Assembly: GCA_035316325.1 (NCBI GenBank)
Contig: DATHJB010000239.1
Location: 2,512 to 66,511, forward strand
DNA from: Acidimicrobiales bacterium
GTDB taxonomy: Bacteria; Actinomycetota; Acidimicrobiia; Acidimicrobiales; VFJN01
Length of the DNA stretch: 64,000 nt
Direction of reading: 5' to 3'
The notes under the pieces: model-generated
What the model was told of the DNA's origin: nothing
Databases searched by the model: none
Seen by the model: the letters and a program-made list of their open reading frames with translations, nothing else
In this document: one piece after another, positions 1-64,000 of the stretch
Layout of the letters: each line of letters begins with the position of its first letter
Numbering within the stretch: the first letter of the stretch is position 1
Position numbers and translations under genes: made by a program

Positions 1-1
1 C

Positions 2-409
2 GACTGGGGCCGCCAGATCGGCGCCTGCCCGGTGCTGGAGACCGCCCGGGTCGCCGCCCGCCAGGCCCCGGTGTTCGCCTACGAGCTGACCGAGGACAGC
101 GGCGAGGTCTACGAGGGCTTCCCGCTGGGCGCCTACCACAGCTGGGACCTGCCGTTCCTCTGGGACCTGTCGATCCCCGACAGCGCCTACCCCGAGCTGA
201 CGCCGAGCCAGCGGGCGCTGTCGGAGCGGATGGTCGGCCTCTGGACGACGTTCGCCCACACCGGCGACCCCAACGCCCGGGGCTCCGACGACTGGCCCCG
301 GTTCGACCCCGCCGTCGACAGCGTCCTCTCCCTGGCCGCCGGCGAAGGCGGAATCGCCCCCGCCCCGTTCGCCGCCCCCCACCAGTGCACCTTCTGGTCC
401 ACCCGCTGA
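2..409 (+). CDS. carboxylesterase/lipase (type B) family protein, C-terminal part; 5' end lies outside the window
   Basis: The frame is open to the window edge. The translated tail (...GAYHSWDLPFLW...LWTTFAHTGDPN...WPRF...) fits the conserved catalytic-His region and C-terminus of type-B carboxylesterases. Third codon positions are G/C-rich. Confidence 0.6.
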   Translation, partial: DWGRQIGACPVLETARVAARQAPVFAYELTEDSGEVYEGFPLGAYHSWDLPFLWDLSIPDSAYPELTPSQRALSERMVGLWTTFAHTGDPNARGSDDWPRFDPAVDSVLSLAAGEGGIAPAPFAAPHQCTFWSTR

Positions 410-430
410 CCCTCGCCCAGATGGTGAGGG

Positions 431-2053
431 TTGCCCCGGCCTGGGGTTGGTGGCGCCAGACTCTCGGGCGTGGATGGGTTCGAAGTGGTCCTCGTGGCCG
501 TGTTGGTGTCGGTGGCGGGGCTCAACGCGCTGGCGAGCCGGATCGGGGTTCCGTATCCGATCGTGCTGGTCCTCGGGGGCCTGGCGTTGGGGTTGGTGCC
601 GGGGCTGCCGGACGTCGAGCTGGAGCCCGACGTGGTGCTCCTCGTGTTCCTGCCGCCGTTGCTGTACGCCGCGGCGTTCTTCTCGGAGCCGCGGGCCCTC
701 CGCAGCTACGCCCGTGCCCTGGCGATGACCTCGGTGGGGCTGGTGCTGATCACGCTGGGGCTGGTGGCGGTGCTGGGCCATCTCGTGCTCGACCTGTCGT
801 GGCCGATGGCGTTCGCGTTGGGGGCGATCGTGTCGCCGACCGATCCGGCGGCGGCGACGGCGATCATGCGCCGCCTGGGCGCCCCCCGCCGGATCGTGAA
901 CCTGGTGGAGGGCGAGAGCCTGTTCAACGACGCCGCGGCCCTGGTCGCCTACCGGGTGGCGGTGGCGGCGGCGGTGGAGGGGGCGTTCTCGCTGTTCGAC
1001 GCCGGTGTGGAGTTCCTGCTGGCCGCCGTGGGCGGCGTGGCGCTGGGCCTGGGGGTCGGGTACGTGATCGGGGAGGTCCGACGCCGGCTCGACGACCCTC
1101 CGACCGAGATCACGCTCAGCCTGGCGGCGGGGTACCTGGCCTTCCTGCCCGCGGAGGAGCTGCACCTTTCGGGGGTGCTGGCCGTGGTGGCGGCGGGCCT
1201 GTACCTGGGGTGGCGGGCCCCGGACCTGGCCTCGCCGTCGACCCGCCTCCAGGCGTTCGCGGTCTGGGACGTGCTCACCTTCCTGCTCAACGCCACGCTG
1301 TTCGTGCTCATCGGGCTGCAGCTGCCGATGGTGGTCGACGGCCTCACCGGGCAGGGGTGGCTGGAGCTGGTCGGGTACGCCACGGCGGTGTGCGCGGCGG
1401 TGATCGGTGCCCGGTTCGTGTGGCTGTTCACCACGCCGTACCTCCTCCGGGCGATCGACCGGCGTCCGCGGCAGCGCGAGCTGCGGGTGGGTGCGGCGGA
1501 GCGGACGGTGGTGGCCTGGAGCGGTCTGCGGGGGGCTGTGACCCTGGCGACCGCGCTGGCGCTGCCCCTGGAGACCGACGCGGGCGCCGTGCTGCCGGGC
1601 CGCGACCTGATCGTGTTCGTCGCCTTCGCGGTGGTGCTGGTCACCGTGGTGGGCCAGGGGCTCACGCTGCCGGCGCTGATCCGGCGCCTCGGCGTGGCCG
1701 CGGACGGCCGTGAGGAGGAGCACGAGGAGCTGGTGGCCCGCCTGACGGCGAGCAAGGCGGCGCTCACCGAGCTGGAGGTGATGGCCGACGAGGGATGGGC
1801 GGGCGACGAGACCCTGGAGCGGTCCCGGCAGTACTACGAGCAGCGCAAGCGACGCTTCGCGGCCCAGGCCGGCAAGATCGAGGACGACGGCTACGAGGTC
1901 GCGTCGCAGGTTCGCCAGCAGGTTCTGCGGCGCCTCTTCCAGGCCGAGCGCCGGTCGATCGTCGAGCTCCGCAACACGGGTGAGATCAGCAACGACGTGA
2001 TGCACCGCCTCGAGCGCGAGCTCGACCTCGAGGAGTCCTACCTCGAGCAGTAG
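431..2053 (+). CDS. Na+/H+ antiporter, CPA1 (NhaP-type) family
   Basis: 540-aa polytopic membrane ORF with a soluble C-terminal tail ending ...GEISNDVMHRLERELDLEE, typical of bacterial CPA1 exchangers. The ORF-track start is TTG 431. The in-frame GTG at 470 is equally plausible. Confidence 0.85.
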   Translation: MPRPGVGGARLSGVDGFEVVLVAVLVSVAGLNALASRIGVPYPIVLVLGGLALGLVPGLPDVELEPDVVLLVFLPPLLYAAAFFSEPRALRSYARALAMTSVGLVLITLGLVAVLGHLVLDLSWPMAFALGAIVSPTDPAAATAIMRRLGAPRRIVNLVEGESLFNDAAALVAYRVAVAAAVEGAFSLFDAGVEFLLAAVGGVALGLGVGYVIGEVRRRLDDPPTEITLSLAAGYLAFLPAEELHLSGVLAVVAAGLYLGWRAPDLASPSTRLQAFAVWDVLTFLLNATLFVLIGLQLPMVVDGLTGQGWLELVGYATAVCAAVIGARFVWLFTTPYLLRAIDRRPRQRELRVGAAERTVVAWSGLRGAVTLATALALPLETDAGAVLPGRDLIVFVAFAVVLVTVVGQGLTLPALIRRLGVAADGREEEHEELVARLTASKAALTELEVMADEGWAGDETLERSRQYYEQRKRRFAAQAGKIEDDGYEVASQVRQQVLRRLFQAERRSIVELRNTGEISNDVMHRLERELDLEESYLEQ

Positions 2054-2084
2054 GCGGCCGCTCCGGCGCGCCCGGCGACCCGAC

Positions 2085-2822
2085 GTGTCCCGGCCCGGCG
2101 CCTGCGACAGGATGAGCCACATGACGGGCGGCAGAGCGGTGGTGGTGACAGCGTTGGTCGTCCTGGTGGCGGCCTGCAGCAGTGGCGGCGACCCGGAGCC
2201 CGTCGACCTGATCGCCGAGATCGACGAAGGCGAAGACCTGGCGACCACCACCGACCTGCTGCTGGACGAGACCGCCGACGACCCCGAGGTCGCCACCCCC
2301 GACGGCCGGGCCGCGGCGCTCGCGGACGAGATCGCCGAGTCGGTCGAGCTGGCCGGCGAGCTGCTGCCGGAGGACCCCGCGGCGTTCGAGGAGGCCGCCG
2401 GCGGGTCGCCCACGTCGCGCTTCGTCCTCATCGGCAGCACTCTCGGCTACACCCGCGCCGCCCTCGACCGCATCGAGGACGACGGCGGCGACGCGGTTGC
2501 CACCGTGGCCTTCGCGCTGCGTCTCGGGTGGGACCTCGGCGACCGGCTGGATCCGGATGGCGACGGCCTCGGCTGGGTGGTGGACGACCCCGACGCGCTG
2601 TCGTCGGCCGATCGGGACGAGGTCACGGGCCTGCTCGCGGAGGGCGCCGACGACGACGCCGCCCGCCGGCTGCTCGACCTCGTCGACCCCCTGGGCGGAG
2701 CAGCCGTCGTCGACGCGACGGCAACCGAGCTGGCCTCGGTCGTGCCCGTCACCAACGAGCTCGACCTGCTGACGACGTTCCAGACGTCGTTCGACGCCGC
2801 CGCCGACCCCGACGGCAACTGA
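2085..2822 (+). CDS. hypothetical acidic lipoprotein
   Basis: Signal peptide plus lipobox (...LVVLVAAC/SSGG) with a D/E-rich mature part. No recognisable domain. Alternative start ATG 2112. Confidence 0.55.
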   Translation: MSRPGACDRMSHMTGGRAVVVTALVVLVAACSSGGDPEPVDLIAEIDEGEDLATTTDLLLDETADDPEVATPDGRAAALADEIAESVELAGELLPEDPAAFEEAAGGSPTSRFVLIGSTLGYTRAALDRIEDDGGDAVATVAFALRLGWDLGDRLDPDGDGLGWVVDDPDALSSADRDEVTGLLAEGADDDAARRLLDLVDPLGGAAVVDATATELASVVPVTNELDLLTTFQTSFDAAADPDGN

Positions 2823-2933
2823 ACCGACCGCCGCGCGGGTGTCGGGGTGCGGGTCGGGGGGTACTGACGCGGCCGGAGGTGGGCGAGTAGTAGCGACAGC
2901 CGGCGGGACCCAACCCCACAGTGAGGTCGAGTC

Positions 2934-5099
2934 GTGAGCCAGATCGCCAACTCCCCCTTCGACGTGACCGCGCCGGTGGCATCGCTCGCCGAGGGCGGCG
3001 GCCCCGTGACGCTGGTCGAGGGCCGCACGTTCGCCATCTCCGACCCGAGCGGCGACATCGCGTCGGACGTGGCCCAGGGCCTGTTCGTCCTGGACACCCG
3101 GGTCCTCTCCCGCTTCGAGCTGCGGGTGAACGGCGCTCCGCTGCAGACCCTGGCCATCGAGTCGCGGGAGCCGTACGCGGCCACGTTCGTGACGCTCGCC
3201 CAGGCCGCCCCCGGCCACGCCGACTCCGAGCTCACGGTCATGCGCCGCCGCCACGTCGGCAAGGGCATGCGCGACGACCTCGTCGTCACCAACTATGGCC
3301 TCGAAGTCGTCCCCATCACGGTCGAGGTGCACGTCGACGTGGACTTCGCCGACCTGTTCGCGGTGAAGGAGGGTCGGGTCGACGCCCACCGCCACCGCAG
3401 CGCCCACGTGCAGAACGGCACGATCTGGTTCGAGGACCACGGCGACTCGACCGACAAGCGGGTGACGATCAAGGCGACGGGCAACCCCACAGTCAAGGCC
3501 GGGCACCTGGTGTGGGAGGCCAAGCTGCAGCCGGGCGAGACCTGGCAGGCCTGCATGGGCTTCGTGGTCAGCGTCGACGGCGAGGAGATCGAGCCCCGCT
3601 TCCGCTGCGGCGGCGACGACGGCACCAGCGTCCCCGCCGAGCGCATGCGGGAGTGGCGCACCACGGTCCCCACCGTCGAGACCGACCACGTCGGCCTGGC
3701 CAGCGCGGTGCAGCGCTCCGACAGCGACCTCGGCGCCCTGCGCGTCTTCGACCCCGACCACCCCGACATGCCGATCCTGGCCGCCGGTGCGCCCTGGTTC
3801 ATGACGCCGTTCGGGCGGGACTCGCTGCTCACCGGGTGGATGGCCCTGATCGCCGACCACACGCTGGCTGAAGGGGTGCTGGAGACGCTGGCCCGCTTCC
3901 AGGGCCAGGACGCCAACCCCGAGACCGAGGAGGAGCCGGGCAAGATCCTCCACGAGATGCGCTTCCAGGGCGCCACCAGCTCGTCGCTCGACCAGGCCAC
4001 CGTCTACTACGGGTCGGTCGACTCGTCGGCGCTGTTCGTCATGCTGCTGGGCGAGCTGCTCCGCTGGGACCCCCGCAACGAGATGGGGGAGCGACTGGTG
4101 CCCCATGCCGACCGGGCCCTGGAGTGGATGGAGAACCACGGCGACCGCGACGGCGACGGGTACGTCGAGTACGCGCGGAGCACCGACAAGGGGCTGGGCA
4201 ACCAGGGATGGAAGGACTCGTGGGACTCGGTCCGCCACGCCGACGGCGAGCTGGCCCGCGCACCGATCGCCCTGTGCGAGGTGCAGGGGTACACCTACGC
4301 CGCCTACGTCGCCCGGGCCCGCATCGCCGAGTACGTCGGTGACGAGGCGACCCTCCAGCGCTACCGCGAGAAGGCCGACGAGCTGCGCCGGCGCTTCAAC
4401 GAGGACTTCTGGCTCGACGACCAGGGCACGTTCGCCCTGGCCCTGGACGGTGACAAGCGCCAGGTCGCCGCCGTCGCGTCGAACGTCGGCCACTGCCTGT
4501 GGACCGGGATCGTCGACCCGGAGAAGGCCCGGTCGGTGGCCGACCGGCTGGTGGCCGACGACATGTTCAGCGGCTGGGGCGTGCGGACCCTGTCGACGTC
4601 GATGCCGGCCTACAACCCGGCCAGCTACCACAACGGCTCGGTGTGGCCGCACGACAACGCCCTCTGCGCCCAGGGCCTGATGCGCTACGGCTTCGTCGAC
4701 CACGCCCACCGCGTCATCGGCGCCCAGCTCGACCTGGCGGCCCGGATCCCCGGGAGCCTGCCCGAGCTGTTCGCCGGCTACGCGCGCGGCGACGTCGCCG
4801 TCCCCGCCGCCTATCCGGCGGCCTGCTCACCCCAGGCGTGGGCGGCGGCCTCGCCACTGATGTGGCTGCGGACCATCCTGCGCCTCGACCCGATCGTGGC
4901 CCGGGGGCAGATGCACCTGGCGCCGGTCCTGCCGCCGGGGGTCGGCCGCCTGCACGTCGAGGGGATCAACATCGGCGACCGGCGGATCACCATCCACGTC
5001 GAGGGCGACGACGTGACCGTCGAGGGGGCCGAGGGCATCGAGATCCTCGTCGAGCCCCGCCCGCCGCTGTCGTCGCTGCTCGACCACGCCCCGAGCTGA
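2934..5099 (+). CDS. amylo-alpha-1,6-glucosidase / glycogen-debranching-enzyme-like protein (GDE_C type)
   Basis: 721-aa ORF with a GTG start. The blocks ...AAGAPWFMTPFGRDSLLTGWM..., ...GNQGWKDSWDSV..., ...ALCEVQGYTY... and ...GSVWPHDNA... are hallmarks of the bacterial/archaeal GDE (alpha/alpha)6-barrel family. Confidence 0.8.
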   Translation: MSQIANSPFDVTAPVASLAEGGGPVTLVEGRTFAISDPSGDIASDVAQGLFVLDTRVLSRFELRVNGAPLQTLAIESREPYAATFVTLAQAAPGHADSELTVMRRRHVGKGMRDDLVVTNYGLEVVPITVEVHVDVDFADLFAVKEGRVDAHRHRSAHVQNGTIWFEDHGDSTDKRVTIKATGNPTVKAGHLVWEAKLQPGETWQACMGFVVSVDGEEIEPRFRCGGDDGTSVPAERMREWRTTVPTVETDHVGLASAVQRSDSDLGALRVFDPDHPDMPILAAGAPWFMTPFGRDSLLTGWMALIADHTLAEGVLETLARFQGQDANPETEEEPGKILHEMRFQGATSSSLDQATVYYGSVDSSALFVMLLGELLRWDPRNEMGERLVPHADRALEWMENHGDRDGDGYVEYARSTDKGLGNQGWKDSWDSVRHADGELARAPIALCEVQGYTYAAYVARARIAEYVGDEATLQRYREKADELRRRFNEDFWLDDQGTFALALDGDKRQVAAVASNVGHCLWTGIVDPEKARSVADRLVADDMFSGWGVRTLSTSMPAYNPASYHNGSVWPHDNALCAQGLMRYGFVDHAHRVIGAQLDLAARIPGSLPELFAGYARGDVAVPAAYPAACSPQAWAAASPLMWLRTILRLDPIVARGQMHLAPVLPPGVGRLHVEGINIGDRRITIHVEGDDVTVEGAEGIEILVEPRPPLSSLLDHAPS

Positions 5100-5117
5100 C
5101 CCGGGTTGACCTCCGGC

Positions 5118-5831
5118 TCAGTTGAGCGGCGACCAGCTGCTGGTGCGGAGGAGCTTGCTCTCCCACTGGTCGCGGTAGCGCAGGCCGCCGTGCATGTAGG
5201 AGCCCGGCCAGGTGTCGGGGTCGTAGTCCTCGGGCTCGGTGATGAGGTTCAGCAGCAGGCCGTAGTTCAGGATCTTCTGCATGAGCACGGCCTCGGGTCG
5301 CCGGTGGGTGCCGTAGGCGACCTGGAAGCAGGCCTCGATGTCGAGGATCCGCCGGTCGGCCGGTGTCCGGCGCATCATCCGGAAGTAGTCGTGGTCCCAG
5401 AAGTCGACGTAGTCGTCGAGCGCCGCGGTGGGCCAGCCGGTGTCCTCCATGTAGAGCGACAGGTCGTGCTCGGCGCCGTCGACGGGCACGTCGGCCAGGT
5501 CGACGTCCTGCAGCGGCGACCACTCGACCGGCACCAGCATCTTGCCGTCGACGTGGTGGCGCATCTCGCCGACGGACCGTGACCAGTCGTGGAGGGCGCC
5601 GTCGGGTCGGGCCAGGGCCTCGGCGAGGCGCTGGTAGGCGTTGCCGTCGCGGATCGCGGTGACGGTGACCACGTTGTACGCCGGCCCGCTGCCGTGCGCC
5701 TGGTTGAGGTACCAGAGCAGCCGGGCGTCGTCGCCGGCGGCCAGCAGGGCCATCCACCCCTCCCGGTAGGCGGCCTCGAACTCGTCTTCCTTCTCGCCCA
5801 CCACGGCGTGGACCTCGTGCATGAACAGCAT
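5118..5831 (-). CDS. tandem NIPSNAP-like / dimeric alpha-beta-barrel-like protein (paralog 1)
   Basis: 237 aa starting at ATG 5831 (MLFMHEVH...). The longer 713-aa track ORF is an upstream shadow extension. It is about 45-50% identical to the product of 7333..8034, and both end ...SKLLRTxSWSPL. The start lies 2 nt after the ligase stop. The fold assignment comes from sequence pattern only. Confidence 0.65.
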   Translation of the reverse strand: MLFMHEVHAVVGEKEDEFEAAYREGWMALLAAGDDARLLWYLNQAHGSGPAYNVVTVTAIRDGNAYQRLAEALARPDGALHDWSRSVGEMRHHVDGKMLVPVEWSPLQDVDLADVPVDGAEHDLSLYMEDTGWPTAALDDYVDFWDHDYFRMMRRTPADRRILDIEACFQVAYGTHRRPEAVLMQKILNYGLLLNLITEPEDYDPDTWPGSYMHGGLRYRDQWESKLLRTSSWSPLN

Positions 5832-5833
5832 GG

Positions 5834-7336
5834 TCAGCGGGTCCCTTCGTGGCCGTGGCCGTCGGCGTCGCCGTGGCCGTCGATCACGGCGGCCAGCGCC
5901 GGGCGGCTGACCTTGCCGAGGTTGCTGTAGGGCAGGTCGTCGGCGAAGACGATCCGCTCGGGCAGCTTGAAGCGGGCCAGGCGCCGGGCGGCGAAGGTCC
6001 GGAGGTCGTCGGGGTCGAGCGCCCTGCCGTCCACCGTCACGACGACGGCGGCCACCCGCTGCCCCAGTTCGGGGTCGGGCACCCCGCACACGCCGGCGTC
6101 CCGCACGGCCGGGTGGCTGCGCAGCACCTCCTCCACCTCGATCGGCCCGAACTTCTCGCCGCCCCGGTTGATGGTGTCGGTCATGCGGCCGACGGGGTGG
6201 AGGTAGCCCTCGTCGTCGAGGGTGGCGAGGTCGCCGGTGCGCAGCCAGTCGGCGGTGACGTTCTGGGCGGCGCGCACCCACACCTGCCCGACGGTGCCGG
6301 CGGGGCAGTCCTGCTCGGTGGCCACGTCGACGATCCGCACCTCGACGCCCGGGAGCGGCGTGCCGGCCGAGCCGAGCTTCCGCCGGGCCCGGTGGTCGTC
6401 GGCACCCAGGGCGGCGTAGGCGCCGAGGGTCTCGGTCTGGCCGAACACGTTCATGAACTCGACGTGGGGCAGTGCGTCGAGGGCCCGCTCCACCAGCGCC
6501 ACCGGGGCCGCGGCGGCGCCGTAGCTGATCTGCTCCAGCGAGCCGAGGTCGCGGGCCGGGAAGTCGGGGTGGTCGAGGATGCGCTGGAGCATCGTGGGCA
6601 CCATGAAGGTGCGGGACACCCGGTGCCGCTCGACCGCCTCCAGCCAGGCGCCGGCGTCGAACCGGGGGAGCAGCACGATCGTCCGGCCCGAGTGCAGGCT
6701 GACCAGCAGCCCGAGCGTGCCGCCGATGTGGAAGATCGGCGCCGTCATCATGTCGACCACCGGCGGCGCGTCGGGCTCGACGGGCGCGGCGTAGTAGCGG
6801 AGGCGCACGTCGACCACGCCGTGGCCGATGGCGATCGGCTTGGGCAGGCCGGTGGTGCCGCTGGTGAACAGCACCAGGGCGTCGGCGTCCGCGTCGACGG
6901 CGGCGTCGGTGGCAGCGTCGGCATCGGGGGCCTCGGAGTCGTCCACGCCGGCGGCGATGTCGTCCTCGCCCAGCACGGCGGCGGCGCCGAGGGCGTCGGC
7001 CAGACCGGCCCGGAACGGCTCGCCGGCCACCCCGACCCGGGCGTCGACCGTCGTCACCAGCTTGCCCAACTCGTCCGGCGTGAGCAGCACGTTCATCTGC
7101 GCCGACGCGGCCCCGACGCGGGCGGCGGCCAGGATCGTGGCGACCGACAGGACGCTGCCGTTGTCCACCAGCGCCACCCGGTCGCCGGGCCCGACGCCAC
7201 GGGAGCGCAGGGCTGCGGCCACCCGGCGCACCCACCGCTCGAGCTCGGCGTAGCTGCACCGGCGGTCGCCGACGACCAGCGCGGTGCGCTCGGGCACCCG
7301 CTCGACCGCGGGCTCCAGGACCTGTCCGACGTTCAC
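5834..7336 (-). CDS. AMP-dependent synthetase/ligase (acyl-CoA synthetase-like, ANL superfamily)
   Basis: Motifs LFTSGTTGLPKP (A3), FGQTE (A5), TGDL...DEGYL and DTINRGGEKF (A8), with a terminal Lys region ...NLGKVSRP. The GTG start at 7336 overlaps the upstream stop (GTGA). The tail is His/Asp-rich. Confidence 0.9.
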   Translation of the reverse strand: MNVGQVLEPAVERVPERTALVVGDRRCSYAELERWVRRVAAALRSRGVGPGDRVALVDNGSVLSVATILAAARVGAASAQMNVLLTPDELGKLVTTVDARVGVAGEPFRAGLADALGAAAVLGEDDIAAGVDDSEAPDADAATDAAVDADADALVLFTSGTTGLPKPIAIGHGVVDVRLRYYAAPVEPDAPPVVDMMTAPIFHIGGTLGLLVSLHSGRTIVLLPRFDAGAWLEAVERHRVSRTFMVPTMLQRILDHPDFPARDLGSLEQISYGAAAAPVALVERALDALPHVEFMNVFGQTETLGAYAALGADDHRARRKLGSAGTPLPGVEVRIVDVATEQDCPAGTVGQVWVRAAQNVTADWLRTGDLATLDDEGYLHPVGRMTDTINRGGEKFGPIEVEEVLRSHPAVRDAGVCGVPDPELGQRVAAVVVTVDGRALDPDDLRTFAARRLARFKLPERIVFADDLPYSNLGKVSRPALAAVIDGHGDADGHGHEGTR

Positions 7337-8034
7337 GACAGCGGCGACCACGAGGCGGTCCGGAGCAGCTTGCTGCGCCAGCGGTCGCGGTACTGGAGGG
7401 CGTCGTGCATCCACGTGCCGGGGCGGCTCATCTCCGGCGGCATGTCGTGGGTCAGCAGGTGCACCAGCCCGGGCATGCTGTGCACCTTCTGCAGGAGCGT
7501 GACCTCGGGCCCGTGCCCCGCCCCGGGCATGGTCTGGTACGCCGCCTCGATGCGGAGCAGCACCTCGGCGTCGCTGTGGGCGCCGAGCATCTTGGTGTAG
7601 ATCGCGCCGGCGGCGGTGACGTACTCGTCGACCTTGCCCCGCTTGGGCCACATGGTGTCCTCCATGTAGAGGGTGGTGTCGTGGCGGCGGCCGTCGGTGG
7701 GGACGTCGGCCAGGTCGACGTCGAGCGGCGAGAACTCCAGCGGCATCAGCAGGCGGCCCTGCACGTCGTGCCGGCAGCCGTCCACCTCCCGGGCCCACGT
7801 GCGCAGGTCGCCCCGGTGGACCCGGTCGGCCAGGCGCTCCCACGCGGCGCCGTCGGCCAGCCCGGTGATGGTCACCGCCTGGTACGACGGCCCGGTGCCG
7901 TGGGCGTGGTGCAGGAACCACAGCAGGCGCGTGCCGTCGTCGTCGGCCAGCGCCGCCATCCACGCCCGGTAGGCGGCCTCGAACTCCTTCTCCTTCTGGC
8001 CCACCATGCGGTGGACCTCGTGGAGCACCAGCAT
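7333..8034 (-). CDS. tandem NIPSNAP-like / dimeric alpha-beta-barrel-like protein (paralog 2)
   Basis: Start set at ATG 8034 (MLVLHEVH...) by homology to paralog 1 and because a GAAGGGGG Shine-Dalgarno lies 6 nt upstream. The track start at 8064 adds 10 residues. The stop overlaps the ligase GTG start. Confidence 0.65.
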   Translation of the reverse strand: MLVLHEVHRMVGQKEKEFEAAYRAWMAALADDDGTRLLWFLHHAHGTGPSYQAVTITGLADGAAWERLADRVHRGDLRTWAREVDGCRHDVQGRLLMPLEFSPLDVDLADVPTDGRRHDTTLYMEDTMWPKRGKVDEYVTAAGAIYTKMLGAHSDAEVLLRIEAAYQTMPGAGHGPEVTLLQKVHSMPGLVHLLTHDMPPEMSRPGTWMHDALQYRDRWRSKLLRTASWSPLS

Positions 8035-8095
8035 CCGCGACCCCCTTCGACCGAGCACCCGCACCCACCTTAACTAACGTCGCTGTCACTTTCTC

Positions 8096-8127
8096 CCCCA
8101 CGGGCAGCTGGTCGGCAACCCGTGGGG
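8096..8127. terminator. intergenic hairpin (9-bp stem CCCCACGGG/CCCGTGGGG, 14-nt loop)
   Basis: Perfect inverted repeat read directly from the sequence. It lies between the pafA stop and the start of the downstream operon. There is no U-tract. Confidence 0.3.
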
Positions 8128-8163
8128 CGTCCAGCGACCGAAATGGTTGCCTCGTGCCGCCCC

Positions 8164-8259
8164 GAGTCATCTGTAGCCACCAACCCACAGTCGAGTCATT
8201 CGAAGTCGGAGACCGACCACGAACAACTCAAGAACAACCAAACGACCACAAACGACTCG
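8164..8259 (+). repeat. about 100-nt intergenic repeat, copy 1 (CA-rich, GAGTC/GACTC-rich)
   Basis: Collinear with 10696..10802. The shared blocks are GAGTCATCT, AGTCGAGTC, GTCGGAGACCGACCAC, ACTCAAG, CGACCAC and GACTCG, and their spacings are conserved. Confidence 0.6.
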
Positions 8260-8282
8260 CCAACCGACCTTGGAATCGCTGG

Positions 8283-9641
8283 CTAGAGACTGGCGATGAG
8301 GCGGTCGACCCGGTCGTCCTGGGAGCGGAAGGGGTCCTTGCACAACACGGTGCGTTGGGCCTGGTCGTTGAGCTTCAGGTGGACCCAGTCGACCGTGTAG
8401 TCGCGCTTGCGCTCCTTGGCGCGGCGGATGAACTCGCCCCGCAGGCGGGCCCGAGTGGTCTGGGGCGGCACCTCGACGGCTTCGTCGATCGCTTCGTCGT
8501 CGGTCACCCGCTCGACCAGGCCCCGCTCCTGCATCTTGTAGAAGAGGCCGCGCCGCCGGTCGATGTCGTGGTACTGCAGGTCGATCAGGGCCACCCGCGG
8601 GTCGGACAGCGGCAGCTCGTGCTTGGCGCAGTACGACTCGATCAGCTTGTGCTTGATCACCCAGTCGACCTCGCGGTCGAGCGTCAGGGGGTCATCCGCG
8701 AGGCGGGTGAGGCAGTGCTCCCACATCAGCAGGGCCTGGGACTCCAGCGGTGAGAGGTCGCGGGTCTCGGCGTAGCGCTGGGCCCGCTCCAGGTACTCGC
8801 TCTGGATGTCGAGCGCCGACACCTCGCGGCCGTTGGCCAGCCGGACCAGGCGCTTCATCGTCGGATCGTGGCTGATCTCGCGGATGGCCCGGATGGGGTT
8901 CTCGAGCGTCATGTCGCGCACCACGAACGTGGGGTCTTCGAGCATCCGCAGCAGGATCGACGTGGCGCCGACCTTGAGGAACGTCGTGTACTCGCTCATG
9001 TTCGAGTCGCCGACGATCACGTGGAGGCGCCGGTAGCGCTCGGCGTCGGCGTGGGGTTCGTCGCGGGTGTTGATGATCGGGCGGCTGCGGGTGGTGGCCG
9101 ACGAGACGCCTTCCCAGATGTGCTCGGCGCGCTGGGCGATGCAGTACATCGCGCCCCTCGCGGTCTGCAGCACCTTCCCGGCGCCGGCGTAGATCTGCCG
9201 GGAGACGAAGAACGGGATGAGGACCTCGGCGTAGTGGCCCAGGTCGTCCTGGCGGGAGGTGAGGTAGTTCTCGTGGCAGCCGTAGGAGTTCCCGGCGGAG
9301 TCGGTGTTGTTCTTGAACAGGTAGACGACGCCCCGGATGCCCTCGTCGCGCAGCTGCTGCGACGCCGCCACGAGGAGCTGCTCGAGGATGCGCTCGCCCG
9401 CCTTGTCGTGGGTGACGAGGTCGAGGATCGAATCGCACTCCGGCGTGGCGTACTCCGGGTGACTGCCGACGTCGAGGTACAGCCGCGCGCCGTTGGCGAG
9501 GAACACGTTGGAGCTGCGGCCCCACGACACCACCCGCCGGAACAGGTAGCGCGCCACCTCGTCGGGGCTCAGGCGCCGCTGCCCGCGCAACGTGAAGGTG
9601 ATCCCGTACTCGTTCTCGAGCCCGAAGATCCGCCGCTCCAT
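8283..9641 (-). CDS. pafA: Pup--protein ligase PafA
   Basis: 452 aa. The N-terminus [13 protein letters not shown]...[50 protein letters not shown] and the block ...[21 protein letters not shown] are near-identical to the conserved PafA signature. The length fits PafA rather than the longer Dop. Confidence 0.9.
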
Positions 9642-9692
9642 GAACGCAACCTACCGCCGCTCGCGGCGCTCCCTCGGGACTAGTGCGCGTCT

Positions 9693-10697
9693 GTGTGGGT
9701 TCGGTGCGCGGCGGGTGCCGGTACCGTCTCGCCCGTGGCCAAGGCTCCGGCGATCGAGGTCCAGGTGGGGGAGCGGACGGTGCGGGTCTCCAACCCGGAT
9801 CGCGTGTACTTCCCGGCGACGGGAGCGACGAAGCTCGACCTCGTCGAGTACTACCTGGCGGTCGGGCCGGGCATCGTCAACGCCCTGCGGGAGCGGCCCT
9901 GCATGATGCACCGCTTCCCGACCGGGGTGAGCGGCGAGAAGGTGCACCAGAAGCGGGTGCCGGGCGGGGCGCCGCCGTGGCTGGAGACCGTCAACGTCTA
10001 CTTCCCCCGCTACGGGCGGACCGCCGACGAGCTGTGCGTGACCGAGCTGGCGCAGGTGATCTGGGCGGTGCAGATGTCGACCGTCGAGTTCCACCCCTGG
10101 AACTCCCGGCGGGCCGACGTCGAGAAGCCGGACGAGTGGCGCATCGACCTCGACCCCATGCCGGAGTGCCCGCCCTCCCGGGTGCGGCAGGTGGCCCACG
10201 TCGCCCACGAGGTGCTCGACGATCTGGGCGCCGTCGGCTGGCCCAAGACCTCGGGCGGGCGGGGGCTGCACGTGTACGTCCGCATCGAGCCGACGCACGA
10301 GTTCACCGACGTGCGGCGGGCGGCGCTGGCGTTCGCCCGTGAGGTGGAGCGCCGGGCGCCGAAGGACGTGACGACCACGTGGTGGCGCAAGGACCGCGAC
10401 CCGACGGCGCTGTTCGTGGACTACAACCAGAACGCCCGGGACCACACGATGGCGGCGGCCTACTCGGTGCGGGGCCGGCCCGACGCCACGGTGTCGACGC
10501 CGATTACCTGGGCCGAGATCGACACCGTCGAGCCCGGCGACTGCACGATGGCGACCGTCCCGGCCCGCTTCGCCGAGCTCGGCGACCTCCACGCCAAGAT
10601 CGACGAGGAGGTGTTCGGGATTGACGAGCTCCTCGACTGGGCCACCCGCGACGAGCAGTCCGGCGCCGAGGATCCCCCTCCCCCGGACGAGACCTGA
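9693..10697 (+). CDS. standalone LigD-type primase-polymerase domain protein (NHEJ PolDom)
   Basis: The pattern ...VRVSNPDRVYFP..G.TKLDLVEYY...RFP.G..GEKVHQKR.P...EFHPW...PDEWRIDLDP...KTSGGRGLHVYVRI...FVDYNQN is typical of the LigD polymerase domain. No ligase or nuclease domain is attached. Alternative start GTG 9735. Confidence 0.8.
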   Translation: MWVRCAAGAGTVSPVAKAPAIEVQVGERTVRVSNPDRVYFPATGATKLDLVEYYLAVGPGIVNALRERPCMMHRFPTGVSGEKVHQKRVPGGAPPWLETVNVYFPRYGRTADELCVTELAQVIWAVQMSTVEFHPWNSRRADVEKPDEWRIDLDPMPECPPSRVRQVAHVAHEVLDDLGAVGWPKTSGGRGLHVYVRIEPTHEFTDVRRAALAFAREVERRAPKDVTTTWWRKDRDPTALFVDYNQNARDHTMAAAYSVRGRPDATVSTPITWAEIDTVEPGDCTMATVPARFAELGDLHAKIDEEVFGIDELLDWATRDEQSGAEDPPPPDET

Positions 10698-10802
10698 GTC
10701 ATCTCTGGTCGCCGCGGCGGAGTCGAGTCGCCTGTCGTCGGAGACACGTCGGAGACCGACCACAACTGACTCAAGTCCGTTGGATCGACCACGGATGACT
10801 CG
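10696..10802 (+). repeat. about 100-nt intergenic repeat, copy 2
   Basis: It has the same block order and spacings as copy 1, plus an 11-nt internal duplication (GTCGGAGACAC). It has perfect 8-bp terminal inverted repeats GAGTCATC (10696) and GATGACTC (10794). Confidence 0.6.
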
Positions 10803-10804
10803 GG

Positions 10805-11716
10805 CTATCGGGCCTCGATGGCGGTGTGGAGGGCGGCGAGGAGGGCCTGGACCGAGGGGCGGTGGGCGTCGGCGGTGCGGGTGGCGGTGAAGATCGTGCG
10901 GTGGACGGTCGTGTCGGCGATGGCGCGGACGACGACGCCCGGGTGGGACTCGGGGTGGTTGAGCTCGGGGAGCAGCGTGACCGCCAGGCCGCCGGCGACG
11001 AGACCCAGGCTGACGACGCTGTCGTTGGTGCGGTGCCGGATGTCCGGGTCGAAGCCTCCCAGCTCCCGGCACGTCCGCCGGGTCATCTCCTCCCAGCCCT
11101 CGCCGGGGTGGCCGGTGGTCCACACCGCGCCGGCCAGCGCCGCCAGCGGCACGGCCCGCCGGTGACGCCGCGCCGCCGGGTGGTCCGCCGGCAGCACGAG
11201 GCGGACGGGGTCGTCCCACTGGTCGACGCGGTCGATGCCGGGCGGCCGGGCGTGGGGTTGGTGCTGCCACTCGTCGCCCAGCACCACGTCGACGTCGCCC
11301 AGGGCGAGCGCCGGGAGCGACGTCTCGGGCTCGGCCTCGACCAGCTGGCACTGCAGCTCGGGCGCCTCCCGGGCCAGCGCCCGCATCGCCGGGACGGCGA
11401 CCTGGAGCGCCATCGACTGGAACGAGGCGATGCGCCCCCGGCCGGCCACCCGTCCGGTGGCGGCCGCCAGCTCGGCCTCCGCCCGCTCGGCCCGCGCCAG
11501 CAGCTCGCCGGCGTGGCCCGCAAGGACGAGGGCGGGGTCGGTGAGCCGGACGCCCCGGCCCGACGCCTCCAGCAGCGGCACCCCGGCCTCCCGTTCGAGC
11601 ACCGCGAGCTGCTGCGACACGGCCGACGGCGTGAAGTGCAGCGCCTCGGCCACGGCCGCGATCGTGCCGCGCTCCTGCAGCTCGTACAGCAGCCGGAGGC
11701 GACCGAGGTGGAGCAT
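10805..11716 (-). CDS. LysR family transcriptional regulator
   Basis: N-terminal wHTH ...LRLLYELQERGTIAAVAEALHFTPSAVSQQLAVLEREAGVPLLE followed by a LysR substrate-binding region. It is divergent from an EamA transporter gene. ATG 11716 is preferred over TTG 11722. Confidence 0.85.
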   Translation of the reverse strand: MLHLGRLRLLYELQERGTIAAVAEALHFTPSAVSQQLAVLEREAGVPLLEASGRGVRLTDPALVLAGHAGELLARAERAEAELAAATGRVAGRGRIASFQSMALQVAVPAMRALAREAPELQCQLVEAEPETSLPALALGDVDVVLGDEWQHQPHARPPGIDRVDQWDDPVRLVLPADHPAARRHRRAVPLAALAGAVWTTGHPGEGWEEMTRRTCRELGGFDPDIRHRTNDSVVSLGLVAGGLAVTLLPELNHPESHPGVVVRAIADTTVHRTIFTATRTADAHRPSVQALLAALHTAIEAR

Positions 11717-11737
11717 TGACAAGCAACGCTACTCAAT
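11715..11737. promoter_or_regulatory. AT-rich dyad ATTGA-N13-TCAAT in the LysR/EamA divergent region (candidate LysR box)
   Basis: Inverted repeat read directly from the sequence. It is the lowest-GC stretch of this intergenic region and overlaps the LysR start. LysR regulators typically bind interrupted dyads in their own divergent promoters. Confidence 0.3.
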
Positions 11738-11792
11738 AGGCATCACGAATAAGAGCTGGTCCTAATGGGAGGCCGCCGTCAGGATCGAAGGC

Positions 11793-12671
11793 ATGTCCCG
11801 ACCCGGTGCTCTCCTCTGCCTCGCATCCGCCGCCGCCTTCGGCGCGATGGGCATCTTCGGCAAGCTCGCCTACGACGAGGGCGCCACGGTCGGCACCCTG
11901 CTGGCCGTCCGGTTCCTGGTCGCCGCCCTCCTGTTCTGGCTCCTCGTCGCCGGCTCCGGCCGCATGGGCGACCTGCGGGACCTGCCCCGCCGTGACGTCG
12001 TCGTCGCCCTGGCCCTCGGCGCGGTCGGCTACGGCGCCCAGGCCGCCGGCTACTTCACGGCGCTCGGCCGGCTCGACGCCTCGCTGCTGTCGCTGCTCGT
12101 CTACACGTTCCCGGTCATGGTCGCCGTCGCCGCGATCGTCCTCGGGCGGGACCGGGCCAGCCGCCGTACGACCACGGCGCTGGTGCTCGCCTCCGCCGGG
12201 CTGGTGCTCGTCCTGGCCGGCGCCGCGTCCGGGGCGCTCGACCCCGTCGGCACGGCCCTGGGCCTCGGCACGGCGGTCGTCTACAGCGTCTACGTCCTCG
12301 TGTCGGAGCGACTCGTGAGCCGTCTCACGCCGCTCGCCCTCAGCACGCTGGTCTGCACCGGGGCGGCGGGGTCGCTGACCGTCGGCAGCCTGGCCCTCGG
12401 TTCGTTGCGGCCCGACCGCGTGAGCGCCGCCGGCCTCGGCTGGCTGGGTGGCATCGCCCTCGTGTCGACGGTCGGGGCGGTGGTCCTGTTCTTCGCCGGG
12501 CTCGAGCGGGTAGGACCGACTGCTGCATCGATCCTGTCGACCGTCGAGCCGGTGGTCACCGTCGTGCTTGCTTTCGTCGTGTTCAGCGAGTCGTTCGGGC
12601 CGATGCAGCTCGCGGGTGGGGCGTTGGTCCTGCTGGCGGTGCCGGTCTGCCAGGTCCCCGAAACCGTGTGA
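11793..12671 (+). CDS. EamA/DMT family transporter
   Basis: 292 aa with about 10 hydrophobic helices and two EamA-like halves. The N-terminus ...LLCLASAAAFGAMGIFGKLAY is typical of the family. Confidence 0.8.
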   Translation: MSRPGALLCLASAAAFGAMGIFGKLAYDEGATVGTLLAVRFLVAALLFWLLVAGSGRMGDLRDLPRRDVVVALALGAVGYGAQAAGYFTALGRLDASLLSLLVYTFPVMVAVAAIVLGRDRASRRTTTALVLASAGLVLVLAGAASGALDPVGTALGLGTAVVYSVYVLVSERLVSRLTPLALSTLVCTGAAGSLTVGSLALGSLRPDRVSAAGLGWLGGIALVSTVGAVVLFFAGLERVGPTAASILSTVEPVVTVVLAFVVFSESFGPMQLAGGALVLLAVPVCQVPETV

Positions 12672-12690
12672 ATGTAGGAGAGGACAAGCC

Positions 12691-13602
12691 ATGAACGCAC
12701 CCCTGGAAGGCAAGGTCGCCCTGGTCGCCGGGGCCACCCGAGGCGCCGGACGCGGCATCGCCGTGCAGCTCGGCGCCGCCGGAGCCACCGTGTACTGCAC
12801 CGGGCGGACCACCCGGGCGGAGCGCTCGGAGATGGATCGGCCGGAGACGATCGAGGAGACCGCCGAACTGGTCGACGCGGCTGGCGGTCACGGCATCGCC
12901 GTGCGGGTCGACCACCTGGTGCCCGCCGAGGTGGAGGCGCTGGTGGCCCGCATCGACGCCACCCACGGCGCCCTCCACGAGCTCGTGAACGACATCTTCG
13001 GCCTCACCGTGATGGAGTGGGACAAGACGGTGTGGGAGTCGTCGCTGGACGTCGGGCTGCGGACGTTCCACCTCGCCGTCGACAGCCACGCCATCACCAG
13101 CCACTTCGCCCTGCCGCTGCTGATCCGGCAGCCGGGTGGCCTCGTGGTGGAGGTCAACGACGGCACCGACGAGTACAACGCCGACAACTACCGGGTCTCG
13201 TTCTTCTACGACCTCGCCAAGGCGGCGGTCGGGCGGATGGCGTTCGCCCTGGCCCACGAGCTGGAGCCCCACGGGGCGACGGCGGTGTCGCTCACGCCGG
13301 GGTGGCTGCGGTCGGAGGCGATGCTCGACGTCTACGGGGTGACCGAGTCGACCTGGCAGGACGCCACGAAGGCCCAGCCCCACTTCGCGATCTCGGAGAC
13401 GCCCCACTACGTCGGCCGGGCCGTGGCAGCGCTGGCGGGCGACTCCGACCGGGCCCGCTGGAACGGGGAGTCGCTGTCGAGCGGGCAGCTGGCCCAGGTC
13501 TACGGCTTCACCGACCTCGACGGCAGCCGGCCCGACGCCTGGCGCTACATCGTGGAGGTCCAGGACGCGGGCAAGCCCGCCGACGTCACCGGCTACCGGT
13601 GA
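12691..13602 (+). CDS. SDR family oxidoreductase
   Basis: ATG 12691 is preceded by GTAGGAGAGG. It carries the Rossmann motif GKVALVAGATRGAGRGIA. The track ORF start at 12568 overlaps the upstream gene and is rejected. Confidence 0.8.
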   Translation: MNAPLEGKVALVAGATRGAGRGIAVQLGAAGATVYCTGRTTRAERSEMDRPETIEETAELVDAAGGHGIAVRVDHLVPAEVEALVARIDATHGALHELVNDIFGLTVMEWDKTVWESSLDVGLRTFHLAVDSHAITSHFALPLLIRQPGGLVVEVNDGTDEYNADNYRVSFFYDLAKAAVGRMAFALAHELEPHGATAVSLTPGWLRSEAMLDVYGVTESTWQDATKAQPHFAISETPHYVGRAVAALAGDSDRARWNGESLSSGQLAQVYGFTDLDGSRPDAWRYIVEVQDAGKPADVTGYR

Positions 13603-13619
13603 TGCCGACGGGCCCATGC

Positions 13620-14228
13620 TCAGTCGCTCGTCGTCAGGGTGGACCACAGCAGCTGGACGAGGTGGTCGCTGCCGGAGGGGTGCGTCCGGAGGGTGTGGGC
13701 GGCGGCCAGGAGGGCGTCGAGGCTGCCGGTGTCGAGGTCCGGACGCACCGCGCCGGCCCGCTGGGCGCGGCGGAGCAGCGTGGCGAGCGTCCTGCGCAGT
13801 TCGGCGGCGGGCTCGGCGACAGCGGCGTCGATGTCGCCACTCTCGCGGCGGAGGCGGTCGGCGAGAGCGTGGCTGGCGGCGCCCTGCTCGACGACGACGG
13901 TGAGCGCGGCGACGAGGGCTGCCGCCGGGTCGTCGTCACCGGCCCGGGCGTGGGCCTGCACGGTGGCCGCGAGCTGCTGCACCCGCTCGGCCACCGTCGC
14001 GTCGATCAACGCCGCCTTGGTGGGGAAGTGCCGGTGCAGGGTGCCGGGGCCGAGGCCGGCGCGGCGGGCGATCTCGTCGAGCGACACGGCGAGGCCGTCC
14101 CGGTCGAAGGTCTCGGCGGCGACGGCGAGGATGCGGGCACGGTTGGCGACGGCGTCGGCGCGGGCTGGTCGCTCCGGTGCTACGTTGATCTCGGAAGCGG
14201 GGCGCGTGCCCCGTTTAGCCCTCGCCAT
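13620..14228 (-). CDS. TetR/AcrR family transcriptional regulator
   Basis: N-terminal HTH ...RARILAVAAETFDRDGLAVSLDEIARRAGLGPGTLHRHFPTKAALI. Confidence 0.85.
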   Translation of the reverse strand: MARAKRGTRPASEINVAPERPARADAVANRARILAVAAETFDRDGLAVSLDEIARRAGLGPGTLHRHFPTKAALIDATVAERVQQLAATVQAHARAGDDDPAAALVAALTVVVEQGAASHALADRLRRESGDIDAAVAEPAAELRRTLATLLRRAQRAGAVRPDLDTGSLDALLAAAHTLRTHPSGSDHLVQLLWSTLTTSD

Positions 14229-14251
14229 CGGAGCGGAGCCTAGGAGGAGCC

Positions 14252-14650
14252 ATGCCGCTGACGGTCGACGACCGCCTGTCCATCCACGAGCTGGTCGCGC
14301 TGCACGGCCACCTGGCCGACGAGCGCCGGGAGGACGAGCTGCACCTGCTCCTCACCGAGGACGCCACCTACGACATCTCGGCCTACGGGATGGGTGTGGT
14401 CCGGGGCCTCGACGCTCTGGTGAAGCTGTTCGCCGAGCGTCCCGGCCAGCAGCCCGCGGGCCACCACGTGACCAACGTGATCGTCACCGCGGGGGCCGAC
14501 GACGACGGCAGCGCCACCGTCCGCTCGAAGGGCCTCGCCGTCATGCCCGACGGCACCACCGGCACCGTCACCTACGCCGACGAGGTCGTCCGCACCCCCG
14601 CCGGCTGGCGCATCTCCCTCCGCACCGTCATCCCGGCCCGCGCCGACTGA
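14252..14650 (+). CDS. SnoaL-like / NTF2-fold protein
   Basis: 132 aa. The N-terminal DRLSIHELVALHGHLAD pattern and the size are typical of SnoaL_4/NTF2-like proteins. It is divergent from the TetR gene with only 23 nt between the two starts. Confidence 0.6.
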   Translation: MPLTVDDRLSIHELVALHGHLADERREDELHLLLTEDATYDISAYGMGVVRGLDALVKLFAERPGQQPAGHHVTNVIVTAGADDDGSATVRSKGLAVMPDGTTGTVTYADEVVRTPAGWRISLRTVIPARAD

Positions 14651-14690
14651 CCGCGCCACCAGCGTCGACGGCCAGCGTCGGCTTGCGGTT

Positions 14691-15419
14691 TCAGGCGGTG
14701 ATGGAGCGCAGGGCGCCGGGCCGGAGGCCGATGAGCAGGTCGAGGGCGGCCCGGGCCGTGTCGTCCGCGGGGACGTAGACGATGATCCGTTGGCTGTCGA
14801 GGTGCAGCGTCTCGTAGAGCAGCCGCAGCTCACCCACCTCGGGATGGGCGAAGCGCTCGGTTCCGGTGCGGCGCTCCGGGCCGGCAGCGGCCGTCATCCG
14901 ATCGGTGAACTCCGCGCCCGCGAGGACGGTCAGCTCGTCGGTGATGGCCTGCATGTGCTCGTTGGTCGGGGGGAAGGCGGACCTGAGCACCGTCAGCTGC
15001 TCGTCGGCGACCCTGGCCCAGTCGGGGAACGCCTGCTTGGCCCGGGGGTCGGCGAACAGGTAGTGGACCAGGTTCGGGTTCTCGCCGTCGAGGATGCCCA
15101 GGGGACGGGCCAGCACCTCGTAGGCGGCGGTGTAGGCGAGGACGTCGGTCGCGCGGTTGCAGAGCAGGGCCGGGGCCGGCTCCAGCTGGTCCAGGATGGC
15201 CTGGACCGTCGGGCGGACCTCGCGGGACGGGGGCTGGTTGCTCGGGCAGGGGGCGAAGCTCTCACCCGCGGCGGCCTTGGCGGCGAAGAGGAGGTGGGTG
15301 CGCTCTTCCGGCGTGAGCATCAGGGCGTCGGCCAGCGCGCCCAGGATCTGCGCCGACGGGTTGTGGTCGCGGCCCTGCTCGATCCGGGTGAGGTACTCGA
15401 CGCTGATCCCGGCGAGCAT
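14691..15419 (-). CDS. MmyB-like (XRE-HTH + ligand-binding domain) transcriptional regulator; true 5' end uncertain
   Basis: ...LAGISVEYLTRIEQGRDHNPSAQILGALADAL... is followed by an MmyB-type C-terminal domain. The HTH clearly continues upstream of ATG 15419 (in-frame ...IRDKREAITPADVGLPAGPRRRTPGLRRAELA), but there is no ATG, GTG or TTG before the stop at 15552-15554. Confidence 0.7.
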   Translation of the reverse strand: MLAGISVEYLTRIEQGRDHNPSAQILGALADALMLTPEERTHLLFAAKAAAGESFAPCPSNQPPSREVRPTVQAILDQLEPAPALLCNRATDVLAYTAAYEVLARPLGILDGENPNLVHYLFADPRAKQAFPDWARVADEQLTVLRSAFPPTNEHMQAITDELTVLAGAEFTDRMTAAAGPERRTGTERFAHPEVGELRLLYETLHLDSQRIIVYVPADDTARAALDLLIGLRPGALRSITA

Positions 15420-15642
15420 CGCCAGCTCGGCGCGGCGCAGCCCCGGGGTCCGGCGGCGTGGGCCGGCGGGCAGCCCGACATCCGCCGGCGTGATCGCCTC
15501 ACGCTTGTCCCTGATGAAGTGCTGAGTCCGTTCTGACCCACCTTCGTGACGCTACCGGCTGCTCGAGAGCTGATCGTGGCCCTGTCAGGGCGCGTCTCAG
15601 CCCGGTCTCCCTCCGTCGGCCGGAAGTCGGGATCCTGGCGGC

Positions 15643-16227
15643 ATGACGACCTCACTGAACATCGCAGTGATCATCGGGAGCGTGCGCGACGGGCGGTTCG
15701 GGCCGACCGTCGCCGAGTGGCTCCTCTCGCGGATCGAGGGCCCCTTCGAGGTCGACGTCATCGACCTGGCGGACGTGAAGCTCCCGTTGAACATGCCGTC
15801 CTACGGCGGGCAGCCGTCCGCCGAGGTGGCGGAGGTGCTGACCGAGCTCACGCCCCGCCTGGAGAACGCCGACGCCTTCGTGGTCATCACACCCGAGTAC
15901 AACCACAGCTTCCCGGCGTCGCTGAAGAACCTGATCGACTGGCACTTCACCCAGTGGCAGGCCAAGCCGGTGGGCCTGGTCTCCTACGGCGGGCTGTCGG
16001 GCGGCCGGCACGCCATCGAGCACCTGCGCCACGTGTTCGCCGAGCTGCACGCGATGACGCTGCGCGACACCATCAGCGTCACCAGGTACTTCGAGCAGTT
16101 CGACCAGGACGGGAAGCTGATCGACCCGACCGAGCTCAACGCCGCCGCCAAGACCCTCCTGACCCAACTCGAGTGGTGGGCCACGGCGCTCGCCGAGGCC
16201 CGCGAGAAGCGCCCCTTCGCGGCCTAG
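15643..16227 (+). CDS. NAD(P)H-dependent FMN reductase family oxidoreductase
   Basis: N-terminus LNIAVIIGSVRDGRFG and the block ...VVITPEYNHSFPASLKNLIDW... are characteristic of the family. Confidence 0.8.
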   Translation: MTTSLNIAVIIGSVRDGRFGPTVAEWLLSRIEGPFEVDVIDLADVKLPLNMPSYGGQPSAEVAEVLTELTPRLENADAFVVITPEYNHSFPASLKNLIDWHFTQWQAKPVGLVSYGGLSGGRHAIEHLRHVFAELHAMTLRDTISVTRYFEQFDQDGKLIDPTELNAAAKTLLTQLEWWATALAEAREKRPFAA

Positions 16228-16270
16228 TCATCGAGGCGTCGGCCTCGAGGGCGGCTCACGGACGGGGTGC

Positions 16271-17002
16271 GTGGAGCGTTGTAGAGGTATGGACGTCGAC
16301 GTCGGTGCGAGGGTGAAGGGGATCGACTGGGCGGGGGTGGGCGCCGGGCTCGACGAGCTGGGCCTCGCTCCGGTGGGGGAGGTCCTCGGGAGCGACGGGT
16401 GTCGGGACCTCGTGGGGCTGTACGGCCAGGACGAGCGGTTCCGGTCGACGATCGACATGGCGCGGTACCGGTACGGGGAGGGTCAGTACCGGTACTTCGA
16501 CCACCCGCTGCCCGACGTCGTGCGGGACCTGCGGGCGGCGTTCTGGCCCCACCTCCTCGACATCGCCCGCACCTGGGCCGAGCGTCGCGGCCAGGAGGCG
16601 CCCTGGCCCGACGAGTTCGACGAGTGGCTCGACCGGTGCCACGCCGCCGGCCAGCGTCGGCCCACGCCGCTCATCCTGCGCTACGGCCCCGGCGACTGGA
16701 ACGCCCTCCACCAGGACCTCTACGGCGACCTCGTGTTCCCGCTCCAGGTCGTGATCGGTCTGAACCGCCCCGGACAGGACTACACCGGCGGCGAGTTCGT
16801 GGTGGTCGAGCAGCGGCCCCGTGCCCAGTCGCGGGCCACGGCCAGCACCATCGAGCGGGGCCACGGGATCGTGTTCACCACCCGTGACCGCCCCGTCCGG
16901 TCGGCCCGGGGATGGGCCAAGGCCCCGTTGCGCCACGGCGCCAGCGTCGTCCGCTCCGGCCATCGCCACACCCTCGGGCTGGTCTTCCACGACGCCCGCT
17001 GA
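16271..17002 (+). CDS. 2OG-Fe(II) oxygenase family protein
   Basis: ...ARYRYGEGQYRYFDHPLP...GDWNALHQDLYG...RHGASVVRSGHRHTLGLVFHDA fits a 2-oxoglutarate/Fe(II) oxygenase (His-x-Asp...His) group common in actinobacteria. The start is uncertain (alternative ATG 16289). Confidence 0.6.
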   Translation: MERCRGMDVDVGARVKGIDWAGVGAGLDELGLAPVGEVLGSDGCRDLVGLYGQDERFRSTIDMARYRYGEGQYRYFDHPLPDVVRDLRAAFWPHLLDIARTWAERRGQEAPWPDEFDEWLDRCHAAGQRRPTPLILRYGPGDWNALHQDLYGDLVFPLQVVIGLNRPGQDYTGGEFVVVEQRPRAQSRATASTIERGHGIVFTTRDRPVRSARGWAKAPLRHGASVVRSGHRHTLGLVFHDAR

Positions 17003-17073
17003 GGGGCCTTCACCCGGCGGATCCTGCTGGGCGAGAGCCTGGACAGCTCCCGGCAAGGCCGCCTACGCTCCGG

Positions 17074-17089
17074 AGCAATCGCTTGGTTG
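17074..17089. promoter_or_regulatory. operator-like site 1 (AGCAATCGCTTGGTTG)
   Basis: Contains the exact 14-mer CAATCGCTTGGTTG. It lies 33 nt upstream of the ALDH start. Confidence 0.5.
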
Positions 17090-17122
17090 TGTACGTCGAC
17101 GAGCACGGGGACGGTGAGGTAC

Positions 17123-18589
17123 ATGGGCGACCTGCAGGTGAAGCAACGCGGCTTGTTCATCGGCAACGACTGGTCGGAGGGTTCGGGCGGGTCGTACCCG
17201 ATCGTCAACCCGGCCACTGAGGAACTGGTCGGCGACGCCCCCGAAGCCGGGGCCGACGACATCGCCCGCGCGGTCGGCGCCGCCCGGGACGCCTTCGACG
17301 GCTGGTCCCGCACCTCGCCGGAGGAGCGCTCCCGCCTGTTGGACCGGGCTGCCGACCTCGTCGAGGCGCGCCGGGACGAGTTCGTTCCCCTGGCCCAGGC
17401 CGAGACCGGCTCCACCCTGACCGCCTCGGCCCAGCTCCACTTCGGCGTGCTGGTGTGGCGGTTGCGCCGCTACGCCCGCGGGGCGCTGGAGACCAGGGAC
17501 CAGGCGCTGCTGCCCCAGGCGCTCGACGGCGCCCCCGGAGTGCCCGGGAGGCTGCTCGGCGCGGTGGCCGCCCGCCGCCCCGTCGGCGTGGTCGCCTGCA
17601 TCACCCCCTACAACTTCCCGGTCGGGGGCATGGCGGGCAAGATCGGCCCGGCCCTGGCCATGGGCAACACCACGGTGGTGAAGCCCCCGCCCCAGGACCC
17701 GCTGGCCTGCCTGCTGCTCGCCGAGGTGCTGGCCGAGGCCGGCTTCCCGCCGGGGGTCGTGAACGTCGTGACCGGTTCCGGCCCCGAGGTGGGGGCGGCG
17801 CTGGTCGACTCGCCCGACGTCGACATGGTCAGCTTCACCGGCAGCTCCGCGGTGGGGGCGAAGATCGCCGAGGCCGGCGGCCGCACCATGAAGCGGCTCC
17901 TGCTGGAGCTGGGCGGCAAGGGGGCGGCCTTGGTGCTGGACGACGCCTCGGTCGAACAGGCCGTCGACGTGGTCTCGGTCACCTACAGCTTCCTGTCCGG
18001 GCAGGGCTGCGTCCTGCCCACCCGGGCGATCGTGCACCGGTCCCTCCACGACGAGTTCGTGGCCGCGCTGGCCGCCAAGGCCCGGACCTTCAAGGTCGGC
18101 GACCCGCTCGACGCCGACACGGTGCTGGGCCCGGTGATCAGCGCGGCCCAGCGCGAGCGGATCGAAGGTCTGGTGCAGGGCGCCCGGGACGAGGGCGCCA
18201 CGGTGGTCGAGGGCGGCTCCCGGCCCGACCTCGGGCGCGGCTTCTACGTAGCGCCCACGCTGGTGAGCGGCGTCGACCCGGGCATGACCCTCGCCCGGCA
18301 GGAGGCGTTCGGCCCGGTGGTGTGCGTGATCCCCTTCGACACCGAGGACGAGGGGATCGCCATCGCCAACTCGTCCCAGTACGGCCTGAACAGCTACCTG
18401 TTCAGCCGGGACGCCGGCCGCGCCTACCGGATCGCGGCCCGGCTCCGGTCCGGCACGGTGTGCATCAACGGCTTCCAGAGCCACCCGGAGGCGCCGTTCG
18501 GCGGTTTCAAGCACAGCGGCCTGGGACGCGACGGCGGGTCGTTCGGACTCGACGCCTACAGCGAGCCGCAGAGCGTTGTCTGGTCCTGA
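17123..18589 (+). CDS. NAD(P)-dependent aldehyde dehydrogenase
   Basis: ATG 17123 is preceded by GGTGAGG. It has the ALDH motifs ...FNFPVGGMAGKIGPALAMGNTTVVKPP..., LELGGKGA (catalytic Glu) and ...FLSGQGCVLPTR (catalytic Cys). Confidence 0.9.
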   Translation: MGDLQVKQRGLFIGNDWSEGSGGSYPIVNPATEELVGDAPEAGADDIARAVGAARDAFDGWSRTSPEERSRLLDRAADLVEARRDEFVPLAQAETGSTLTASAQLHFGVLVWRLRRYARGALETRDQALLPQALDGAPGVPGRLLGAVAARRPVGVVACITPYNFPVGGMAGKIGPALAMGNTTVVKPPPQDPLACLLLAEVLAEAGFPPGVVNVVTGSGPEVGAALVDSPDVDMVSFTGSSAVGAKIAEAGGRTMKRLLLELGGKGAALVLDDASVEQAVDVVSVTYSFLSGQGCVLPTRAIVHRSLHDEFVAALAAKARTFKVGDPLDADTVLGPVISAAQRERIEGLVQGARDEGATVVEGGSRPDLGRGFYVAPTLVSGVDPGMTLARQEAFGPVVCVIPFDTEDEGIAIANSSQYGLNSYLFSRDAGRAYRIAARLRSGTVCINGFQSHPEAPFGGFKHSGLGRDGGSFGLDAYSEPQSVVWS

Positions 18590-19163
18590 CCGGGGCGCGG
18601 GGCCTCGCCTGCGGCCGATCGGGAATGGCGAGGACGCGGAGCTGGACGCGCTGTTCGCAGAGATCGAGGCAGACGGGCGGACGGTGGCCAACGTCCAGCG
18701 GGTGATGGGCCACAACCCCTCGCTGGTGCGGGGGATGGCCGGTCTGGGGGAGGCGGTGCGGTTCTCCCACACGCTGCCCGAGCGTTGGGTGGAGCTGGCG
18801 ATCCTGCGGCTGGCGATCGTCGCGCGGTGCCCCTATCCCTTCAGCCACCACGTGCCCATGGCGCTCGACCTCGGGTTCAGCGAGGAGCAGATCGCCCGGC
18901 TGGTCGACTGGGCCGACGCCACCTGCTTCGACGCCGACGAGCGGCTGGTCCTGAAAGCCACCGACGACGTCGAGCGTGATGCCGGCCTCTCCGACGCGAC
19001 GTTCGCCGCCCTGTCCGAGCGGCTCACCGAGCGGCAGGTGCTCGACCTGGTGATGATCCTGTCGTTCTACGGGCTGCTGGTGCGGGTGGTGAACAGCACC
19101 GGCACCCCGGTCGACGACCGGGTGGCCGAGGTCGTCGACCGGTACTGGCCGTTCAGAGCGTAA
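18576..19163 (+). CDS. carboxymuconolactone decarboxylase (AhpD-like) family protein
   Basis: ...NVQRVMGHNPSLVRGMAGL...WVELAILRLAIVARCPYPFSHHVPMALDLGFSEEQI fits the CMD-domain pattern. The TTG start overlaps the ALDH 3' end by 14 nt. Confidence 0.7.
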   Translation: MSGPDRGAGPRLRPIGNGEDAELDALFAEIEADGRTVANVQRVMGHNPSLVRGMAGLGEAVRFSHTLPERWVELAILRLAIVARCPYPFSHHVPMALDLGFSEEQIARLVDWADATCFDADERLVLKATDDVERDAGLSDATFAALSERLTERQVLDLVMILSFYGLLVRVVNSTGTPVDDRVAEVVDRYWPFRA

Positions 19164-20220
19164 GCACGTTGCGGGCCACGGTGCCGTGCTCGAGCTCCTC
19201 GATCAGGGTGGCGATGTCGTCGACGGGGGAGGTCTTGCTCACCAGCTCGTCGAGGAGCAGATCGCCCCGCTGGTAGAGCTCGACGTAGCGGGGGATGTCC
19301 TGGTGGGGCCGTGCCGAGCCGTAGCGCAGGCCCAGGATGGACTTGTCGAGGAACATCCCCTCCACCAGGAACGAGGCCTTGGTGCCGGAGGGCGGGACGC
19401 CCACCAGCACGCACTGCCCGTGCCAGTCGAGCATGTTCGTGGCCGCCTCGATCAGGCCGGGTGACCCCACGCACTCGAAGACGTGGTCGGCCCCGTCGGG
19501 GAGGATCGTCCTGACCGCGTCCACGAGGTCGCCCGCCGGCGTCGGTCCGATGAAGTCGGTCGCCCCGAACTGCCGGGCCAGGTCCTCCTTGGCGGGGTTG
19601 GTGTCGACGGCCACGATGCGCGAGGCGCGGGCCAGGCGGCAGCCCTGGAGGACGTTGAGCCCGATGCCGCCGATGCCGATGACCACCGCGGTGTCGTTGA
19701 ACCCCACGCGGGCCCGGTTGAGCACCGCCCCGACACCGGTCATGACCGCGCAGCCGATCAGGGAGGCCGCCGCGAGCGGTACCTCGGAGGGGATGCGCAC
19801 GACCTGGTGGGCCTCGACGACGGTCAGCTCGACGAAGGTCGACGCGTTGGCGAAGTTGTGTGTGGGGCGGCCGCCCCAGCTGAAGGGCTGGGGCCGCGTG
19901 CCGAAGCTCTGGCGGCACATAGTGGGGCGGCCCCGGGCGCACTCCGGGCAGGCGCCGCAGTTGGTCAGCGTCGACAGCACCACGTGGTCGCCCGGAGCGA
20001 CACGGTCGACGCCCTCGCCCACGAGCTCGACCACGCCGGCCCCTTCGTGGCCCAGCACCACCGGCACCGGGTACGGGATGGTGCCGTCGACCACGCTCAC
20101 GTCGCTGTGGCACAGCCCGGCGGCGTGCATGCGGACCCGTACCTGGCCCGGGCCGGGCAGGCCCACCTCCAGGTCGTCGACGACCAGCAGTTCCGAACCG
20201 TCGTAGACAGCACCCTTCAT
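19153..20220 (-). CDS. zinc-dependent alcohol dehydrogenase (MDR family, class III-like)
   Basis: Contains GLCHSDV...GHEGAGVVELVGEGV (catalytic Zn), CGACPECARGRPTMC (structural Zn) and a GIGGIGLN Rossmann motif. Its 3' end overlaps the convergent CMD gene by 11 nt. Confidence 0.9.
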   Translation of the reverse strand: MKGAVYDGSELLVVDDLEVGLPGPGQVRVRMHAAGLCHSDVSVVDGTIPYPVPVVLGHEGAGVVELVGEGVDRVAPGDHVVLSTLTNCGACPECARGRPTMCRQSFGTRPQPFSWGGRPTHNFANASTFVELTVVEAHQVVRIPSEVPLAAASLIGCAVMTGVGAVLNRARVGFNDTAVVIGIGGIGLNVLQGCRLARASRIVAVDTNPAKEDLARQFGATDFIGPTPAGDLVDAVRTILPDGADHVFECVGSPGLIEAATNMLDWHGQCVLVGVPPSGTKASFLVEGMFLDKSILGLRYGSARPHQDIPRYVELYQRGDLLLDELVSKTSPVDDIATLIEELEHGTVARNVLTL

Positions 20221-20237
20221 CGTCGTTCCTCTCGTTG

Positions 20238-20253
20238 ACCAATCGCTTGGTTG
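20238..20253. promoter_or_regulatory. operator-like site 2 (ACCAATCGCTTGGTTG; dyad ACCAA-N4-TTGGT)
   Basis: Exact 14-mer, 17 nt upstream of the Zn-ADH start on the minus strand. Confidence 0.5.
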
Positions 20254-20332
20254 ATGATGGGTTGAGGCTCCGGGCCTGTCAAGCGGCGCCCGAACGACCC
20301 CTCCCTTGACGGTGGCGGACGGGCACCCTAGG

Positions 20333-20361
20333 TTGACCTACCAATCGCTTGGTTGTGGAAT
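20333..20361 (+). promoter_or_regulatory. candidate sigma-70-type promoter TTGACC-N17-TGGAAT with the operator in the spacer
   Basis: The -35 is at 20333-20338 and the -10-like hexamer is at 20356-20361. The 17-nt spacer equals operator site 3. This favours GTG 20393 as the SDR start, because ATG 20360 would fall inside the -10 element. Confidence 0.35.
20340..20355. promoter_or_regulatory. operator-like site 3 (ACCAATCGCTTGGTTG)
   Basis: Exact 14-mer, 37 nt upstream of GTG 20393. Confidence 0.5.
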
Positions 20362-20392
20362 GGAGAGGCGTCGGAAGGGGGGTGACGTCGAG

Positions 20393-21256
20393 GTGACAGA
20401 ACTGAACGGCAAGGTCGCGCTGGTCACGGGTGCGGCCCGCGGCCAGGGTCGGAGCCACGCCGTCGGGCTGGCCCGAGCCGGCGCCGACATCGCCGCCTGC
20501 GACGTCGGCGGCCCCTCCCGCAGCACCGCCTACGCCACCGCCACCACCGACGAGCTCGCCGAGACCGCGGCGGCCGTCCGGGCGGAGGGCCGCCGCTGCG
20601 TGACCGGTCAGGTGGACGTGCGCGACCGGGCCGGCCTGCGGGCCTTCGTCGGCGCGGCCGAGGCCGAGCTGGGCGGGGTCGACATCGTGATCGCCAACGC
20701 CGGCGTGCTCGCCTTCAACCTGCCGTGGGAGCTGACCGACGACCAGTGGGACGACGTCATCGACGTCAACCTCACCGGCGTGTGGAACACCGTCCGGGCC
20801 TGCCTGCCCGGGATGGTCGAGCGGGGCCGGGGCGGTTCCGTGGTGCTGATCTCGTCGGCCGCGGGGCTCGTGGCGATACCCGGAGCGGCGTCGTACATCG
20901 CCGCCAAGCACGGCGTGGTCGGGCTGATGAAGGCGCTGGCCGTCGACCTCGGCGCCCACGACATCCGCGTGAACGCGGTCCACCCCGGCGGGGTGGACAC
21001 GCCCATGGTCATGAACCCGGCCACGTACGAGCTGATGACCGGCAGCCCGGACGGCACGCCCGCCGACCTCGACCCCCTGGGCCGGGAGCAGAACCTCCTG
21101 CCCATCGGGTTCCTCGCACCGGAGGACATCACCCGGGCCGTCCTCTACCTGGTCGGCGACGGGGGCCGGTGGGTCACCGGCACGTCGCTCAAGGTCGACG
21201 CGGGCGCCACCGTCACGCCACCCGGCCGGTGGCGTGACCCGGCAAGCACTTCGTAA
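20393..21256 (+). CDS. SDR family oxidoreductase of the mycofactocin-coupled / carveol-dehydrogenase-like subgroup
   Basis: GKVALVTGAARGQGRSHAVGLARAGADIAACDV... carries the GAARGQGRSHA signature I associate with the mycofactocin-dependent SDR subfamily. GTG 20393 is preceded by GGAAGGGGGG. Alternative starts are 20360 and 20306. Confidence 0.8.
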   Translation: MTELNGKVALVTGAARGQGRSHAVGLARAGADIAACDVGGPSRSTAYATATTDELAETAAAVRAEGRRCVTGQVDVRDRAGLRAFVGAAEAELGGVDIVIANAGVLAFNLPWELTDDQWDDVIDVNLTGVWNTVRACLPGMVERGRGGSVVLISSAAGLVAIPGAASYIAAKHGVVGLMKALAVDLGAHDIRVNAVHPGGVDTPMVMNPATYELMTGSPDGTPADLDPLGREQNLLPIGFLAPEDITRAVLYLVGDGGRWVTGTSLKVDAGATVTPPGRWRDPASTS

Positions 21257-21289
21257 CTCACCAACCATCCATCGAGGGAAGGCAACGCC

Positions 21290-22450
21290 ATGGAATTCGG
21301 GATCTTCGTCCAGGGTCACGTGCCCAACACCCGCGTCGAGCGGGAAGGCGATCAGGCCGAGCACAACGCCCTGATGAAGGAGGCCGAGCTGATCCGGGTG
21401 GCCGACCAGAACAACTTCAAGTACGCCTGGATCACCGAGCACCACTTCCTGACCGAGTACTCCCACCTGTCCGCCAGCGACGCGTACCTCGGCTACTGCG
21501 CGGCGCAGACCGAGCGCATCCACCTCGGCTCGGGCATCTTCAGCTTCAACCCCCACAAGGACCACCCCGGGCGGATCGCCGAGCGGGTGGCCATGCTGGA
21601 CCACCTCACCGAGGGCCGCTTCGAGTTCGGGACGGGCCGGGGCGCCGGCAGCCGGGAGGTCACCGGCTGGGACATCGCCTCCACCGACGACACCCGGGCC
21701 ATCTGGGACGAGGTCATCCGCGAGATCCCCAAGATGTGGCGCGACGAGGAGTACGCCTACCAGGGCGAGTACTTCAACCTCCCGTTCCCCGGCGACAAGA
21801 TCCCCACCCGGAACATCCTGCCCAAGCCCTACTCGAAGCCCCACCCGCCCATGTGGGTGGCGGCGGGGAACCCTCCGACCTTCGAGAAGGCCGCCCGGAT
21901 GGGCCTCGGGGTGCTGGCCTTCACCACCCGGGCCGTGCCCGACATGGCGCCGCTGATCGCCACCTACAAGGACAACGTCGGCAAGGCCGAGCCGGTGGGC
22001 GCGTTCGCCAACGACAACGTGATGGTGACCATCGGCCTGGTCTGCATGGAGGACGGCGAGGCGGCCCGGAAGATGGCCGCCAACATGGGCATCAACTACC
22101 TCCAGAGCCTCGTGTACCACTACCACGACACGATCCCGGTCCCCGAGGGTGCGCCGGTCTGGCCGGAGCCGGTCAGCGAGCCCACCCGGGAAGAGGTGGA
22201 GTTCCGCATCGACCAGGGGTACATCCTGTGCGGCGATCCCGACGAGATCACCGAGCAGCTCCGCCGGATGGAGAACGTCGGCATCGACCAGCTCGTCTTC
22301 GGCGTGCCGTGCGACCTGCCGTGGGACGTCGCCGCCGAGTCGCTCCGCCTGTTCGGCGACGAGGTCATCCCCAAGTTCGACACCGAGCCGACGCACCGCA
22401 CCACCCGCCAGCGGGAGGCCGCGGCCGCGAGGATCGCGGGAGCGAGCTGA
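21290..22450 (+). CDS. LLM-class flavin-dependent monooxygenase (about 386 aa, LimB/alkanal-monooxygenase-like)
   Basis: MEFGIF...NFKYAWITEHHFLTEYSHLSA... has the luciferase-like TIM-barrel pattern. RBS GAGGGAAGG lies upstream. Confidence 0.85.
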   Translation: MEFGIFVQGHVPNTRVEREGDQAEHNALMKEAELIRVADQNNFKYAWITEHHFLTEYSHLSASDAYLGYCAAQTERIHLGSGIFSFNPHKDHPGRIAERVAMLDHLTEGRFEFGTGRGAGSREVTGWDIASTDDTRAIWDEVIREIPKMWRDEEYAYQGEYFNLPFPGDKIPTRNILPKPYSKPHPPMWVAAGNPPTFEKAARMGLGVLAFTTRAVPDMAPLIATYKDNVGKAEPVGAFANDNVMVTIGLVCMEDGEAARKMAANMGINYLQSLVYHYHDTIPVPEGAPVWPEPVSEPTREEVEFRIDQGYILCGDPDEITEQLRRMENVGIDQLVFGVPCDLPWDVAAESLRLFGDEVIPKFDTEPTHRTTRQREAAAARIAGAS

Positions 22451-22454
22451 CGCC

Positions 22455-23378
22455 ATGGCCCTGCCCGACCACCTGAAGGAGCTCGCGGCCCGGGTGTCGA
22501 ACTGGGGTCGTTGGGGCCCCGACGACCAGCGCGGGACCCTGAACCTGGTCGACGAGGCCGCCCGGCGGCGGGGGGTGGCCGCCGTCCGGACCGGCAAGGC
22601 GTTCTCCCTGGCCATCCCGTTCGACCGGGACGGCCCGCAGACGGGGCTGATGCCCGGGCGCGACAACCCGTCGCTGCGGATGCTGACCGTCAACGAGCCC
22701 ATGACGGGCGACCCGGCGGACTTCTGCGCCTCCGACGACGCCTTCGGCATGGGGGTGCAGGCCGCGACCCACTGGGACGCCCTGTCCCACGTGAGCTACG
22801 AGGGCAGGCTCTACAACGACGTCGACGCGAGCGTGATCGACGGGTCCGGCGCCGGCCGGCTCGGCATCGAGCACGTCGGGCCGGTGACCACCCGGGGTGT
22901 CCTGCTCGACATCGCCCGCCTGAAGGGCGTCGAGCACTTCGACGAGGGCTACGCCATCACGGGGGACGACCTCGAGAAGGCGGCGGTGCAGGCCGGGGTC
23001 GCGGTGGAGCCGGGGGACGCGCTCCTGGTGCGCACCGGGCAGATGCACCACCTCCCCGACGGACGTGAGCGCTACGTCAACCCGTCGCCCGGGTTGTCGA
23101 CCCGCTCGATCGAGTGGCTGCGGGACCACGACGTGGCCGCGGTGGCCACCGACACCCTGGTGTTCGAGGTGTGGCCGGGCGAGGACCCGGCGGTGACCCT
23201 GCCCGTGCACATGATCCACCTGCGGGACATGGGCCTGCTGCAGGGCCAGAACTGGTACCTCGACGAGCTGGCGGAGGACTGCGCCGGAGACGGTCGCTAC
23301 GAGGTCCTCCTGGTGGCCAACCCCCTCCCGCTGACCCGGTCGGTCAGCGGGGTGGTGGCGCCGGTCGCGCTGAAGTAG
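22455..23378 (+). CDS. cyclase family protein (kynurenine-formamidase-like fold)
   Basis: ATG 22455 lies 4 nt after the LLM stop. The motifs ...WGRWGPDDQRGTLN... and ...ATHWDALSHV... fit the cyclase family. The track ORF start at 22149 is an out-of-context extension. Confidence 0.75.
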   Translation: MALPDHLKELAARVSNWGRWGPDDQRGTLNLVDEAARRRGVAAVRTGKAFSLAIPFDRDGPQTGLMPGRDNPSLRMLTVNEPMTGDPADFCASDDAFGMGVQAATHWDALSHVSYEGRLYNDVDASVIDGSGAGRLGIEHVGPVTTRGVLLDIARLKGVEHFDEGYAITGDDLEKAAVQAGVAVEPGDALLVRTGQMHHLPDGRERYVNPSPGLSTRSIEWLRDHDVAAVATDTLVFEVWPGEDPAVTLPVHMIHLRDMGLLQGQNWYLDELAEDCAGDGRYEVLLVANPLPLTRSVSGVVAPVALK

Positions 23379-23431
23379 CCGGGGATCGAGCTGGTGGACG
23401 TGCCCCGGTACCCGCGTAGGTCGAGGGCTCA

Positions 23432-23447
23432 AGCAAGCATTTGGTGC
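23432..23447. promoter_or_regulatory. degenerate operator-like site 4 (AGCAAGCATTTGGTGC)
   Basis: Matches sites 2 and 3 at 10 of 15 positions and keeps the CAA-N4-TTGGT core. It lies 46 nt upstream of ATG 23494. Confidence 0.3.
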
Positions 23448-23493
23448 AGTGGTCCGATCGCCGGATCAGGACAGGCAGGGGGTGAACGCAGAG

Positions 23494-24279
23494 ATGACCG
23501 ATCTACTCGAGGACAAGGTCGTGGTCGTGGTCGGTGTCGGTGAGGGCCTCGGCCGGGCCATCGCCGAGCAGTGCTGCCAGCACGGCGCCGACGTGGCGCT
23601 CGGGGCCCGCTCCGAGGACTACCTGAAGGGCCTGGCCGACGAGCTCGCCGAGGCGACCGGCCGGGGCACCTTCGGCCATCACGTCGACATCGGCGAGCCC
23701 GCTGCGGTGACGGCCTTCCACAGAGCGGTGCTCGATCGCTTCGGACGGGTCGACACGCTGGTCCTCAACGCGGCCGACGACGAGGTACTGGGGCCCCTCG
23801 AGGGCGGCGACATCGATCGCTGGCGCCGGCAGATGGACCTGAACGTCATGGGCAGCATGCGCGTCGTGCAGGCCTTCGCCGGCGACCTGAAGGCCGGCCG
23901 GGGGTCCGTCGTCTTCACCGACTCGATGATCGTCGACAAGGTGCTGCCCACCATGGGCTCCTACGCCATGACCAAGGGCGCGCTGCGCGTGGGCGCCCGC
24001 ACCCTGGCCCGGGAGCTCGGCGCCGAGGGGGTGCGGGTCAACTCGGTCGCTCCGGGCTGGATGTGGGGCGACTCGGTCGAGCAGTACATGGAGGGCGTCG
24101 AGCGCGACACCGGGACAACGGTCGCCGAGCAGAAAGGCGCCATCGCCGCCCAGTTCGCCCTGCCCGACTGGCCCACCGAGGTCGACTGCGCCAACGCCGT
24201 CGTCTTCCTGGCCTCCCCGCTCGCGAGCTCCGTCACCGGCGTGTGCCTCGACGTCAACGCCGGCGAGCTCTTCCGCTGA
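23494..24279 (+). CDS. SDR family oxidoreductase
   Basis: MTDLLEDKVVVVVGVGEGLGRAIA... is preceded by RBS CAGGGGG. The stop overlaps the next ATG (TGATG). Confidence 0.8.
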   Translation: MTDLLEDKVVVVVGVGEGLGRAIAEQCCQHGADVALGARSEDYLKGLADELAEATGRGTFGHHVDIGEPAAVTAFHRAVLDRFGRVDTLVLNAADDEVLGPLEGGDIDRWRRQMDLNVMGSMRVVQAFAGDLKAGRGSVVFTDSMIVDKVLPTMGSYAMTKGALRVGARTLARELGAEGVRVNSVAPGWMWGDSVEQYMEGVERDTGTTVAEQKGAIAAQFALPDWPTEVDCANAVVFLASPLASSVTGVCLDVNAGELFR

Positions 24280-27050
24280 TGGACAAGTTCCTCAGCCTGG
24301 TCATCAGCGGCGCCGTCAGCGGAGCCATCTACTCGCTGATCGCCTCGGGCCTGGTCCTCTCCTACACCGCCAGCGGCATCTTCAACCTCGGCTACGGGGC
24401 GGTCGCCTTCGCCTCGGCCTTCCTCTACTACGAGCTGCACGTCGGCTGGGGGTGGCCGATCGTCCCCGCCGCGCTGGCCACCGTCCTCGTGTTCGCCCCC
24501 GCGCTGGGCTGGGTGCTGCACGCCACCATCTTCCGCCGGCTCGGACAGGCGCGGGACGAGGCCAAGATCGTGGCCACGGTCGGGATCCTGGTGGCGGTGC
24601 CGGCGCTGATGCGGTGGGTCTTCGAGGTGCTGGTGAACGTCGTGCACTGGGACCTGCCGCTGGGCACCAACGTCTACGCGGCCCCCGGCATCGGCCCCAC
24701 GCCCAAGGAGACCTGGAACCCGTTCGGCCGGGTGACCGTCGACTCCAACCAGGTGATCGTCTTCGCCGGCGCCGCGGTGGTGGCGCTGGTCCTGTGGGTC
24801 GTCGTGCGGCGCACCCGCCTGGGCCTGCAGTTCCGGGCGGTGGTCGACGGCCCCGAGCTGGCCGGGATGCGCGGCATCGACCCGGACCGCGCCACCGGCG
24901 CCTCGTGGGTCTTGGGCACCACCATCGCCGCCTTCGCCGGCGTCATCGCCGCGCCGGTCTTCAACAGCCTGCAGGCGTCCACCTACACGCTGGCCATGTT
25001 CGCCGCCGTCGCCGCGGCGGTGATCGGCGGGCTGCGGTCGGTGCCGTGGGCCTTCGTCGGCGGGCTGGCGCTGGGGGTCATCCAGAACCTCGTGGCCGGG
25101 TACGCCACCTTCGCCTCGGACATCCGGGGCTTCAGCGCCTCGGTGCCGTTCGCGGTGGTGTTCGTCGGCCTGCTCGTGATGTCGCGGTCGAAGGGCCGCC
25201 AGGCGGGGACGGTCGCCCGGGAGCGCATCGTCGGCGACCTGCCCCTGGTGGGCGCCGGGCGCCGAGCCCTCGCCGGCTGGGTCGCCGGTGCCGCCCTGCT
25301 GGTCGCCTACCTGTTCGTGGCCGACCCCTTCTGGCTCGGCCTGACCACCCGGGGCCTGGCCCTGGGCGTGGTGTTCCTGTCCTTCGTGCTGGTCACCGGC
25401 CACGGCGGGATGGTGAACCTGGCGCCCGCGGCGTTCGTGACCGCGGCCGGGCTCACCACCGGCCTGCTCTACCAGCACTACGGCCTGCCGGTGCAGGGAG
25501 CGGCGCTGGGCGGCATCGCGGTGGCCGTGGTCCTGGGGGTCCTCGTGGCCCTGCCGTCGCTGCGAATGGGAGGGCTGCCGCTGGCCCTGGCGACGCTGGC
25601 GCTGGCCTTCATGGGCGACAACGTCCTGTTCTCCTGGAACTGGTTCCGCAACGGACAGGCCGGCTGGGAGATCCCCCGACTCACCGTCGGCCCCCTCGAC
25701 CTTGCCGACGAGCGCACCTTCGGCGTGGTGCTGCTGGTCGTGACCGCCGCGGTGATCCTGGCCATCCACAACGTGAGCACGTCGGCCTCGGGCCGGGCCA
25801 TGCTCGCCGTCCGCTCGTCGGAGGCGGCCGCCGAGGCCAGCGGGCTGTCGGCGACCCGGGCCAAGCTGCTCGTCTTCGCCCTGGCCGCGGGGGTGGCCGG
25901 GCTGGGCGGCGTCCTCCTCAGCTCGTTCGACCGCCACGCCGTCAACGAGGCCTACCCGGCGACGCTGGGCCTCACCTGGCTGGCGGTAGTCGTGCTGTTC
26001 GGGGTGCGACGCCCCGAGGGCGCGGTGATCGCCGGGCTGATGGCCTCGCTGTTCCCCGCGCTCGTCAGCAAGGGCGTCCATTGGCCCGAGCCGGTGCCGA
26101 GCTGGCTGAACTGGGACGGCACCGAGGTGGCGTGGGTGCCCGACGCGCTGTTCGGCATGGGCGCCATCCAGCTGGCCAAGGACCCGAACGGGATGCTCTC
26201 GCTCTTCGGGGCGCGCCGGCGCCGAGCCGCCGCCGCCCAGGCTGCAGCCGAGGCGGAGGATCGGCAGCCGCCGCCGGTGGTGACGACGGCTGCGGGACCG
26301 GCCGCCTGGCAGCCCGCCGGGTCGGAGGCGCCCGTGCTGGAGCTACAGGGCGTCTCGGCCGGCTACGGCGCGGCAGCGGTCCTCTTCGGTGTGGACCTGG
26401 AGCTGCGGCCGGGCCGCATCACCGCTCTGGTGGGCCCCAACGGCGCGGGCAAGTCGACGCTGAGCGCCGTGGTGGCCGGCACGCTGCCCGTCACCTCGGG
26501 CGCCGTGCGCCTCGCGGGGACGGACGTCAGCGGCGAGGCGGCCCACCGGCGGGCACCCCGGGGCCTCGTCGTGTCGCCCGAGTCGCGGGGGATCTTCCCG
26601 GACCTGACCGTGGACGACAACCTGGCGGTCCGCCTGCCCGGCCGGAAGGACCGCGCCGCGGTCTACGACCGGTTCCCGCAGCTGGCCGCCCGCCGCGACC
26701 TCCCGGCCGGCCGCCTGTCCGGCGGCGAGCAGCAGATCCTGTCGCTGGCCTCGGTGGTGGTGAGCCCGCCGGCGGTGTTCGTGGCCGACGAGCCCTCCCT
26801 GGGGCTGGCGCCGCTGGTGGTGGACGAGATCAAGGAGCTGGTGACCGGCCTGCGGGACGCGGGGGTGGCGGTGCTGCTGATCGAGGAGCAGGCCAACGCC
26901 GTGCTCGACATCGCCGACGACGTGGCCGTGCTCGACCTGGGCCGCATCGCCCGGCGGGGGCCGGCCGAGTCGGTGACCGCGGAGGAGCTGTCGTCGGCCT
27001 ACATGGGCCTGGAGCTGTCGGGCGACGAGCCGCAGGGAGCACGGCGATGA
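24279..27050 (+). CDS. fused branched-chain-amino-acid-type ABC transporter: LivH-like permease + LivM-like permease + LivF-like ATPase in one 923-aa polypeptide
   Basis: A single uninterrupted frame runs from ATG 24279. It contains a LivH block (...YSLIASGLVLSYTASGIFNLGYGA...) and a LivM block (...VLVTGHGGMVNLAPAAF...). The ATPase part has GPNGAGKST, LSGGEQQIL and VFVADEPSLGL. The first 236 aa of the 1159-aa track ORF overlap the SDR gene and are rejected. Confidence 0.8.
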   Translation: MDKFLSLVISGAVSGAIYSLIASGLVLSYTASGIFNLGYGAVAFASAFLYYELHVGWGWPIVPAALATVLVFAPALGWVLHATIFRRLGQARDEAKIVATVGILVAVPALMRWVFEVLVNVVHWDLPLGTNVYAAPGIGPTPKETWNPFGRVTVDSNQVIVFAGAAVVALVLWVVVRRTRLGLQFRAVVDGPELAGMRGIDPDRATGASWVLGTTIAAFAGVIAAPVFNSLQASTYTLAMFAAVAAAVIGGLRSVPWAFVGGLALGVIQNLVAGYATFASDIRGFSASVPFAVVFVGLLVMSRSKGRQAGTVARERIVGDLPLVGAGRRALAGWVAGAALLVAYLFVADPFWLGLTTRGLALGVVFLSFVLVTGHGGMVNLAPAAFVTAAGLTTGLLYQHYGLPVQGAALGGIAVAVVLGVLVALPSLRMGGLPLALATLALAFMGDNVLFSWNWFRNGQAGWEIPRLTVGPLDLADERTFGVVLLVVTAAVILAIHNVSTSASGRAMLAVRSSEAAAEASGLSATRAKLLVFALAAGVAGLGGVLLSSFDRHAVNEAYPATLGLTWLAVVVLFGVRRPEGAVIAGLMASLFPALVSKGVHWPEPVPSWLNWDGTEVAWVPDALFGMGAIQLAKDPNGMLSLFGARRRRAAAAQAAAEAEDRQPPPVVTTAAGPAAWQPAGSEAPVLELQGVSAGYGAAAVLFGVDLELRPGRITALVGPNGAGKSTLSAVVAGTLPVTSGAVRLAGTDVSGEAAHRRAPRGLVVSPESRGIFPDLTVDDNLAVRLPGRKDRAAVYDRFPQLAARRDLPAGRLSGGEQQILSLASVVVSPPAVFVADEPSLGLAPLVVDEIKELVTGLRDAGVAVLLIEEQANAVLDIADDVAVLDLGRIARRGPAESVTAEELSSAYMGLELSGDEPQGARR

Positions 27051-27820
27051 CCGCGGACGCCGTCCCCCTGCTGGAGCTGGACGCCGTGGGCGTGCGGTTC
27101 GGCGGGGTCAGGGCCCTGGACGAGGTCAGCCTCTCGGTGGCCCCCGGGGAGGTCGTGGGGATCATCGGTCCCAACGGGGCCGGCAAGAGCACCCTCTTCG
27201 ACGTGATCTCGGGGCTGCGGAAGCCCACCGCCGGCCGGGTCCGGTTCCGGGGCGCCGACGTGACCCGGCGCTCGGCGCCCCAGCGGGCCCGGGCCGGGAT
27301 CCGCCGCACCTTCCAGCGCCAGCAGCTGTTCGACGACCTGTCGGTGCTGGACAACGTGGTGGCAGCGCAGGACTGGCGGGGCGGTGGGGGTGGCCCGCTG
27401 GCCGACGTGGTGGCCTGGCCCGCCCGCCGGCGGCCCGAGCGCACCCGCCGCGAACAGGCCCGCCGGACCTTGGAGCTGTGCGGCTTCGACCGCGACGTGG
27501 CCCTGTCGGCCGGCACCCTGGCCATCGGCGAGGCCCGCACGGTCGAGTTCGCCCGGGCCATCGTCGACGGGGCCGACCTCCTGCTGCTCGACGAGCCCAC
27601 CTCGGGCCTGGGGAAGGCCGAGACCCGACGGTTCGGGGAGACGCTCGACACGGTCCACGCCGAACAGGGGTTCTCGGTGCTCCTGGTGGAGCACGACGTC
27701 GGCTTCGTCATGGAGCACGCCTCCCGGATCCTGGTGCTCCACCTCGGCCGGGTGCTGGCCGCCGGAACGCCCGCCGAGGTCCGGGCCGATCCCGAAGTGC
27801 GGGCCGCCTACCTGGGCTGA
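27047..27820 (+). CDS. LivG-like ABC transporter ATP-binding protein
   Basis: The ATG overlaps the upstream stop (ATGA). It has Walker A GPNGAGKST, Walker B LLLLDEPTSGL and the C-terminus ...DPEVRAAYLG typical of LivG-type ATPases. Confidence 0.85.
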   Translation: MTADAVPLLELDAVGVRFGGVRALDEVSLSVAPGEVVGIIGPNGAGKSTLFDVISGLRKPTAGRVRFRGADVTRRSAPQRARAGIRRTFQRQQLFDDLSVLDNVVAAQDWRGGGGGPLADVVAWPARRRPERTRREQARRTLELCGFDRDVALSAGTLAIGEARTVEFARAIVDGADLLLLDEPTSGLGKAETRRFGETLDTVHAEQGFSVLLVEHDVGFVMEHASRILVLHLGRVLAAGTPAEVRADPEVRAAYLG

Positions 27821-27888
27821 GCCGTGAAGACACCGAGTCCGACCAGATCGCAAGACCTGTCCATCGTGCAAGCGAGGGGGAAGAGAAG

Positions 27889-29160
27889 ATGAAGCGCCGA
27901 ACAGTAGGAGTGCTGGCTCTCGTGTTGTTGGTGGTGAGCGCCTGCGGGACCAGCGGCGACGACAGCGACAGCAGCGACGGCGGCAACGACGGCAACGACG
28001 AGCCGGCGGCACCCCAGGAGAGCCAGACGGCCCGGGGCGTGTCCGCCGACGAGATCCGGGTGGGCGGCGTCGCCCAGCTCGAGTACTACCCCGGCATCGA
28101 CGTCGGCGCCAAGGCCCGGTTCGAGCGGGCCAACCGCGACGGTGGCGTCCACGGCCGGAAGATCACGCTGACCGGCGTGCAGGACGACGCCAGCGACGCC
28201 AGCCGGGGAGCGAGCATCGTCCGCGACCTCGTGCAGAGCGAGGAGGTGTTCGCGGTGCTCCCCGTGACCAGCGTCAACTTCCTGCCCCAGTCGTCGGACT
28301 TCCTCCAGGAGGAGGAGGTCCCCTACATCGGGTGGGGCATGGTCCCCGGGTTCTGCGGCTCCGAGTGGGGCTACGGCTTCAGCGGGTGCCTCATCAACCC
28401 GGACATCGCCAACACCTCCACCATCGACCCGATGCTGGAGGAGCTGGACAAGCCCGCCGACGAGGTGCGGGCGGCCATCCAGGCCGGCGACGACGACTCC
28501 GGCCGCGGGGCCCTCGGCCTGTACGAGAGCGTGCTGCAGGACCGCGGAGCGGAGGTCGTGTACTCCGAGGCCAACGCCCCGCCCGCGGGGCAGACCACCG
28601 ACTGGACCCCCTACGCCCAGGAGATGCTGGCCCAGGACCCGGACATCGTGGTCATGTCCCTGGACTTCCCGGGCAGCGTGGGCCTCAACGGCGCCCTGCG
28701 GGCCGCCGGGTTCGAGGGGGCGACCATGGGCTACGTCGCCTACGTCCCCGGTGTGCTGGACGAGCAGGCCGACGCGGCCGCCGCGCTCGAGGGCACCTAC
28801 GTCAACGTCCAGGTGCCGCCCCAGGAGGACGACAGCCCGGCCACCCAGCAGATCGAGGACGACCTGGAAGCCATCGGCGAGGAGCCGTTCATGACGTTCG
28901 GGGTCTCGCTGGGCTACTGGCAGGCGGACATGTTCATCGCCATGCTCGAAGCCACCGGCGAGGACCTGACGCCCCAGGCGTTCCACGACACCGTCAACGG
29001 CGGGTTCACCTACGAGCCCGAGCTCGAGGGCGCCGTCGGCCCCATCGAGTTCCCCGACGCCCTGAACCGACCCGCCCCGTGCGCGGGCCTGGTGCAGGTC
29101 CGCGAGGGCCAGTACGAGTCGTCGCAGGAGTTCTCCTGCTACGAGGTCCTCGACCGGTGA
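27889..29160 (+). CDS. ABC transporter substrate-binding lipoprotein (LivK / type-I PBP-like)
   Basis: MKRRTVGVLALVLLVVSAC/GTSG lipobox is preceded by RBS GAGGGGGAAGAG. The pattern ...IRVGGV...NRDGGVHGRKITL...DD fits the amino-acid/amide-binding PBP1 family. Confidence 0.75.
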   Translation: MKRRTVGVLALVLLVVSACGTSGDDSDSSDGGNDGNDEPAAPQESQTARGVSADEIRVGGVAQLEYYPGIDVGAKARFERANRDGGVHGRKITLTGVQDDASDASRGASIVRDLVQSEEVFAVLPVTSVNFLPQSSDFLQEEEVPYIGWGMVPGFCGSEWGYGFSGCLINPDIANTSTIDPMLEELDKPADEVRAAIQAGDDDSGRGALGLYESVLQDRGAEVVYSEANAPPAGQTTDWTPYAQEMLAQDPDIVVMSLDFPGSVGLNGALRAAGFEGATMGYVAYVPGVLDEQADAAAALEGTYVNVQVPPQEDDSPATQQIEDDLEAIGEEPFMTFGVSLGYWQADMFIAMLEATGEDLTPQAFHDTVNGGFTYEPELEGAVGPIEFPDALNRPAPCAGLVQVREGQYESSQEFSCYEVLDR

Positions 29161-29173
29161 GGGGGCACCGCTG

Positions 29174-30067
29174 ATGCGCTTCCACCAGGCCGTGGCCTTC
29201 CTGGAGGTCGACCACCTGCTCGAGCTGTGCCGGGCGACCGACGACCTCGGCTTCGACGGCATCTTCGTGTCGGACCACATCTGCTACCCGAAGGACCTGC
29301 AGTCGCCCTACCCCTACTCGCCGTACGAGGACGGCTCGCCGGCCTGGGCGCCCGAGTCGCCCTGGCCCGACTGCTGGTGCCTCATATCGGCCATGGCCGC
29401 GGTGACCGAGCGCCTCACGTTCACCACCGGGGTCTACGTGGCCCCGGCCCGGGACCTGCTCTCGGTGGCCAAGCAGGTGGGGACCGCGGCGGTCATCTCC
29501 GGCGACCGGGTGCGCTGCGGGGTGGGGGCGGGCTGGTGCAAGGAGGAGTTCGACCTCACCGGCCAGGAGTTCGGCAACCGGGGCGCCCGGCTCGACGACA
29601 TGATCCCCGCCCTGCGCGCGCTGTGGGGCGGGGGCTGGGTCGAGTACCACGGCTCCCACTACGACGTGCCCCCGGTGATGCTCCGCCCGTCGCCGAGTCG
29701 CCCGGTCCCGGTCTACGTCGGCGGCAACAGCCGGCCGGCCATGCGCCGGGCCGTGCAGCTCGGCGACGGCTGGATGTGCGCCGACGTGCGCCCGCCGGAC
29801 GAGGCCATGGAGCTGCTGCAGACCTTCACCGCCGAGTTGGCCCGGGCCGGCCGGTCGGAGGAGGGCTACCCGATCTACATGACGGTGGCGGCCCCGCCGG
29901 AGCCCGACCTGATCCGCCGGTTCGAGGACGCCGGGGTGACCGACTGGATCTGCGCACCGTGGATGCTGGCCGAGCAGAGCAGCGAGCGGGCCTTCAGCTC
30001 CACGGTCGCCGACAAGGTCGCCGCGGCCGAGCGCTTCGCCGACGACGTCATCGCCGAGCTGCGGTGA
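29174..30067 (+). CDS. LLM-class F420-dependent oxidoreductase (TIGR03619-like)
   Basis: MRFHQAV......LGFDGIFVSDH...TERLTFTTGVYV...GVGAGWCKEEFDLTG fits this family pattern. Confidence 0.8.
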   Translation: MRFHQAVAFLEVDHLLELCRATDDLGFDGIFVSDHICYPKDLQSPYPYSPYEDGSPAWAPESPWPDCWCLISAMAAVTERLTFTTGVYVAPARDLLSVAKQVGTAAVISGDRVRCGVGAGWCKEEFDLTGQEFGNRGARLDDMIPALRALWGGGWVEYHGSHYDVPPVMLRPSPSRPVPVYVGGNSRPAMRRAVQLGDGWMCADVRPPDEAMELLQTFTAELARAGRSEEGYPIYMTVAAPPEPDLIRRFEDAGVTDWICAPWMLAEQSSERAFSSTVADKVAAAERFADDVIAELR

Positions 30068-30084
30068 CCGCAGGAGGACCGACC

Positions 30085-30552
30085 ATGCCCACGCCCATCG
30101 ATGCCGGGACGCTCAGCTACGTGGCCGACCGCATCGCCATAGACGACCTGCTCACCCGGTACACGACCGCGGTCGACCTGGAACGCTGGGAGCTGTTCGA
30201 CACGGTGTTCCTGCCCGACGCGGTCATCGACTACACGTCGGCCGGCGGCATCCGAGGCGGGCCCGACGACATCAGGGACTGGTTGATCCGCGCCCTCGAG
30301 CCCTTCCCGGTGCGCCAGCACCTGCTGGGCAACAAGGAGGTGCGGATCGACGGCGACACCGCGTCGGTGCGGGCCTACTTCTTCAACCCGCTGATGATGA
30401 CCGGGCCCGACGGCGCCTCCCGGTTCCTGCCCGGTGGCGGCTACTACCACCACCGGCTGGTGCGCACCCCGGACGGCTGGCGCAGCGCCGAGCTGGTCGA
30501 AGAGGAGGTCTGGCGGGACGGCCTGCCCGACGACCTCGAGATCCCCACCTGA
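30085..30552 (+). CDS. SnoaL-like / NTF2-fold protein
   Basis: ATG 30085 is preceded by CAGGAGGA. The pattern ...ADRIAIDDLLTRYTTAVDLERWELFDTVF..DAVIDY is typical of SnoaL_4 proteins. Confidence 0.7.
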   Translation: MPTPIDAGTLSYVADRIAIDDLLTRYTTAVDLERWELFDTVFLPDAVIDYTSAGGIRGGPDDIRDWLIRALEPFPVRQHLLGNKEVRIDGDTASVRAYFFNPLMMTGPDGASRFLPGGGYYHHRLVRTPDGWRSAELVEEEVWRDGLPDDLEIPT

Positions 30553-30562
30553 GGCCGAGCAG

Positions 30563-31426
30563 ATGCGCCACTGGCTCTGCGTCATGCACGAGGACACCTC
30601 CCAGCTGGTGGAGGTGGCGCGGGCGGCCGAGGAGGTCGGCTACCACGGCATCGCCGTGGCCGACCACGTGGCCGTGCCCCACGACCACGCGTCGGCCCAC
30701 CCCGGGGGCGAGTCGACCTTCACGACGACCACGCCCTTCCCTGACCCGTTCACGTCGATCGCGGCCATGGCCGTGGCCACCAGCCGCCTGCGGTTCCTGC
30801 CCTACGTGCTGGTGCTGCCGATGCGCGACCCGTTCACGGTGGCCAAGCAGGCGGCCACCGTGTCGATCCTGTCGGGCAACCGCTTCGCCCTGGGCGTCGG
30901 CGCCGGCTGGCTGCGGGAGGAGATCGCCCTGTTGGGCCACGACCCCCGGACCCGGGGCAGCCGCCTGGACGAGATGCTCGCGGTGATGCGGGCGTTCTGG
31001 GACGACGGCGTGGTGGAGTGGCACGGGCGCCACTTCGACTTCGGCCCCACGTCCATGTACCCGCGGCCGGAGGCGCACATCCCGGTGTGGGTGGGCGGGC
31101 GCAGCGACGTCGCCCTGCGCCGGGCCGCCCGCCACGACGGCTGGCTGGGCATGAACTACGCGGTCGAGGAGATCCCCGGACTGCTGGCCCGGCTGCAGGA
31201 GCAGCGGCGGCAGGTGCTCGACGAGCGGGGAGGCGACGCCGGTCCCGTGTCGTTCGAGACCCTGGTCATCCCGCAGGCGCCACCCAGCCGAGCGCTCTAC
31301 GAGGACCTGGAGGCGTGGGGCGTCACATCCACCGTGGTCGTCGCCTGGCCTCCGGGCGACCCGGCGTTCGCGTCGCTCGCCAGCAAGCGGGCGGCCATGG
31401 AGGCCTGCGCCGACGCCTGCTTCTGA
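30563..31426 (+). CDS. LLM-class F420-dependent oxidoreductase
   Basis: ...EEVGYHGIAVADHV...SRLRFLPYVLVLP...GVGAGWLREEIALLG resembles 29174..30067 and looks like a paralog of it. Confidence 0.75.
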   Translation: MRHWLCVMHEDTSQLVEVARAAEEVGYHGIAVADHVAVPHDHASAHPGGESTFTTTTPFPDPFTSIAAMAVATSRLRFLPYVLVLPMRDPFTVAKQAATVSILSGNRFALGVGAGWLREEIALLGHDPRTRGSRLDEMLAVMRAFWDDGVVEWHGRHFDFGPTSMYPRPEAHIPVWVGGRSDVALRRAARHDGWLGMNYAVEEIPGLLARLQEQRRQVLDERGGDAGPVSFETLVIPQAPPSRALYEDLEAWGVTSTVVVAWPPGDPAFASLASKRAAMEACADACF

Positions 31427-31460
31427 GGCAGCCAACCCCCTCTGACACCGAAGGAGAACC

Positions 31461-32249
31461 GTGGGACTCTTGGACGATCGAGTGGTGCTGATATCGGGCG
31501 TGGGCCCGGGGCTCGGGCACGAGACCGCCGCCGCCGTGCTCGACGAGGGCGGTCGTGTGGTGCTCACCGACATGTTCGGCGACCGGGTCGAGAAGATCCG
31601 GGCCGACCTCGACCCCGGCGGCGAGCGCAGCCTGGCGGTGGAGGTCGACATCACCTCCGCGGCGCACTGCGCGGCGCTGCCGGAACGGGTGCGCGCCCGG
31701 TTCCCGCACGTCCACGGCATCGTCAACGTCGCCGCGTTCGACGACCCCGTGGGCGGCCTGATGGACGACGACGTGCTCGACGACTGGGACCGTGCCGCGG
31801 CGGTCAACGTCAAGGGCACGCTGCGGGTCACCAAGGCGATGGTCCCGCTCATGCCGCCCGACGGCGGCTCGATCGTCATCATCGGGTCGACCTCGTTCGC
31901 CCGCACGCGCCGCACCCGCTGGAACCTCGCCTACGGCATGAGCAAGGGCGCGCTGGTGACCGCCACCTACTTCCTGGCCGACGAGCTGGGGCCGTCGGGG
32001 ATCCGCACCAACACCGTCGCGCCGGGGTGGAAGTGGGGCCCGCGGGTGGAGGGGTACTTCGACGGTGAGGCGGCCCGCCGGGGCGTCGACCGGCAGGTGC
32101 TGGTGGACGCCATCTCCGAGGAGCTGTCCCTGCGGCGCATGGCCACCGACCGGGACGTCGCCAACGCGGCCGTGTTCTTCCTGTCCGACATGTCGCGCGC
32201 GATCACGGGTCAGACGATCTTCGTCGACGGGGGCCACGTCTTCCGCTGA
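31461..32249 (+). CDS. SDR family oxidoreductase
   Basis: GTG start. Contains DRVVLISGVGPGLGHETA and a YGMSKGA catalytic Tyr-x3-Lys. Confidence 0.8.
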   Translation: MGLLDDRVVLISGVGPGLGHETAAAVLDEGGRVVLTDMFGDRVEKIRADLDPGGERSLAVEVDITSAAHCAALPERVRARFPHVHGIVNVAAFDDPVGGLMDDDVLDDWDRAAAVNVKGTLRVTKAMVPLMPPDGGSIVIIGSTSFARTRRTRWNLAYGMSKGALVTATYFLADELGPSGIRTNTVAPGWKWGPRVEGYFDGEAARRGVDRQVLVDAISEELSLRRMATDRDVANAAVFFLSDMSRAITGQTIFVDGGHVFR

Positions 32250-32294
32250 AACCGGGCGGGCGGAGAGCCCCGTCCCAGGCCAGGGCCGATCTCG

Positions 32295-32323
32295 TTGACG
32301 ACCGTCGGTCGCGGGGTTATCAA
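32295..32323 (+). promoter_or_regulatory. candidate promoter TTGACG-N17-TATCAA upstream of the second ABC operon
   Basis: The hexamers and the 17-nt spacer were read directly from an AT-richer patch. A leader of about 100 nt follows and contains a CCCGCC/GGCGGG hairpin (32353-32372). Confidence 0.3.
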
Positions 32324-32427
32324 TAGCCTGCAAACGGTGTGCAAAGTGTTCGCCCGCCCGTGGGGAGGCGGGTGTGCGGGGGAGGACAGCACCGAGGGCG
32401 CTGCCAGCAGCTGCGACGGGGGGTCAC

Positions 32428-34635
32428 ATGTCGTACGACAGGAGCCGGGCTCGTGCGGCCACGCGGCGATTCGCCGCCGTCACGCCCGCCGTCGTCATCA
32501 TCGTGGTGCAGCAGCTGCTGTTCCCCAGCACCAACAGCGACGGCGAGTACCTGTGGGGCCTGGTCATCCAGGGACTGACGCTGGGGATGCTCAGCGCCCT
32601 CGTCGCCGTCGGGATGGCGCTCGTGTACCGGGCCAACCGCATCGTCAACTTCGCCGCCGGCGACCTCGGCCTGGTGCCGGTGACCCTGGCGATCGACCTG
32701 ATCGTCTTCTCCGGGATCAACTACTGGTTGGGGCTGACGCTGGGGCTGGGTGCCGCGGCAGTGGTCGGCGCCGTCGTCGAGCTGGCCGTGATCCGCCGGT
32801 TCTTCCGTTCGCCCCGCCTGATCCTCACCGTCGCCACCATCGGCCTCGCCCAGCTCCTCGCGTTCGGAGCGGTGATGCTGCCCCGGCTGTGGGGTGAGGA
32901 GGCGATCACCAGCTCCATCGACGCCCCGCTGTCGTGGCGGGCCGAGGTCCAGCCGTACGTCTTCGACGGCGACTACCCCGTCGCCTGGGTGCTGGCCCCG
33001 ATCGCCATGCTGCTGGTGGCGGCGTTCCTCCGCTTCACCGACGTGGGCATCGCCGTGCGGGCGGCCGCCGACCGGGCCGACCGGGCCGCGCTCCTCGGCA
33101 TCCCCGTCGGTCGGCTGCACAGCTACGTGTGGGCGATCGCCGGGACGCTGTCGTTCGTGGCGCTGTTCCTCCGGGCCGGGGTCGTCGGGCTGCCGCTGGC
33201 GTCGCCGGTGGGGCTGACCGTGCTGCTCAGCGCCCTCGCCGCCCTGATGCTCGGGCGCCTCACCGACCTGCCGTCGATCGTCGCCAGCGCCCTCGCCGTC
33301 GGGATGCTGGAGGCGCACGTGAGCTGGAACGACGAGCTGGCGGTCGGGCCCCTGCACCTCGACCTGCGCAGCGACTTCGTGATCGCGCCCGTGCTGGCGG
33401 TCGTCATCCTCCTCGCCCTGCTGGTGCGCCGAGCCGGGACGAGCCGGGTGGACAGCGACGGCACGTCGTCGTGGCAGGCGTCGGGGCTGCTGCGCCCGAT
33501 CCCCCGGGAGCTGGCCGGCCTGACGGAGGTGCGGGCGGCCCGGATCGGTGGCCTGGCCCTCGTCGCCGCGGCGCTGGTCGCCCTGCCCGCCGTGCTCGGC
33601 CCCGGCTCGACGCTCAAGGCCGCCGCCGTGGTGATCTTCGCCATCGTCATCCTGTCGCTGACGGTGCTCACCGGCTGGGCGGGCCAGGTGTCGTTGGGGC
33701 AGATGGGCTTCGTCGCCATCGGCGCGGCGCTGGGGGCGAAGGCGACCCAGGAGTGGGGCTGGGACCTGGCGCTGGCGTTGCCGGTGATGGGGCTGGCGGG
33801 CGCCGCGGTGGCGGTGGCGGTCGGGTTGCCGGCCCTGCGGCTGCGGGGTCCCTACCTGGCGGTGACCAGCCTGGCGTTCGCTCTGGCGACCACCCGGTAC
33901 CTGCTCAGCCCGCAGTTCTTCGACTGGGTGCCCGACGAGCGCCTGACGCGCCGGCCGCTCCTCGGGGTGTGGCACTACGACAATCCGACCGGCTACTACC
34001 AGCTGGCGCTGGGGACGTTCGCCGTGCTGGTGGTGGGTGTGGCGGGCATCCGGCGCAGCCGGACCGGCCGGGTGCTGGTGGCGCTGCGCGAGAACGAGCG
34101 GGCGGTGGCGGCCTATGGCGTGTCGGTGGTGCGGGCCAAGCTGACGGCGTTCGCGCTGTCGGGCTTCGTGGCCGCGGTGGGGGGCGTGCTGCTCGTCACC
34201 CAGCAGGGCCAGTTCACGCTCGGGCTGTTCCCCGAGGAGGACAACCTCGTCGTGTTCACGGCGGCTGTTGTGGGCGGGCTGGGGTCGGTGACGGGGGCGG
34301 CCCTCGGCTCGCTGTTCCTCAAGGGCGGCGAGTGGTTCCTGCGCGACGACTGGCGGCTGTTCGCCTCGTCGCTCGGCGTGCTGGTCGTGCTGCTGGTGCT
34401 GCCCGGCGGGGTGGGCGGCGCGCTGTTCCGGGTGCGGGACCTGGGGCTGCGCTGGGTGGCCCGCCGGCACGACCTGGTGGTGCCGAGCCTGATGGCCGAC
34501 ACGACCCAGCCCGACATGCCCGACCTCGGCCTGGCGTTCCGTTCTCCGGAGGAACCGGACGACCCGGACGCCACCGCGGAGCCGACCGGTGACGACACCG
34601 ATGCCGCCGACGACGTGACGGCGGGTGCGTCGTGA
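32428..34635 (+). CDS. fused LivH-like + LivM-like ABC transporter permease
   Basis: 735 aa from ATG 32428. It contains a LivH block (...LSALVAVGMALVYRANRIVNFAAGDL...) and a LivM block (...VLTGWAGQVSLGQMGFVAIGAALGA...). The stop overlaps the next GTG (GTGA). Confidence 0.8.
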   Translation: MSYDRSRARAATRRFAAVTPAVVIIVVQQLLFPSTNSDGEYLWGLVIQGLTLGMLSALVAVGMALVYRANRIVNFAAGDLGLVPVTLAIDLIVFSGINYWLGLTLGLGAAAVVGAVVELAVIRRFFRSPRLILTVATIGLAQLLAFGAVMLPRLWGEEAITSSIDAPLSWRAEVQPYVFDGDYPVAWVLAPIAMLLVAAFLRFTDVGIAVRAAADRADRAALLGIPVGRLHSYVWAIAGTLSFVALFLRAGVVGLPLASPVGLTVLLSALAALMLGRLTDLPSIVASALAVGMLEAHVSWNDELAVGPLHLDLRSDFVIAPVLAVVILLALLVRRAGTSRVDSDGTSSWQASGLLRPIPRELAGLTEVRAARIGGLALVAAALVALPAVLGPGSTLKAAAVVIFAIVILSLTVLTGWAGQVSLGQMGFVAIGAALGAKATQEWGWDLALALPVMGLAGAAVAVAVGLPALRLRGPYLAVTSLAFALATTRYLLSPQFFDWVPDERLTRRPLLGVWHYDNPTGYYQLALGTFAVLVVGVAGIRRSRTGRVLVALRENERAVAAYGVSVVRAKLTAFALSGFVAAVGGVLLVTQQGQFTLGLFPEEDNLVVFTAAVVGGLGSVTGAALGSLFLKGGEWFLRDDWRLFASSLGVLVVLLVLPGGVGGALFRVRDLGLRWVARRHDLVVPSLMADTTQPDMPDLGLAFRSPEEPDDPDATAEPTGDDTDAADDVTAGAS

Positions 34636-37600
34636 TCGCCGTCACCCCGCCGCCGGTGAGCGACGAGCCGTGGCCGCGGCGCCTCGCCTTCGCCGTCCGG
34701 CACCCCATCCGCTGGGTCGACAAGCTGACCGGCGACGGCCCCGTCCTGGCGCTGCTGGTGCTGACCGGGCTCAACGGCGTCGACGAGATGTCCCGCACGT
34801 CGTTCACGGTGGTGGCACCCCTGGCCGCCGACCACTTCGGTGTGGGCCTCGTCGGCATCGTCGTGCCGTTCGTCCTGGCGTTCGCCGCCGCGCTCGCCCT
34901 GGCCGTTCCGATCGCCACCCTCGCCGACCGGCGCAACCGGGTGCATCTGGCCCTGCTGGGCGGCGGGATCTTCGCGGTCGCGTCGGCGCTGGTGGGGGTG
35001 TCGCCGAACGTGTGGCTGCTGGCGGTGTTCCTGGCCGGGTCGAACGTCGGGAAGGCCTTCATCGAGCCGTCGCACACGTCGCTGATGAGCGACTACTACG
35101 CCGTCGGGCTGCGCCCCCGCATCTTCTCCTTCCACCGGGGTGGCAACGCGATCGGGGCGCTGCTGGGCGGGGTCGGGGCCGGCTACCTCGCCGAGGCGTT
35201 CGGGTGGCGGGCGCCGTTCCTGCTCTTCGCCGTGCCCACGGTGCTGCTGGTGCTCGCCGGCGCCCGGCTGCGCGAGCCGGTGCGAGGCGCGCAGGAGCGG
35301 GCGTTGGCCGGGGCCGCGGCGTCGTCGGTCGACACCGAGGAGGACGCCCCGAGCCTGGCCGAGGGCTGGCGCATGTGCTGGCAGATCGACAGCCTCCGCC
35401 GCATCTACCGGACGCTCCCGTTCCTGATGCCGGCCCTCGTCGGCTTCGTGATCTTCAGCACGTTCATGTACCGGGAGGTGTTCGGGCTCGACGAGACGGC
35501 CCGGGGTTGGGTGGTCGGCCTGGTGGAGGGGCCGTCGCAGCTGGTCGGGCTGGCGATCGGCGCCCGGCTCGGCATGAAGCTCTTCGCCAAGGACCCGACG
35601 CTGCTGTTCGGCCTGCTGGCGAAGGGCATCTTCGTGGTGTCGGTGGCGACCCTGGGCTTCGCCTGGTCGCCGCACGTGCTGGTGGCCGTCGCCTGCCACG
35701 TGGTGATCAGCGCCAGCCTCGCCTTCACGCTGCCCGGCATCTTCGCGGCGCTGTCGCTCGCCATCCCGCCCCGGGCCCGGTCGATGGGCTTCGCCATGGG
35801 CTCGGTGTTCGTGATGGCCGGGATGGTGGTGCTACCGCTGATCGCGGCGGCCGCCGACGCCTGGGGCATGCGCTGGGGCATCACCCTGATGGTGCCGGTG
35901 TTCCTGGTCGGCGGCCTGGTCATCGCCTCCGCCGGCGACCTGATCATGCGCGACATCCAGCAGGTGTGGGCGGCCTCGGCGGCGCGCAGCGAGGTGCTCC
36001 ACCAGCGTCGGGCGGGGCTGGCGAAGCACCTGGTGGTGCGGGGCCTCGAGGTGAGCTACGGCGACGTCCAGGTGCTCTTCGGCGTCGACTTCGAGATCGA
36101 CGAGGGCGAGATCGTCGCCCTGCTGGGCACCAACGGGGCGGGCAAGTCGACGCTGTTGCGGTCCATCGCCGGCCTGGTCCCCGCCAACAAGGGCACGGTG
36201 ATCCTCGACGGGCGCGACATCACCTACGCGCCCGCGCACGAGGTGGCGCCGCGGGGCGTGGTGCTGGTGCCGGGCGGTGTCGGGACGTTCCCGTCGCTGT
36301 CGGTCACCGAGAACCTGCGGGCCGCGGCGTGGCTGGAGCGGCACGACAAGCAGCTGGCGGCCCGGCGCACCGCGGAGGCGCTCGACGTCTTCCCCGAGCT
36401 GCGGGCCCGGCTCGACGACCCCGCCGCCGACCTGTCCGGCGGCCAGCAGCAGATGCTGTCGCTGGCGATGGCGTTCGTCTCGCAGCCGAAGCTGCTGCTG
36501 ATCGACGAGCTGTCGTTGGGCCTGGCGCCGGTGGTGGTGGAGCGGCTGGTGGAGGTGGTGCGGGGGATCGCCCGGGGCGGGACGACGGTGGTGGTCGTGG
36601 AGCAGTCGGTCAACGTGGCGTTGACCATGGCGTCCGAGGCCTACTTCATGGAGAAGGGCGAGATCCGCTTCCACGGGCCCACCGAGGAGCTGTTGGCCCG
36701 CCCGGACATCCTGCGCTCGGTGTTCCTGGAGGGCGCAGCCGCTGCCCACCCCACCGAAACTTCGACAGAAACGGTCGCTATGGCGCCAACTGCGTCACAG
36801 TTTCGGAGCAACGGGGCCCCGCCGACGTTGGAGGTGCAGGGCCTCACCCGCAGCTTCGGCGGCCTCCGGGCCGTCGACGACGTGTCGTTCGCCGTGGCGC
36901 CGGGCGAGGTGCTCGGCATCGTCGGGCCCAACGGCGCCGGCAAGACCACCGTGTTCGACCTGGTCTCCGGCTACCTCCCCGTCGACGGCGGCCGGGTGCT
37001 GCTGGGCGGGCGCGACGTCACCGGCCAGCCCACCGACGCCCGGGCCCGCCGCGGCCTCGGGCGCTCCTTCCAGGACGCCCGGCTGTTCCCGGCGCTCACC
37101 GTCGAGCAGTGCGTCGCCGTGGCGCTCGACCGCTGGGTCACGGTGAAGGACCCCGTGCAGGCCGCCCTCCACCTGCCCGCCGCGTTCGACGCCGAGCAGG
37201 CCGTGCGCCGGCGGGTCGACGAGCTGCTCGACCTCCTCGGCCTCGAGGCCTTCCGCTCCAAGTTCGTGCAGGAGCTGTCGACCGGGTCGCGTCGGATCGT
37301 CGACCTCGCCTGCCTCGTCGCCCACCGGCCCACCGTCATCCTCCTCGACGAGCCCTCCAGCGGCATCGCCCAGCGGGAGGCCGAGGCGCTGGTGCCCGTG
37401 CTCGCCCGGATCCGCGACCAGCTCGGTGCCAGCATCGTCGTCATCGAGCACGACATGCCGCTGGTCACGGCCGTGTCGGACCGCCTCCTCGCGCTCGACC
37501 AGGGCCGCACCATCGCCGCCGGCCCGCCCGCCGAGGTGCTCGCCCATCCCGCCGTCGTCGCCGCCTACCTGGGCACCGACGAGGCGGTCGTCCGACGGAC

Positions 37601-37655
37601 AGGTACCCGGGCCGGCGCCGTGCGCGTCAGGTCCACACAAGGGAAGGACAGCTGA
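34632..37655 (+). CDS. MFS-like membrane domain fused to two ABC ATPase domains (LivF-like, then LivG-like); 1007 aa
   Basis: Residues 1 to about 450 are a multi-span region with MFS-type motifs (...LADRRNRV..., ...FGWRAPFLL...). NBD1 has GTNGAGKST, LSGGQQQML and LLLIDELSLGL. NBD2 has GPNGAGKTT, LSTGSRRIV and VILLDEPSSGI, and ends ...HPAVVAAYLG. One frame runs through without a stop. Confidence 0.8.
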   Translation: MIAVTPPPVSDEPWPRRLAFAVRHPIRWVDKLTGDGPVLALLVLTGLNGVDEMSRTSFTVVAPLAADHFGVGLVGIVVPFVLAFAAALALAVPIATLADRRNRVHLALLGGGIFAVASALVGVSPNVWLLAVFLAGSNVGKAFIEPSHTSLMSDYYAVGLRPRIFSFHRGGNAIGALLGGVGAGYLAEAFGWRAPFLLFAVPTVLLVLAGARLREPVRGAQERALAGAAASSVDTEEDAPSLAEGWRMCWQIDSLRRIYRTLPFLMPALVGFVIFSTFMYREVFGLDETARGWVVGLVEGPSQLVGLAIGARLGMKLFAKDPTLLFGLLAKGIFVVSVATLGFAWSPHVLVAVACHVVISASLAFTLPGIFAALSLAIPPRARSMGFAMGSVFVMAGMVVLPLIAAAADAWGMRWGITLMVPVFLVGGLVIASAGDLIMRDIQQVWAASAARSEVLHQRRAGLAKHLVVRGLEVSYGDVQVLFGVDFEIDEGEIVALLGTNGAGKSTLLRSIAGLVPANKGTVILDGRDITYAPAHEVAPRGVVLVPGGVGTFPSLSVTENLRAAAWLERHDKQLAARRTAEALDVFPELRARLDDPAADLSGGQQQMLSLAMAFVSQPKLLLIDELSLGLAPVVVERLVEVVRGIARGGTTVVVVEQSVNVALTMASEAYFMEKGEIRFHGPTEELLARPDILRSVFLEGAAAAHPTETSTETVAMAPTASQFRSNGAPPTLEVQGLTRSFGGLRAVDDVSFAVAPGEVLGIVGPNGAGKTTVFDLVSGYLPVDGGRVLLGGRDVTGQPTDARARRGLGRSFQDARLFPALTVEQCVAVALDRWVTVKDPVQAALHLPAAFDAEQAVRRRVDELLDLLGLEAFRSKFVQELSTGSRRIVDLACLVAHRPTVILLDEPSSGIAQREAEALVPVLARIRDQLGASIVVIEHDMPLVTAVSDRLLALDQGRTIAAGPPAEVLAHPAVVAAYLGTDEAVVRRTGTRAGAVRVRSTQGKDS
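36754..36806. repeat. 53-nt palindromic repeat, copy D (inside a CDS)
   Basis: CCGAAACTTCGACAGAAACGGTCGCTATGGCGCCAACTGCGTCACAGTTTCGG. It is 41/53 identical to the reverse complement of copy C and 36/53 identical to copy A, both ungapped. The termini form the inverted repeat CCGAAACT/AGTTTCGG. Confidence 0.7.
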
Positions 37656-39427
37656 TGCTCCCTGCAGACGACGGAGGCTCCACCACCCGGAGCACGAGGT
37701 TGCGCCGCTACGGCCCGCTCGCCCTCATCGTGGTGCTGCTGCTGGCGGTGGGAGCGGTCGTGGTCGTCGGCGGCGGGGGCGACGACGGCGACGACGAGGC
37801 GTCGGAGGAGACCGGGTCGGGCGGGTTCGACTGGAAGAGCCCCGGCGACGCCGAGCCCGGCGCTCCGGCCCCGACCGGGGCGATGCCGGCGACCTACGCC
37901 GAAGCCGAGGAGGACGGCTCGGTCGGCGACCACGAGTGGCCCGACACCTGCGACACCGAGTCCGGCCGTGTCGAGCTGCCGTCCGTGTCCGCCGTGCCCT
38001 GCGTGCCGGCGTTCGACGGCGACAACGGCGGGGCGACGGCCCCCGGCGTGACCGCGGAGTCGATCAAGGTCGTCTACTACTCGCCCGAGCAGAGCGCCGA
38101 CATGGCCTCGCTGCTGGGGGCGATGGGGGCGAACGACACCGCCGAGCAGCGCAACGCCACGCTCCAGACGTACATCGACATCTTCACGTCGGTCACCGAG
38201 CAGTACGGGCGGGAGATCGAGATGGTGCCGTTCGCCGCCACGGGACAGGCCGACGACGTGGTCGCGTCCCAGGCCGACGCCACCGACGTCCTGGCCATGG
38301 AGCCGTTCGCCGTGCTGGGTGGACCGGCCCTCGACCGCGGCGCCTTCGCCCAGGAGCTCGCCGAAGCCGGGGTCCTGTGCTTCGGCTGCACCGGTGCCGC
38401 CCTGCCCGAGGCGATGGCGCTGGAGATGGCGCCCTACGTGTGGTCGGCGCTGCCGTCGCCCGACCAGATCCTCGACCTGCTCGCCACCTGGGTGAACGCC
38501 CAGGTGTCCGCCTCCGATTCGGTCGCCGACCATGCCGGCGGCGACCTGCAGGGCCGGCCCAGCAAGCTCGGCGTCATCCACTTCGAGCAGGATCCCCCGG
38601 TGTTCGAGTCCACCGAGGCGGAGCGCCGCGACATGGCCGACGTGGCGCTGATCGAGAGCTACGTGCTCGACCTGCCGACGCTGCCGGCCAAGGCCGCCGA
38701 GCTGATCGCCCAGTTCAAGGCCGAGGGCATCACCTCGATCACCTTCCTGGGTGACCCGTTCATGCCGATCTACCTCACCCGGGCGGCCACGGAGGCCGAC
38801 TACTTCCCCGAGTGGGTGTTCACCGGCACCGCCCTGACCGACACCAACGTGTTCGGCCGCCAGTACGACCCGGAGCAGATGGTCCACGCCGCCGGCATCT
38901 CGCAGCTGGCCGCCCCCGTCGACCAGGACCTGCAGGAGTACGTCCGGCTGTACCGCTGGTACGCGGGCGACTCGGCCCCCGCCCTGCCGCCGGCCGAGAA
39001 CCAGTACGCCGTCGTGGCGCCCAACGCGGCGTGGCTGGCGGCCGGCATCCACATGGCCGGGCCGGAGCTCACCGCCGAGACGTTCGCCCGGGGTCTGTTC
39101 CGCCTCCCGCCCGTCGGCGGGGGGCCGGCGACCCCGCAGGTCAGCTACGGCAACTGGGGCAACTTCGCCGAGATGGACTACCAGGCCATCGACGACGGGG
39201 TCGAGATCTGGTGGGACCCGGACGTCGAGGTGGAGGACGAGCGGGGCGTGATGGGACAGGGCGCGTGGCGCCGGTCCAACGGGGGCGAGCGGTTCACGGC
39301 CACGGAGACGCCGTCGCCGAACGCCTTCGAGGACCCGGACAGCGCCGTCACCGTGATCGACTCGCTGTCGGAGGACGACCTGCCGCCCGACTACCCGCCG
39401 CCTCCGGGGTCGCCGGCCGCGGGGTGA
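37655..39427 (+). CDS. membrane-anchored putative substrate-binding protein of the second ABC system (PBP1-like, about 590 aa)
   Basis: The ATG overlaps the upstream stop (TGATG). It has an N-terminal TM anchor and an acidic linker. The body is alternating beta/alpha-like with ...IKVVYYSP...YGREIEMVPF.... The family call is tentative. Confidence 0.55.
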   Translation: MLPADDGGSTTRSTRLRRYGPLALIVVLLLAVGAVVVVGGGGDDGDDEASEETGSGGFDWKSPGDAEPGAPAPTGAMPATYAEAEEDGSVGDHEWPDTCDTESGRVELPSVSAVPCVPAFDGDNGGATAPGVTAESIKVVYYSPEQSADMASLLGAMGANDTAEQRNATLQTYIDIFTSVTEQYGREIEMVPFAATGQADDVVASQADATDVLAMEPFAVLGGPALDRGAFAQELAEAGVLCFGCTGAALPEAMALEMAPYVWSALPSPDQILDLLATWVNAQVSASDSVADHAGGDLQGRPSKLGVIHFEQDPPVFESTEAERRDMADVALIESYVLDLPTLPAKAAELIAQFKAEGITSITFLGDPFMPIYLTRAATEADYFPEWVFTGTALTDTNVFGRQYDPEQMVHAAGISQLAAPVDQDLQEYVRLYRWYAGDSAPALPPAENQYAVVAPNAAWLAAGIHMAGPELTAETFARGLFRLPPVGGGPATPQVSYGNWGNFAEMDYQAIDDGVEIWWDPDVEVEDERGVMGQGAWRRSNGGERFTATETPSPNAFEDPDSAVTVIDSLSEDDLPPDYPPPPGSPAAG

Positions 39428-39439
39428 CAGGGTGAGGGG

Positions 39440-39826
39440 GTGACCGAGTACTCGGACGTCCCGCCGGAGGTGCTCGTCGGGTTGCGGGCCGTGTGCCTGG
39501 GGTTGCCGGAGACGTCGGAGGAGCAGGCATGGGCCGGCCGCCGCTGGACGGTGCGCCGGCGGACGTTCGCGCACGTGCTGTCGGTCGACTCGCCGTCCGG
39601 CCCGACCGTCGTCCTGACGTTCCGCTCGTCCGGCGACGAGCTCGACGCGCTGCGGTCGATGGGCCACCCCTTCTTCCGCCCGGGCTGGGGCACCAACACC
39701 GTCGGCATGGTCCTTTCGGCCGCCGAGGGCCTCGACTGGACCGAGATCCAGGAGCTCCTCACCGAGAGCTACTGCATCCTGGCCCCCAAGAAGCTCGCCT
39801 CCCAGGTCCCCCGCCCGGCGGTGTGA
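39440..39826 (+). CDS. MmcQ/YjbR family protein
   Basis: 128 aa. The pattern ...LRAVCLGLPETSEE..W.....W.VRRRTFAHV... fits the YjbR fold family. Confidence 0.65.
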   Translation: MTEYSDVPPEVLVGLRAVCLGLPETSEEQAWAGRRWTVRRRTFAHVLSVDSPSGPTVVLTFRSSGDELDALRSMGHPFFRPGWGTNTVGMVLSAAEGLDWTEIQELLTESYCILAPKKLASQVPRPAV

Positions 39827-39830
39827 CTCA

Positions 39831-39852
39831 GGTCGAGCCGATCCGCTCGACC
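39831..39852. terminator. hairpin GGTCGAGC-N6-GCTCGACC between convergent genes
   Basis: Perfect 8-bp stem read directly from the sequence. There is no U-tract. Confidence 0.3.
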
Positions 39853-39885
39853 CGCTCGTCGACCTCACGACACAGGTCCAGCACC

Positions 39886-40665
39886 TCACGGGGTGGGGTC
39901 GAGGGCGGCGAAGGGCCACGGCTCGACGTCGAGGTACCGGCGGCGGATGACCCGGGCGGCCCGTTCGGGCGAGATCGACAGGTGGCGGGCGTAGGGGCTC
40001 TGGCGGATGCGGTCGAGCACCTGGTCGACGATCGTCTCCAGCGGTGGCGGCTTGTCGGACGGCAGCGGACGCCCGAGGAGCCGGTGGACGTAGCCGAGGC
40101 CGAGCAGTGCGGCGACGACCTCGACAGTCGTGCGGCGCAGCCCGGACGGTTCGGCACGGGATCGGCGGGCGCCGTGGGCCAGGTCCCGGATGAGCCACCG
40201 CACCCGTTCCGGGTCGGCCAGACTCGGGCGGATCGCCGGGTTCCGTGCCAGGTGGGTGCACAGCGCCTGCAACGTGTGGCGTTCGGCCTCGATCGACCAC
40301 GACGAGCCGAAGGGTCGCAACGGCACCACGACTCCTCGCCAAGCGTCGCGGAAGGTCCATGTGAGGAAGGTGCTGGTGGCAGCTCGGACGGGAGCCGTCG
40401 CCTCGGCTGCCTCGCCGCCGACTCCCAGGGCGATACCTCCGCCTCGACGGGCTCCGGTCAAGAACAAGGTGATCTGCCAGGAGCTTCGGGGGCGGGAGTG
40501 CGACGAGCCGTGGTCGTCCCAGGAGAGGTGGGCGAAGGTGGTGCCCGCCCAGACCGAGACCCGGTCGGGGGCGAGGAGGATCGAGGCGGTGTGGCCCCGG
40601 GGTCGGCCCGGCAGGAGGAGGCCGCGGTCCTCCGCGACCGCCGAGGCGAACCACGGCGACACCAC
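39886..40665 (-). CDS. hypothetical protein
   Basis: 259-aa ORF with G/C-rich third codon positions. The GTG start overlaps the upstream stop (TAGTG). No domain was recognised. Confidence 0.5.
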   Translation of the reverse strand: MVSPWFASAVAEDRGLLLPGRPRGHTASILLAPDRVSVWAGTTFAHLSWDDHGSSHSRPRSSWQITLFLTGARRGGGIALGVGGEAAEATAPVRAATSTFLTWTFRDAWRGVVVPLRPFGSSWSIEAERHTLQALCTHLARNPAIRPSLADPERVRWLIRDLAHGARRSRAEPSGLRRTTVEVVAALLGLGYVHRLLGRPLPSDKPPPLETIVDQVLDRIRQSPYARHLSISPERAARVIRRRYLDVEPWPFAALDPTP

Positions 40666-41318
40666 TACTGGCGGGCGAGGTGGTGGAGGAGGTGGAGGCG
40701 GACGTCCTGGCTGTCGGTGAGGGGAGCCGTGGTGAGGTCCGGGGCCGTGGGGGCGCCGGTGGTCGGGTCGACCGTGGCGGCCAGGGCCGGGGCGCTCAGG
40801 CCCAAGCCGGGGAGGGGAGCGTCGGCGTCAACCGCCGCTGCAATCGACGCCGACGTCGGGGGCGGTGGGGTCTCCGGTTGGCAGGCGCTGCCGGTCGCCG
40901 GGAGGCCGGGGGCGGCCAGCTCGGGCGGGTCGAGGAAGGCGGGGCGTCGGCGTCGGAAGTCGAAGCAGTCGAGCAGGTTGGAGGCGTTGGCGTCCCGCCG
41001 GGTGAGCGCCCCCAGGTTCCACTTCGTCTCGATGAACCGCAGCACCGACGTGTGGTCGTGCACGACGTGCGACACGTAGTTGCGCCGGGCGAACGGGGAG
41101 ACGACGAACGCCGGCACCCGCGGCCCGAGGTGGTCGAAGGCGTGCGACGTGCCGGGGACGGGCTCGGCGACGTGCTCCGGCCCGCCGCCGTGCCGCTCCT
41201 CCACGAACGTGACGCCGACGGCCTCGTAGAACGCCCGGGCAGCGGGAAGGTCGGCCACCCGCAGCACCACCAGTTCGAGGGCAGGTGCCGCGCCGCCGTT
41301 CCCGGATGCCGGAGCCAT
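40665..41318 (-). pseudogene. chimeric ORF: VOC/glyoxalase N-terminal fragment joined to the C-terminal fragment of a phosphoesterase (phospholipase C / AcpA family)
   Basis: The product starts at ATG 41318. MAPASGNGGAAPALELVVLRVADLPAARAFYEAVGVTFVEERHGGGPEHV is the first beta-alpha-beta unit of a VOC protein. It is followed directly by ...FDHLGPRVPAFVVSPFARRNYVSHVVHDHTSVLRFIETKWNL..L..RDA.A..L...FDF, which is the conserved extreme C-terminus of the phosphoesterase family. Neither domain is complete. Confidence 0.45.
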
Positions 41319-41322
41319 TCGT

Positions 41323-41597
41323 TCACTCGAAGAGGAAGAGGTCGACGAGCAGGCCCACGAGGGCGCCGATGGTGATGCCCACCGTCCCGGTGGCGGCGAC
41401 CCGGCGGAAGCGCTGCTCGACGGCGGCGGCGTCCGGCTCGCGGCCGCGGACTGCCGGTCGTAGGCCCGTTGGGCCTCGACCAACGCCCGGAGTCGATCGG
41501 GGGCGAACTTCCTGCGCCAGCCCCACATCAGGAGCGCCCAGATGGCGACGTAGAAGGCGACCTCGCCGAGTCGGTCCACTGAGTCGATGCCTACCAC
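41323..41597 (-). pseudogene. small two-TM membrane protein gene split by a frameshift
   Basis: The first frame (GTG 41597) gives MVGIDSVDRLGEVAFYVAIWALLMWGWRRKFAPDRLRALVEAQRAYDRQ and then loses coding character. The +1 frame continues with EPDAAAVEQRFRRVAATGTVGITIGALVGLLVDLFLFE and a stop at 41323. High GC3 switches frame near 41445-41460. Confidence 0.4.
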
Positions 41598-41650
41598 GGG
41601 GATCCCGACGTCAGGGGTCGGGGATGAGGAGGGATCCGACTCGCCGACCG

Positions 41651-42154
41651 CTAGCCGGGCGAAGCGGCGAGGGCCTGGGTGGTGGCGGTCTCGTTGGTGG
41701 CGTCGAAGGCGACGAGGCGGGCCAGGGTGAGGGGGCCGTCGAACCCCCGGAGGGTGGCGACCGCGATCTGGGCCGCCCGGTCGACGGGGTAGGCGAAGAG
41801 GCCGGTGGAGATGGCCGGGAAGGCGACGGTGCGGGCGCCGAGGTCGACGGCCACCTCGCAGCTGCGGCGGTAGCAGGAGGCGAGCAGCTCGGCCTCACCC
41901 CGCTCGCCGCCCCGCCACACCGGCCCGACCGTGTGGATCACCCAGCGGGCGACGAGCCCATGGCCATCCGTCGCCTTGGCGTCGCCCGTCGCGCATCCGC
42001 CGAGCAGCCGGCACTCCGCCACCAGCCCCGGCCCGGCCGCCCGGTGGATCGCTCCGTCGACGCCCCCGCCGCCCAGCAGCGACGAGTTGGCGGCGTTCAC
42101 CACGGCGTCGACGTCCTGCCGCGTGATGTCCCCCCGCACGACCTCGATCCTCAT
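41651..42154 (-). CDS. macro domain protein (O-acetyl-ADP-ribose deacetylase / ADP-ribose-binding, YmdB-like)
   Basis: [41 protein letters not shown]...VIHTVGPVW...[13 protein letters not shown] is the canonical macro-domain signature. Confidence 0.85.
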
Positions 42155-42256
42155 CGACCCATCATCCCCGACGGCCGACCCGCACGGCCGACCCCCGACC
42201 CCCGACGGCTGGCGGCTCCGCGATGTCGATCGGGGCGACTGGGTAGGTTCCACGGC

Positions 42257-43189
42257 GTGGAAGGCTCCCGCCGGGCCATCGTCGCCGCGTTCCTCGCCAA
42301 CCTCGGGATCGCCGTGGCGAAGCTCGTCGGCTTCCTGCTGACGGGGGCGGCGTCGCTGGCCGCCGAGGCGATCCACTCGTTCGCCGACACCGCCAACCAG
42401 GGCCTCCTCTTCCTCGGCGCCGAGCGGGCCAAGCGGGCACCCGACGCCACCCACCCCTTCGGCTACGGCCGCGAGCGCTACTTCTGGGCGTTCGTGGTCG
42501 CCCTCGTGCTGTTCAGCGGCGGCGGGCTGTTCGCGCTGTTCGAGGCGGAGGAGAAGCTGCGGAAGCCGCACGAGCTGGAGTCGCTGGGCGTGGCGGTCGT
42601 CATCCTCCTGGTGGCGGTGGTGCTGGAATCGCTGTCGCTGCGCACCGCCGCCCACGAGAGCCGGGCCGCCAAGGGTGACGACTCGTGGCGCGAGTTCGTG
42701 CTCCACTCCAAGCAGGCCGAGCTGCCGGTGGTCCTGCTGGAGGACTCGGGTGCCCTGATCGGCCTGACGTTCGCTCTCGCCGGGGTGACGCTGGCGTCGG
42801 TCACCGGCAACAGCCGCTACGACGCCCTCGGCAGCCTGGGCATCGGCATTCTGCTGGTGGTCATCGCCATGACGCTGGCCACGAAGATGAAGAGCCTGCT
42901 GATCGGCGAGGCCGGGTCGCCGACGCAGGTGGCGGCGGTGCAGGCGGCCATCACGGACCACCCGGCGGTGCGACGGCTGGTCCGGCTGCGGACCCTGCAG
43001 CTCGGCCCCGAGGAGCTGATGGTGATCGCCGACGTGGAGTTCGACTCCCGACTCGACGGCCCCGCCGTCGCCGAGGCGGTCGACGCCGTCGCCGACGCCG
43101 TCCGCACGTCGGTCCCCGAGGCCCGCGTCGTCCACCTCGAACCCGAGACCACCGCGGAAGCCGAGGCGAGCGCGCCGACCCCCGGCTGA
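42257..43189 (+). CDS. cation diffusion facilitator (CDF) family transporter
   Basis: ...[38 protein letters not shown]...[11 protein letters not shown]... plus a C-terminal cytoplasmic domain. GTG start at 42257. Confidence 0.85.
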
Positions 43190-43231
43190 CCCGGCGTAGT
43201 AGACATCCGGCCTCTAGTGCGGGGTTGGGTG

Positions 43232-43252
43232 CCAGGGCCGTGGGGGCCCTGG
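43232..43252. terminator. hairpin CCAGGGCC-N5-GGCCCTGG downstream of the CDF gene
   Basis: Perfect 8-bp stem read directly from the sequence. There is no U-tract. Confidence 0.3.
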
Positions 43253-43273
43253 TGGAGCGGGGAGAACAACACG

Positions 43274-44572
43274 ATGCGGAAGCTGTTCGGCGGTGTCGTC
43301 GCGCTGGCGCTGGCGGCGACGGGGTCACTCGCGCTCGCCGCCCCGGGGTCGACGCAGGAGGAGCCCCCGGTCGATCTCCGGCACCTGGACGCCAACCTGT
43401 CGCCCACCGAGGCCGCCCCCGGCGACGACGTCACGGTCACACCGGTGGAGAACTGCTCGGTCGAGACGGGCTACCTGATCTGGTTGGTGTTCGAGGCCGG
43501 AGAGTTCTCCTTCGACGAGGGGTCCGACCCCGAGGTCGAGCCCGTCCTCGTGGACGTCGCCGAGCTGAACGAGGACGGCAGCTGGGAGGTCGTGTTCCCG
43601 GCTCCGGGCGGGCCCGACGTCGACGACGAGGCCCTCCAGGCGTTCGCGGAGGAGAACCCCATCGCCATCGACGTGTACGGCCCCGAGGCCTTCACGTCGG
43701 GCGACGTGGCCTACGAGTGGTTCGCCCAGTGCGTCGAGATCGAGCTGCCCGAGCTCGTCCACCTCGACGCCGACCTGACCCAGACGGGCGACGCCGTCGC
43801 GGTCACGCCGGTCGACAACTGCTCGGCGACCGAGGGGTTCCTCGACTGGCTCGTCTACCCGGCCGGTGAGTTCAGTTGGGACGACTTCGGCGGCGCCGAG
43901 CCGGTCGGCGGCGGCTTCGTCGACCTGGAGGCGGGCGGCAGCTGGCAGCTGGAGTTCTCCGCCGCCGAGGCCGTTGCCGGCTTCCCCGAGGAGGGCGAGG
44001 ACTTCGCCGCGGCGGCTGCGGCTGCCGAGGACGAGGAGCCGTACGTGGTCGAGGTGTACGGCCCCGAGGCCTTCACCTCGGGTGGCGCCGACTACGAGTG
44101 GTTCGCCCAGTGCGTCGAGTTCGTGGAGCCGCCGTTCCTCGAGGCCGAGATCACCTCGCACGAGGCGCACACGGTGCTGGGGTTCCCGTTGGTGAACCAG
44201 GGCGACGAGATCACCGTCGGGCCCATCGACCCCTGCCCCGCCACCTCCGATGGCTCCCTGTTCTGGGAGGTCGACAGCTGGCCGCTCGACGACGAGGAGC
44301 CGGAGATGATCGACGCCGGCTACCTCGACGTGGCCGACGACGGCACCTGGGAGCTGAAGTTCCCGACGCCCGACGACGGGGACGACGTCAAGGTCACCTT
44401 CTACGCCGTCTGGCTCGACTGCGAGACGACCGACGAGGTCACCGGCTTCTACGACCTGCTGCTGTTCGCCGTCGGCGAGGCCCCGGCCACGCCGCCGACC
44501 GAGGAGCCCACCGAGCCCGTCGGACCGAAGCCGGCGCACCCGGTGGTGCGCACGCCCGACCAGACCGGCTGA
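43274..44572 (+). CDS. secreted acidic protein with three tandem modules of about 130 aa each
   Basis: Signal peptide MRKLFGGVVALALAATGSLALAAPGS. Modules 1 and 2 share ...VTPV[ED]NCS...GEFS...VYGPEAFTSG..YEWFAQCVE. DNA segments 43673-43738 and 44054-44119 are about 86% identical. Each module has two Cys. Confidence 0.65.
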   Translation: MRKLFGGVVALALAATGSLALAAPGSTQEEPPVDLRHLDANLSPTEAAPGDDVTVTPVENCSVETGYLIWLVFEAGEFSFDEGSDPEVEPVLVDVAELNEDGSWEVVFPAPGGPDVDDEALQAFAEENPIAIDVYGPEAFTSGDVAYEWFAQCVEIELPELVHLDADLTQTGDAVAVTPVDNCSATEGFLDWLVYPAGEFSWDDFGGAEPVGGGFVDLEAGGSWQLEFSAAEAVAGFPEEGEDFAAAAAAAEDEEPYVVEVYGPEAFTSGGADYEWFAQCVEFVEPPFLEAEITSHEAHTVLGFPLVNQGDEITVGPIDPCPATSDGSLFWEVDSWPLDDEEPEMIDAGYLDVADDGTWELKFPTPDDGDDVKVTFYAVWLDCETTDEVTGFYDLLLFAVGEAPATPPTEEPTEPVGPKPAHPVVRTPDQTG

Positions 44573-44586
44573 CCCGCCCGACCCGG

Positions 44587-44639
44587 CCGAAACTGCGTGG
44601 CTCATGGTCGCTCTACGGCCACCAGCCACGCAGTTTCGG
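44587..44639. repeat. 53-nt palindromic repeat, copy A
   Basis: CCGAAACTGCGTGGCT-(21 nt)-AGCCACGCAGTTTCGG forms a perfect 16-bp stem. It lies between convergent genes. Confidence 0.75.
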
Positions 44640-44648
44640 GGGTTCGCC

Positions 44649-45926
44649 CTACCGGGGGTGGTTGGTGAAGCTGCCGACGAACACGTCGTAGCCGGCCTCC
44701 TGGAGGGTCTTGACCACCCGGCCGACGTGGTGGTGGTCGAGGGTCTCGATGGTGAGCTCCACGTGGGCGGCCTTGGCGGACACGTCGACGAACAGCCGCT
44801 GGTGGTGGATCTCCACGATGTTGGCGCCGGACTGGCCCAGCAGGGTGGTGATCGCCGCCAGCGCGCCGGGCACGTCGGGCAGGTCGATGTGCAGGCGGGT
44901 GAGCCGGCCGTTGCGGACGAGGCCCCGCATGATCACCGAGGCCAGCAGCCGCGGGTCGATGTTGCCGCCGGTCAGGATCACCCCGACCCGCTTGCCGGCG
45001 AAGCGCTCCGGATGGGCGACCAGGGCGGCGATCCCCGCTGCACCCGCCCCCTCGATCACGACCTTCTCGATCTCCAGCAGCAGGTTGATGGCCGCCTCGA
45101 CGTCGTCCTCGGTGACGGTGACGATGTCGTCGACCAGGGCCTTCAGGATCACCCCGGTCAGCTCGCCGGGCCAGGGGGCGGCGATGCCCTCGGCCAGCGT
45201 GGAGCCGCCGGTCTCGGTGTCGTAGCCGTGGAAGTGGGCGGCCATCGCCTGGTAGCGCTCCATCTGGACGCCCACCAGCTCGATGCCGGGCACCAGGTGC
45301 CGGGCGACCACCGCACAGCCCGAGAGCAGGCCGCCGCCGCCCACCGGGACGACCAGCACGTCGAGGTCGGGGAAGTCGTGCAGCAGCTCGAGCGCGGAGG
45401 TGGCCTGGCCCGCGATGACGGCCGGGTCGTCGAACGGGTGCACCCACACCCGGCCCTCGGACTCGACCAGCCGCTGCACCTCGGCCAGGGCGCCTTCGAG
45501 CCCCTCGCCCGCCAGGATCACCCGCGCCCCCAGCTCCCGGGTGCGCTGCACCTTCACGAACGGGGTGCTCGACGGCATGACGATGGTGGCGTCGATGCCC
45601 AGCCGGTGGGCGTGGTAGGCGACCGCCTGGCCGTGGTTGCCGGCGGACATGGCGATCACGCCGGCCGCCCGCTCGGTGTCGGTCAGCTGGAGCAGCTTGT
45701 TGAGCGCGCCCCGCTCCTTGTAGGCCGCCGTGAACTGGAGGTTCTCGAACTTGACGATCACCTCGCAGCCGAGCAGCGCGGAGAGCGTGTGGGAGTGGGC
45801 GCTCGGCGTCCGCTCGACCGCGCCCTTGATGCGGACCTCGGCGGCGAGGACGTCGTCCCAGGTGACGGGGAGAGCCGGCGTCGTCGGCGGCTCGGCGTCG
45901 TCGCCCGGTGAGGACGGGTCGCTCAC
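44649..45926 (-). CDS. threonine ammonia-lyase (threonine/serine dehydratase, PLP-dependent, with C-terminal ACT-like domain)
   Basis: ...KFENLQFTAAYKERGA (PLP Lys), ...SAGNHGQAVA... and ...VPVGGGGLLSG.... The GTG start overlaps the upstream stop (GTGA). Confidence 0.85.
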   Translation of the reverse strand: MSDPSSPGDDAEPPTTPALPVTWDDVLAAEVRIKGAVERTPSAHSHTLSALLGCEVIVKFENLQFTAAYKERGALNKLLQLTDTERAAGVIAMSAGNHGQAVAYHAHRLGIDATIVMPSSTPFVKVQRTRELGARVILAGEGLEGALAEVQRLVESEGRVWVHPFDDPAVIAGQATSALELLHDFPDLDVLVVPVGGGGLLSGCAVVARHLVPGIELVGVQMERYQAMAAHFHGYDTETGGSTLAEGIAAPWPGELTGVILKALVDDIVTVTEDDVEAAINLLLEIEKVVIEGAGAAGIAALVAHPERFAGKRVGVILTGGNIDPRLLASVIMRGLVRNGRLTRLHIDLPDVPGALAAITTLLGQSGANIVEIHHQRLFVDVSAKAAHVELTIETLDHHHVGRVVKTLQEAGYDVFVGSFTNHPR

Positions 45927-47035
45927 GTGGTCGTCGCCTTGAGGATCAGCTGGTTCACGGTCACGTCGTCGAGGACCTCCTGTAGCGGCTCGGTCCCCAG
46001 ACCCGACCCTTGCGGCACGTCCATGGTGCCATCCCGGTCGACGAACGCGGGGGTGATATCCCGGGCGAAGTAGCGGGCCGACGGGCCGAGGTCGGGTGGC
46101 AGCGTGCAGCCGGGCAGCGCCGCCACCGCCAGGTTGAGCGCCCGTCCGAGCCCGGTCTCCAGCATCCCGCCACAGCGGGCGGGGATCCCCTCGTCGACGC
46201 AGCGCTGGTGGATGCGGCGGGCCTCCACGATGCCGCCCACCCGCCCGACCTTCAGGCTCACCGCTCCGCACGCGCCCAGGGCCAGCGCGGTGTCGACGTC
46301 GGCCAGCGAGCCGAGCGACTCGTCCAGGCAGATCGGCACGTCGACCAGGCGGGCCAGCCGGGCGTGGCCCAGCAGGTCGCCGGCGGGGAAGGGCTGCTCG
46401 ATCGCCAGGAGGCCGGTGGCGGGGTCGGCGAGGCGCTCCAGGTGGGTGAGGTGGGCGGGGTCGGCGCTGTCGTAGGAGCCGTTGGCGTCGACCAGCAGGT
46501 CGATCGACGGGCCGACGGCGGCCCGCACCGCCCGCACGGGGTCGATGTCCCAGGTGGGCGTGATCTTGAGCTTGAGCGCCTTGTGGCCCTGGGCGCACCA
46601 GCTGCCGGCGGCGATCACCAGGTCGTCGATGGTGGCGGTGATCCCGACGGCGATCCCGGTGGGCACCTGGGTGCGGGTGGCGCCCAGGAACTTGGCCAGC
46701 GACTGGCTCTCGGCCCGGAGGCCGGCGTCGAGCACCGCGCCCTCCAGCGCCGCCTTGGCCATCTGGTGGCCCTGGACCTCGCGCAGCGAGCGGCCCGCCA
46801 GCAGGCGGGGGACCAGGTGGTGCTGCAGCACGTCGAGCGCGCCGGCCGTGTACTCGGGCCAGTAGGTGGGCTCGGTCTCGGTGACGCACTCGGCCCAGCC
46901 GTCGGGCCCGTCGGCCACCACCGCCCGCACGATCACCACCTCACGGTGGTCGCGGTTGCCGTGGGCCGTGCGGAACGACTCGGCCAGCGGCAGCCGCACC
47001 AGCCGCAGCTCGACCCCTTCCAGCGCCACCTTCAC
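45923..47035 (-). CDS. enolase-superfamily o-succinylbenzoate synthase / N-acylamino-acid racemase-like protein
   Basis: The catalytic pattern is LKLKITP (KxK), DANGSY, IEQP, CLDES and SLKVGRVGG. Confidence 0.8.
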   Translation of the reverse strand: MKVALEGVELRLVRLPLAESFRTAHGNRDHREVVIVRAVVADGPDGWAECVTETEPTYWPEYTAGALDVLQHHLVPRLLAGRSLREVQGHQMAKAALEGAVLDAGLRAESQSLAKFLGATRTQVPTGIAVGITATIDDLVIAAGSWCAQGHKALKLKITPTWDIDPVRAVRAAVGPSIDLLVDANGSYDSADPAHLTHLERLADPATGLLAIEQPFPAGDLLGHARLARLVDVPICLDESLGSLADVDTALALGACGAVSLKVGRVGGIVEARRIHQRCVDEGIPARCGGMLETGLGRALNLAVAALPGCTLPPDLGPSARYFARDITPAFVDRDGTMDVPQGSGLGTEPLQEVLDDVTVNQLILKATTT

Positions 47036-47099
47036 GTCGTCACCCTCACCCGACCATCATGACCCCGAGGATGCCCTGTGCCGTTACCCTGGGACCTCT

Positions 47100-48035
47100 A
47101 TGGGGTCCCCCGCGGTGATGCTGAAGGCCAACGATCCGTGCTGGTGCGGTAGCGGACGCAAGTTCAAGCGCTGCCACAAGTCGAGCACGGAGCACATCCG
47201 GCCCGGTCGCCTGAGCCCGACGCGCCCCGTCCCCGCCGACATCCCCCGCCCGCCCTACGCCGAGACCGGCGTGCCGGTGCGGGTGCCGGAGTCGCCCGTC
47301 CGGTCGCCCGAGGTGATCGAGCGGATGCGCCGGGCCGGTCGTGAAGCCGCCCAGGTGCTGCAGACGGTGGCCGCCGCCATCGCCCCGGGCGTGACCACCG
47401 ACGAGCTCGACGCCATCTGCCACGCCGAGACCATCAAGCGGGGCGCCTACCCCAGCCCGCTCAACTACGGCGGCTTCCCCAAGTCGATCTGCACCTCGGT
47501 GAACGAGGTCATCTGCCACGGCATCCCCGACGACCGGGCCCTGGTCGACGGCGACATCGTCAACCTCGACGTCACCCTCTACCTCGACGGCGTCCACGGC
47601 GACACCAACGCCACCTTCCCGGTCGGCCAGATCGACGAGGAGTCGGCCCGCCTCATCCGGGTCACCCGCGAGTGCCTCGACCGGGGCATCGCGGCCGTCC
47701 ACCCGGGGCACCCGATCAGCGACATCGGTCAGGCCATCCAGGCGCACGCCGAGGGCAACGGCTACGGCGTGGTGCGGGCGTTCGTCGGCCACGGGATCGC
47801 CGAGCAGTTCCACACCGACCTGCAGATCCCGCACTACTACGACCGGCGGGCCACCACGGTCATCGAGCGCGGGATGACGTTCACGATCGAGCCGATGATC
47901 ACGATGGGCGCCTGGCAGCACCAGATGTGGGACGACGGGTGGACCGCCGTCACCGTCGACCGGCGCCGCACCGCCCAGTTCGAGCACACCCTCCTCGTCA
48001 ACGACGACGGCGCCGAGATCCTCACGCTTCCATAG
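47100..48035 (+). CDS. map: type I methionyl aminopeptidase with N-terminal SEC-C zinc-finger motif
   Basis: N-terminal ...CWCGSGRKFKRCH. The body has ...FPKSICTSVNEVICHGIP...GDIVNLDVT...GDTNATF...FVGHGI...TIEPM...QFEHT (metal ligands D, D, H, E, E). Confidence 0.9.
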   Translation: MGSPAVMLKANDPCWCGSGRKFKRCHKSSTEHIRPGRLSPTRPVPADIPRPPYAETGVPVRVPESPVRSPEVIERMRRAGREAAQVLQTVAAAIAPGVTTDELDAICHAETIKRGAYPSPLNYGGFPKSICTSVNEVICHGIPDDRALVDGDIVNLDVTLYLDGVHGDTNATFPVGQIDEESARLIRVTRECLDRGIAAVHPGHPISDIGQAIQAHAEGNGYGVVRAFVGHGIAEQFHTDLQIPHYYDRRATTVIERGMTFTIEPMITMGAWQHQMWDDGWTAVTVDRRRTAQFEHTLLVNDDGAEILTLP

Positions 48036-48063
48036 CCCAGTCGGGACAGGGTGCTCACCTACA

Positions 48064-49674
48064 GTGGGCGTCTTGTCTCGATACGTGGTGCTTTGCGTTG
48101 TCGTGGTTGGGTCGCTGGCGGTCTCGTCGCCCTCCGGGGCCGACGACCGCGCCGTCGCCGAGGAGTACGTCGTCGCCTTCGACGAGGCGCCGTCGGCGTT
48201 GCGCCAGGCCGTCGCCGACACCGGCGGGCAGGTGGTCGACGTGAACGAGCAGCTCGGCGTGGCCCTGGTCCGGGCCGTGGCACCGGGCGACCTGGCCGCC
48301 CAGCCCGGTGTCGACGGGGTGATGCCCAACCACTCGGTGGGCTTCGACCGGCCCGACCTGCACCACCGCTTCGCCGAGGAGCGTCCGGTCGCCGCGGAGC
48401 GCAGCGTCGCCCGCGACACCGCCGAGCCCCTCACCGAGCGCCAGTGGGACATGGCCATGATCGGGGCTGTGGACCTGCCCACCACCGGCGACGGCGTCGA
48501 CGTCGGCATCATCGACACCGGCATCGACGCCTCCCACCCCGACATCGCCCCCAACTTCGACCCCCTGCGGTCGCGCAACTTCACCACCGACATCCCGGCG
48601 CTCGACGGACCGTGCGAGGTGCCCACCTGCGTCGATCCCGTCGGCGCGGACGACCGGGGCCACGGCACCCACGTCGCTGGCATCGTGGCCGCGGCCCGCA
48701 ACGGCGTCGGCACCGCCGGGGTCGCCCCGGACGCCACGCTCGTCAACCTGCGGGCCGGCCAGGACTCCGGCCTCTTCTTCCTCTACGAGACGCTCGACGC
48801 GCTCACGGCCGCCGGCGACATGCAGCTCGACGTGGTCAACATGAGCTTCTACACCGACCCCTGGCTCTACAACTGCGACTCGCCCGACGACTACCTCTCG
48901 GGCGCCGTCACCCCGGAGGAACTGGAGCAGCAGCGGCTCACCCGGCGGCTCCTCACCGAGGCGCTGGAGTACGCCCACCAGCAGGGAGTGACGCTCGTCG
49001 CCGCGGTCGGCAACGAGCACGCCGACCTGGCCGCCGAGCAGCGCGTCGACCCGTTCAGCCCCGGCTTCCCGCCCGGGCGCCGGCAGGGGCGGGTGGTCAC
49101 CAGGGACTGCCTCGACCTGCCCAACGAGGGCCCGCACGTGATCTCGGTGGGGTCGGTGGGGCCGTCCGGGAACAAGGCCGACTACTCGAACTACGGCCTG
49201 GGCAGCATCGACCTGGTCGGCCCCGGCGGCTGGTCCCGTGACGGCGCCGGGCCCGGGAACATGGTGCTGGCGCCGTTCCCCGCGGGCGCGGCTCGGGCAC
49301 AGGACCTGGTCGATGCCGCCGGCAACCCGGTCGACGGCTACACGCTGCGGGAGTGCGACGCCCTCGGCCGCTGCGGCCTGTGGACCTACCTGCAGGGCAC
49401 CTCGATGGCGACCCCGCACGTCGTGGGCGTGGCGGCGCTGATCGTCCAGCGGCACGGGACCGGCTCGGCGCTCACCGGCTACTCGCTCGACCCCGACCGG
49501 GTGGCGTCGATCCTCCTGTCCACGGCGGCGGACCGGGCCTGTCCGCCCGGCGGCTCGCAGGCCTACGGGCACGTCGGCCGCGGCCCCGACTGGACCGCCC
49601 CCTGCGTCGGCACCACCGCCGACAACAGCCTCTACGGCGAGGGGATCGTCAGCGCCGCCGACGCCGTCCGCTGA
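48064..49674 (+). CDS. S8 family (subtilisin-like) serine peptidase, secreted
   Basis: Signal peptide is present. The catalytic triad contexts are DTGIDASHPD, HGTHVAGIVAA and GTSMATPHVVGVAAL. Confidence 0.85.
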   Translation: MGVLSRYVVLCVVVVGSLAVSSPSGADDRAVAEEYVVAFDEAPSALRQAVADTGGQVVDVNEQLGVALVRAVAPGDLAAQPGVDGVMPNHSVGFDRPDLHHRFAEERPVAAERSVARDTAEPLTERQWDMAMIGAVDLPTTGDGVDVGIIDTGIDASHPDIAPNFDPLRSRNFTTDIPALDGPCEVPTCVDPVGADDRGHGTHVAGIVAAARNGVGTAGVAPDATLVNLRAGQDSGLFFLYETLDALTAAGDMQLDVVNMSFYTDPWLYNCDSPDDYLSGAVTPEELEQQRLTRRLLTEALEYAHQQGVTLVAAVGNEHADLAAEQRVDPFSPGFPPGRRQGRVVTRDCLDLPNEGPHVISVGSVGPSGNKADYSNYGLGSIDLVGPGGWSRDGAGPGNMVLAPFPAGAARAQDLVDAAGNPVDGYTLRECDALGRCGLWTYLQGTSMATPHVVGVAALIVQRHGTGSALTGYSLDPDRVASILLSTAADRACPPGGSQAYGHVGRGPDWTAPCVGTTADNSLYGEGIVSAADAVR

Positions 49675-49682
49675 CACCGACG

Positions 49683-49735
49683 GCGAAACTTCGACCGTGG
49701 TGGCGCTATAGCCACCGTTTCTGTCGAAGTGTCGC
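49683..49735. repeat. 53-nt palindromic repeat, copy C
   Basis: GCGAAACTTCGACCGTGGTGGCGCTATAGCCACCGTTTCTGTCGAAGTGTCGC has nested dyads: outer arms match 14/15 and the centre is GGTGGC-GCTATA-GCCACC. It lies between the S8 peptidase and Hsp70-like genes. Confidence 0.7.
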
Positions 49736-49786
49736 CGTGGCTCCGGGTGCAAGACTGCGGCACCTTGAGAAAGCGGGGGCGGGCGA

Positions 49787-51583
49787 ATGGCGTACTACCT
49801 GGGGATCGACCTCGGGACCACGTACACCGCGGCGGCGGTGTGGCGCGACGGGCGGGTCGAGATGGCGAACCTGGGGACGCGGGCGGCGGTGGTGCCGTCG
49901 GTGGTCCTCCTGCGCGACGACGGCACGATCCTCACCGGCGAGGCGGCCGAGCGGCGGGCAGTCACCGAGCCGCTGCGGGTCGCCCGTGAGTTCAAGCGTC
50001 GGGTGGGCGACCCGACGCCGATCATCGTCGGTGGCACCCCCTACTCGGCCGACGCGCTGACCGCCCGGCTGCTGCGCTGGGTGGTGTCGGCGGTGGTGGA
50101 GCGGGAGGGCGAGCCGCCGGCCGGCGTCGTGGTGTCGCACCCCGCCAACTGGGGGCCGTTCAAGCAGGACCTCCTCGGGCAGGCGATGCGCCAGGCCGAC
50201 CTGTCGGGGGCCTCCACCATCACCGAGCCCGAGGCCGCTGCCATCCACTACGCCTCGCAGGCGCGGGTGGAGCCGGGCGCGGTCGTCGCCGTCTACGACC
50301 TGGGCGGCGGCACGTTCGACGCCGCCGTGCTGCGGCGGGGCGCCACCGGCTGGGAGATCCTGGGCGAGCCCGAGGGGATCGAGCGGCTGGGCGGCATCGA
50401 CTTCGACCAGGCCGTGTTCCACCACGTCCAGGCCACCGTCGGCGAGGCCATCGAGGCGCTCGACCCCGACGACCCGGCCGCGGTGGCGGCGCTGGCCCGG
50501 CTGCGGCGGGAGTGCGTCGAGGCCAAGGAGGCCCTGGCCACCGACGTCGACGTGGTGATCCCGGTGCTGCTGCCCACGATCCAGACCGACGTGCGGCTCA
50601 CCCGGTCCGAGTTCGAGGCGATGATCCGACCGACGTTGATCGACTCGATCGACGCGCTGCGCCGGGCGCTGCGGTCGGCGAGCGTGGGGCCGGACGACGT
50701 GGCGACGGTGCTGCTGGTGGGCGGCTCGTCGCGCATCCCGTTGGTGGCGCAGCTGGTGGGCTCCGAGCTGGGGCGGCCGGTCGCCGTCGACGCCCACCCG
50801 AAGCACGGCGTGGCCCTGGGCGCCGCCATCATCGCCGCCGAGCAGGGCACGGGCGGCCGGGTCGACACCGAGGTCGTCCCCGCGATCGACGCCGTGCCCC
50901 CGCCGCTCCCGGTCGAGCCCGAGCCGGTCCCCGTGGTTCCGGTGGTCCCGGTGGTCGCGGCCGCGCTGCCCCCGCCGCCCGTAGCCGCAGCGGTGCCGCC
51001 ACCGCCACCAACTCCGGTGTCACCGCCGGCGCCACCCGTCGAGCCGCCGCGCCCACCGGCCGGTGAGGAGCGGGGCCGGCGGACGGGGTTGCTGGTCGCG
51101 TCGGCGGTGCTCGCGGTCGCCTGCGTCGTCGGCATCGCGCTGGTGCTGAGCAGCGGCGGCGATGATGACGACGACCCGGCGGTCGCGTCGGCCGCGCCGG
51201 ATACCACCACCACATCGTCCACCAGCACCACGACGACCACCTCCGCCCCGCCGCCGTCGGGGCCGTCGATCGCCATCGATGCCGTGCGCGTCGAGGGTGA
51301 CTCCTACCGGGTCGACTACACGATCTACGGCTACGTGCCCGACCAGGCCGACCCCGAGGCCCTGCACACCCACTTCTTCCTCGACACCACCACGTCGGCG
51401 AACGCCGGCACCAACGGCAGCCCGCCGGGCGACTGGTACCTCACCTACGAGTCGGGCTCGGTCCTCACCGACTACGGCCCCGCCGACCGGGGCAGCGCCA
51501 CCCAGATGTGCTCCGTGGTGGCCGACAGCGGCCACGGCGTGGTCGACCCCGCGTCCGGGAACTGCGTCCCGCTGCCCTACTGA
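49787..51583 (+). CDS. Hsp70-family ATPase fused to a Pro-rich linker, one TM helix and a C-terminal extracytoplasmic domain
   Basis: GIDLGTTYT and VYDLGGGTFDAAVL actin-fold motifs, then a P-rich stretch, then the TM helix LLVASAVLAVACVVGIALVL, then a Thr/Ser-rich region and a terminal domain of about 100 aa. Confidence 0.8.
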   Translation: MAYYLGIDLGTTYTAAAVWRDGRVEMANLGTRAAVVPSVVLLRDDGTILTGEAAERRAVTEPLRVAREFKRRVGDPTPIIVGGTPYSADALTARLLRWVVSAVVEREGEPPAGVVVSHPANWGPFKQDLLGQAMRQADLSGASTITEPEAAAIHYASQARVEPGAVVAVYDLGGGTFDAAVLRRGATGWEILGEPEGIERLGGIDFDQAVFHHVQATVGEAIEALDPDDPAAVAALARLRRECVEAKEALATDVDVVIPVLLPTIQTDVRLTRSEFEAMIRPTLIDSIDALRRALRSASVGPDDVATVLLVGGSSRIPLVAQLVGSELGRPVAVDAHPKHGVALGAAIIAAEQGTGGRVDTEVVPAIDAVPPPLPVEPEPVPVVPVVPVVAAALPPPPVAAAVPPPPPTPVSPPAPPVEPPRPPAGEERGRRTGLLVASAVLAVACVVGIALVLSSGGDDDDDPAVASAAPDTTTTSSTSTTTTTSAPPPSGPSIAIDAVRVEGDSYRVDYTIYGYVPDQADPEALHTHFFLDTTTSANAGTNGSPPGDWYLTYESGSVLTDYGPADRGSATQMCSVVADSGHGVVDPASGNCVPLPY

Positions 51584-51603
51584 GCGTCGGGTAGACACGG
51601 GAA

Positions 51604-51963
51604 ATGACCGCACAGAAGGCGCAGATCACCTTCGGCAAGTTCCAGAACGTGGACGTGCGGGTCGCCCGCGTGGTGGCGGCGCCGCTGGCGGAGGGCACCC
51701 GGTTCGCCTCCCGGGTGCTCACGCTCGACGTCGGGCCGCTGGGGGAGCGGACGTCGGTCGCCCAGCTCGCACTGGTCGACGAGGCCGACCTGGTGGGCCG
51801 CAACGTGGTCGCCTGCGTGAACCTCGGCGTGCGGGAGCTGGGGCCCTACAAGTCGGAGTGCCTGACGCTCGGCACGCCCCATCCGGACAGCCCCGACGAC
51901 GAGTCGCAGGCTCTCCCGCTCTACGCCTCTGAACATGCCCGACCCGGTGACTCGGTCTACTGA
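51604..51963 (+). CDS. tRNA-binding domain protein (CsaA/EMAP-like OB fold)
   Basis: ...ITFGKFQNVDVRVARVVAA.........LTLDVG........SVAQL......LVGRNVVACVNL fits the pattern of the CsaA/tRNA_bind family. Confidence 0.7.
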   Translation: MTAQKAQITFGKFQNVDVRVARVVAAPLAEGTRFASRVLTLDVGPLGERTSVAQLALVDEADLVGRNVVACVNLGVRELGPYKSECLTLGTPHPDSPDDESQALPLYASEHARPGDSVY

Positions 51964-51969
51964 CAGCGT

Positions 51970-52014
51970 TCTTTGAAGGGAAACGCCCCTATACGGGTCG
52001 TTTTCCTTCAAAGA
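51970..52014. terminator. strong AT-richer hairpin (16-bp stem with one G.U, 13-nt loop CCCCTATACGGGT) between convergent genes
   Basis: TCTTTGAAGGGAAACG pairs with CGTTTTCCTTCAAAGA. It overlaps the last 8 codons and the TAG of the minus-strand gene. Confidence 0.5.
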
Positions 52015-53233
52015 CGAGGGTGAGGGTGGGGGCGAGGTCGCCCCGCGGCATGACCTCCACCCCGCCGTCGAGCCCCAGCCACGCCGCCATCCCGGCCAGC
52101 TCGGCCGCCAGCTCGTGGGCGATGCGCTCCCGCTCGGCGGCACCGTGGTCGCCCTCCAGCCACGTGGCCTGGGCCCGGAGCACTCCCGCCTTCCGGTCGG
52201 CCTTCAGGTCGACCCGCGCCACCAGCTCCTCGTCGAGCAGGAAGGGCAGCACGTAGTAGCCGTGGACCCGCTTGGGGGCCGGGGTGTAGATCTCGATCCG
52301 GTAGTGGAAGCCCCACAGGCGCTCGGTGCGTTGGCGCTCCCACACCAGCGAGTCGAACGGCGACAGCAGCGCCCGGTGTCGCATGCGGCGGCGCGGCAGG
52401 TGCGCCTCCGGGTGCAGGTAGGCGGGCTTGGCCCAACCCTCCACGCGGGCCGCCCGCAGGTGCCCGTCGGCCACCAGGCCATCCAGCAGGCCGGGTGCCA
52501 GGCGGAGCGGCTGCCGGTAGTAGTCGGCCAGGTCGCGGGCGGTGCCCACACCCACCGAGCGGGCCGCCACCAGCAGGAGCTCCCGCTGCGCCTCGGCGGT
52601 CGTGGGCGACTCCGCGGCCAGCACCGTGGCGGGGAGCCAACGCTCGGGTGCCATGTACACCCGGTCGAACTGCCTGCGGCGGGTGGCCGTCACCTGGCCG
52701 GTCCAGAACAGGTGCTCCATCACCCGCTTGCCGTCGCTCCAGCCCCACCAGCTGCTGCGCTTCTGGTCACCGGCCGCCGCCTCCAGCTCACCGACGCTGA
52801 CCGGCCCCCGGATGGCAACCTCGGCGAGGATGGCCTCGACCAGCCCCGGGTTGCCGTCGGCGGCCTCCCGCACGCCGCCCCAGGCGTGGTCGTCGGCCAT
52901 CCGCCAGCGGAACAGCGGGTGGCGCTCGACGGGGTGGAGCGACGCCTCGTGGCCCCAGTACTCGAACACCTCCCGGCTCGACCAGAGCCAGCGGGTGAGG
53001 GCGGCCCGGTCGTAGCTCCCGAGGCGGGCGAAGAACACCAGCTCGTGGCTGCGGGTGAGGACGTTCACCGAGTCGAGCTGCACGGTGGCGAGCTGGTCGA
53101 GCACCCGCCGGAAGTGGCGCCGGTCGACGCGCCCCGACGGTCGCTTGATGCCGAAGCCCTGCGCGGCCAAGGCGATCCGCCGCGCGTCGCGCGCCGAGAG
53201 CTCCACCACACCGTCGCCGTCCCACTCCGTCAC
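51989..53233 (-). CDS. winged-helix YcaQ/AlkZ-like protein (DUF1006; putative DNA crosslink-repair glycosylase family)
   Basis: ...LSARDARRIALAAQGF.........QLDSVNV..RSH.L.....RLG...........E.W.HEAS... fits the family pattern over its full length. Confidence 0.7.
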   Translation of the reverse strand: MTEWDGDGVVELSARDARRIALAAQGFGIKRPSGRVDRRHFRRVLDQLATVQLDSVNVLTRSHELVFFARLGSYDRAALTRWLWSSREVFEYWGHEASLHPVERHPLFRWRMADDHAWGGVREAADGNPGLVEAILAEVAIRGPVSVGELEAAAGDQKRSSWWGWSDGKRVMEHLFWTGQVTATRRRQFDRVYMAPERWLPATVLAAESPTTAEAQRELLLVAARSVGVGTARDLADYYRQPLRLAPGLLDGLVADGHLRAARVEGWAKPAYLHPEAHLPRRRMRHRALLSPFDSLVWERQRTERLWGFHYRIEIYTPAPKRVHGYYVLPFLLDEELVARVDLKADRKAGVLRAQATWLEGDHGAAERERIAHELAAELAGMAAWLGLDGGVEVMPRGDLAPTLTLVFEGKRPV

Positions 53234-53323
53234 GGCCGCTCACGCTACCGAGGTCGGGTGGCGGCTAACTTGACCCAGCTGTCAGATGCAGGTTCCACGA
53301 CCGGACGAGCCGGAGGTCGCGTG

Positions 53324-53524
53324 ATGGGATACCAGGTAGTGGTCGACTTCGACCTGTGTGAGAGCAACGCACGGTGCATGGAGGTCGCTCCCGAGGTCTT
53401 CGAGGTGCGCGACGACGACTTCCTGTACGTCCTCCAGGAGCGCCCGCCGGAGGAGCTGCGCGCCCAGGTGGAGGAGGCCGTGCGCCGCTGCCCCAAGGCC
53501 GCCATCTCCATCGCCGAGGACTGA
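53324..53524 (+). CDS. small [3Fe-4S]-type ferredoxin
   Basis: 66 aa. Contains VDFDLCESNARCMEVAPEVF...RRCPKAAI, a Cys-x5-Cys...Cys-Pro pattern. RBS CCGGAGG lies 6 nt upstream. Confidence 0.75.
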   Translation: MGYQVVVDFDLCESNARCMEVAPEVFEVRDDDFLYVLQERPPEELRAQVEEAVRRCPKAAISIAED

Positions 53525-53557
53525 GCCGAGCTGGTCGAACGGAGTCGAGCCGGGGCG

Positions 53558-54769
53558 ATGCGATCGATCGTCGTCGTCGGGGGGTCGCTGGCCGGGCTGC
53601 GGGCGGCGGAGGAGCTGCGGCTGCTGGGCTACGACGGCCGGCTGACGGTCGTCGGCGACGAGCCCCACCGGCCCTACGACCGGCCGCCGCTGTCGAAGCA
53701 GCTGCTGGCAGGGAAGTGGGAGCCGGACCAGATCGCCCTCACCGTGCAGGGCGACGAGGGGATCGACGGCCTCGACGTCGACTGGCGGCTGGGCGTGCGG
53801 GCCTCCGGGCTCGACCTCGCCGGCCGCTCCCTGACCCTGGGTGCGGGCGACGAGACCGGGACGCTGGGCTTCGACGGGCTGGTGATCGCCACCGGGGCGA
53901 CGCCGCGGACGCTGCCCACCGGCGGCCTCGACGGCATCCACACCCTCCGGACACTCGACGACTGCCTCGCCATCCGGGCGGTGCTCGACGCCACGCCCCG
54001 GCGGGTGGTGGTCGTGGGCGCCGGGTTCATCGGGGCCGAGGTGGCGGCCACCTGCCGTGAGCGGGGGCTCGACGTCACCCTGCTGGAGGCCCTGCCGGTG
54101 CCCATGGAGCGGGCGATCGGCGGCGAGATCGGGGCCCTGACCTGCGACGTCCACCGCGACCACGGCGTCGACGTGCGGCTCGGCGTCGGCGTCGACCGGT
54201 TCGACGGCGGTGCCCGGGTCGAGCGGGTCCACCTGGCCGACGGGTCCGCGATCGAGGCCGACGTCGTGGTCGTGGGCGTCGGCGTGGCGCCCAACACGGG
54301 CTGGTTGGAGGGGTCGGGCCTGGAGCTCGACAACGGCGTGGTCTGCGACGCCACCACCCTGGCCGCCCCGGGCGTGGTCGCGGCCGGCGACGTCGCCCGG
54401 TGGCCCAGCGCGCGCCTCGAGGGCCCGTTGCGGGTAGAGCATTGGGAGAACGCGGTCCAGATGGGCGAACACGCCGCGCGACGCCTGCTCGACGACGAAG
54501 CCCCGATGCCCTACGACCCCGTCCCCTGGTTCTGGTCCGACCAGTACGACCGCAAGATCCAGCTCTCCGGCTTCGCCGCGGGGGCGGACGAGATGCAGGT
54601 GGTCGACGGTTCGCTGGCCGAGCGGCGCTTCGCGGCGATCTACCGCCGCGGCGACCGCGTCGTCGGCGTGCTGGCGATGAACCGGCCCCGCCAGGTGGTC
54701 ACCTACCGACCCCTGGTCGAACGGGGTGCCCCCTGGGCGGAGGCGTTGGCGCTGGCCACCACGGGATGA
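53558..54769 (+). CDS. FAD-dependent ferredoxin--NAD(P)+ reductase (putidaredoxin-reductase-like)
   Basis: IVVVGGSLAGLRAAEELR (FAD), VVVVGAGFIGAEVA (NAD) and the C-terminal ...PWFWSDQYD... motif. Confidence 0.85.
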   Translation: MRSIVVVGGSLAGLRAAEELRLLGYDGRLTVVGDEPHRPYDRPPLSKQLLAGKWEPDQIALTVQGDEGIDGLDVDWRLGVRASGLDLAGRSLTLGAGDETGTLGFDGLVIATGATPRTLPTGGLDGIHTLRTLDDCLAIRAVLDATPRRVVVVGAGFIGAEVAATCRERGLDVTLLEALPVPMERAIGGEIGALTCDVHRDHGVDVRLGVGVDRFDGGARVERVHLADGSAIEADVVVVGVGVAPNTGWLEGSGLELDNGVVCDATTLAAPGVVAAGDVARWPSARLEGPLRVEHWENAVQMGEHAARRLLDDEAPMPYDPVPWFWSDQYDRKIQLSGFAAGADEMQVVDGSLAERRFAAIYRRGDRVVGVLAMNRPRQVVTYRPLVERGAPWAEALALATTG

Positions 54770-54776
54770 CCGAAAC

Positions 54777-55412
54777 GTGACGACGGGTGCCTATCTGCTG
54801 GTCGGGCTGGCGCTGGTGGCCGCGGTGGTCGACTGGATCTCCGTCGTCGACAAGGACCAGCAGCTCGAGTACCTGTGCAAGCCGCTGACGGTGGTGGTGC
54901 TGATCGGTGCCGCCCTGGCGCTGGATCCCGAGAGCGACGCCATGCGGACCTGGTTCGTGGCGGCGCTGGTGTTCTCGCTGGCCGGCGACGTGTTCCTGAT
55001 GCTGAAGGACCGCGACCTGTTCGTCTTCGGGCTGGGGTCGTTCCTGATGGCCCACCTGGCGTACGTGCTGGGGTTCCTGCAGGACGACCTCGGGGTGGTG
55101 CAGCTGGTCGGCGGCCTGGTGGTGGCGGGCGCGGCGGTGGGGCTCGTCGGCCTGCGGATCGTGAACGCGGCACAGGAGAAGACGCCCGACCTGGCCGTGC
55201 CGGTGATGGCCTACATGGGCGTGATCTCGCTGATGCTCGTGGTGGCGGTCGGGACGGGCGACGTGGTGGCGGTCGTCGGCGCCCTGCTGTTCTACGTGTC
55301 CGACGCCCTGATCGGCTGGACGCGGTTCGTCCGCGACTTCCCGTGGGCGCCGCTCGCCATCATCGTCACCTACCACCTGGCCCAGGTGGCGCTGGTCGTG
55401 TCGCTGGTGTGA
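54777..55412 (+). CDS. YhhN / lysoplasmalogenase family membrane protein
   Basis: About 8 TM segments with ...KPLTVVVL... , ...LVFSLAGDVFLM... and ...FLMAHLAYV.... GTG start at 54777. Confidence 0.7.
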   Translation: MTTGAYLLVGLALVAAVVDWISVVDKDQQLEYLCKPLTVVVLIGAALALDPESDAMRTWFVAALVFSLAGDVFLMLKDRDLFVFGLGSFLMAHLAYVLGFLQDDLGVVQLVGGLVVAGAAVGLVGLRIVNAAQEKTPDLAVPVMAYMGVISLMLVVAVGTGDVVAVVGALLFYVSDALIGWTRFVRDFPWAPLAIIVTYHLAQVALVVSLV

Positions 55413-55416
55413 CCGA

Positions 55417-55469
55417 CCGAAATTGCGTGGCTGGTGATCGCCAGAGGGCCGCCTGTCACGCAATTTCGG
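55417..55469. repeat. 53-nt palindromic repeat, copy B
   Basis: CCGAAATTGCGTGGCTGGTGATCGCCAGAGGGCCGCCTGTCACGCAATTTCGG forms a 13-bp perfect stem. Its first 20 nt match the reverse complement of copy A at 19/20. Its right arm overlaps the pepN 3' end. Confidence 0.75.
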
Positions 55470-57990
55470 CGGGGGCGCGTTCGGCCAGGGCGACCGTGAC
55501 CCACATGCGCTCGATGTGCTGGCGCACCTGCTGCTCGCCCTGGGGCACCGGGTGCTCGGCCAGGAACGACTCGGCGTGGCGGGCCGCGCTGGCCTCGCGC
55601 AGCGAGCGGACCCCCGACAGCAGCCGGGCGATGCTGTTGCTGGGGAAGCGCTCGTTCACCTCGCTCCAGTGGCTGGTGACGAACGCCCAGGCCGCGGCTC
55701 CGCTGTCGCGGTTGGTGATGGTGTCGCGCAGCAGGTAGGGGGCGTCCTGGCTGCGGACCTCGGCGGTGAGGCTGAGCGCCAGTGTGCGGCCGAGGAGCGC
55801 GGGGTCGCGGAAGCGGGCCAGGGCGTACATGAGGCGCTCGCGGTCCTGCGGGTTGTCGGCGGCGCGGTAGCCCTCGAGCAGGCGGTCGTACAGGGCGGCG
55901 TCGCCCAGGGTGGCGCCCACCGCCAGGGCCGCGGCAGCCAGGCTGGCCTCCACCGACCCGGGGTCGGTCAGGTAGGCGTCGAGGCGCTCGCGGCAGCGGG
56001 CGATGGCGGCTTCGTCGTCACCGACCAGGGCCGCGGTGCTGGTGAGGACGCCGCGGAGGGTGCGGGAGCGGTCGTCGTCGTCGGGGCGGACGTCGGGGCC
56101 GAGCCGCTCCAGCGCCGGCGTGACCAGGGCCCGGACCCGGGCCGAGAACGCCGCGCGGGCCTCGCCGTCGAGCACCCGCTCCAGGGAGCTCAGCCCAGCG
56201 GTGAGGCGCTCCCACACCGACAGGTCGGTCTCGTCGGTGAAGCTCTCGGCCAGGCGCAGGAACGACCCGGCGTCGACGGTGCCGGCCAGCACGGCCGCCC
56301 AGGTGTCGTCCACCAGGACGAAGCGCTCCAGCGCGGTCAGCTCGTCGCGGCGCTCGACCAGGCGGTCGCGCAGCTCGTCGCTGTAGCGGACCCGGTAGAA
56401 GCCGTTGGCGCCCAGGTTGGCGTTCACCCACTCGACGCCGCCGGGCAGCTCCACCCGGTCGCTGTCGCCGTCGAGCAGCACCTTCACGGGGTCGCCGCCG
56501 GCGCCGGTGCCGACGACCACCGGGACCGCCCACTGCTGGTCCTCGGTGGCCGGGGTGTAGGTGAAGCGCCGCTGGGTCAGCGACAGGGTGTCACCTTCGA
56601 GCGACACCGCCACCTCGGGGTAGCCGCCCTGGAAGATCCACGTGTCGGCGATGCGGCGCACCGGCTCGCCGGTCTCCTCCTCGAGGGCGTCCCACAGGTC
56701 GGTGGTCTCGGTGTTGCCGAACTGGTGGCGGGCCATGTAGCGGCGCAGCCCGGCCCGGAACCGCTCCTCGCCCAGGTACTGCTCCAGCATGCGGACCACC
56801 GACGCGCCCTTCTCGTAGGTGAGCACGTCGAACATGCCCTCCGCCTCCTCCGGGGAGACCACCGGGAACTCGATGGGGCGGGTGGTGAGCAGGGTGTCGG
56901 TGTCGAACGCCACCGAGCGGGAGAGGCCGAAGTCGACCCACCGCTGCCAGTCGGGGCGGAAGGCGTCGGTGGCCTTCATCTCCATGAACGTGGCGAAGGC
57001 CTCGTTGAGCCAGATGCCGTTCCACCACTTCATCGTCACCAGGTCGCCGAACCACATGTGGGCGATCTCGTGGGCGATCACGTCGACCACGGCCTGGCGC
57101 TCGGCCTGGGTGGCGGTGGCCGGGTCGATCAGCAGGAGCCGCTCCCGGAACGTGACGCAGCCGAGGTTCTCCATGGCGCCGAACGCGAAGTCGGGGATGG
57201 CCACCAGGTCGAGCTTGTCGCCCTGGTAGTCGATGTCGAACCACTCGGTGAAGTAGCGCAGGCAGAAGGCGCCGACCTCGAGGGCGAACGGCGTGAGGGC
57301 GCCCTTGCCGGGCGGGTGGACGACCCGAAGCGGGGTGCCGTCGGCGTCGACCGCCGCGGTGGCCTCCAGCGGCCCGACCACGAAGGCGACGAGGTACGTC
57401 GACATCGACATGGTGTCGGCGAAGCGGACCGCCACCCGGCCGCGGTCGTGGGGCTCCCGGCCGACCTCGGCGGCGTTGGAGATGGCCAGCAGGTCCTCGT
57501 CGACCACCAGGGTGACCCCGAAGACGGCCTTGAAGTCGGGCTCGTCCCAGCACGGGAAGGCCCGGCGGGCGTCGGTGGCCTCCATCTGGGTGGTGGCGAG
57601 GACGAGCTCGTTGCCGTCGTCGTCCTTGAACGTCGACCGGTAGAAGCCGTGGAGCTTGTCGTTGAGGATGCCCCGGAAGGCGATGTGGACGGTGGCGGGG
57701 CCGGCAGGGATCTCCTCGTCCAGCAGGAGCGTGGCCCGCTCGGCCTTCTCGTCCAGCTCGACCCGGGCCTCCAGCCGGCGGCCGTCGGGCAGCTCGACCG
57801 CGGCCTCGTCCAGCTCCAGCTCGATGGCGTTGAGGACCACCGTGTCGGTCGGCTCGACCACCTCGACCGCGACGGCGACGGTCCCGGCGAACGCCGCCGC
57901 CGGCAGATCGGGTTCGAGGACCAGCTCGTAGCGGCTCGGGACGATCGTGCGGGGCAGGCGGTACGGGTTCTCGTCGATGAGGTCGGCCAC
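55456..57990 (-). CDS. pepN: aminopeptidase N (M1 family)
   Basis: FGAMENLG exopeptidase motif and HEIAHMWFGDLVTMKWWNGIWLNEAFA zinc-binding motif. 844 aa. Confidence 0.9.
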   Translation of the reverse strand: MADLIDENPYRLPRTIVPSRYELVLEPDLPAAAFAGTVAVAVEVVEPTDTVVLNAIELELDEAAVELPDGRRLEARVELDEKAERATLLLDEEIPAGPATVHIAFRGILNDKLHGFYRSTFKDDDGNELVLATTQMEATDARRAFPCWDEPDFKAVFGVTLVVDEDLLAISNAAEVGREPHDRGRVAVRFADTMSMSTYLVAFVVGPLEATAAVDADGTPLRVVHPPGKGALTPFALEVGAFCLRYFTEWFDIDYQGDKLDLVAIPDFAFGAMENLGCVTFRERLLLIDPATATQAERQAVVDVIAHEIAHMWFGDLVTMKWWNGIWLNEAFATFMEMKATDAFRPDWQRWVDFGLSRSVAFDTDTLLTTRPIEFPVVSPEEAEGMFDVLTYEKGASVVRMLEQYLGEERFRAGLRRYMARHQFGNTETTDLWDALEEETGEPVRRIADTWIFQGGYPEVAVSLEGDTLSLTQRRFTYTPATEDQQWAVPVVVGTGAGGDPVKVLLDGDSDRVELPGGVEWVNANLGANGFYRVRYSDELRDRLVERRDELTALERFVLVDDTWAAVLAGTVDAGSFLRLAESFTDETDLSVWERLTAGLSSLERVLDGEARAAFSARVRALVTPALERLGPDVRPDDDDRSRTLRGVLTSTAALVGDDEAAIARCRERLDAYLTDPGSVEASLAAAALAVGATLGDAALYDRLLEGYRAADNPQDRERLMYALARFRDPALLGRTLALSLTAEVRSQDAPYLLRDTITNRDSGAAAWAFVTSHWSEVNERFPSNSIARLLSGVRSLREASAARHAESFLAEHPVPQGEQQVRQHIERMWVTVALAERAPAEIA

Positions 57991-58081
57991 GTCGGAACGC
58001 TACAACGGGTCCCGGACGGCCCGGCACCGAAGTGTGGAGTCGGGTGAGACGAGCTTTGTACCGGCCAGTAACGTGCCCCGG

Positions 58082-59074
58082 GTGACGGAACAGCTGTCCT
58101 TCGACGTCGTCGGCATCGGCAATGCCCTCGTCGACGTTCTCGCCCACCACGACGACGCGTTCCTGGCCCGCTGGGACATGACCAAGTCGAAGATGGAGCT
58201 GATCGACGCCGACCGGTCCGAAGCGATCTACGGCGCCCTCGGGCCGAGCCTGGAGATGTCGGGCGGCTCGGCGGCCAACACCATCGCCGGCGTGGCGAGC
58301 TTCGGCGGGCGGGCCGCGTTCCTGGGCCGGGTGTTCGACGACGGGCTGGGCGCTGCCTTCGCCCACGACCTGCAGTCGCTCGGGGTGACCTTCCGGGCGA
58401 AGCCCGCCACCGAGGGGCCCCGCACGGGCCGCTGCATGATCATCGTCACCCCCGACGCCCACCGGACCATGAACACCTACCTGGGTGCGGCGTCGTTCTT
58501 CTGCACGTCCGACATCGACGCCGAGATGGTGTCGAGCGCCAAGGTCACGTTCCTGGAGGGGTACCTCTTCGACCGGCCCGAGTCGAAGGACGCCTACCGG
58601 GCCGCCTCCGACATCGCCCACGGCGCCGGCCGCAAGGTGGCCCTCACGCTGTCGGACCTCTTCTGCGTCGAGCGCCACCGCGACGACTGGCTGCCGCTGG
58701 TGCGCGATCGGGTGGACATCCTCTTCGCCAACGACGCCGAGGCGATGGCGCTGTGGCAGTGCGACGACATCCCGACCGCCGTCGAGCGGGCCCGGGAGAA
58801 CGTGGAGATCGGCTGCATCACCTGCGGTCCCGAGGGCTCGATCGTGGTGTCGGGCGACGAGACCCACAAGATCCCTGCCGAGCCCGTCGAGCTGATCGAC
58901 ACCACCGGCGCCGGCGACCTCTACGCCGCCGGGTTCCTCTACGGCTACACCCAGGGCCGCTCGCTGCCGGAGTCGGGCCGCCTCGGTTCCATCGCCGCCT
59001 CCGCCGTCCTCGGCCACATGGGCGCCCGCCCGGGCCTCTCCCTGTCCCAACTCGTCGACGTCCTCGACCGCTGA
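58082..59074 (+). CDS. PfkB-family carbohydrate/nucleoside kinase (adenosine-kinase-like)
   Basis: ...DVVGIGNALVDVL...SGGSAANT... and the C-terminal DTTGAGDLYAAGFLYG anion-hole motif. GTG 58082, with alternative GTG 58073. Confidence 0.8.
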   Translation: MTEQLSFDVVGIGNALVDVLAHHDDAFLARWDMTKSKMELIDADRSEAIYGALGPSLEMSGGSAANTIAGVASFGGRAAFLGRVFDDGLGAAFAHDLQSLGVTFRAKPATEGPRTGRCMIIVTPDAHRTMNTYLGAASFFCTSDIDAEMVSSAKVTFLEGYLFDRPESKDAYRAASDIAHGAGRKVALTLSDLFCVERHRDDWLPLVRDRVDILFANDAEAMALWQCDDIPTAVERARENVEIGCITCGPEGSIVVSGDETHKIPAEPVELIDTTGAGDLYAAGFLYGYTQGRSLPESGRLGSIAASAVLGHMGARPGLSLSQLVDVLDR

Positions 59075-59101
59075 CGCAGCCCGCCCGCCTTTGGGGCTGC
59101 G
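59075..59101. terminator. bidirectional hairpin CGCAGCCC-N11-GGGCTGCG between convergent genes
   Basis: Perfect 8-bp G/C-rich stem that exactly fills the 28-nt gap between two stop codons. A TTT lies in the loop, and there is no trailing U-tract. Confidence 0.4.
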
Positions 59102-59102
59102 G

Positions 59103-59495
59103 CTACCGGACGAACTGGTAGTCGGGGGCGACCTTGACGATGACGCGCTCGGTCTCGATCTTTCCGCCGTAGTCCTGGCCGAGGTACCGCTGGGAGAGCT
59201 GGTCGATGTGGGCGCGGGCCTCGGGGCCGGTCACGGTCTCCACGACGTGTCCCCGCACCTCGACGTACTTGTAGGGGTTCTCGTGGTCGATGATCGCCAC
59301 CGTGACCCGGGGGTCGCGCTGGAGGTTCTTGAAGCCGCGCCGGTGCACCTCGGTGTTGATGAGGATGTGCTCGCCGTCGGTGTCGACCCAGAGGGGTTTG
59401 GTCTGCGGGGTGCCGTCGCTGAGGAGGGTGGTGACGGCGGCGTAGTTCTGGCCCTGCGCGAGCTTGGTGATCTGTTCGTCGAGCATGGGCGACAC
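59103..59495 (-). CDS. PPOX-class F420-dependent oxidoreductase (pyridoxamine 5'-phosphate oxidase fold)
   Basis: ...NYAAVTTLLSDGTPQTKPLWVDTDGEHILINT....RRGFKNLQRDPRVTVAI......Y.YVEVRG fits the TIGR03618-like pattern. Confidence 0.8.
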   Translation of the reverse strand: MSPMLDEQITKLAQGQNYAAVTTLLSDGTPQTKPLWVDTDGEHILINTEVHRRGFKNLQRDPRVTVAIIDHENPYKYVEVRGHVVETVTGPEARAHIDQLSQRYLGQDYGGKIETERVIVKVAPDYQFVR

Positions 59496-59496
59496 C

Positions 59497-60018
59497 CTAC
59501 GGACTGGGTGTGACGGTCAAGGACCCGTCGGGCGAGAAGCGGACGGCGATGCGGGTGCCGTCGGGGTGCTCGGCGACGTAGAGGTTGCTGCCGTCGGGTT
59601 GGACCAGGCTGCTGCACTCGGCGCCGGCGACGTCGGCGGCGGTGAGGAGGCCCGGCAGGGGCTCGCAGTCGACCCGGCCGTTGTCGAGGCCGGCCTCCTC
59701 GGCACCCGTCGCACGGGTGGCGGCGGCGATCCGGCCCGCCACCTGGTCGATCCCCGGGTCGACCGGCGCCGCCGCCCCCACGCCCCGCTCGAACGACGCC
59801 AGGTCCTCCTGCAGCATCGCCACCTTCGGGTGGTCGGCCGGCAGGCCCGACGCCGTCATGGCGTCGATCTCGCCCTGCAGCACGGCGACGCCGCTGCTCG
59901 CGGCCGAGGCCGAGGCCGTGTCGCTCGTCGCCTCCGAGGTGTCGTCGGGGAACAGGGTGAGCAGGCCGAGGCCGGTCATGGCGGCGCCCAGGGCGCAGGC
60001 GTAGAGGTAGCGGGGCAC
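59497..60018 (-). CDS. hypothetical membrane-anchored/secreted protein
   Basis: N-terminal hydrophobic segment ...ACALGAAMTGLGLLTLF. No domain was recognised. It lies 1 nt downstream of the preceding gene. Confidence 0.5.
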   Translation of the reverse strand: MPRYLYACALGAAMTGLGLLTLFPDDTSEATSDTASASAASSGVAVLQGEIDAMTASGLPADHPKVAMLQEDLASFERGVGAAAPVDPGIDQVAGRIAAATRATGAEEAGLDNGRVDCEPLPGLLTAADVAGAECSSLVQPDGSNLYVAEHPDGTRIAVRFSPDGSLTVTPSP

Positions 60019-60019
60019 G

Positions 60020-60988
60020 TCAGCGCTGCCAGTGCATGTCGGTGGTGGTCTCCAGGTTGGCCTGCCGGGTGAGCGGGCTGCCGTTGAGGTACCGGAGCAG
60101 GAAGTTCCCGGCCTCCAGCGGGCCGTTGTCGACCTGGGCGCACCCGCCCACCTGCAGGCACGCCCCGCGTTGCGACATCGCCCCGAAGAACGTCATCCCG
60201 TCGTTCTGGGTGCGGGCGCCGTACTCGTCGATCTTCTGCCACTGCCGGGCGTTGACGCCGCTGGTGGCGTAGATCTGCGGCATCGGCAGCGCCGGGTCGT
60301 ACTGCCAGGACAGCCGCCACAGCTGGTGCTGGTTCCAGCCGTTGTTGCAGGCGCCGCCGCCGGCGGTGTCGCGGGGGCAGCCGTCGGCGGAGAAGTTGGC
60401 GTGGACGCCCCGACGCCCCGGCACGCTGTCGTAGCCCCTCATCCACGCCTCGGCCTTGGGGTACGCCGACCACGACGGCTCGACGTCCCAGGCGCCGTCC
60501 ACCTGCGCCACGCCCGGGTAGTAGGTGGCGGCCCAGCCGTTGATGTCGCGCACGACCTTGGCCCACTCGACGCCGTGGCCCGTGGCCCACACGTCGTTGC
60601 GCCGGTCGATGGTGCTGTTGCTGGTGCCCATCCCCACGATCACCTGCTGGTTGGGCGACTGGCGGCACCAGGCGTACCCGCGGATGAAGTCCTGCACCAG
60701 CACGCCGGCCTGGCGGACGGTGCGGTCGGAGCCGCCCCAGAGGGTGGCGCCGAACTGGCCCTGGGTGTCGATCGGCGCCCCGAAGAAGAGGGTCAGGCGG
60801 CCCTGCGTGTCGCCGTTGTCGCAGCCCAGCTTGGTGGCGGCGTCGTGGCTGGCGGAGGCGACGTAGTAGCTGCGGGTGTGCGGCAGCAGGGCCGCCGCGG
60901 GCGCGGCCTCGGCGGGCGGGGTGGCGCGGGTGGTCGCCGATGCGGCGACCAGAACGGCGAGCAGGACGAAGGCGACGCGCCAGACCAC
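60020..60988 (-). CDS. hypothetical secreted protein (Trp/Cys-rich)
   Basis: Signal peptide MVWRVAFVLLAVLVAASA. 322 aa with several Cys pairs. No domain was recognised. Confidence 0.55.
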   Translation of the reverse strand: MVWRVAFVLLAVLVAASATTRATPPAEAAPAAALLPHTRSYYVASASHDAATKLGCDNGDTQGRLTLFFGAPIDTQGQFGATLWGGSDRTVRQAGVLVQDFIRGYAWCRQSPNQQVIVGMGTSNSTIDRRNDVWATGHGVEWAKVVRDINGWAATYYPGVAQVDGAWDVEPSWSAYPKAEAWMRGYDSVPGRRGVHANFSADGCPRDTAGGGACNNGWNQHQLWRLSWQYDPALPMPQIYATSGVNARQWQKIDEYGARTQNDGMTFFGAMSQRGACLQVGGCAQVDNGPLEAGNFLLRYLNGSPLTRQANLETTTDMHWQR

Positions 60989-61069
60989 AGGGGGTTCCTC
61001 TCCGTGAGCTGAGGGGGACGGGGCGCGCGAAGGATTCCGCCGGGACCCCGAAAGGTCAAGGACCTGGGG

Positions 61070-61672
61070 TTACTGGTCGTCGTCGACGGGCGGCAGGAAG
61101 GGGAGGTTCAGGTCGCCCAGTCGCACCAGCGTCGCCGCGATCCAACCCCCCATGGCGCTGAGGTGGTCGTCGAGCGTCGATCCGTCGGCCAGCGTGGCGT
61201 CGTCGAGCTCGTAGGAGCCCTCGTACGACACCTCGATGGCGTACTCCCGCGACGTCAGGTCGCTCGAGAACACCGTCTCGATGGTGGGCCCGGAGCGCTC
61301 GAGGCGGTCGGTGCCGATCGCCGCGCTCGACGACGGCAGCACCGACAGCAGCTTCTCCGGGTCCGGGGCCTCGGCCAGCCGCTGCACCCGCAGGACCAGC
61401 TCGATGTCGATGCGGGGCGGGTCGGTGTAGGGCTCGCCGATGTACCAGGAGCGGTAGGCGGTCTGCGCCCAGGTGGGCCAGTCGAGGGTGAGGTCGGCCT
61501 GCACCCGGGGTGGGAGGCCCTCGCCGGGCAGGCTGTACGACGTCTCCCACGTGAGGTCACCCAGCAGCACGTCCGCCTGGAAGCGCTCCTCGAACGCCTG
61601 GCGCTCCAGCATCGCCTGTTCCAACGAGTCCCGCAGGGCCCCGATGGCGTCCGTGAACACGTGGTCGAGCAT
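61070..61672 (-). CDS. hypothetical protein
   Basis: 200-aa ORF with good GC3 and an acidic C-terminus. No domain was recognised. Confidence 0.5.
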   Translation of the reverse strand: MLDHVFTDAIGALRDSLEQAMLERQAFEERFQADVLLGDLTWETSYSLPGEGLPPRVQADLTLDWPTWAQTAYRSWYIGEPYTDPPRIDIELVLRVQRLAEAPDPEKLLSVLPSSSAAIGTDRLERSGPTIETVFSSDLTSREYAIEVSYEGSYELDDATLADGSTLDDHLSAMGGWIAATLVRLGDLNLPFLPPVDDDQ

Positions 61673-61766
61673 GGCGATCGGAGGCTACTGCCGGCCACCC
61701 CCCTTTGTGCCCAGCGGCCTCGGCCCCGCGGCTCCGACCACAGACGACTCGTGATCGAATGGCGGT

Positions 61767-62723
61767 ATGGCGGGCGAACTGGAGGCGCGGCTGGCGGCCG
61801 CGGCGGAGGCGGTGCGGGAGCGGGAGCTCACGGCGCAGCGGTGTGAGGAGCTGGAACGTTGGCTCGACGAGCTCAACCACTGGCTGACCGGCCTACGGGC
61901 CGAGCACGCCGCGGAGGTCGACGACGTCGGGCGCCTGGAGGGCATCTCGCTGACCCGGGTGCTCGCCGCCCTGCGCGGCGCCCGTGAGGACCGGCTGGCC
62001 CAGGAGCAGGCGCAGGCCGCCGCCGCGGCGTTGCGGGTGAACGACGCGACGTGGAGGCTCGCCGCGCTGCAACGCGAGTACGAGGCGGCGCGCACCCGGC
62101 TGTGGGAGCTCTCCGGAGCGCCGGAGGCCTACGCCGCGGTGCTCGACGAGAAGGACCGGCACCTGCGGAGCTCCGGGGACCCGAGAGCGCCGCGGATCCT
62201 CGACCTGGCCGACGAGCGGGGCCGCCTGACCGGCGAGGTCAACGAGCTCCACGAGGCGTTGGAGGCCGCCCTCACCGCCCGCCACGCGCTGACGATCGTC
62301 CGGGACCAGCTCGGCAGCGCGTCCAGCTGGTCGACCTACGACACGTTCTTCGGCGGGGGCTTCATCAGCAGCGCCATCAAGCACGACCGGCTGGACGACG
62401 CGGCCGCGGCCGCCGCCCACGCCGACCGGTGCCTGGCCGTGCTGCGGACCGAGCTCGCCGACGTCGGGGGAGCCGGCCTCACCGCCCCTCGGCTGGGCTT
62501 CGACGGCCTGACCCGGTTCCTCGACGTGTGGTTCGACAACGTGTTCACGGACTGGTCGGTCCGCAGCCGGATCCAGGAGGCGCAGCGCAACGTCGCCGGC
62601 TGCCTCGGGATGCTGGCGCAGGCCCACGCCCGACTGGAGCACGCCGCCGCGACGACCCGGGCGCGCCTCGCCGCGGTCGAGTCGGAGCGACACGACCTCC
62701 TCACCCGCGACCCGCCGCCCTAG
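61767..62723 (+). CDS. hypothetical coiled-coil protein
   Basis: 318 aa. The N-terminal half is Ala/Glu/Arg/Leu-rich with heptad-like character. It is divergent from 61070..61672. No domain was recognised. Confidence 0.5.
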   Translation: MAGELEARLAAAAEAVRERELTAQRCEELERWLDELNHWLTGLRAEHAAEVDDVGRLEGISLTRVLAALRGAREDRLAQEQAQAAAAALRVNDATWRLAALQREYEAARTRLWELSGAPEAYAAVLDEKDRHLRSSGDPRAPRILDLADERGRLTGEVNELHEALEAALTARHALTIVRDQLGSASSWSTYDTFFGGGFISSAIKHDRLDDAAAAAAHADRCLAVLRTELADVGGAGLTAPRLGFDGLTRFLDVWFDNVFTDWSVRSRIQEAQRNVAGCLGMLAQAHARLEHAAATTRARLAAVESERHDLLTRDPPP

Positions 62724-62864
62724 AGAGGCCGAGCGGATAGGGGGTTCGGCACAGCCCAAGAGTCCGCGACTTGGTGGCCGAGACCCAGCTCCACAGCGAG
62801 GCCTCCCGGCGACGCAGCACCGCAACCCGAGACGAGGCGGACCTATCCGCGCACGTTCTAGAAG

Positions 62865-63887
62865 TCAGACCGGGTTGGAGCCGGCCCAGGCGACCAGGTC
62901 CATCGCCGGTTGGGTGTTGACGATGCGGTCGGTCGGGATGTTGTGCTTGGCGGCCTTGTCGCAGCCGTAATTCTGCCACTCGAGCTGGCCGGGGGCGTGG
63001 GCGTCGGTGTCGATGGAGAAGTTGAGGCCCCAGTCGATGGCCATGGTCAGGAGGTCGTCGGGCGGGTCCTGTCGCTCGGGGCGGCAGTTGATCTCCAGCG
63101 CCACGTCGAAGCGGGCGCAGGCGGCGAACACGATCTCCGGGTCGAACTGCGACTGCGGCCGCCCGGTCCCCACCACCTTGCGCCCGGTCACGTGCCCGAG
63201 GATGTCGACGTGCGGGCTGGCCAGGGCGAGCACCATCCGCCGGGTCATGTCCTCCCGGGGCATGCGCAGCTTCGAGTGGACGCTGGCCACCACGACGTCG
63301 AGCTCGGCGAGCAGCTGCTCGTCCTGGTCGAGTGAGCCGTCCGGCATGATGTCGACCTCGATGCCGGTGAGGATGCGGAACGGCGCCAGCTCGTCGTTCA
63401 GCGCCCGGATCTCCGCCAGCTGCTCCCGTAGCCGCTCCTTCGTGAGGCCGTGGGCGATGGTGAGGCGGGGCGAGTGGTCGGTCATCACCAGGTACTCGTG
63501 GCCCAGAGCCTGGGCGGTCAGCGCCATCTTCTCGATCGACGCCCCGCCGTCGGACCAGGTGGAGTGGCTGTGGCAGTCGCCCTTCAGCGCCGCCCGCAGC
63601 TCGGCGCCCTCGCCCAGCGGGATGACGGTCTCGTCCTCGAGCTTGGCGACGTAGTCGGGCACCTCGCCGTCGAGCGCCTCGGCGATCACCTTGCCCGTGC
63701 TCTGGCCGATGCCGGGCAGGTCGGTGAGGGTTCCTTCGGCATGGCGCCGGGTCAGCTCGTCGACGCCCACCTCCTCGGCGACGTCGCGGGCGCGCGCGAA
63801 CGCCCGCACCTTCTGCGACTCGGCCAGCGTGCGATCCAGGAGGTAGACGACACGATCCAGCGCTTCGACGGGGCCCATGGCCACCAA
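62865..63887 (-). CDS. PHP-domain phosphoesterase with N-terminal helix-hairpin-helix region (PolX-like C-terminal architecture without a polymerase core)
   Basis: ...LTDLPGIGQSTGKVIAEAL (HhH) followed by DCHSHSTWSDG... and later His/Asp metal-ligand motifs of the PHP fold. Possible starts are TTG 63887, GTG 63884 and ATG 63878. Confidence 0.8.
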   Translation of the reverse strand: MVAMGPVEALDRVVYLLDRTLAESQKVRAFARARDVAEEVGVDELTRRHAEGTLTDLPGIGQSTGKVIAEALDGEVPDYVAKLEDETVIPLGEGAELRAALKGDCHSHSTWSDGGASIEKMALTAQALGHEYLVMTDHSPRLTIAHGLTKERLREQLAEIRALNDELAPFRILTGIEVDIMPDGSLDQDEQLLAELDVVVASVHSKLRMPREDMTRRMVLALASPHVDILGHVTGRKVVGTGRPQSQFDPEIVFAACARFDVALEINCRPERQDPPDDLLTMAIDWGLNFSIDTDAHAPGQLEWQNYGCDKAAKHNIPTDRIVNTQPAMDLVAWAGSNPV

Positions 63888-64000
63888 ACTACGGTCCCGT
63901 GTCCTCGCCTACCTCACGAAGAGCCGCTGCGAGCGCGGCCCGCAGCCGTCGGGCGGTCGCCGGGGCGAGGTGACCGGTCACGCCGGTGCCCGACCCGCCC

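What the first reader, a model, noticed from the sequence alone, without database searches (positions are those of the whole stretch)
17074..23447. An exact 14-nt operator-like motif upstream of three transcription units (plus one degenerate copy) defines a putative regulon
CAATCGCTTGGTTG occurs three times exactly, at 17076-17089, 20240-20253 and 20342-20355. The copies lie 33 nt upstream of the ALDH gene (+), 17 nt upstream of the Zn-ADH gene (-), and 37 nt upstream of the mycofactocin-type SDR operon (+).

Two copies extend to the dyad ACCAA-TCGC-TTGGT. A degenerate copy, AGCAAGCATTTGGTGC at 23432-23447, precedes the second SDR/ABC operon.

At the SDR promoter the site is exactly the 17-nt spacer between TTGACC and TGGAAT. 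That is the classic position of a repressor operator. Three exact 14-mers in 64 kb are very unlikely by chance.

No regulator gene lies adjacent to any of the sites. Candidates in the window are the MmyB-like, TetR and LysR genes at 10.8-15.5 kb.
Basis: seen in the sequence. Interest (0 to 1): 0.6.

Follow-up and report, generated by a model that had tools for sequence, protein, structure and literature searches.

The report
KstR2-type repressor operators on catabolic operons
The repeated 14-base motif is real and matches the known binding site of KstR2-type TetR repressors, whose only candidate gene in this genome lies on another contig, so it marks an ordinary repressor regulon wired to an uncharacterised oxidative catabolic island.

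Summary
CAATCGCTTGGTTG occurs exactly three times in the window (17076, 20240, 20342), and a degenerate fourth copy lies at 23432. The whole 6.37 Mb genome has one more exact copy, in the promoter of a TetR gene on contig C140.

That TetR belongs to the KstR2 family. Its best solved-structure match is M. tuberculosis KstR2 (E 1.5e-40), and it is the only protein in the assembly carrying the recognition helix GILSGSLYHHF.

The motif fits the published KstR2 operator AnCAAGnnCTTGnT at 9 of 10 specified positions. A weight matrix built only from published mycobacterial and rhodococcal sites places its eight best genome hits in the window (four) and in C140 (four).

Related sites lie upstream of ALDH, ADH and TetR orthologues in metagenomic contigs. 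Paralogous clusters in relatives without this TetR lack them.

The sites abut or overlap likely core promoters, which fits repression relieved by an acyl-CoA effector.

Its candidate regulators in the window are not supported.

The regulon is not the classical steroid HIP regulon: ipdAB and fadD3 homologues elsewhere carry no site.

Verdict: a new member of a known kind, of moderate interest.

The parts
17040..17069 (+). Putative ALDH promoter: TGGACA, 18 nt, TACGCT
   Evidence: Read by eye. Not called by the consensus scan. Inference.
17074..17089 (.). Operator 1: AGCAATCGCTTGGTTG, a KstR2-type site 33 nt upstream of the ALDH ATG
   Evidence: The published-site matrix gives 22.3 bits, fourth in the genome. 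It is near-identical to the EMSA-positive M. tuberculosis probe GAGCAAGCGCTTGGTTG.
17123..19163 (+). Operon 1: aldehyde dehydrogenase (17123-18589) and a CMD/AhpD-like protein (18576-19163)
   Evidence: The orthologous ALDH-CMD-ADH arrangement occurs in L129.
19153..20220 (-). Zn-dependent alcohol dehydrogenase. Nearest NCBIfam model is TIGR03989, below its cut-off.
20238..20253 (.). Operator 2: ACCAATCGCTTGGTTG, directly abutting the -10 element of the ADH promoter
   Evidence: 22.1 bits. The promoter was called by the scan.
20254..20282 (-). ADH promoter: TTGACA, 17 nt, CATCAT (10 of 12 matches)
   Evidence: It is the only promoter-like site called in 16900-23600 (shuffles: mean 0.2).
20306..20334 (+). 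Putative SDR-operon promoter: TTGACG, 17 nt, TAGGTT.
   Evidence: Read by eye. Neither candidate passes the scan's thresholds. Inference.
20340..20355 (.). Operator 3: ACCAATCGCTTGGTTG, 37 nt upstream of the SDR GTG and 102 bp from operator 2
   Evidence: 25.4 bits, the best hit in the whole genome.
20393..23378 (+). Operon 3: mycofactocin-coupled-type SDR (20393-21256; TIGR03971, 358 bits against a cut-off of 300), luciferase-like monooxygenase (21290-22450) and a PF04199 cyclase-family protein (22455-23378)
23395..23422 (+). Putative promoter of operon 4: TGGACG, 16 nt, TAGGTC
   Evidence: Read by eye. Inference.
23432..23445 (.). Operator 4: AGCAAGCATTTGGT, matching 9 of 10 specified positions of AnCAAGnnCTTGnT
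   Evidence: 17.4 bits, eighth in the genome. The same CAAGCATTTGGTTG variant lies upstream of ADH orthologues in L117 and L129.
23494..32249 (+). Operon 4. SDR (probable ATG at 23494, ends 24279); fused Liv-type permease/ATPase (24279-27050); ATPase (27047-27820); binding protein (27889-29160); LLM (29174-30067); SnoaL-like (30085-30552); LLM (30434-31426); SDR (31461-32249).
   Evidence: Frame plot and start codons. Pfam and NCBIfam. The tail of the last SDR is 83% identical to the gene next to the ADH orthologue in L117.

Best explanation
The four sites are operators for a KstR2-family TetR repressor encoded in trans at G000 contig C140:13683-14285. A dimer of this protein binds the imperfect palindrome A(C/G)CAA(T/G)CGCTTGGT. 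The palindrome sits immediately downstream of, or overlapping, the -10 element and transcription start of four promoters in the window.

Binding would block transcription of four units:
- ALDH-CMD
- Zn-ADH
- SDR-LLM-cyclase
- SDR, Liv-type importer, LLM, SnoaL, LLM and SDR

The same protein would repress itself and at least three further promoters in its own 28-kb cluster. That cluster encodes CoA ligases, acyl-CoA dehydrogenases, a thiolase, amidohydrolases, LLMs, a P450 and an Opp-type importer.

By analogy with KstR2, whose effector is HIP-CoA, repression is probably lifted by an acyl-CoA thioester. The CoA ligase encoded next to the regulator could make this thioester from the substrate acid.

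What is shown:
- The sites and their uniqueness in the genome.
- Their match to the KstR2 motif.
- A single protein in the assembly with the KstR2 recognition helix.
- A site in the regulator's own promoter.
- Conservation of sites at orthologous loci.

What is inferred:
- Actual binding of the protein to the sites.
- The promoter positions at three of the four units.
- The direction of regulation (repression).
- The effector.
- The substrate. From the gene content it is possibly an alicyclic or terpenoid-like alcohol, aldehyde or acid.
For: 1. Motif identity. Kendall et al. 2010 (PMC3068626) give the KstR2 motif AnCAAGnnCTTGnT. The EMSA-positive M. tuberculosis probe contains GAGCAAGCGCTTGGTTG. 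The window has GAGCAATCGCTTGGTTG at 17073. A predicted R. jostii site, AACCAAGCGATTG, carries the same G-to-T variant.

2. Independent scan. A matrix built only from the 7 distinct published sites was run over all 6.37 Mb. Its top 8 hits all lie in the window (20339, 17073, 20237, 23431) or in C140 (9673, 14426, 25664, 14334). At 22 bits or more there are 5 sites, against a mean of 0.1 in 20 local shuffles. At 20 bits or more there are 6, against 0.7.

3. Regulator. The best solved-structure hits of the C140 TetR are KstR2 entries 4W1U, 4W97 and 2IBD (E about 1e-40). Identity is 62% in the DNA-binding domain, with the helix GILSGSLYHHF identical, and 27% in the ligand domain. A six-frame search finds that helix only once in the assembly. 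The next-best TetR is 27% identical.

4. Autoregulation. The exact 14-mer and a second site, TACCAATCGCTAGGTA, lie in the divergent promoter region of the TetR gene.

5. Footprinting.
- L114 (TetR 73% identical) has TACCTAGCGATTGGTT upstream of its TetR, plus two more sites.
- L117 and L129 (ADH 73%, ALDH 78% identical) have sites upstream of ALDH and ADH; L117 also has one upstream of the binding-protein gene.
- L130 (ALDH 74% identical) has sites upstream of ALDH and between an LLM gene and the gene downstream of it.

6. Negative control. Ten paralogous loci in relatives hold ALDH and ADH, with LLM seen in seven, and G000's own C182 copy holds all three. None has a site. The six of those relatives covered by the TetR search have no homologue of this TetR. 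One same-genus relative has only 30-31% identical KstR2-family proteins.

7. Position. The only promoter called by the scan ends at 20254, directly abutting operator 2. Site-to-start-codon distances of 17-48 nt resemble the 22-82 bp reported for mycobacteria.
Against: - No binding or expression data exist.
- The regulator lies on another contig, so the link rests on the motif, the helix and co-occurrence.
- The assembly is 96.8% complete. A same-genus relative carries two other KstR2-family paralogues with the same helix. An unassembled paralogue could therefore be the true binder.
- The 60%-identical homologue locus L102 has only a half-site upstream of its TetR gene.
- Three of the four promoters were read by eye only.
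- The left half-site at 17074 (AGCAA) and the right half-site at 23432 (TTTGG) are imperfect.
Confidence: 0.78

Rival explanations
1. The sites are KstR2-type operators, but the protein that binds them is a different KstR2-family paralogue. It would lie in the roughly 3% of the genome that is not assembled, or the sites would be shared with the C140 TetR.
For: The assembly is 96.8% complete in 244 contigs. Same-genus genome G002 has two further KstR2-family TetRs with the same recognition helix and strong sites around them.
Against: The exact 14-mer, including its unusual T, occurs only at the window sites and in the C140 TetR promoter. The CAATCG variant recurs next to the 73% orthologue of that TetR. 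No L007- or L009-type protein is found in G000.
Confidence: 0.1
2. One of the regulators encoded in the window binds the motif: the TetR at 13620-14228, the MmyB-like protein at 14691-15551, or the LysR at 10805-11722.
For: Proximity only: these genes lie 1.5-6 kb upstream of the first site.
Against: No motif copy, even with 3 mismatches or above 10 bits, lies near these genes. The window TetR has an SbtR-like C-domain and a different helix, GLGPGTLHRHF. The motif is fully accounted for by the KstR2 consensus.
Confidence: 0.06
3. The copies have no regulatory role. They are a small dispersed repeat, a chance recurrence, or an RNA-level or sigma-factor element.
For: Four copies identical over 14 nt is more uniform than typical operator sets.
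Against: - Flanks are unrelated beyond about 17 nt.
- All copies are promoter-proximal.
- The orientation relative to the gene is inverted at the ADH, which argues against an RNA or sigma-factor element.
- Shuffles never reach the observed counts.
- Diverged but consensus-keeping sites occur at orthologous loci.
Confidence: 0.03

Closest known systems
KstR2 (Rv3557c, MSMEG_6009, ro04598) and its operator AnCAAGnnCTTGnT. KstR2 is the TetR-family repressor of the steroid C/D-ring (HIP) catabolic regulon in Mycobacterium and Rhodococcus (Kendall et al. 2010, PMC3068626; Crowe et al. 2017, PMC5380842).
   Same: - The 14-bp inverted repeat is the same. The window sites match 9 of 10 specified positions and are near-identical to the autoregulatory sites of M. 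tuberculosis and R. jostii, including the GGTTG extension.
- The fold family (TetR_N plus TetR_C_24) and the recognition helix are the same.
- A site lies in the regulator's own promoter.
- Sites lie 17-48 nt upstream of start codons and in divergent intergenic regions.
- The regulator gene lies next to a CoA ligase gene, consistent with an acyl-CoA effector.
   Different: - Identity to M. tuberculosis KstR2 is only 38% overall and 27% in the ligand domain.
- The proposed KstR2-3 ligand-domain signature is not kept: EARWTQIEK against EDRNKQQRK.
- The target genes are ALDH, Zn-ADH, mycofactocin-type SDR, LLMs, cyclase, SnoaL proteins and Liv- or Opp-type importers, not ipdAB, ipdC, echA20 or fadD3.
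- The genome's ipdAB-type cluster (C30) and its FadD3-family ligases (C182, C12) carry no site.
- There are at least 8 sites on two contigs, against 3 sites in one cluster.
- The divergent ADH/SDR region has two operators 102 bp apart, not one shared site.
Predicted KstR2 regulons extended beyond the core cluster in Nocardioides simplex (PMC7593942)
   Same: KstR2-type motifs are predicted in front of several separate clusters in a non-mycolate actinobacterium.
   Different: There the clusters are still steroid-degradation genes induced by cholesterol or lithocholate. Here the host is an Acidimicrobiia genome and the targets are not recognisable steroid genes.
Acyl-CoA-responsive TetR repressors related to KstR2, such as Thermus thermophilus FadR and PfmR and Bacillus subtilis FadR
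   Same: They follow the same general logic: a TetR dimer sits on a palindromic operator at the promoter and is released by an acyl-CoA made by the pathway.
   Different: Similarity is much lower (PDB 3VPR E 4e-17), and their operator sequences differ (from my own knowledge, not tested here).

Membership tests
KstR2-type operator | 14-bp inverted repeat AnCAAGnnCTTGnT | tested here: met
   All four window sites match 9 of 10 specified positions. The G-to-T variant is also present in a published predicted R. jostii site.
KstR2-type operator | Recognised by a model built from validated sites, and rare elsewhere in the genome | tested here: met
   A matrix from the 7 published sites puts its top 8 of 6.37 Mb in the window (4) and in the TetR's contig (4). 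At 22 bits or more there are 5 sites against 0.1 in shuffles.
KstR2-type operator | Promoter-proximal position in intergenic regions upstream of regulated genes | tested here: met
   The sites lie 17-48 nt from start codons. One abuts a tool-called -10 element. The other promoters were read by eye.
KstR2-type operator | Bound specifically by the KstR2-family protein (EMSA) | not testable with these tools
KstR2 orthologue (for the C140 TetR) | TetR_N plus TetR_C_24 architecture, with KstR2 as the closest characterised relative | tested here: met
   PF00440 and PF17932. PDB 4W1U, 4W97 and 2IBD at E about 1e-40, with the next hit at 1e-18.
KstR2 orthologue (for the C140 TetR) | [quoted passage not shown] | tested here: not met
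   72 of 189 aligned residues, 38%. The criterion is quoted.
KstR2 orthologue (for the C140 TetR) | Motif in its own promoter (autoregulation) | tested here: met
   Two sites lie in the TetR/VOC divergent region, at C140:14334 and 14426. This is conserved in the 73% orthologue L114.
KstR2 orthologue (for the C140 TetR) | Regulon made of HIP-catabolic genes (fadD3, ipdAB, ipdC, echA20, fadE30-33, fadA6) | tested here: not met
   The echA20-ipdA-ipdB-ipdC-like cluster on C30 (IpdA homologue against PDB 6CO6, E 1e-92) has no site; its best score is 10.9 bits, far from the promoter. The FadD3-family ligases above cut-off lie on C182 and C12, and neither contig has a hit. The C140 ligases are below the FadD3 cut-off.
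KstR2 orthologue (for the C140 TetR) | Ligand-domain signature KstR2-3: [ED]-[DE]-[RM]-N-[RK]-[QE]-Q-R-K (PMC13176608) | tested here: not met
   The aligned segment is EARWTQIEK (alignment, pattern). That paper finds the signature only in Mycobacteriaceae, so this is a weak criterion.
KstR2 orthologue (for the C140 TetR) | HIP-CoA as effector | not testable with these tools
   Requires ligand-binding assays.
Dispersed repeat or MITE | Copies share extended flanks, terminal repeats or a non-promoter distribution | tested here: not met
   Similarity is limited to about 17 nt. There are only 4 exact copies in the genome, all promoter-proximal.

The most novel reading that the evidence does not exclude
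In this Acidimicrobiia lineage the KstR2 DNA-binding module and its operator have been kept, while the ligand domain and the target genes have been exchanged. The regulator no longer controls the steroid HIP genes, which are present but carry no site. Instead it controls a two-locus regulon of about 40 or more genes for an unknown oxidative pathway, with an unknown acyl-CoA effector. That regulon includes a mycofactocin-type SDR, several LLM monooxygenases, SnoaL and cyclase proteins, and two or three importers. The operator would then be a practical handle for delimiting a new alicyclic or terpenoid catabolic pathway in uncultured Acidimicrobiia.
Probability: 0.45. Interest if true: 0.5.

Novelty: new member of a known kind. 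Interest (0 to 1): 0.35.

Why it matters
The motif is a ready-made marker that ties together two separate gene clusters of an uncultured Acidimicrobiia genome: the window island and the 28-kb C140 cluster, with possible weaker sites on C186. Together they form one predicted regulon. This delimits a catabolic pathway whose substrate is unknown and names a single testable regulator for it.

It also shows a KstR2-type DNA-binding module and operator used outside steroid C/D-ring catabolism. Automatic annotation that calls such proteins 'cholesterol catabolism regulator' (as JGI does for several homologues) can therefore mislead.

Mechanistically it is a standard TetR repressor-operator system, so the conceptual novelty is modest.

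Tried and rejected
1. Regulators in the window as binders. No site lies near them and their recognition helices differ.

2. MftR as binder, because one target is a mycofactocin-type SDR. No MftR above cut-off exists (best 112 bits against 224.9), although MftC is present.

3. Dispersed repeat. The flanks are unrelated.

4. Footprinting in GTDB relatives.
- The closest genomes carry only about 69% identical paralogous ALDH-ADH-LLM clusters without sites. These serve as a negative control, not as orthologues.
- A sample of 400 genomes of the class gave one 40% homologue of the TetR.

5. The genome-contig scan with the TetR returned only homologues of 41% identity or less, from Streptosporangiales and Nocardioides. 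It was not useful for orthology.

6. L102, the 60% TetR homologue from an Acidimicrobiales MAG, has no site passing the matrix. Only a half-site, TCGCTTGGTTG, lies upstream of its TetR gene.

7. The contigs for P0003, P0243 and one P0012 place had gene lists but no DNA.

8. The Solihabitans fulvus cluster (LLM, ALDH-ADH-cyclase-CMD-P450) has the same gene families but lies next to a LuxR-type regulator. It has no site at the ALDH promoter.

9. The hit at C148:16026 lies inside a glutamine synthetase gene, so it is chance.

Full report
**Observation**

The 14-mer CAATCGCTTGGTTG is present exactly at 17076, 20240 and 20342 on the + strand. Allowing 3 mismatches gives 8 matches against 2.05 expected, and none of 100 shuffles reaches that number. 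The dyad ACCAA-N4-TTGGT is exact at 20238 and 20340. It has one mismatch at 17074 and at 23432.

It also confirms the degenerate copy AGCAAGCATTTGGTGC at 23432.

The window is G000:C239:2512-66511, in a 6.37 Mb assembly of 244 contigs with 72% G+C. Homologue names and earlier notes point to Acidimicrobiia.

Genome-wide there is exactly one more copy of the 14-mer, at C140:14425 on the - strand. An alignment of the copies with 50-nt flanks shows similarity only over about 17 nt. This is a short site, not a mobile repeat.

**Genes around the sites**

Composition by codon position plus Pfam and NCBIfam searches give four transcription units.

| Unit | Genes and coordinates |
|---|---|
| 1 | ALDH (17123-18589), CMD-family protein (18576-19163) |
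| 2 | Zn-ADH (19153-20220, - strand) |
| 3 | SDR of the mycofactocin-coupled type (20393-21256; TIGR03971 above cut-off), luciferase-like monooxygenase (21290-22450), PF04199 cyclase-family protein (22455-23378) |
| 4 | SDR (probably from ATG 23494), Liv-type ABC importer, LLM, SnoaL-like protein, LLM, SDR, running to 32249 |

Upstream, at 10.8-15.5 kb, lie a LysR gene, a TetR gene with an SbtR-like C-domain and a MmyB-like gene.

**What the motif is**

The fourth genomic copy lies in the divergent region between a TetR gene (C140:13683-14285, - strand) and a VOC/acyl-CoA dehydrogenase operon. A second related site, TACCAATCGCTAGGTA, lies 90 bp away.

The best solved-structure matches of that TetR are KstR2 of M. 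tuberculosis (4W1U and 4W97, E 1.5e-40) and the R. jostii homologue 2IBD. The next hit is at 1e-18.

Kendall et al. 2010 (PMC3068626) defined the KstR2 operator as AnCAAGnnCTTGnT and showed binding by EMSA.
- Their M. tuberculosis autoregulatory probe reads GAGCAAGCGCTTGGTTGATA. The window reads GAGCAATCGCTTGGTTGTGT at 17073.
- Their predicted R. jostii site AACCAAGCGATTGCTTGG contains the reverse complement of the window core, including the G-to-T change.
- Each of the four window sites matches 9 of the 10 specified consensus positions.

**Independent genome-wide test**

I built a symmetrised 16-nt weight matrix from the seven distinct published sites only and scanned the whole assembly. The eight best hits are:
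- window 20339 (25.4 bits), 17073 (22.3), 20237 (22.1) and 23431 (17.4);
- C140 9673 (24.9), 14426 (24.2), 25664 (20.9) and 14334 (18.0).

All eight therefore lie in two contigs that make up 1.6% of the genome.

In 20 locally shuffled genomes the mean number of hits at 22 bits or more is 0.1 (maximum 2), against 5 observed. At 20 bits or more it is 0.7, against 6 observed.

Lower-ranked candidates at C186:1652 and C186:5767 lie upstream of a binding-protein gene and an MFS transporter gene. They may be weak members of the regulon. The hit at C148:16026 lies inside a glutamine synthetase gene and is chance.

**Which protein binds**

Identity of the C140 TetR to M. tuberculosis KstR2 differs sharply between domains.

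| Region | Identity |
|---|---|
| Overall | 38% |
| DNA-binding domain | 62% |
| Ligand domain | 27% |

Within the DNA-binding domain, TTVRDIAD--GILSGSLYHHFA-KEEMV is almost unchanged.

A six-frame search of the assembly finds the helix G[IV][LQ]SGS[LI]YHHF only in this gene. tblastn finds no other relative above 27% identity. The window's own TetR has a different helix, and no site lies near the window regulators. No MftR above cut-off exists, although MftC does.

The C140 TetR is therefore the single candidate in the assembly. One caveat applies. The genome is 96.8% complete, and a same-genus genome has two other KstR2-family paralogues with the same helix and many strong sites of their own.

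**Comparative evidence**

Close orthologues of the TetR (60-76% identity) occur only on metagenomic contigs. Their neighbourhoods share synteny with C140: TetR, CoA ligase, SDR, ABC transporter, aldo-keto reductase, VOC, enoyl-CoA hydratase, P450, cyclase, SDR.

| Locus | Relation to G000 | Sites found |
|---|---|---|
| L114 | TetR 73% identical | TACCTAGCGATTGGTT upstream of the TetR; AAGCAAGCGCTCGGTA upstream of an amidohydrolase gene; a third between the TetR and the ligase, mirrored at C140:13663 |
| L129, L117 | ALDH 78%, ADH 73% identical; arrangement ALDH-CMD-ADH-binding protein | AAGCAACCGCTAGGTT upstream of ALDH; GACCAAGCATTTGGTT and AAGCAAGCGCATGGTT upstream of ADH; TAGCAATCGATTGGTT upstream of the binding-protein gene |
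| L130 | ALDH 74% identical; same metagenome as L114 | Two sites upstream of ALDH; AGCCAAGCGCTTGGTT between an LLM gene and the gene downstream of it |

These sites differ in sequence from the window's but keep the consensus. That is what a functional operator predicts.

The negative control points the same way. Ten paralogous loci in relatives hold ALDH and ADH, with LLM seen in seven, and G000's own C182 copy holds all three. None has a site. The six of those relatives covered by the TetR search have no homologue of this TetR. One same-genus relative has only 30-31% identical KstR2-family proteins. In a 400-genome sample of the class, one 40% homologue was found.

**Position and mechanism**

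The consensus scan calls one promoter in 16900-23600. It is TTGACA-17-CATCAT on the - strand and ends at 20254, directly abutting operator 2.

By eye, the other three sites lie 4-9 nt downstream of plausible -35/-10 pairs:
- TGGACA-18-TACGCT
- TTGACG-17-TAGGTT
- TGGACG-16-TAGGTC

All four operators would then cover the transcription start. Either position is repressive.

The inferred mechanism is occlusion of RNA polymerase by a TetR dimer, relieved by an acyl-CoA. This follows KstR2, whose effector is HIP-CoA (PMC5380842). It is also consistent with the two CoA ligase genes downstream of the regulator, whose best model is cyclohexanecarboxylate-CoA ligase, below cut-off.

**How it differs from classical KstR2**

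G000 has an echA20-ipdA-ipdB-ipdC-fadE-fadE-thiolase cluster on C30. Its IpdA homologue matches PDB 6CO6 at E 1e-92. It also has two FadD3-family ligases above cut-off, on C182 and C12. None of these has a KstR2-type site.

The C140 cluster has no ipdAB. The ligand domain is diverged and lacks the proposed KstR2-3 signature.

So the operator and the DNA-binding module belong to the KstR2 kind, but the regulator is not a KstR2 orthologue in the regulon sense. From gene content alone, the targets suggest oxidation of an alcohol or aldehyde to an acid, CoA activation, and ring or chain processing by LLM, SnoaL, amidohydrolase and beta-oxidation enzymes.

**Verdict**

- The regulon interpretation is supported.
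- The system is a new member of a known kind.

Noticed in passing
G000 contig C30:2941-9757 (outside the window): A canonical-looking steroid C/D-ring (HIP) cluster: echA20-like, ipdA, ipdB, ipdC-like, two acyl-CoA dehydrogenases and a thiolase. It has no KstR2-type operator. Its upstream region instead holds the palindrome CTGACGGGCCGTCAG, and no TetR gene lies nearby.
   Followed up: partly
L122 (G002:C654) and L123 (G002:C374), same-genus genome: Two further KstR2-family TetRs, about 30% identical to the C140 protein but with the same recognition helix. L123 holds six sites of about 20-28 bits and L122 one 28-bit site plus three weaker ones, in unrelated catabolic islands. The KstR2 DNA-binding module seems to be reused widely in this lineage.
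   Followed up: partly
G000 contig C140:9673-9688: A strong site (24.9 bits) lies inside the last codons of a CoA ligase gene, about 20 nt upstream of the GTG of an ABC permease gene. The operator is embedded in coding sequence.
   Followed up: no
window 20238-20355: The divergent ADH/SDR region carries two separate operators whose centres are 102 bp apart, about 10 helical turns. Mycobacteria use one shared site for divergent KstR2 targets.
   Followed up: no
G000 contigs C176, C29 (two copies), C187 and C46: Five Rieske oxygenases with a KshA C-terminal domain lie above the Pfam cut-off. This suggests steroid or related polycyclic catabolism in this Acidimicrobiia genome.
   Followed up: no
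G000 contig C182:38951-42597, and relatives G001-G011: A paralogous ALDH, Zn-ADH and LLM cluster, about 69% identical in DNA to the window's copy, is conserved across the family. It lacks the CMD and SDR genes and lacks the motif.
   Followed up: partly
G000 contig C213:1261-2274, and whole genome: The mycofactocin maturase MftC is present (655 bits), but no MftR-type regulator reaches its cut-off (best 112 against 224.9).
   Followed up: no
L118 (Solihabitans fulvus VUOB01000074.1): The same gene families (LLM, ALDH, Zn-ADH, cyclase, CMD, P450) form one cluster next to a large LuxR-type regulator. This points to a conserved functional module placed under different regulators in different actinobacteria.
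   Followed up: no
G000 contig C148:25167-27850: A stretch of about 2.7 kb has no high-GC3 ORF and an AT-richer sequence. It holds a palindromic KstR2-like site, AGCAAAGCGCTTGCTA (15.8 bits). Its nature was not examined.
   Followed up: no
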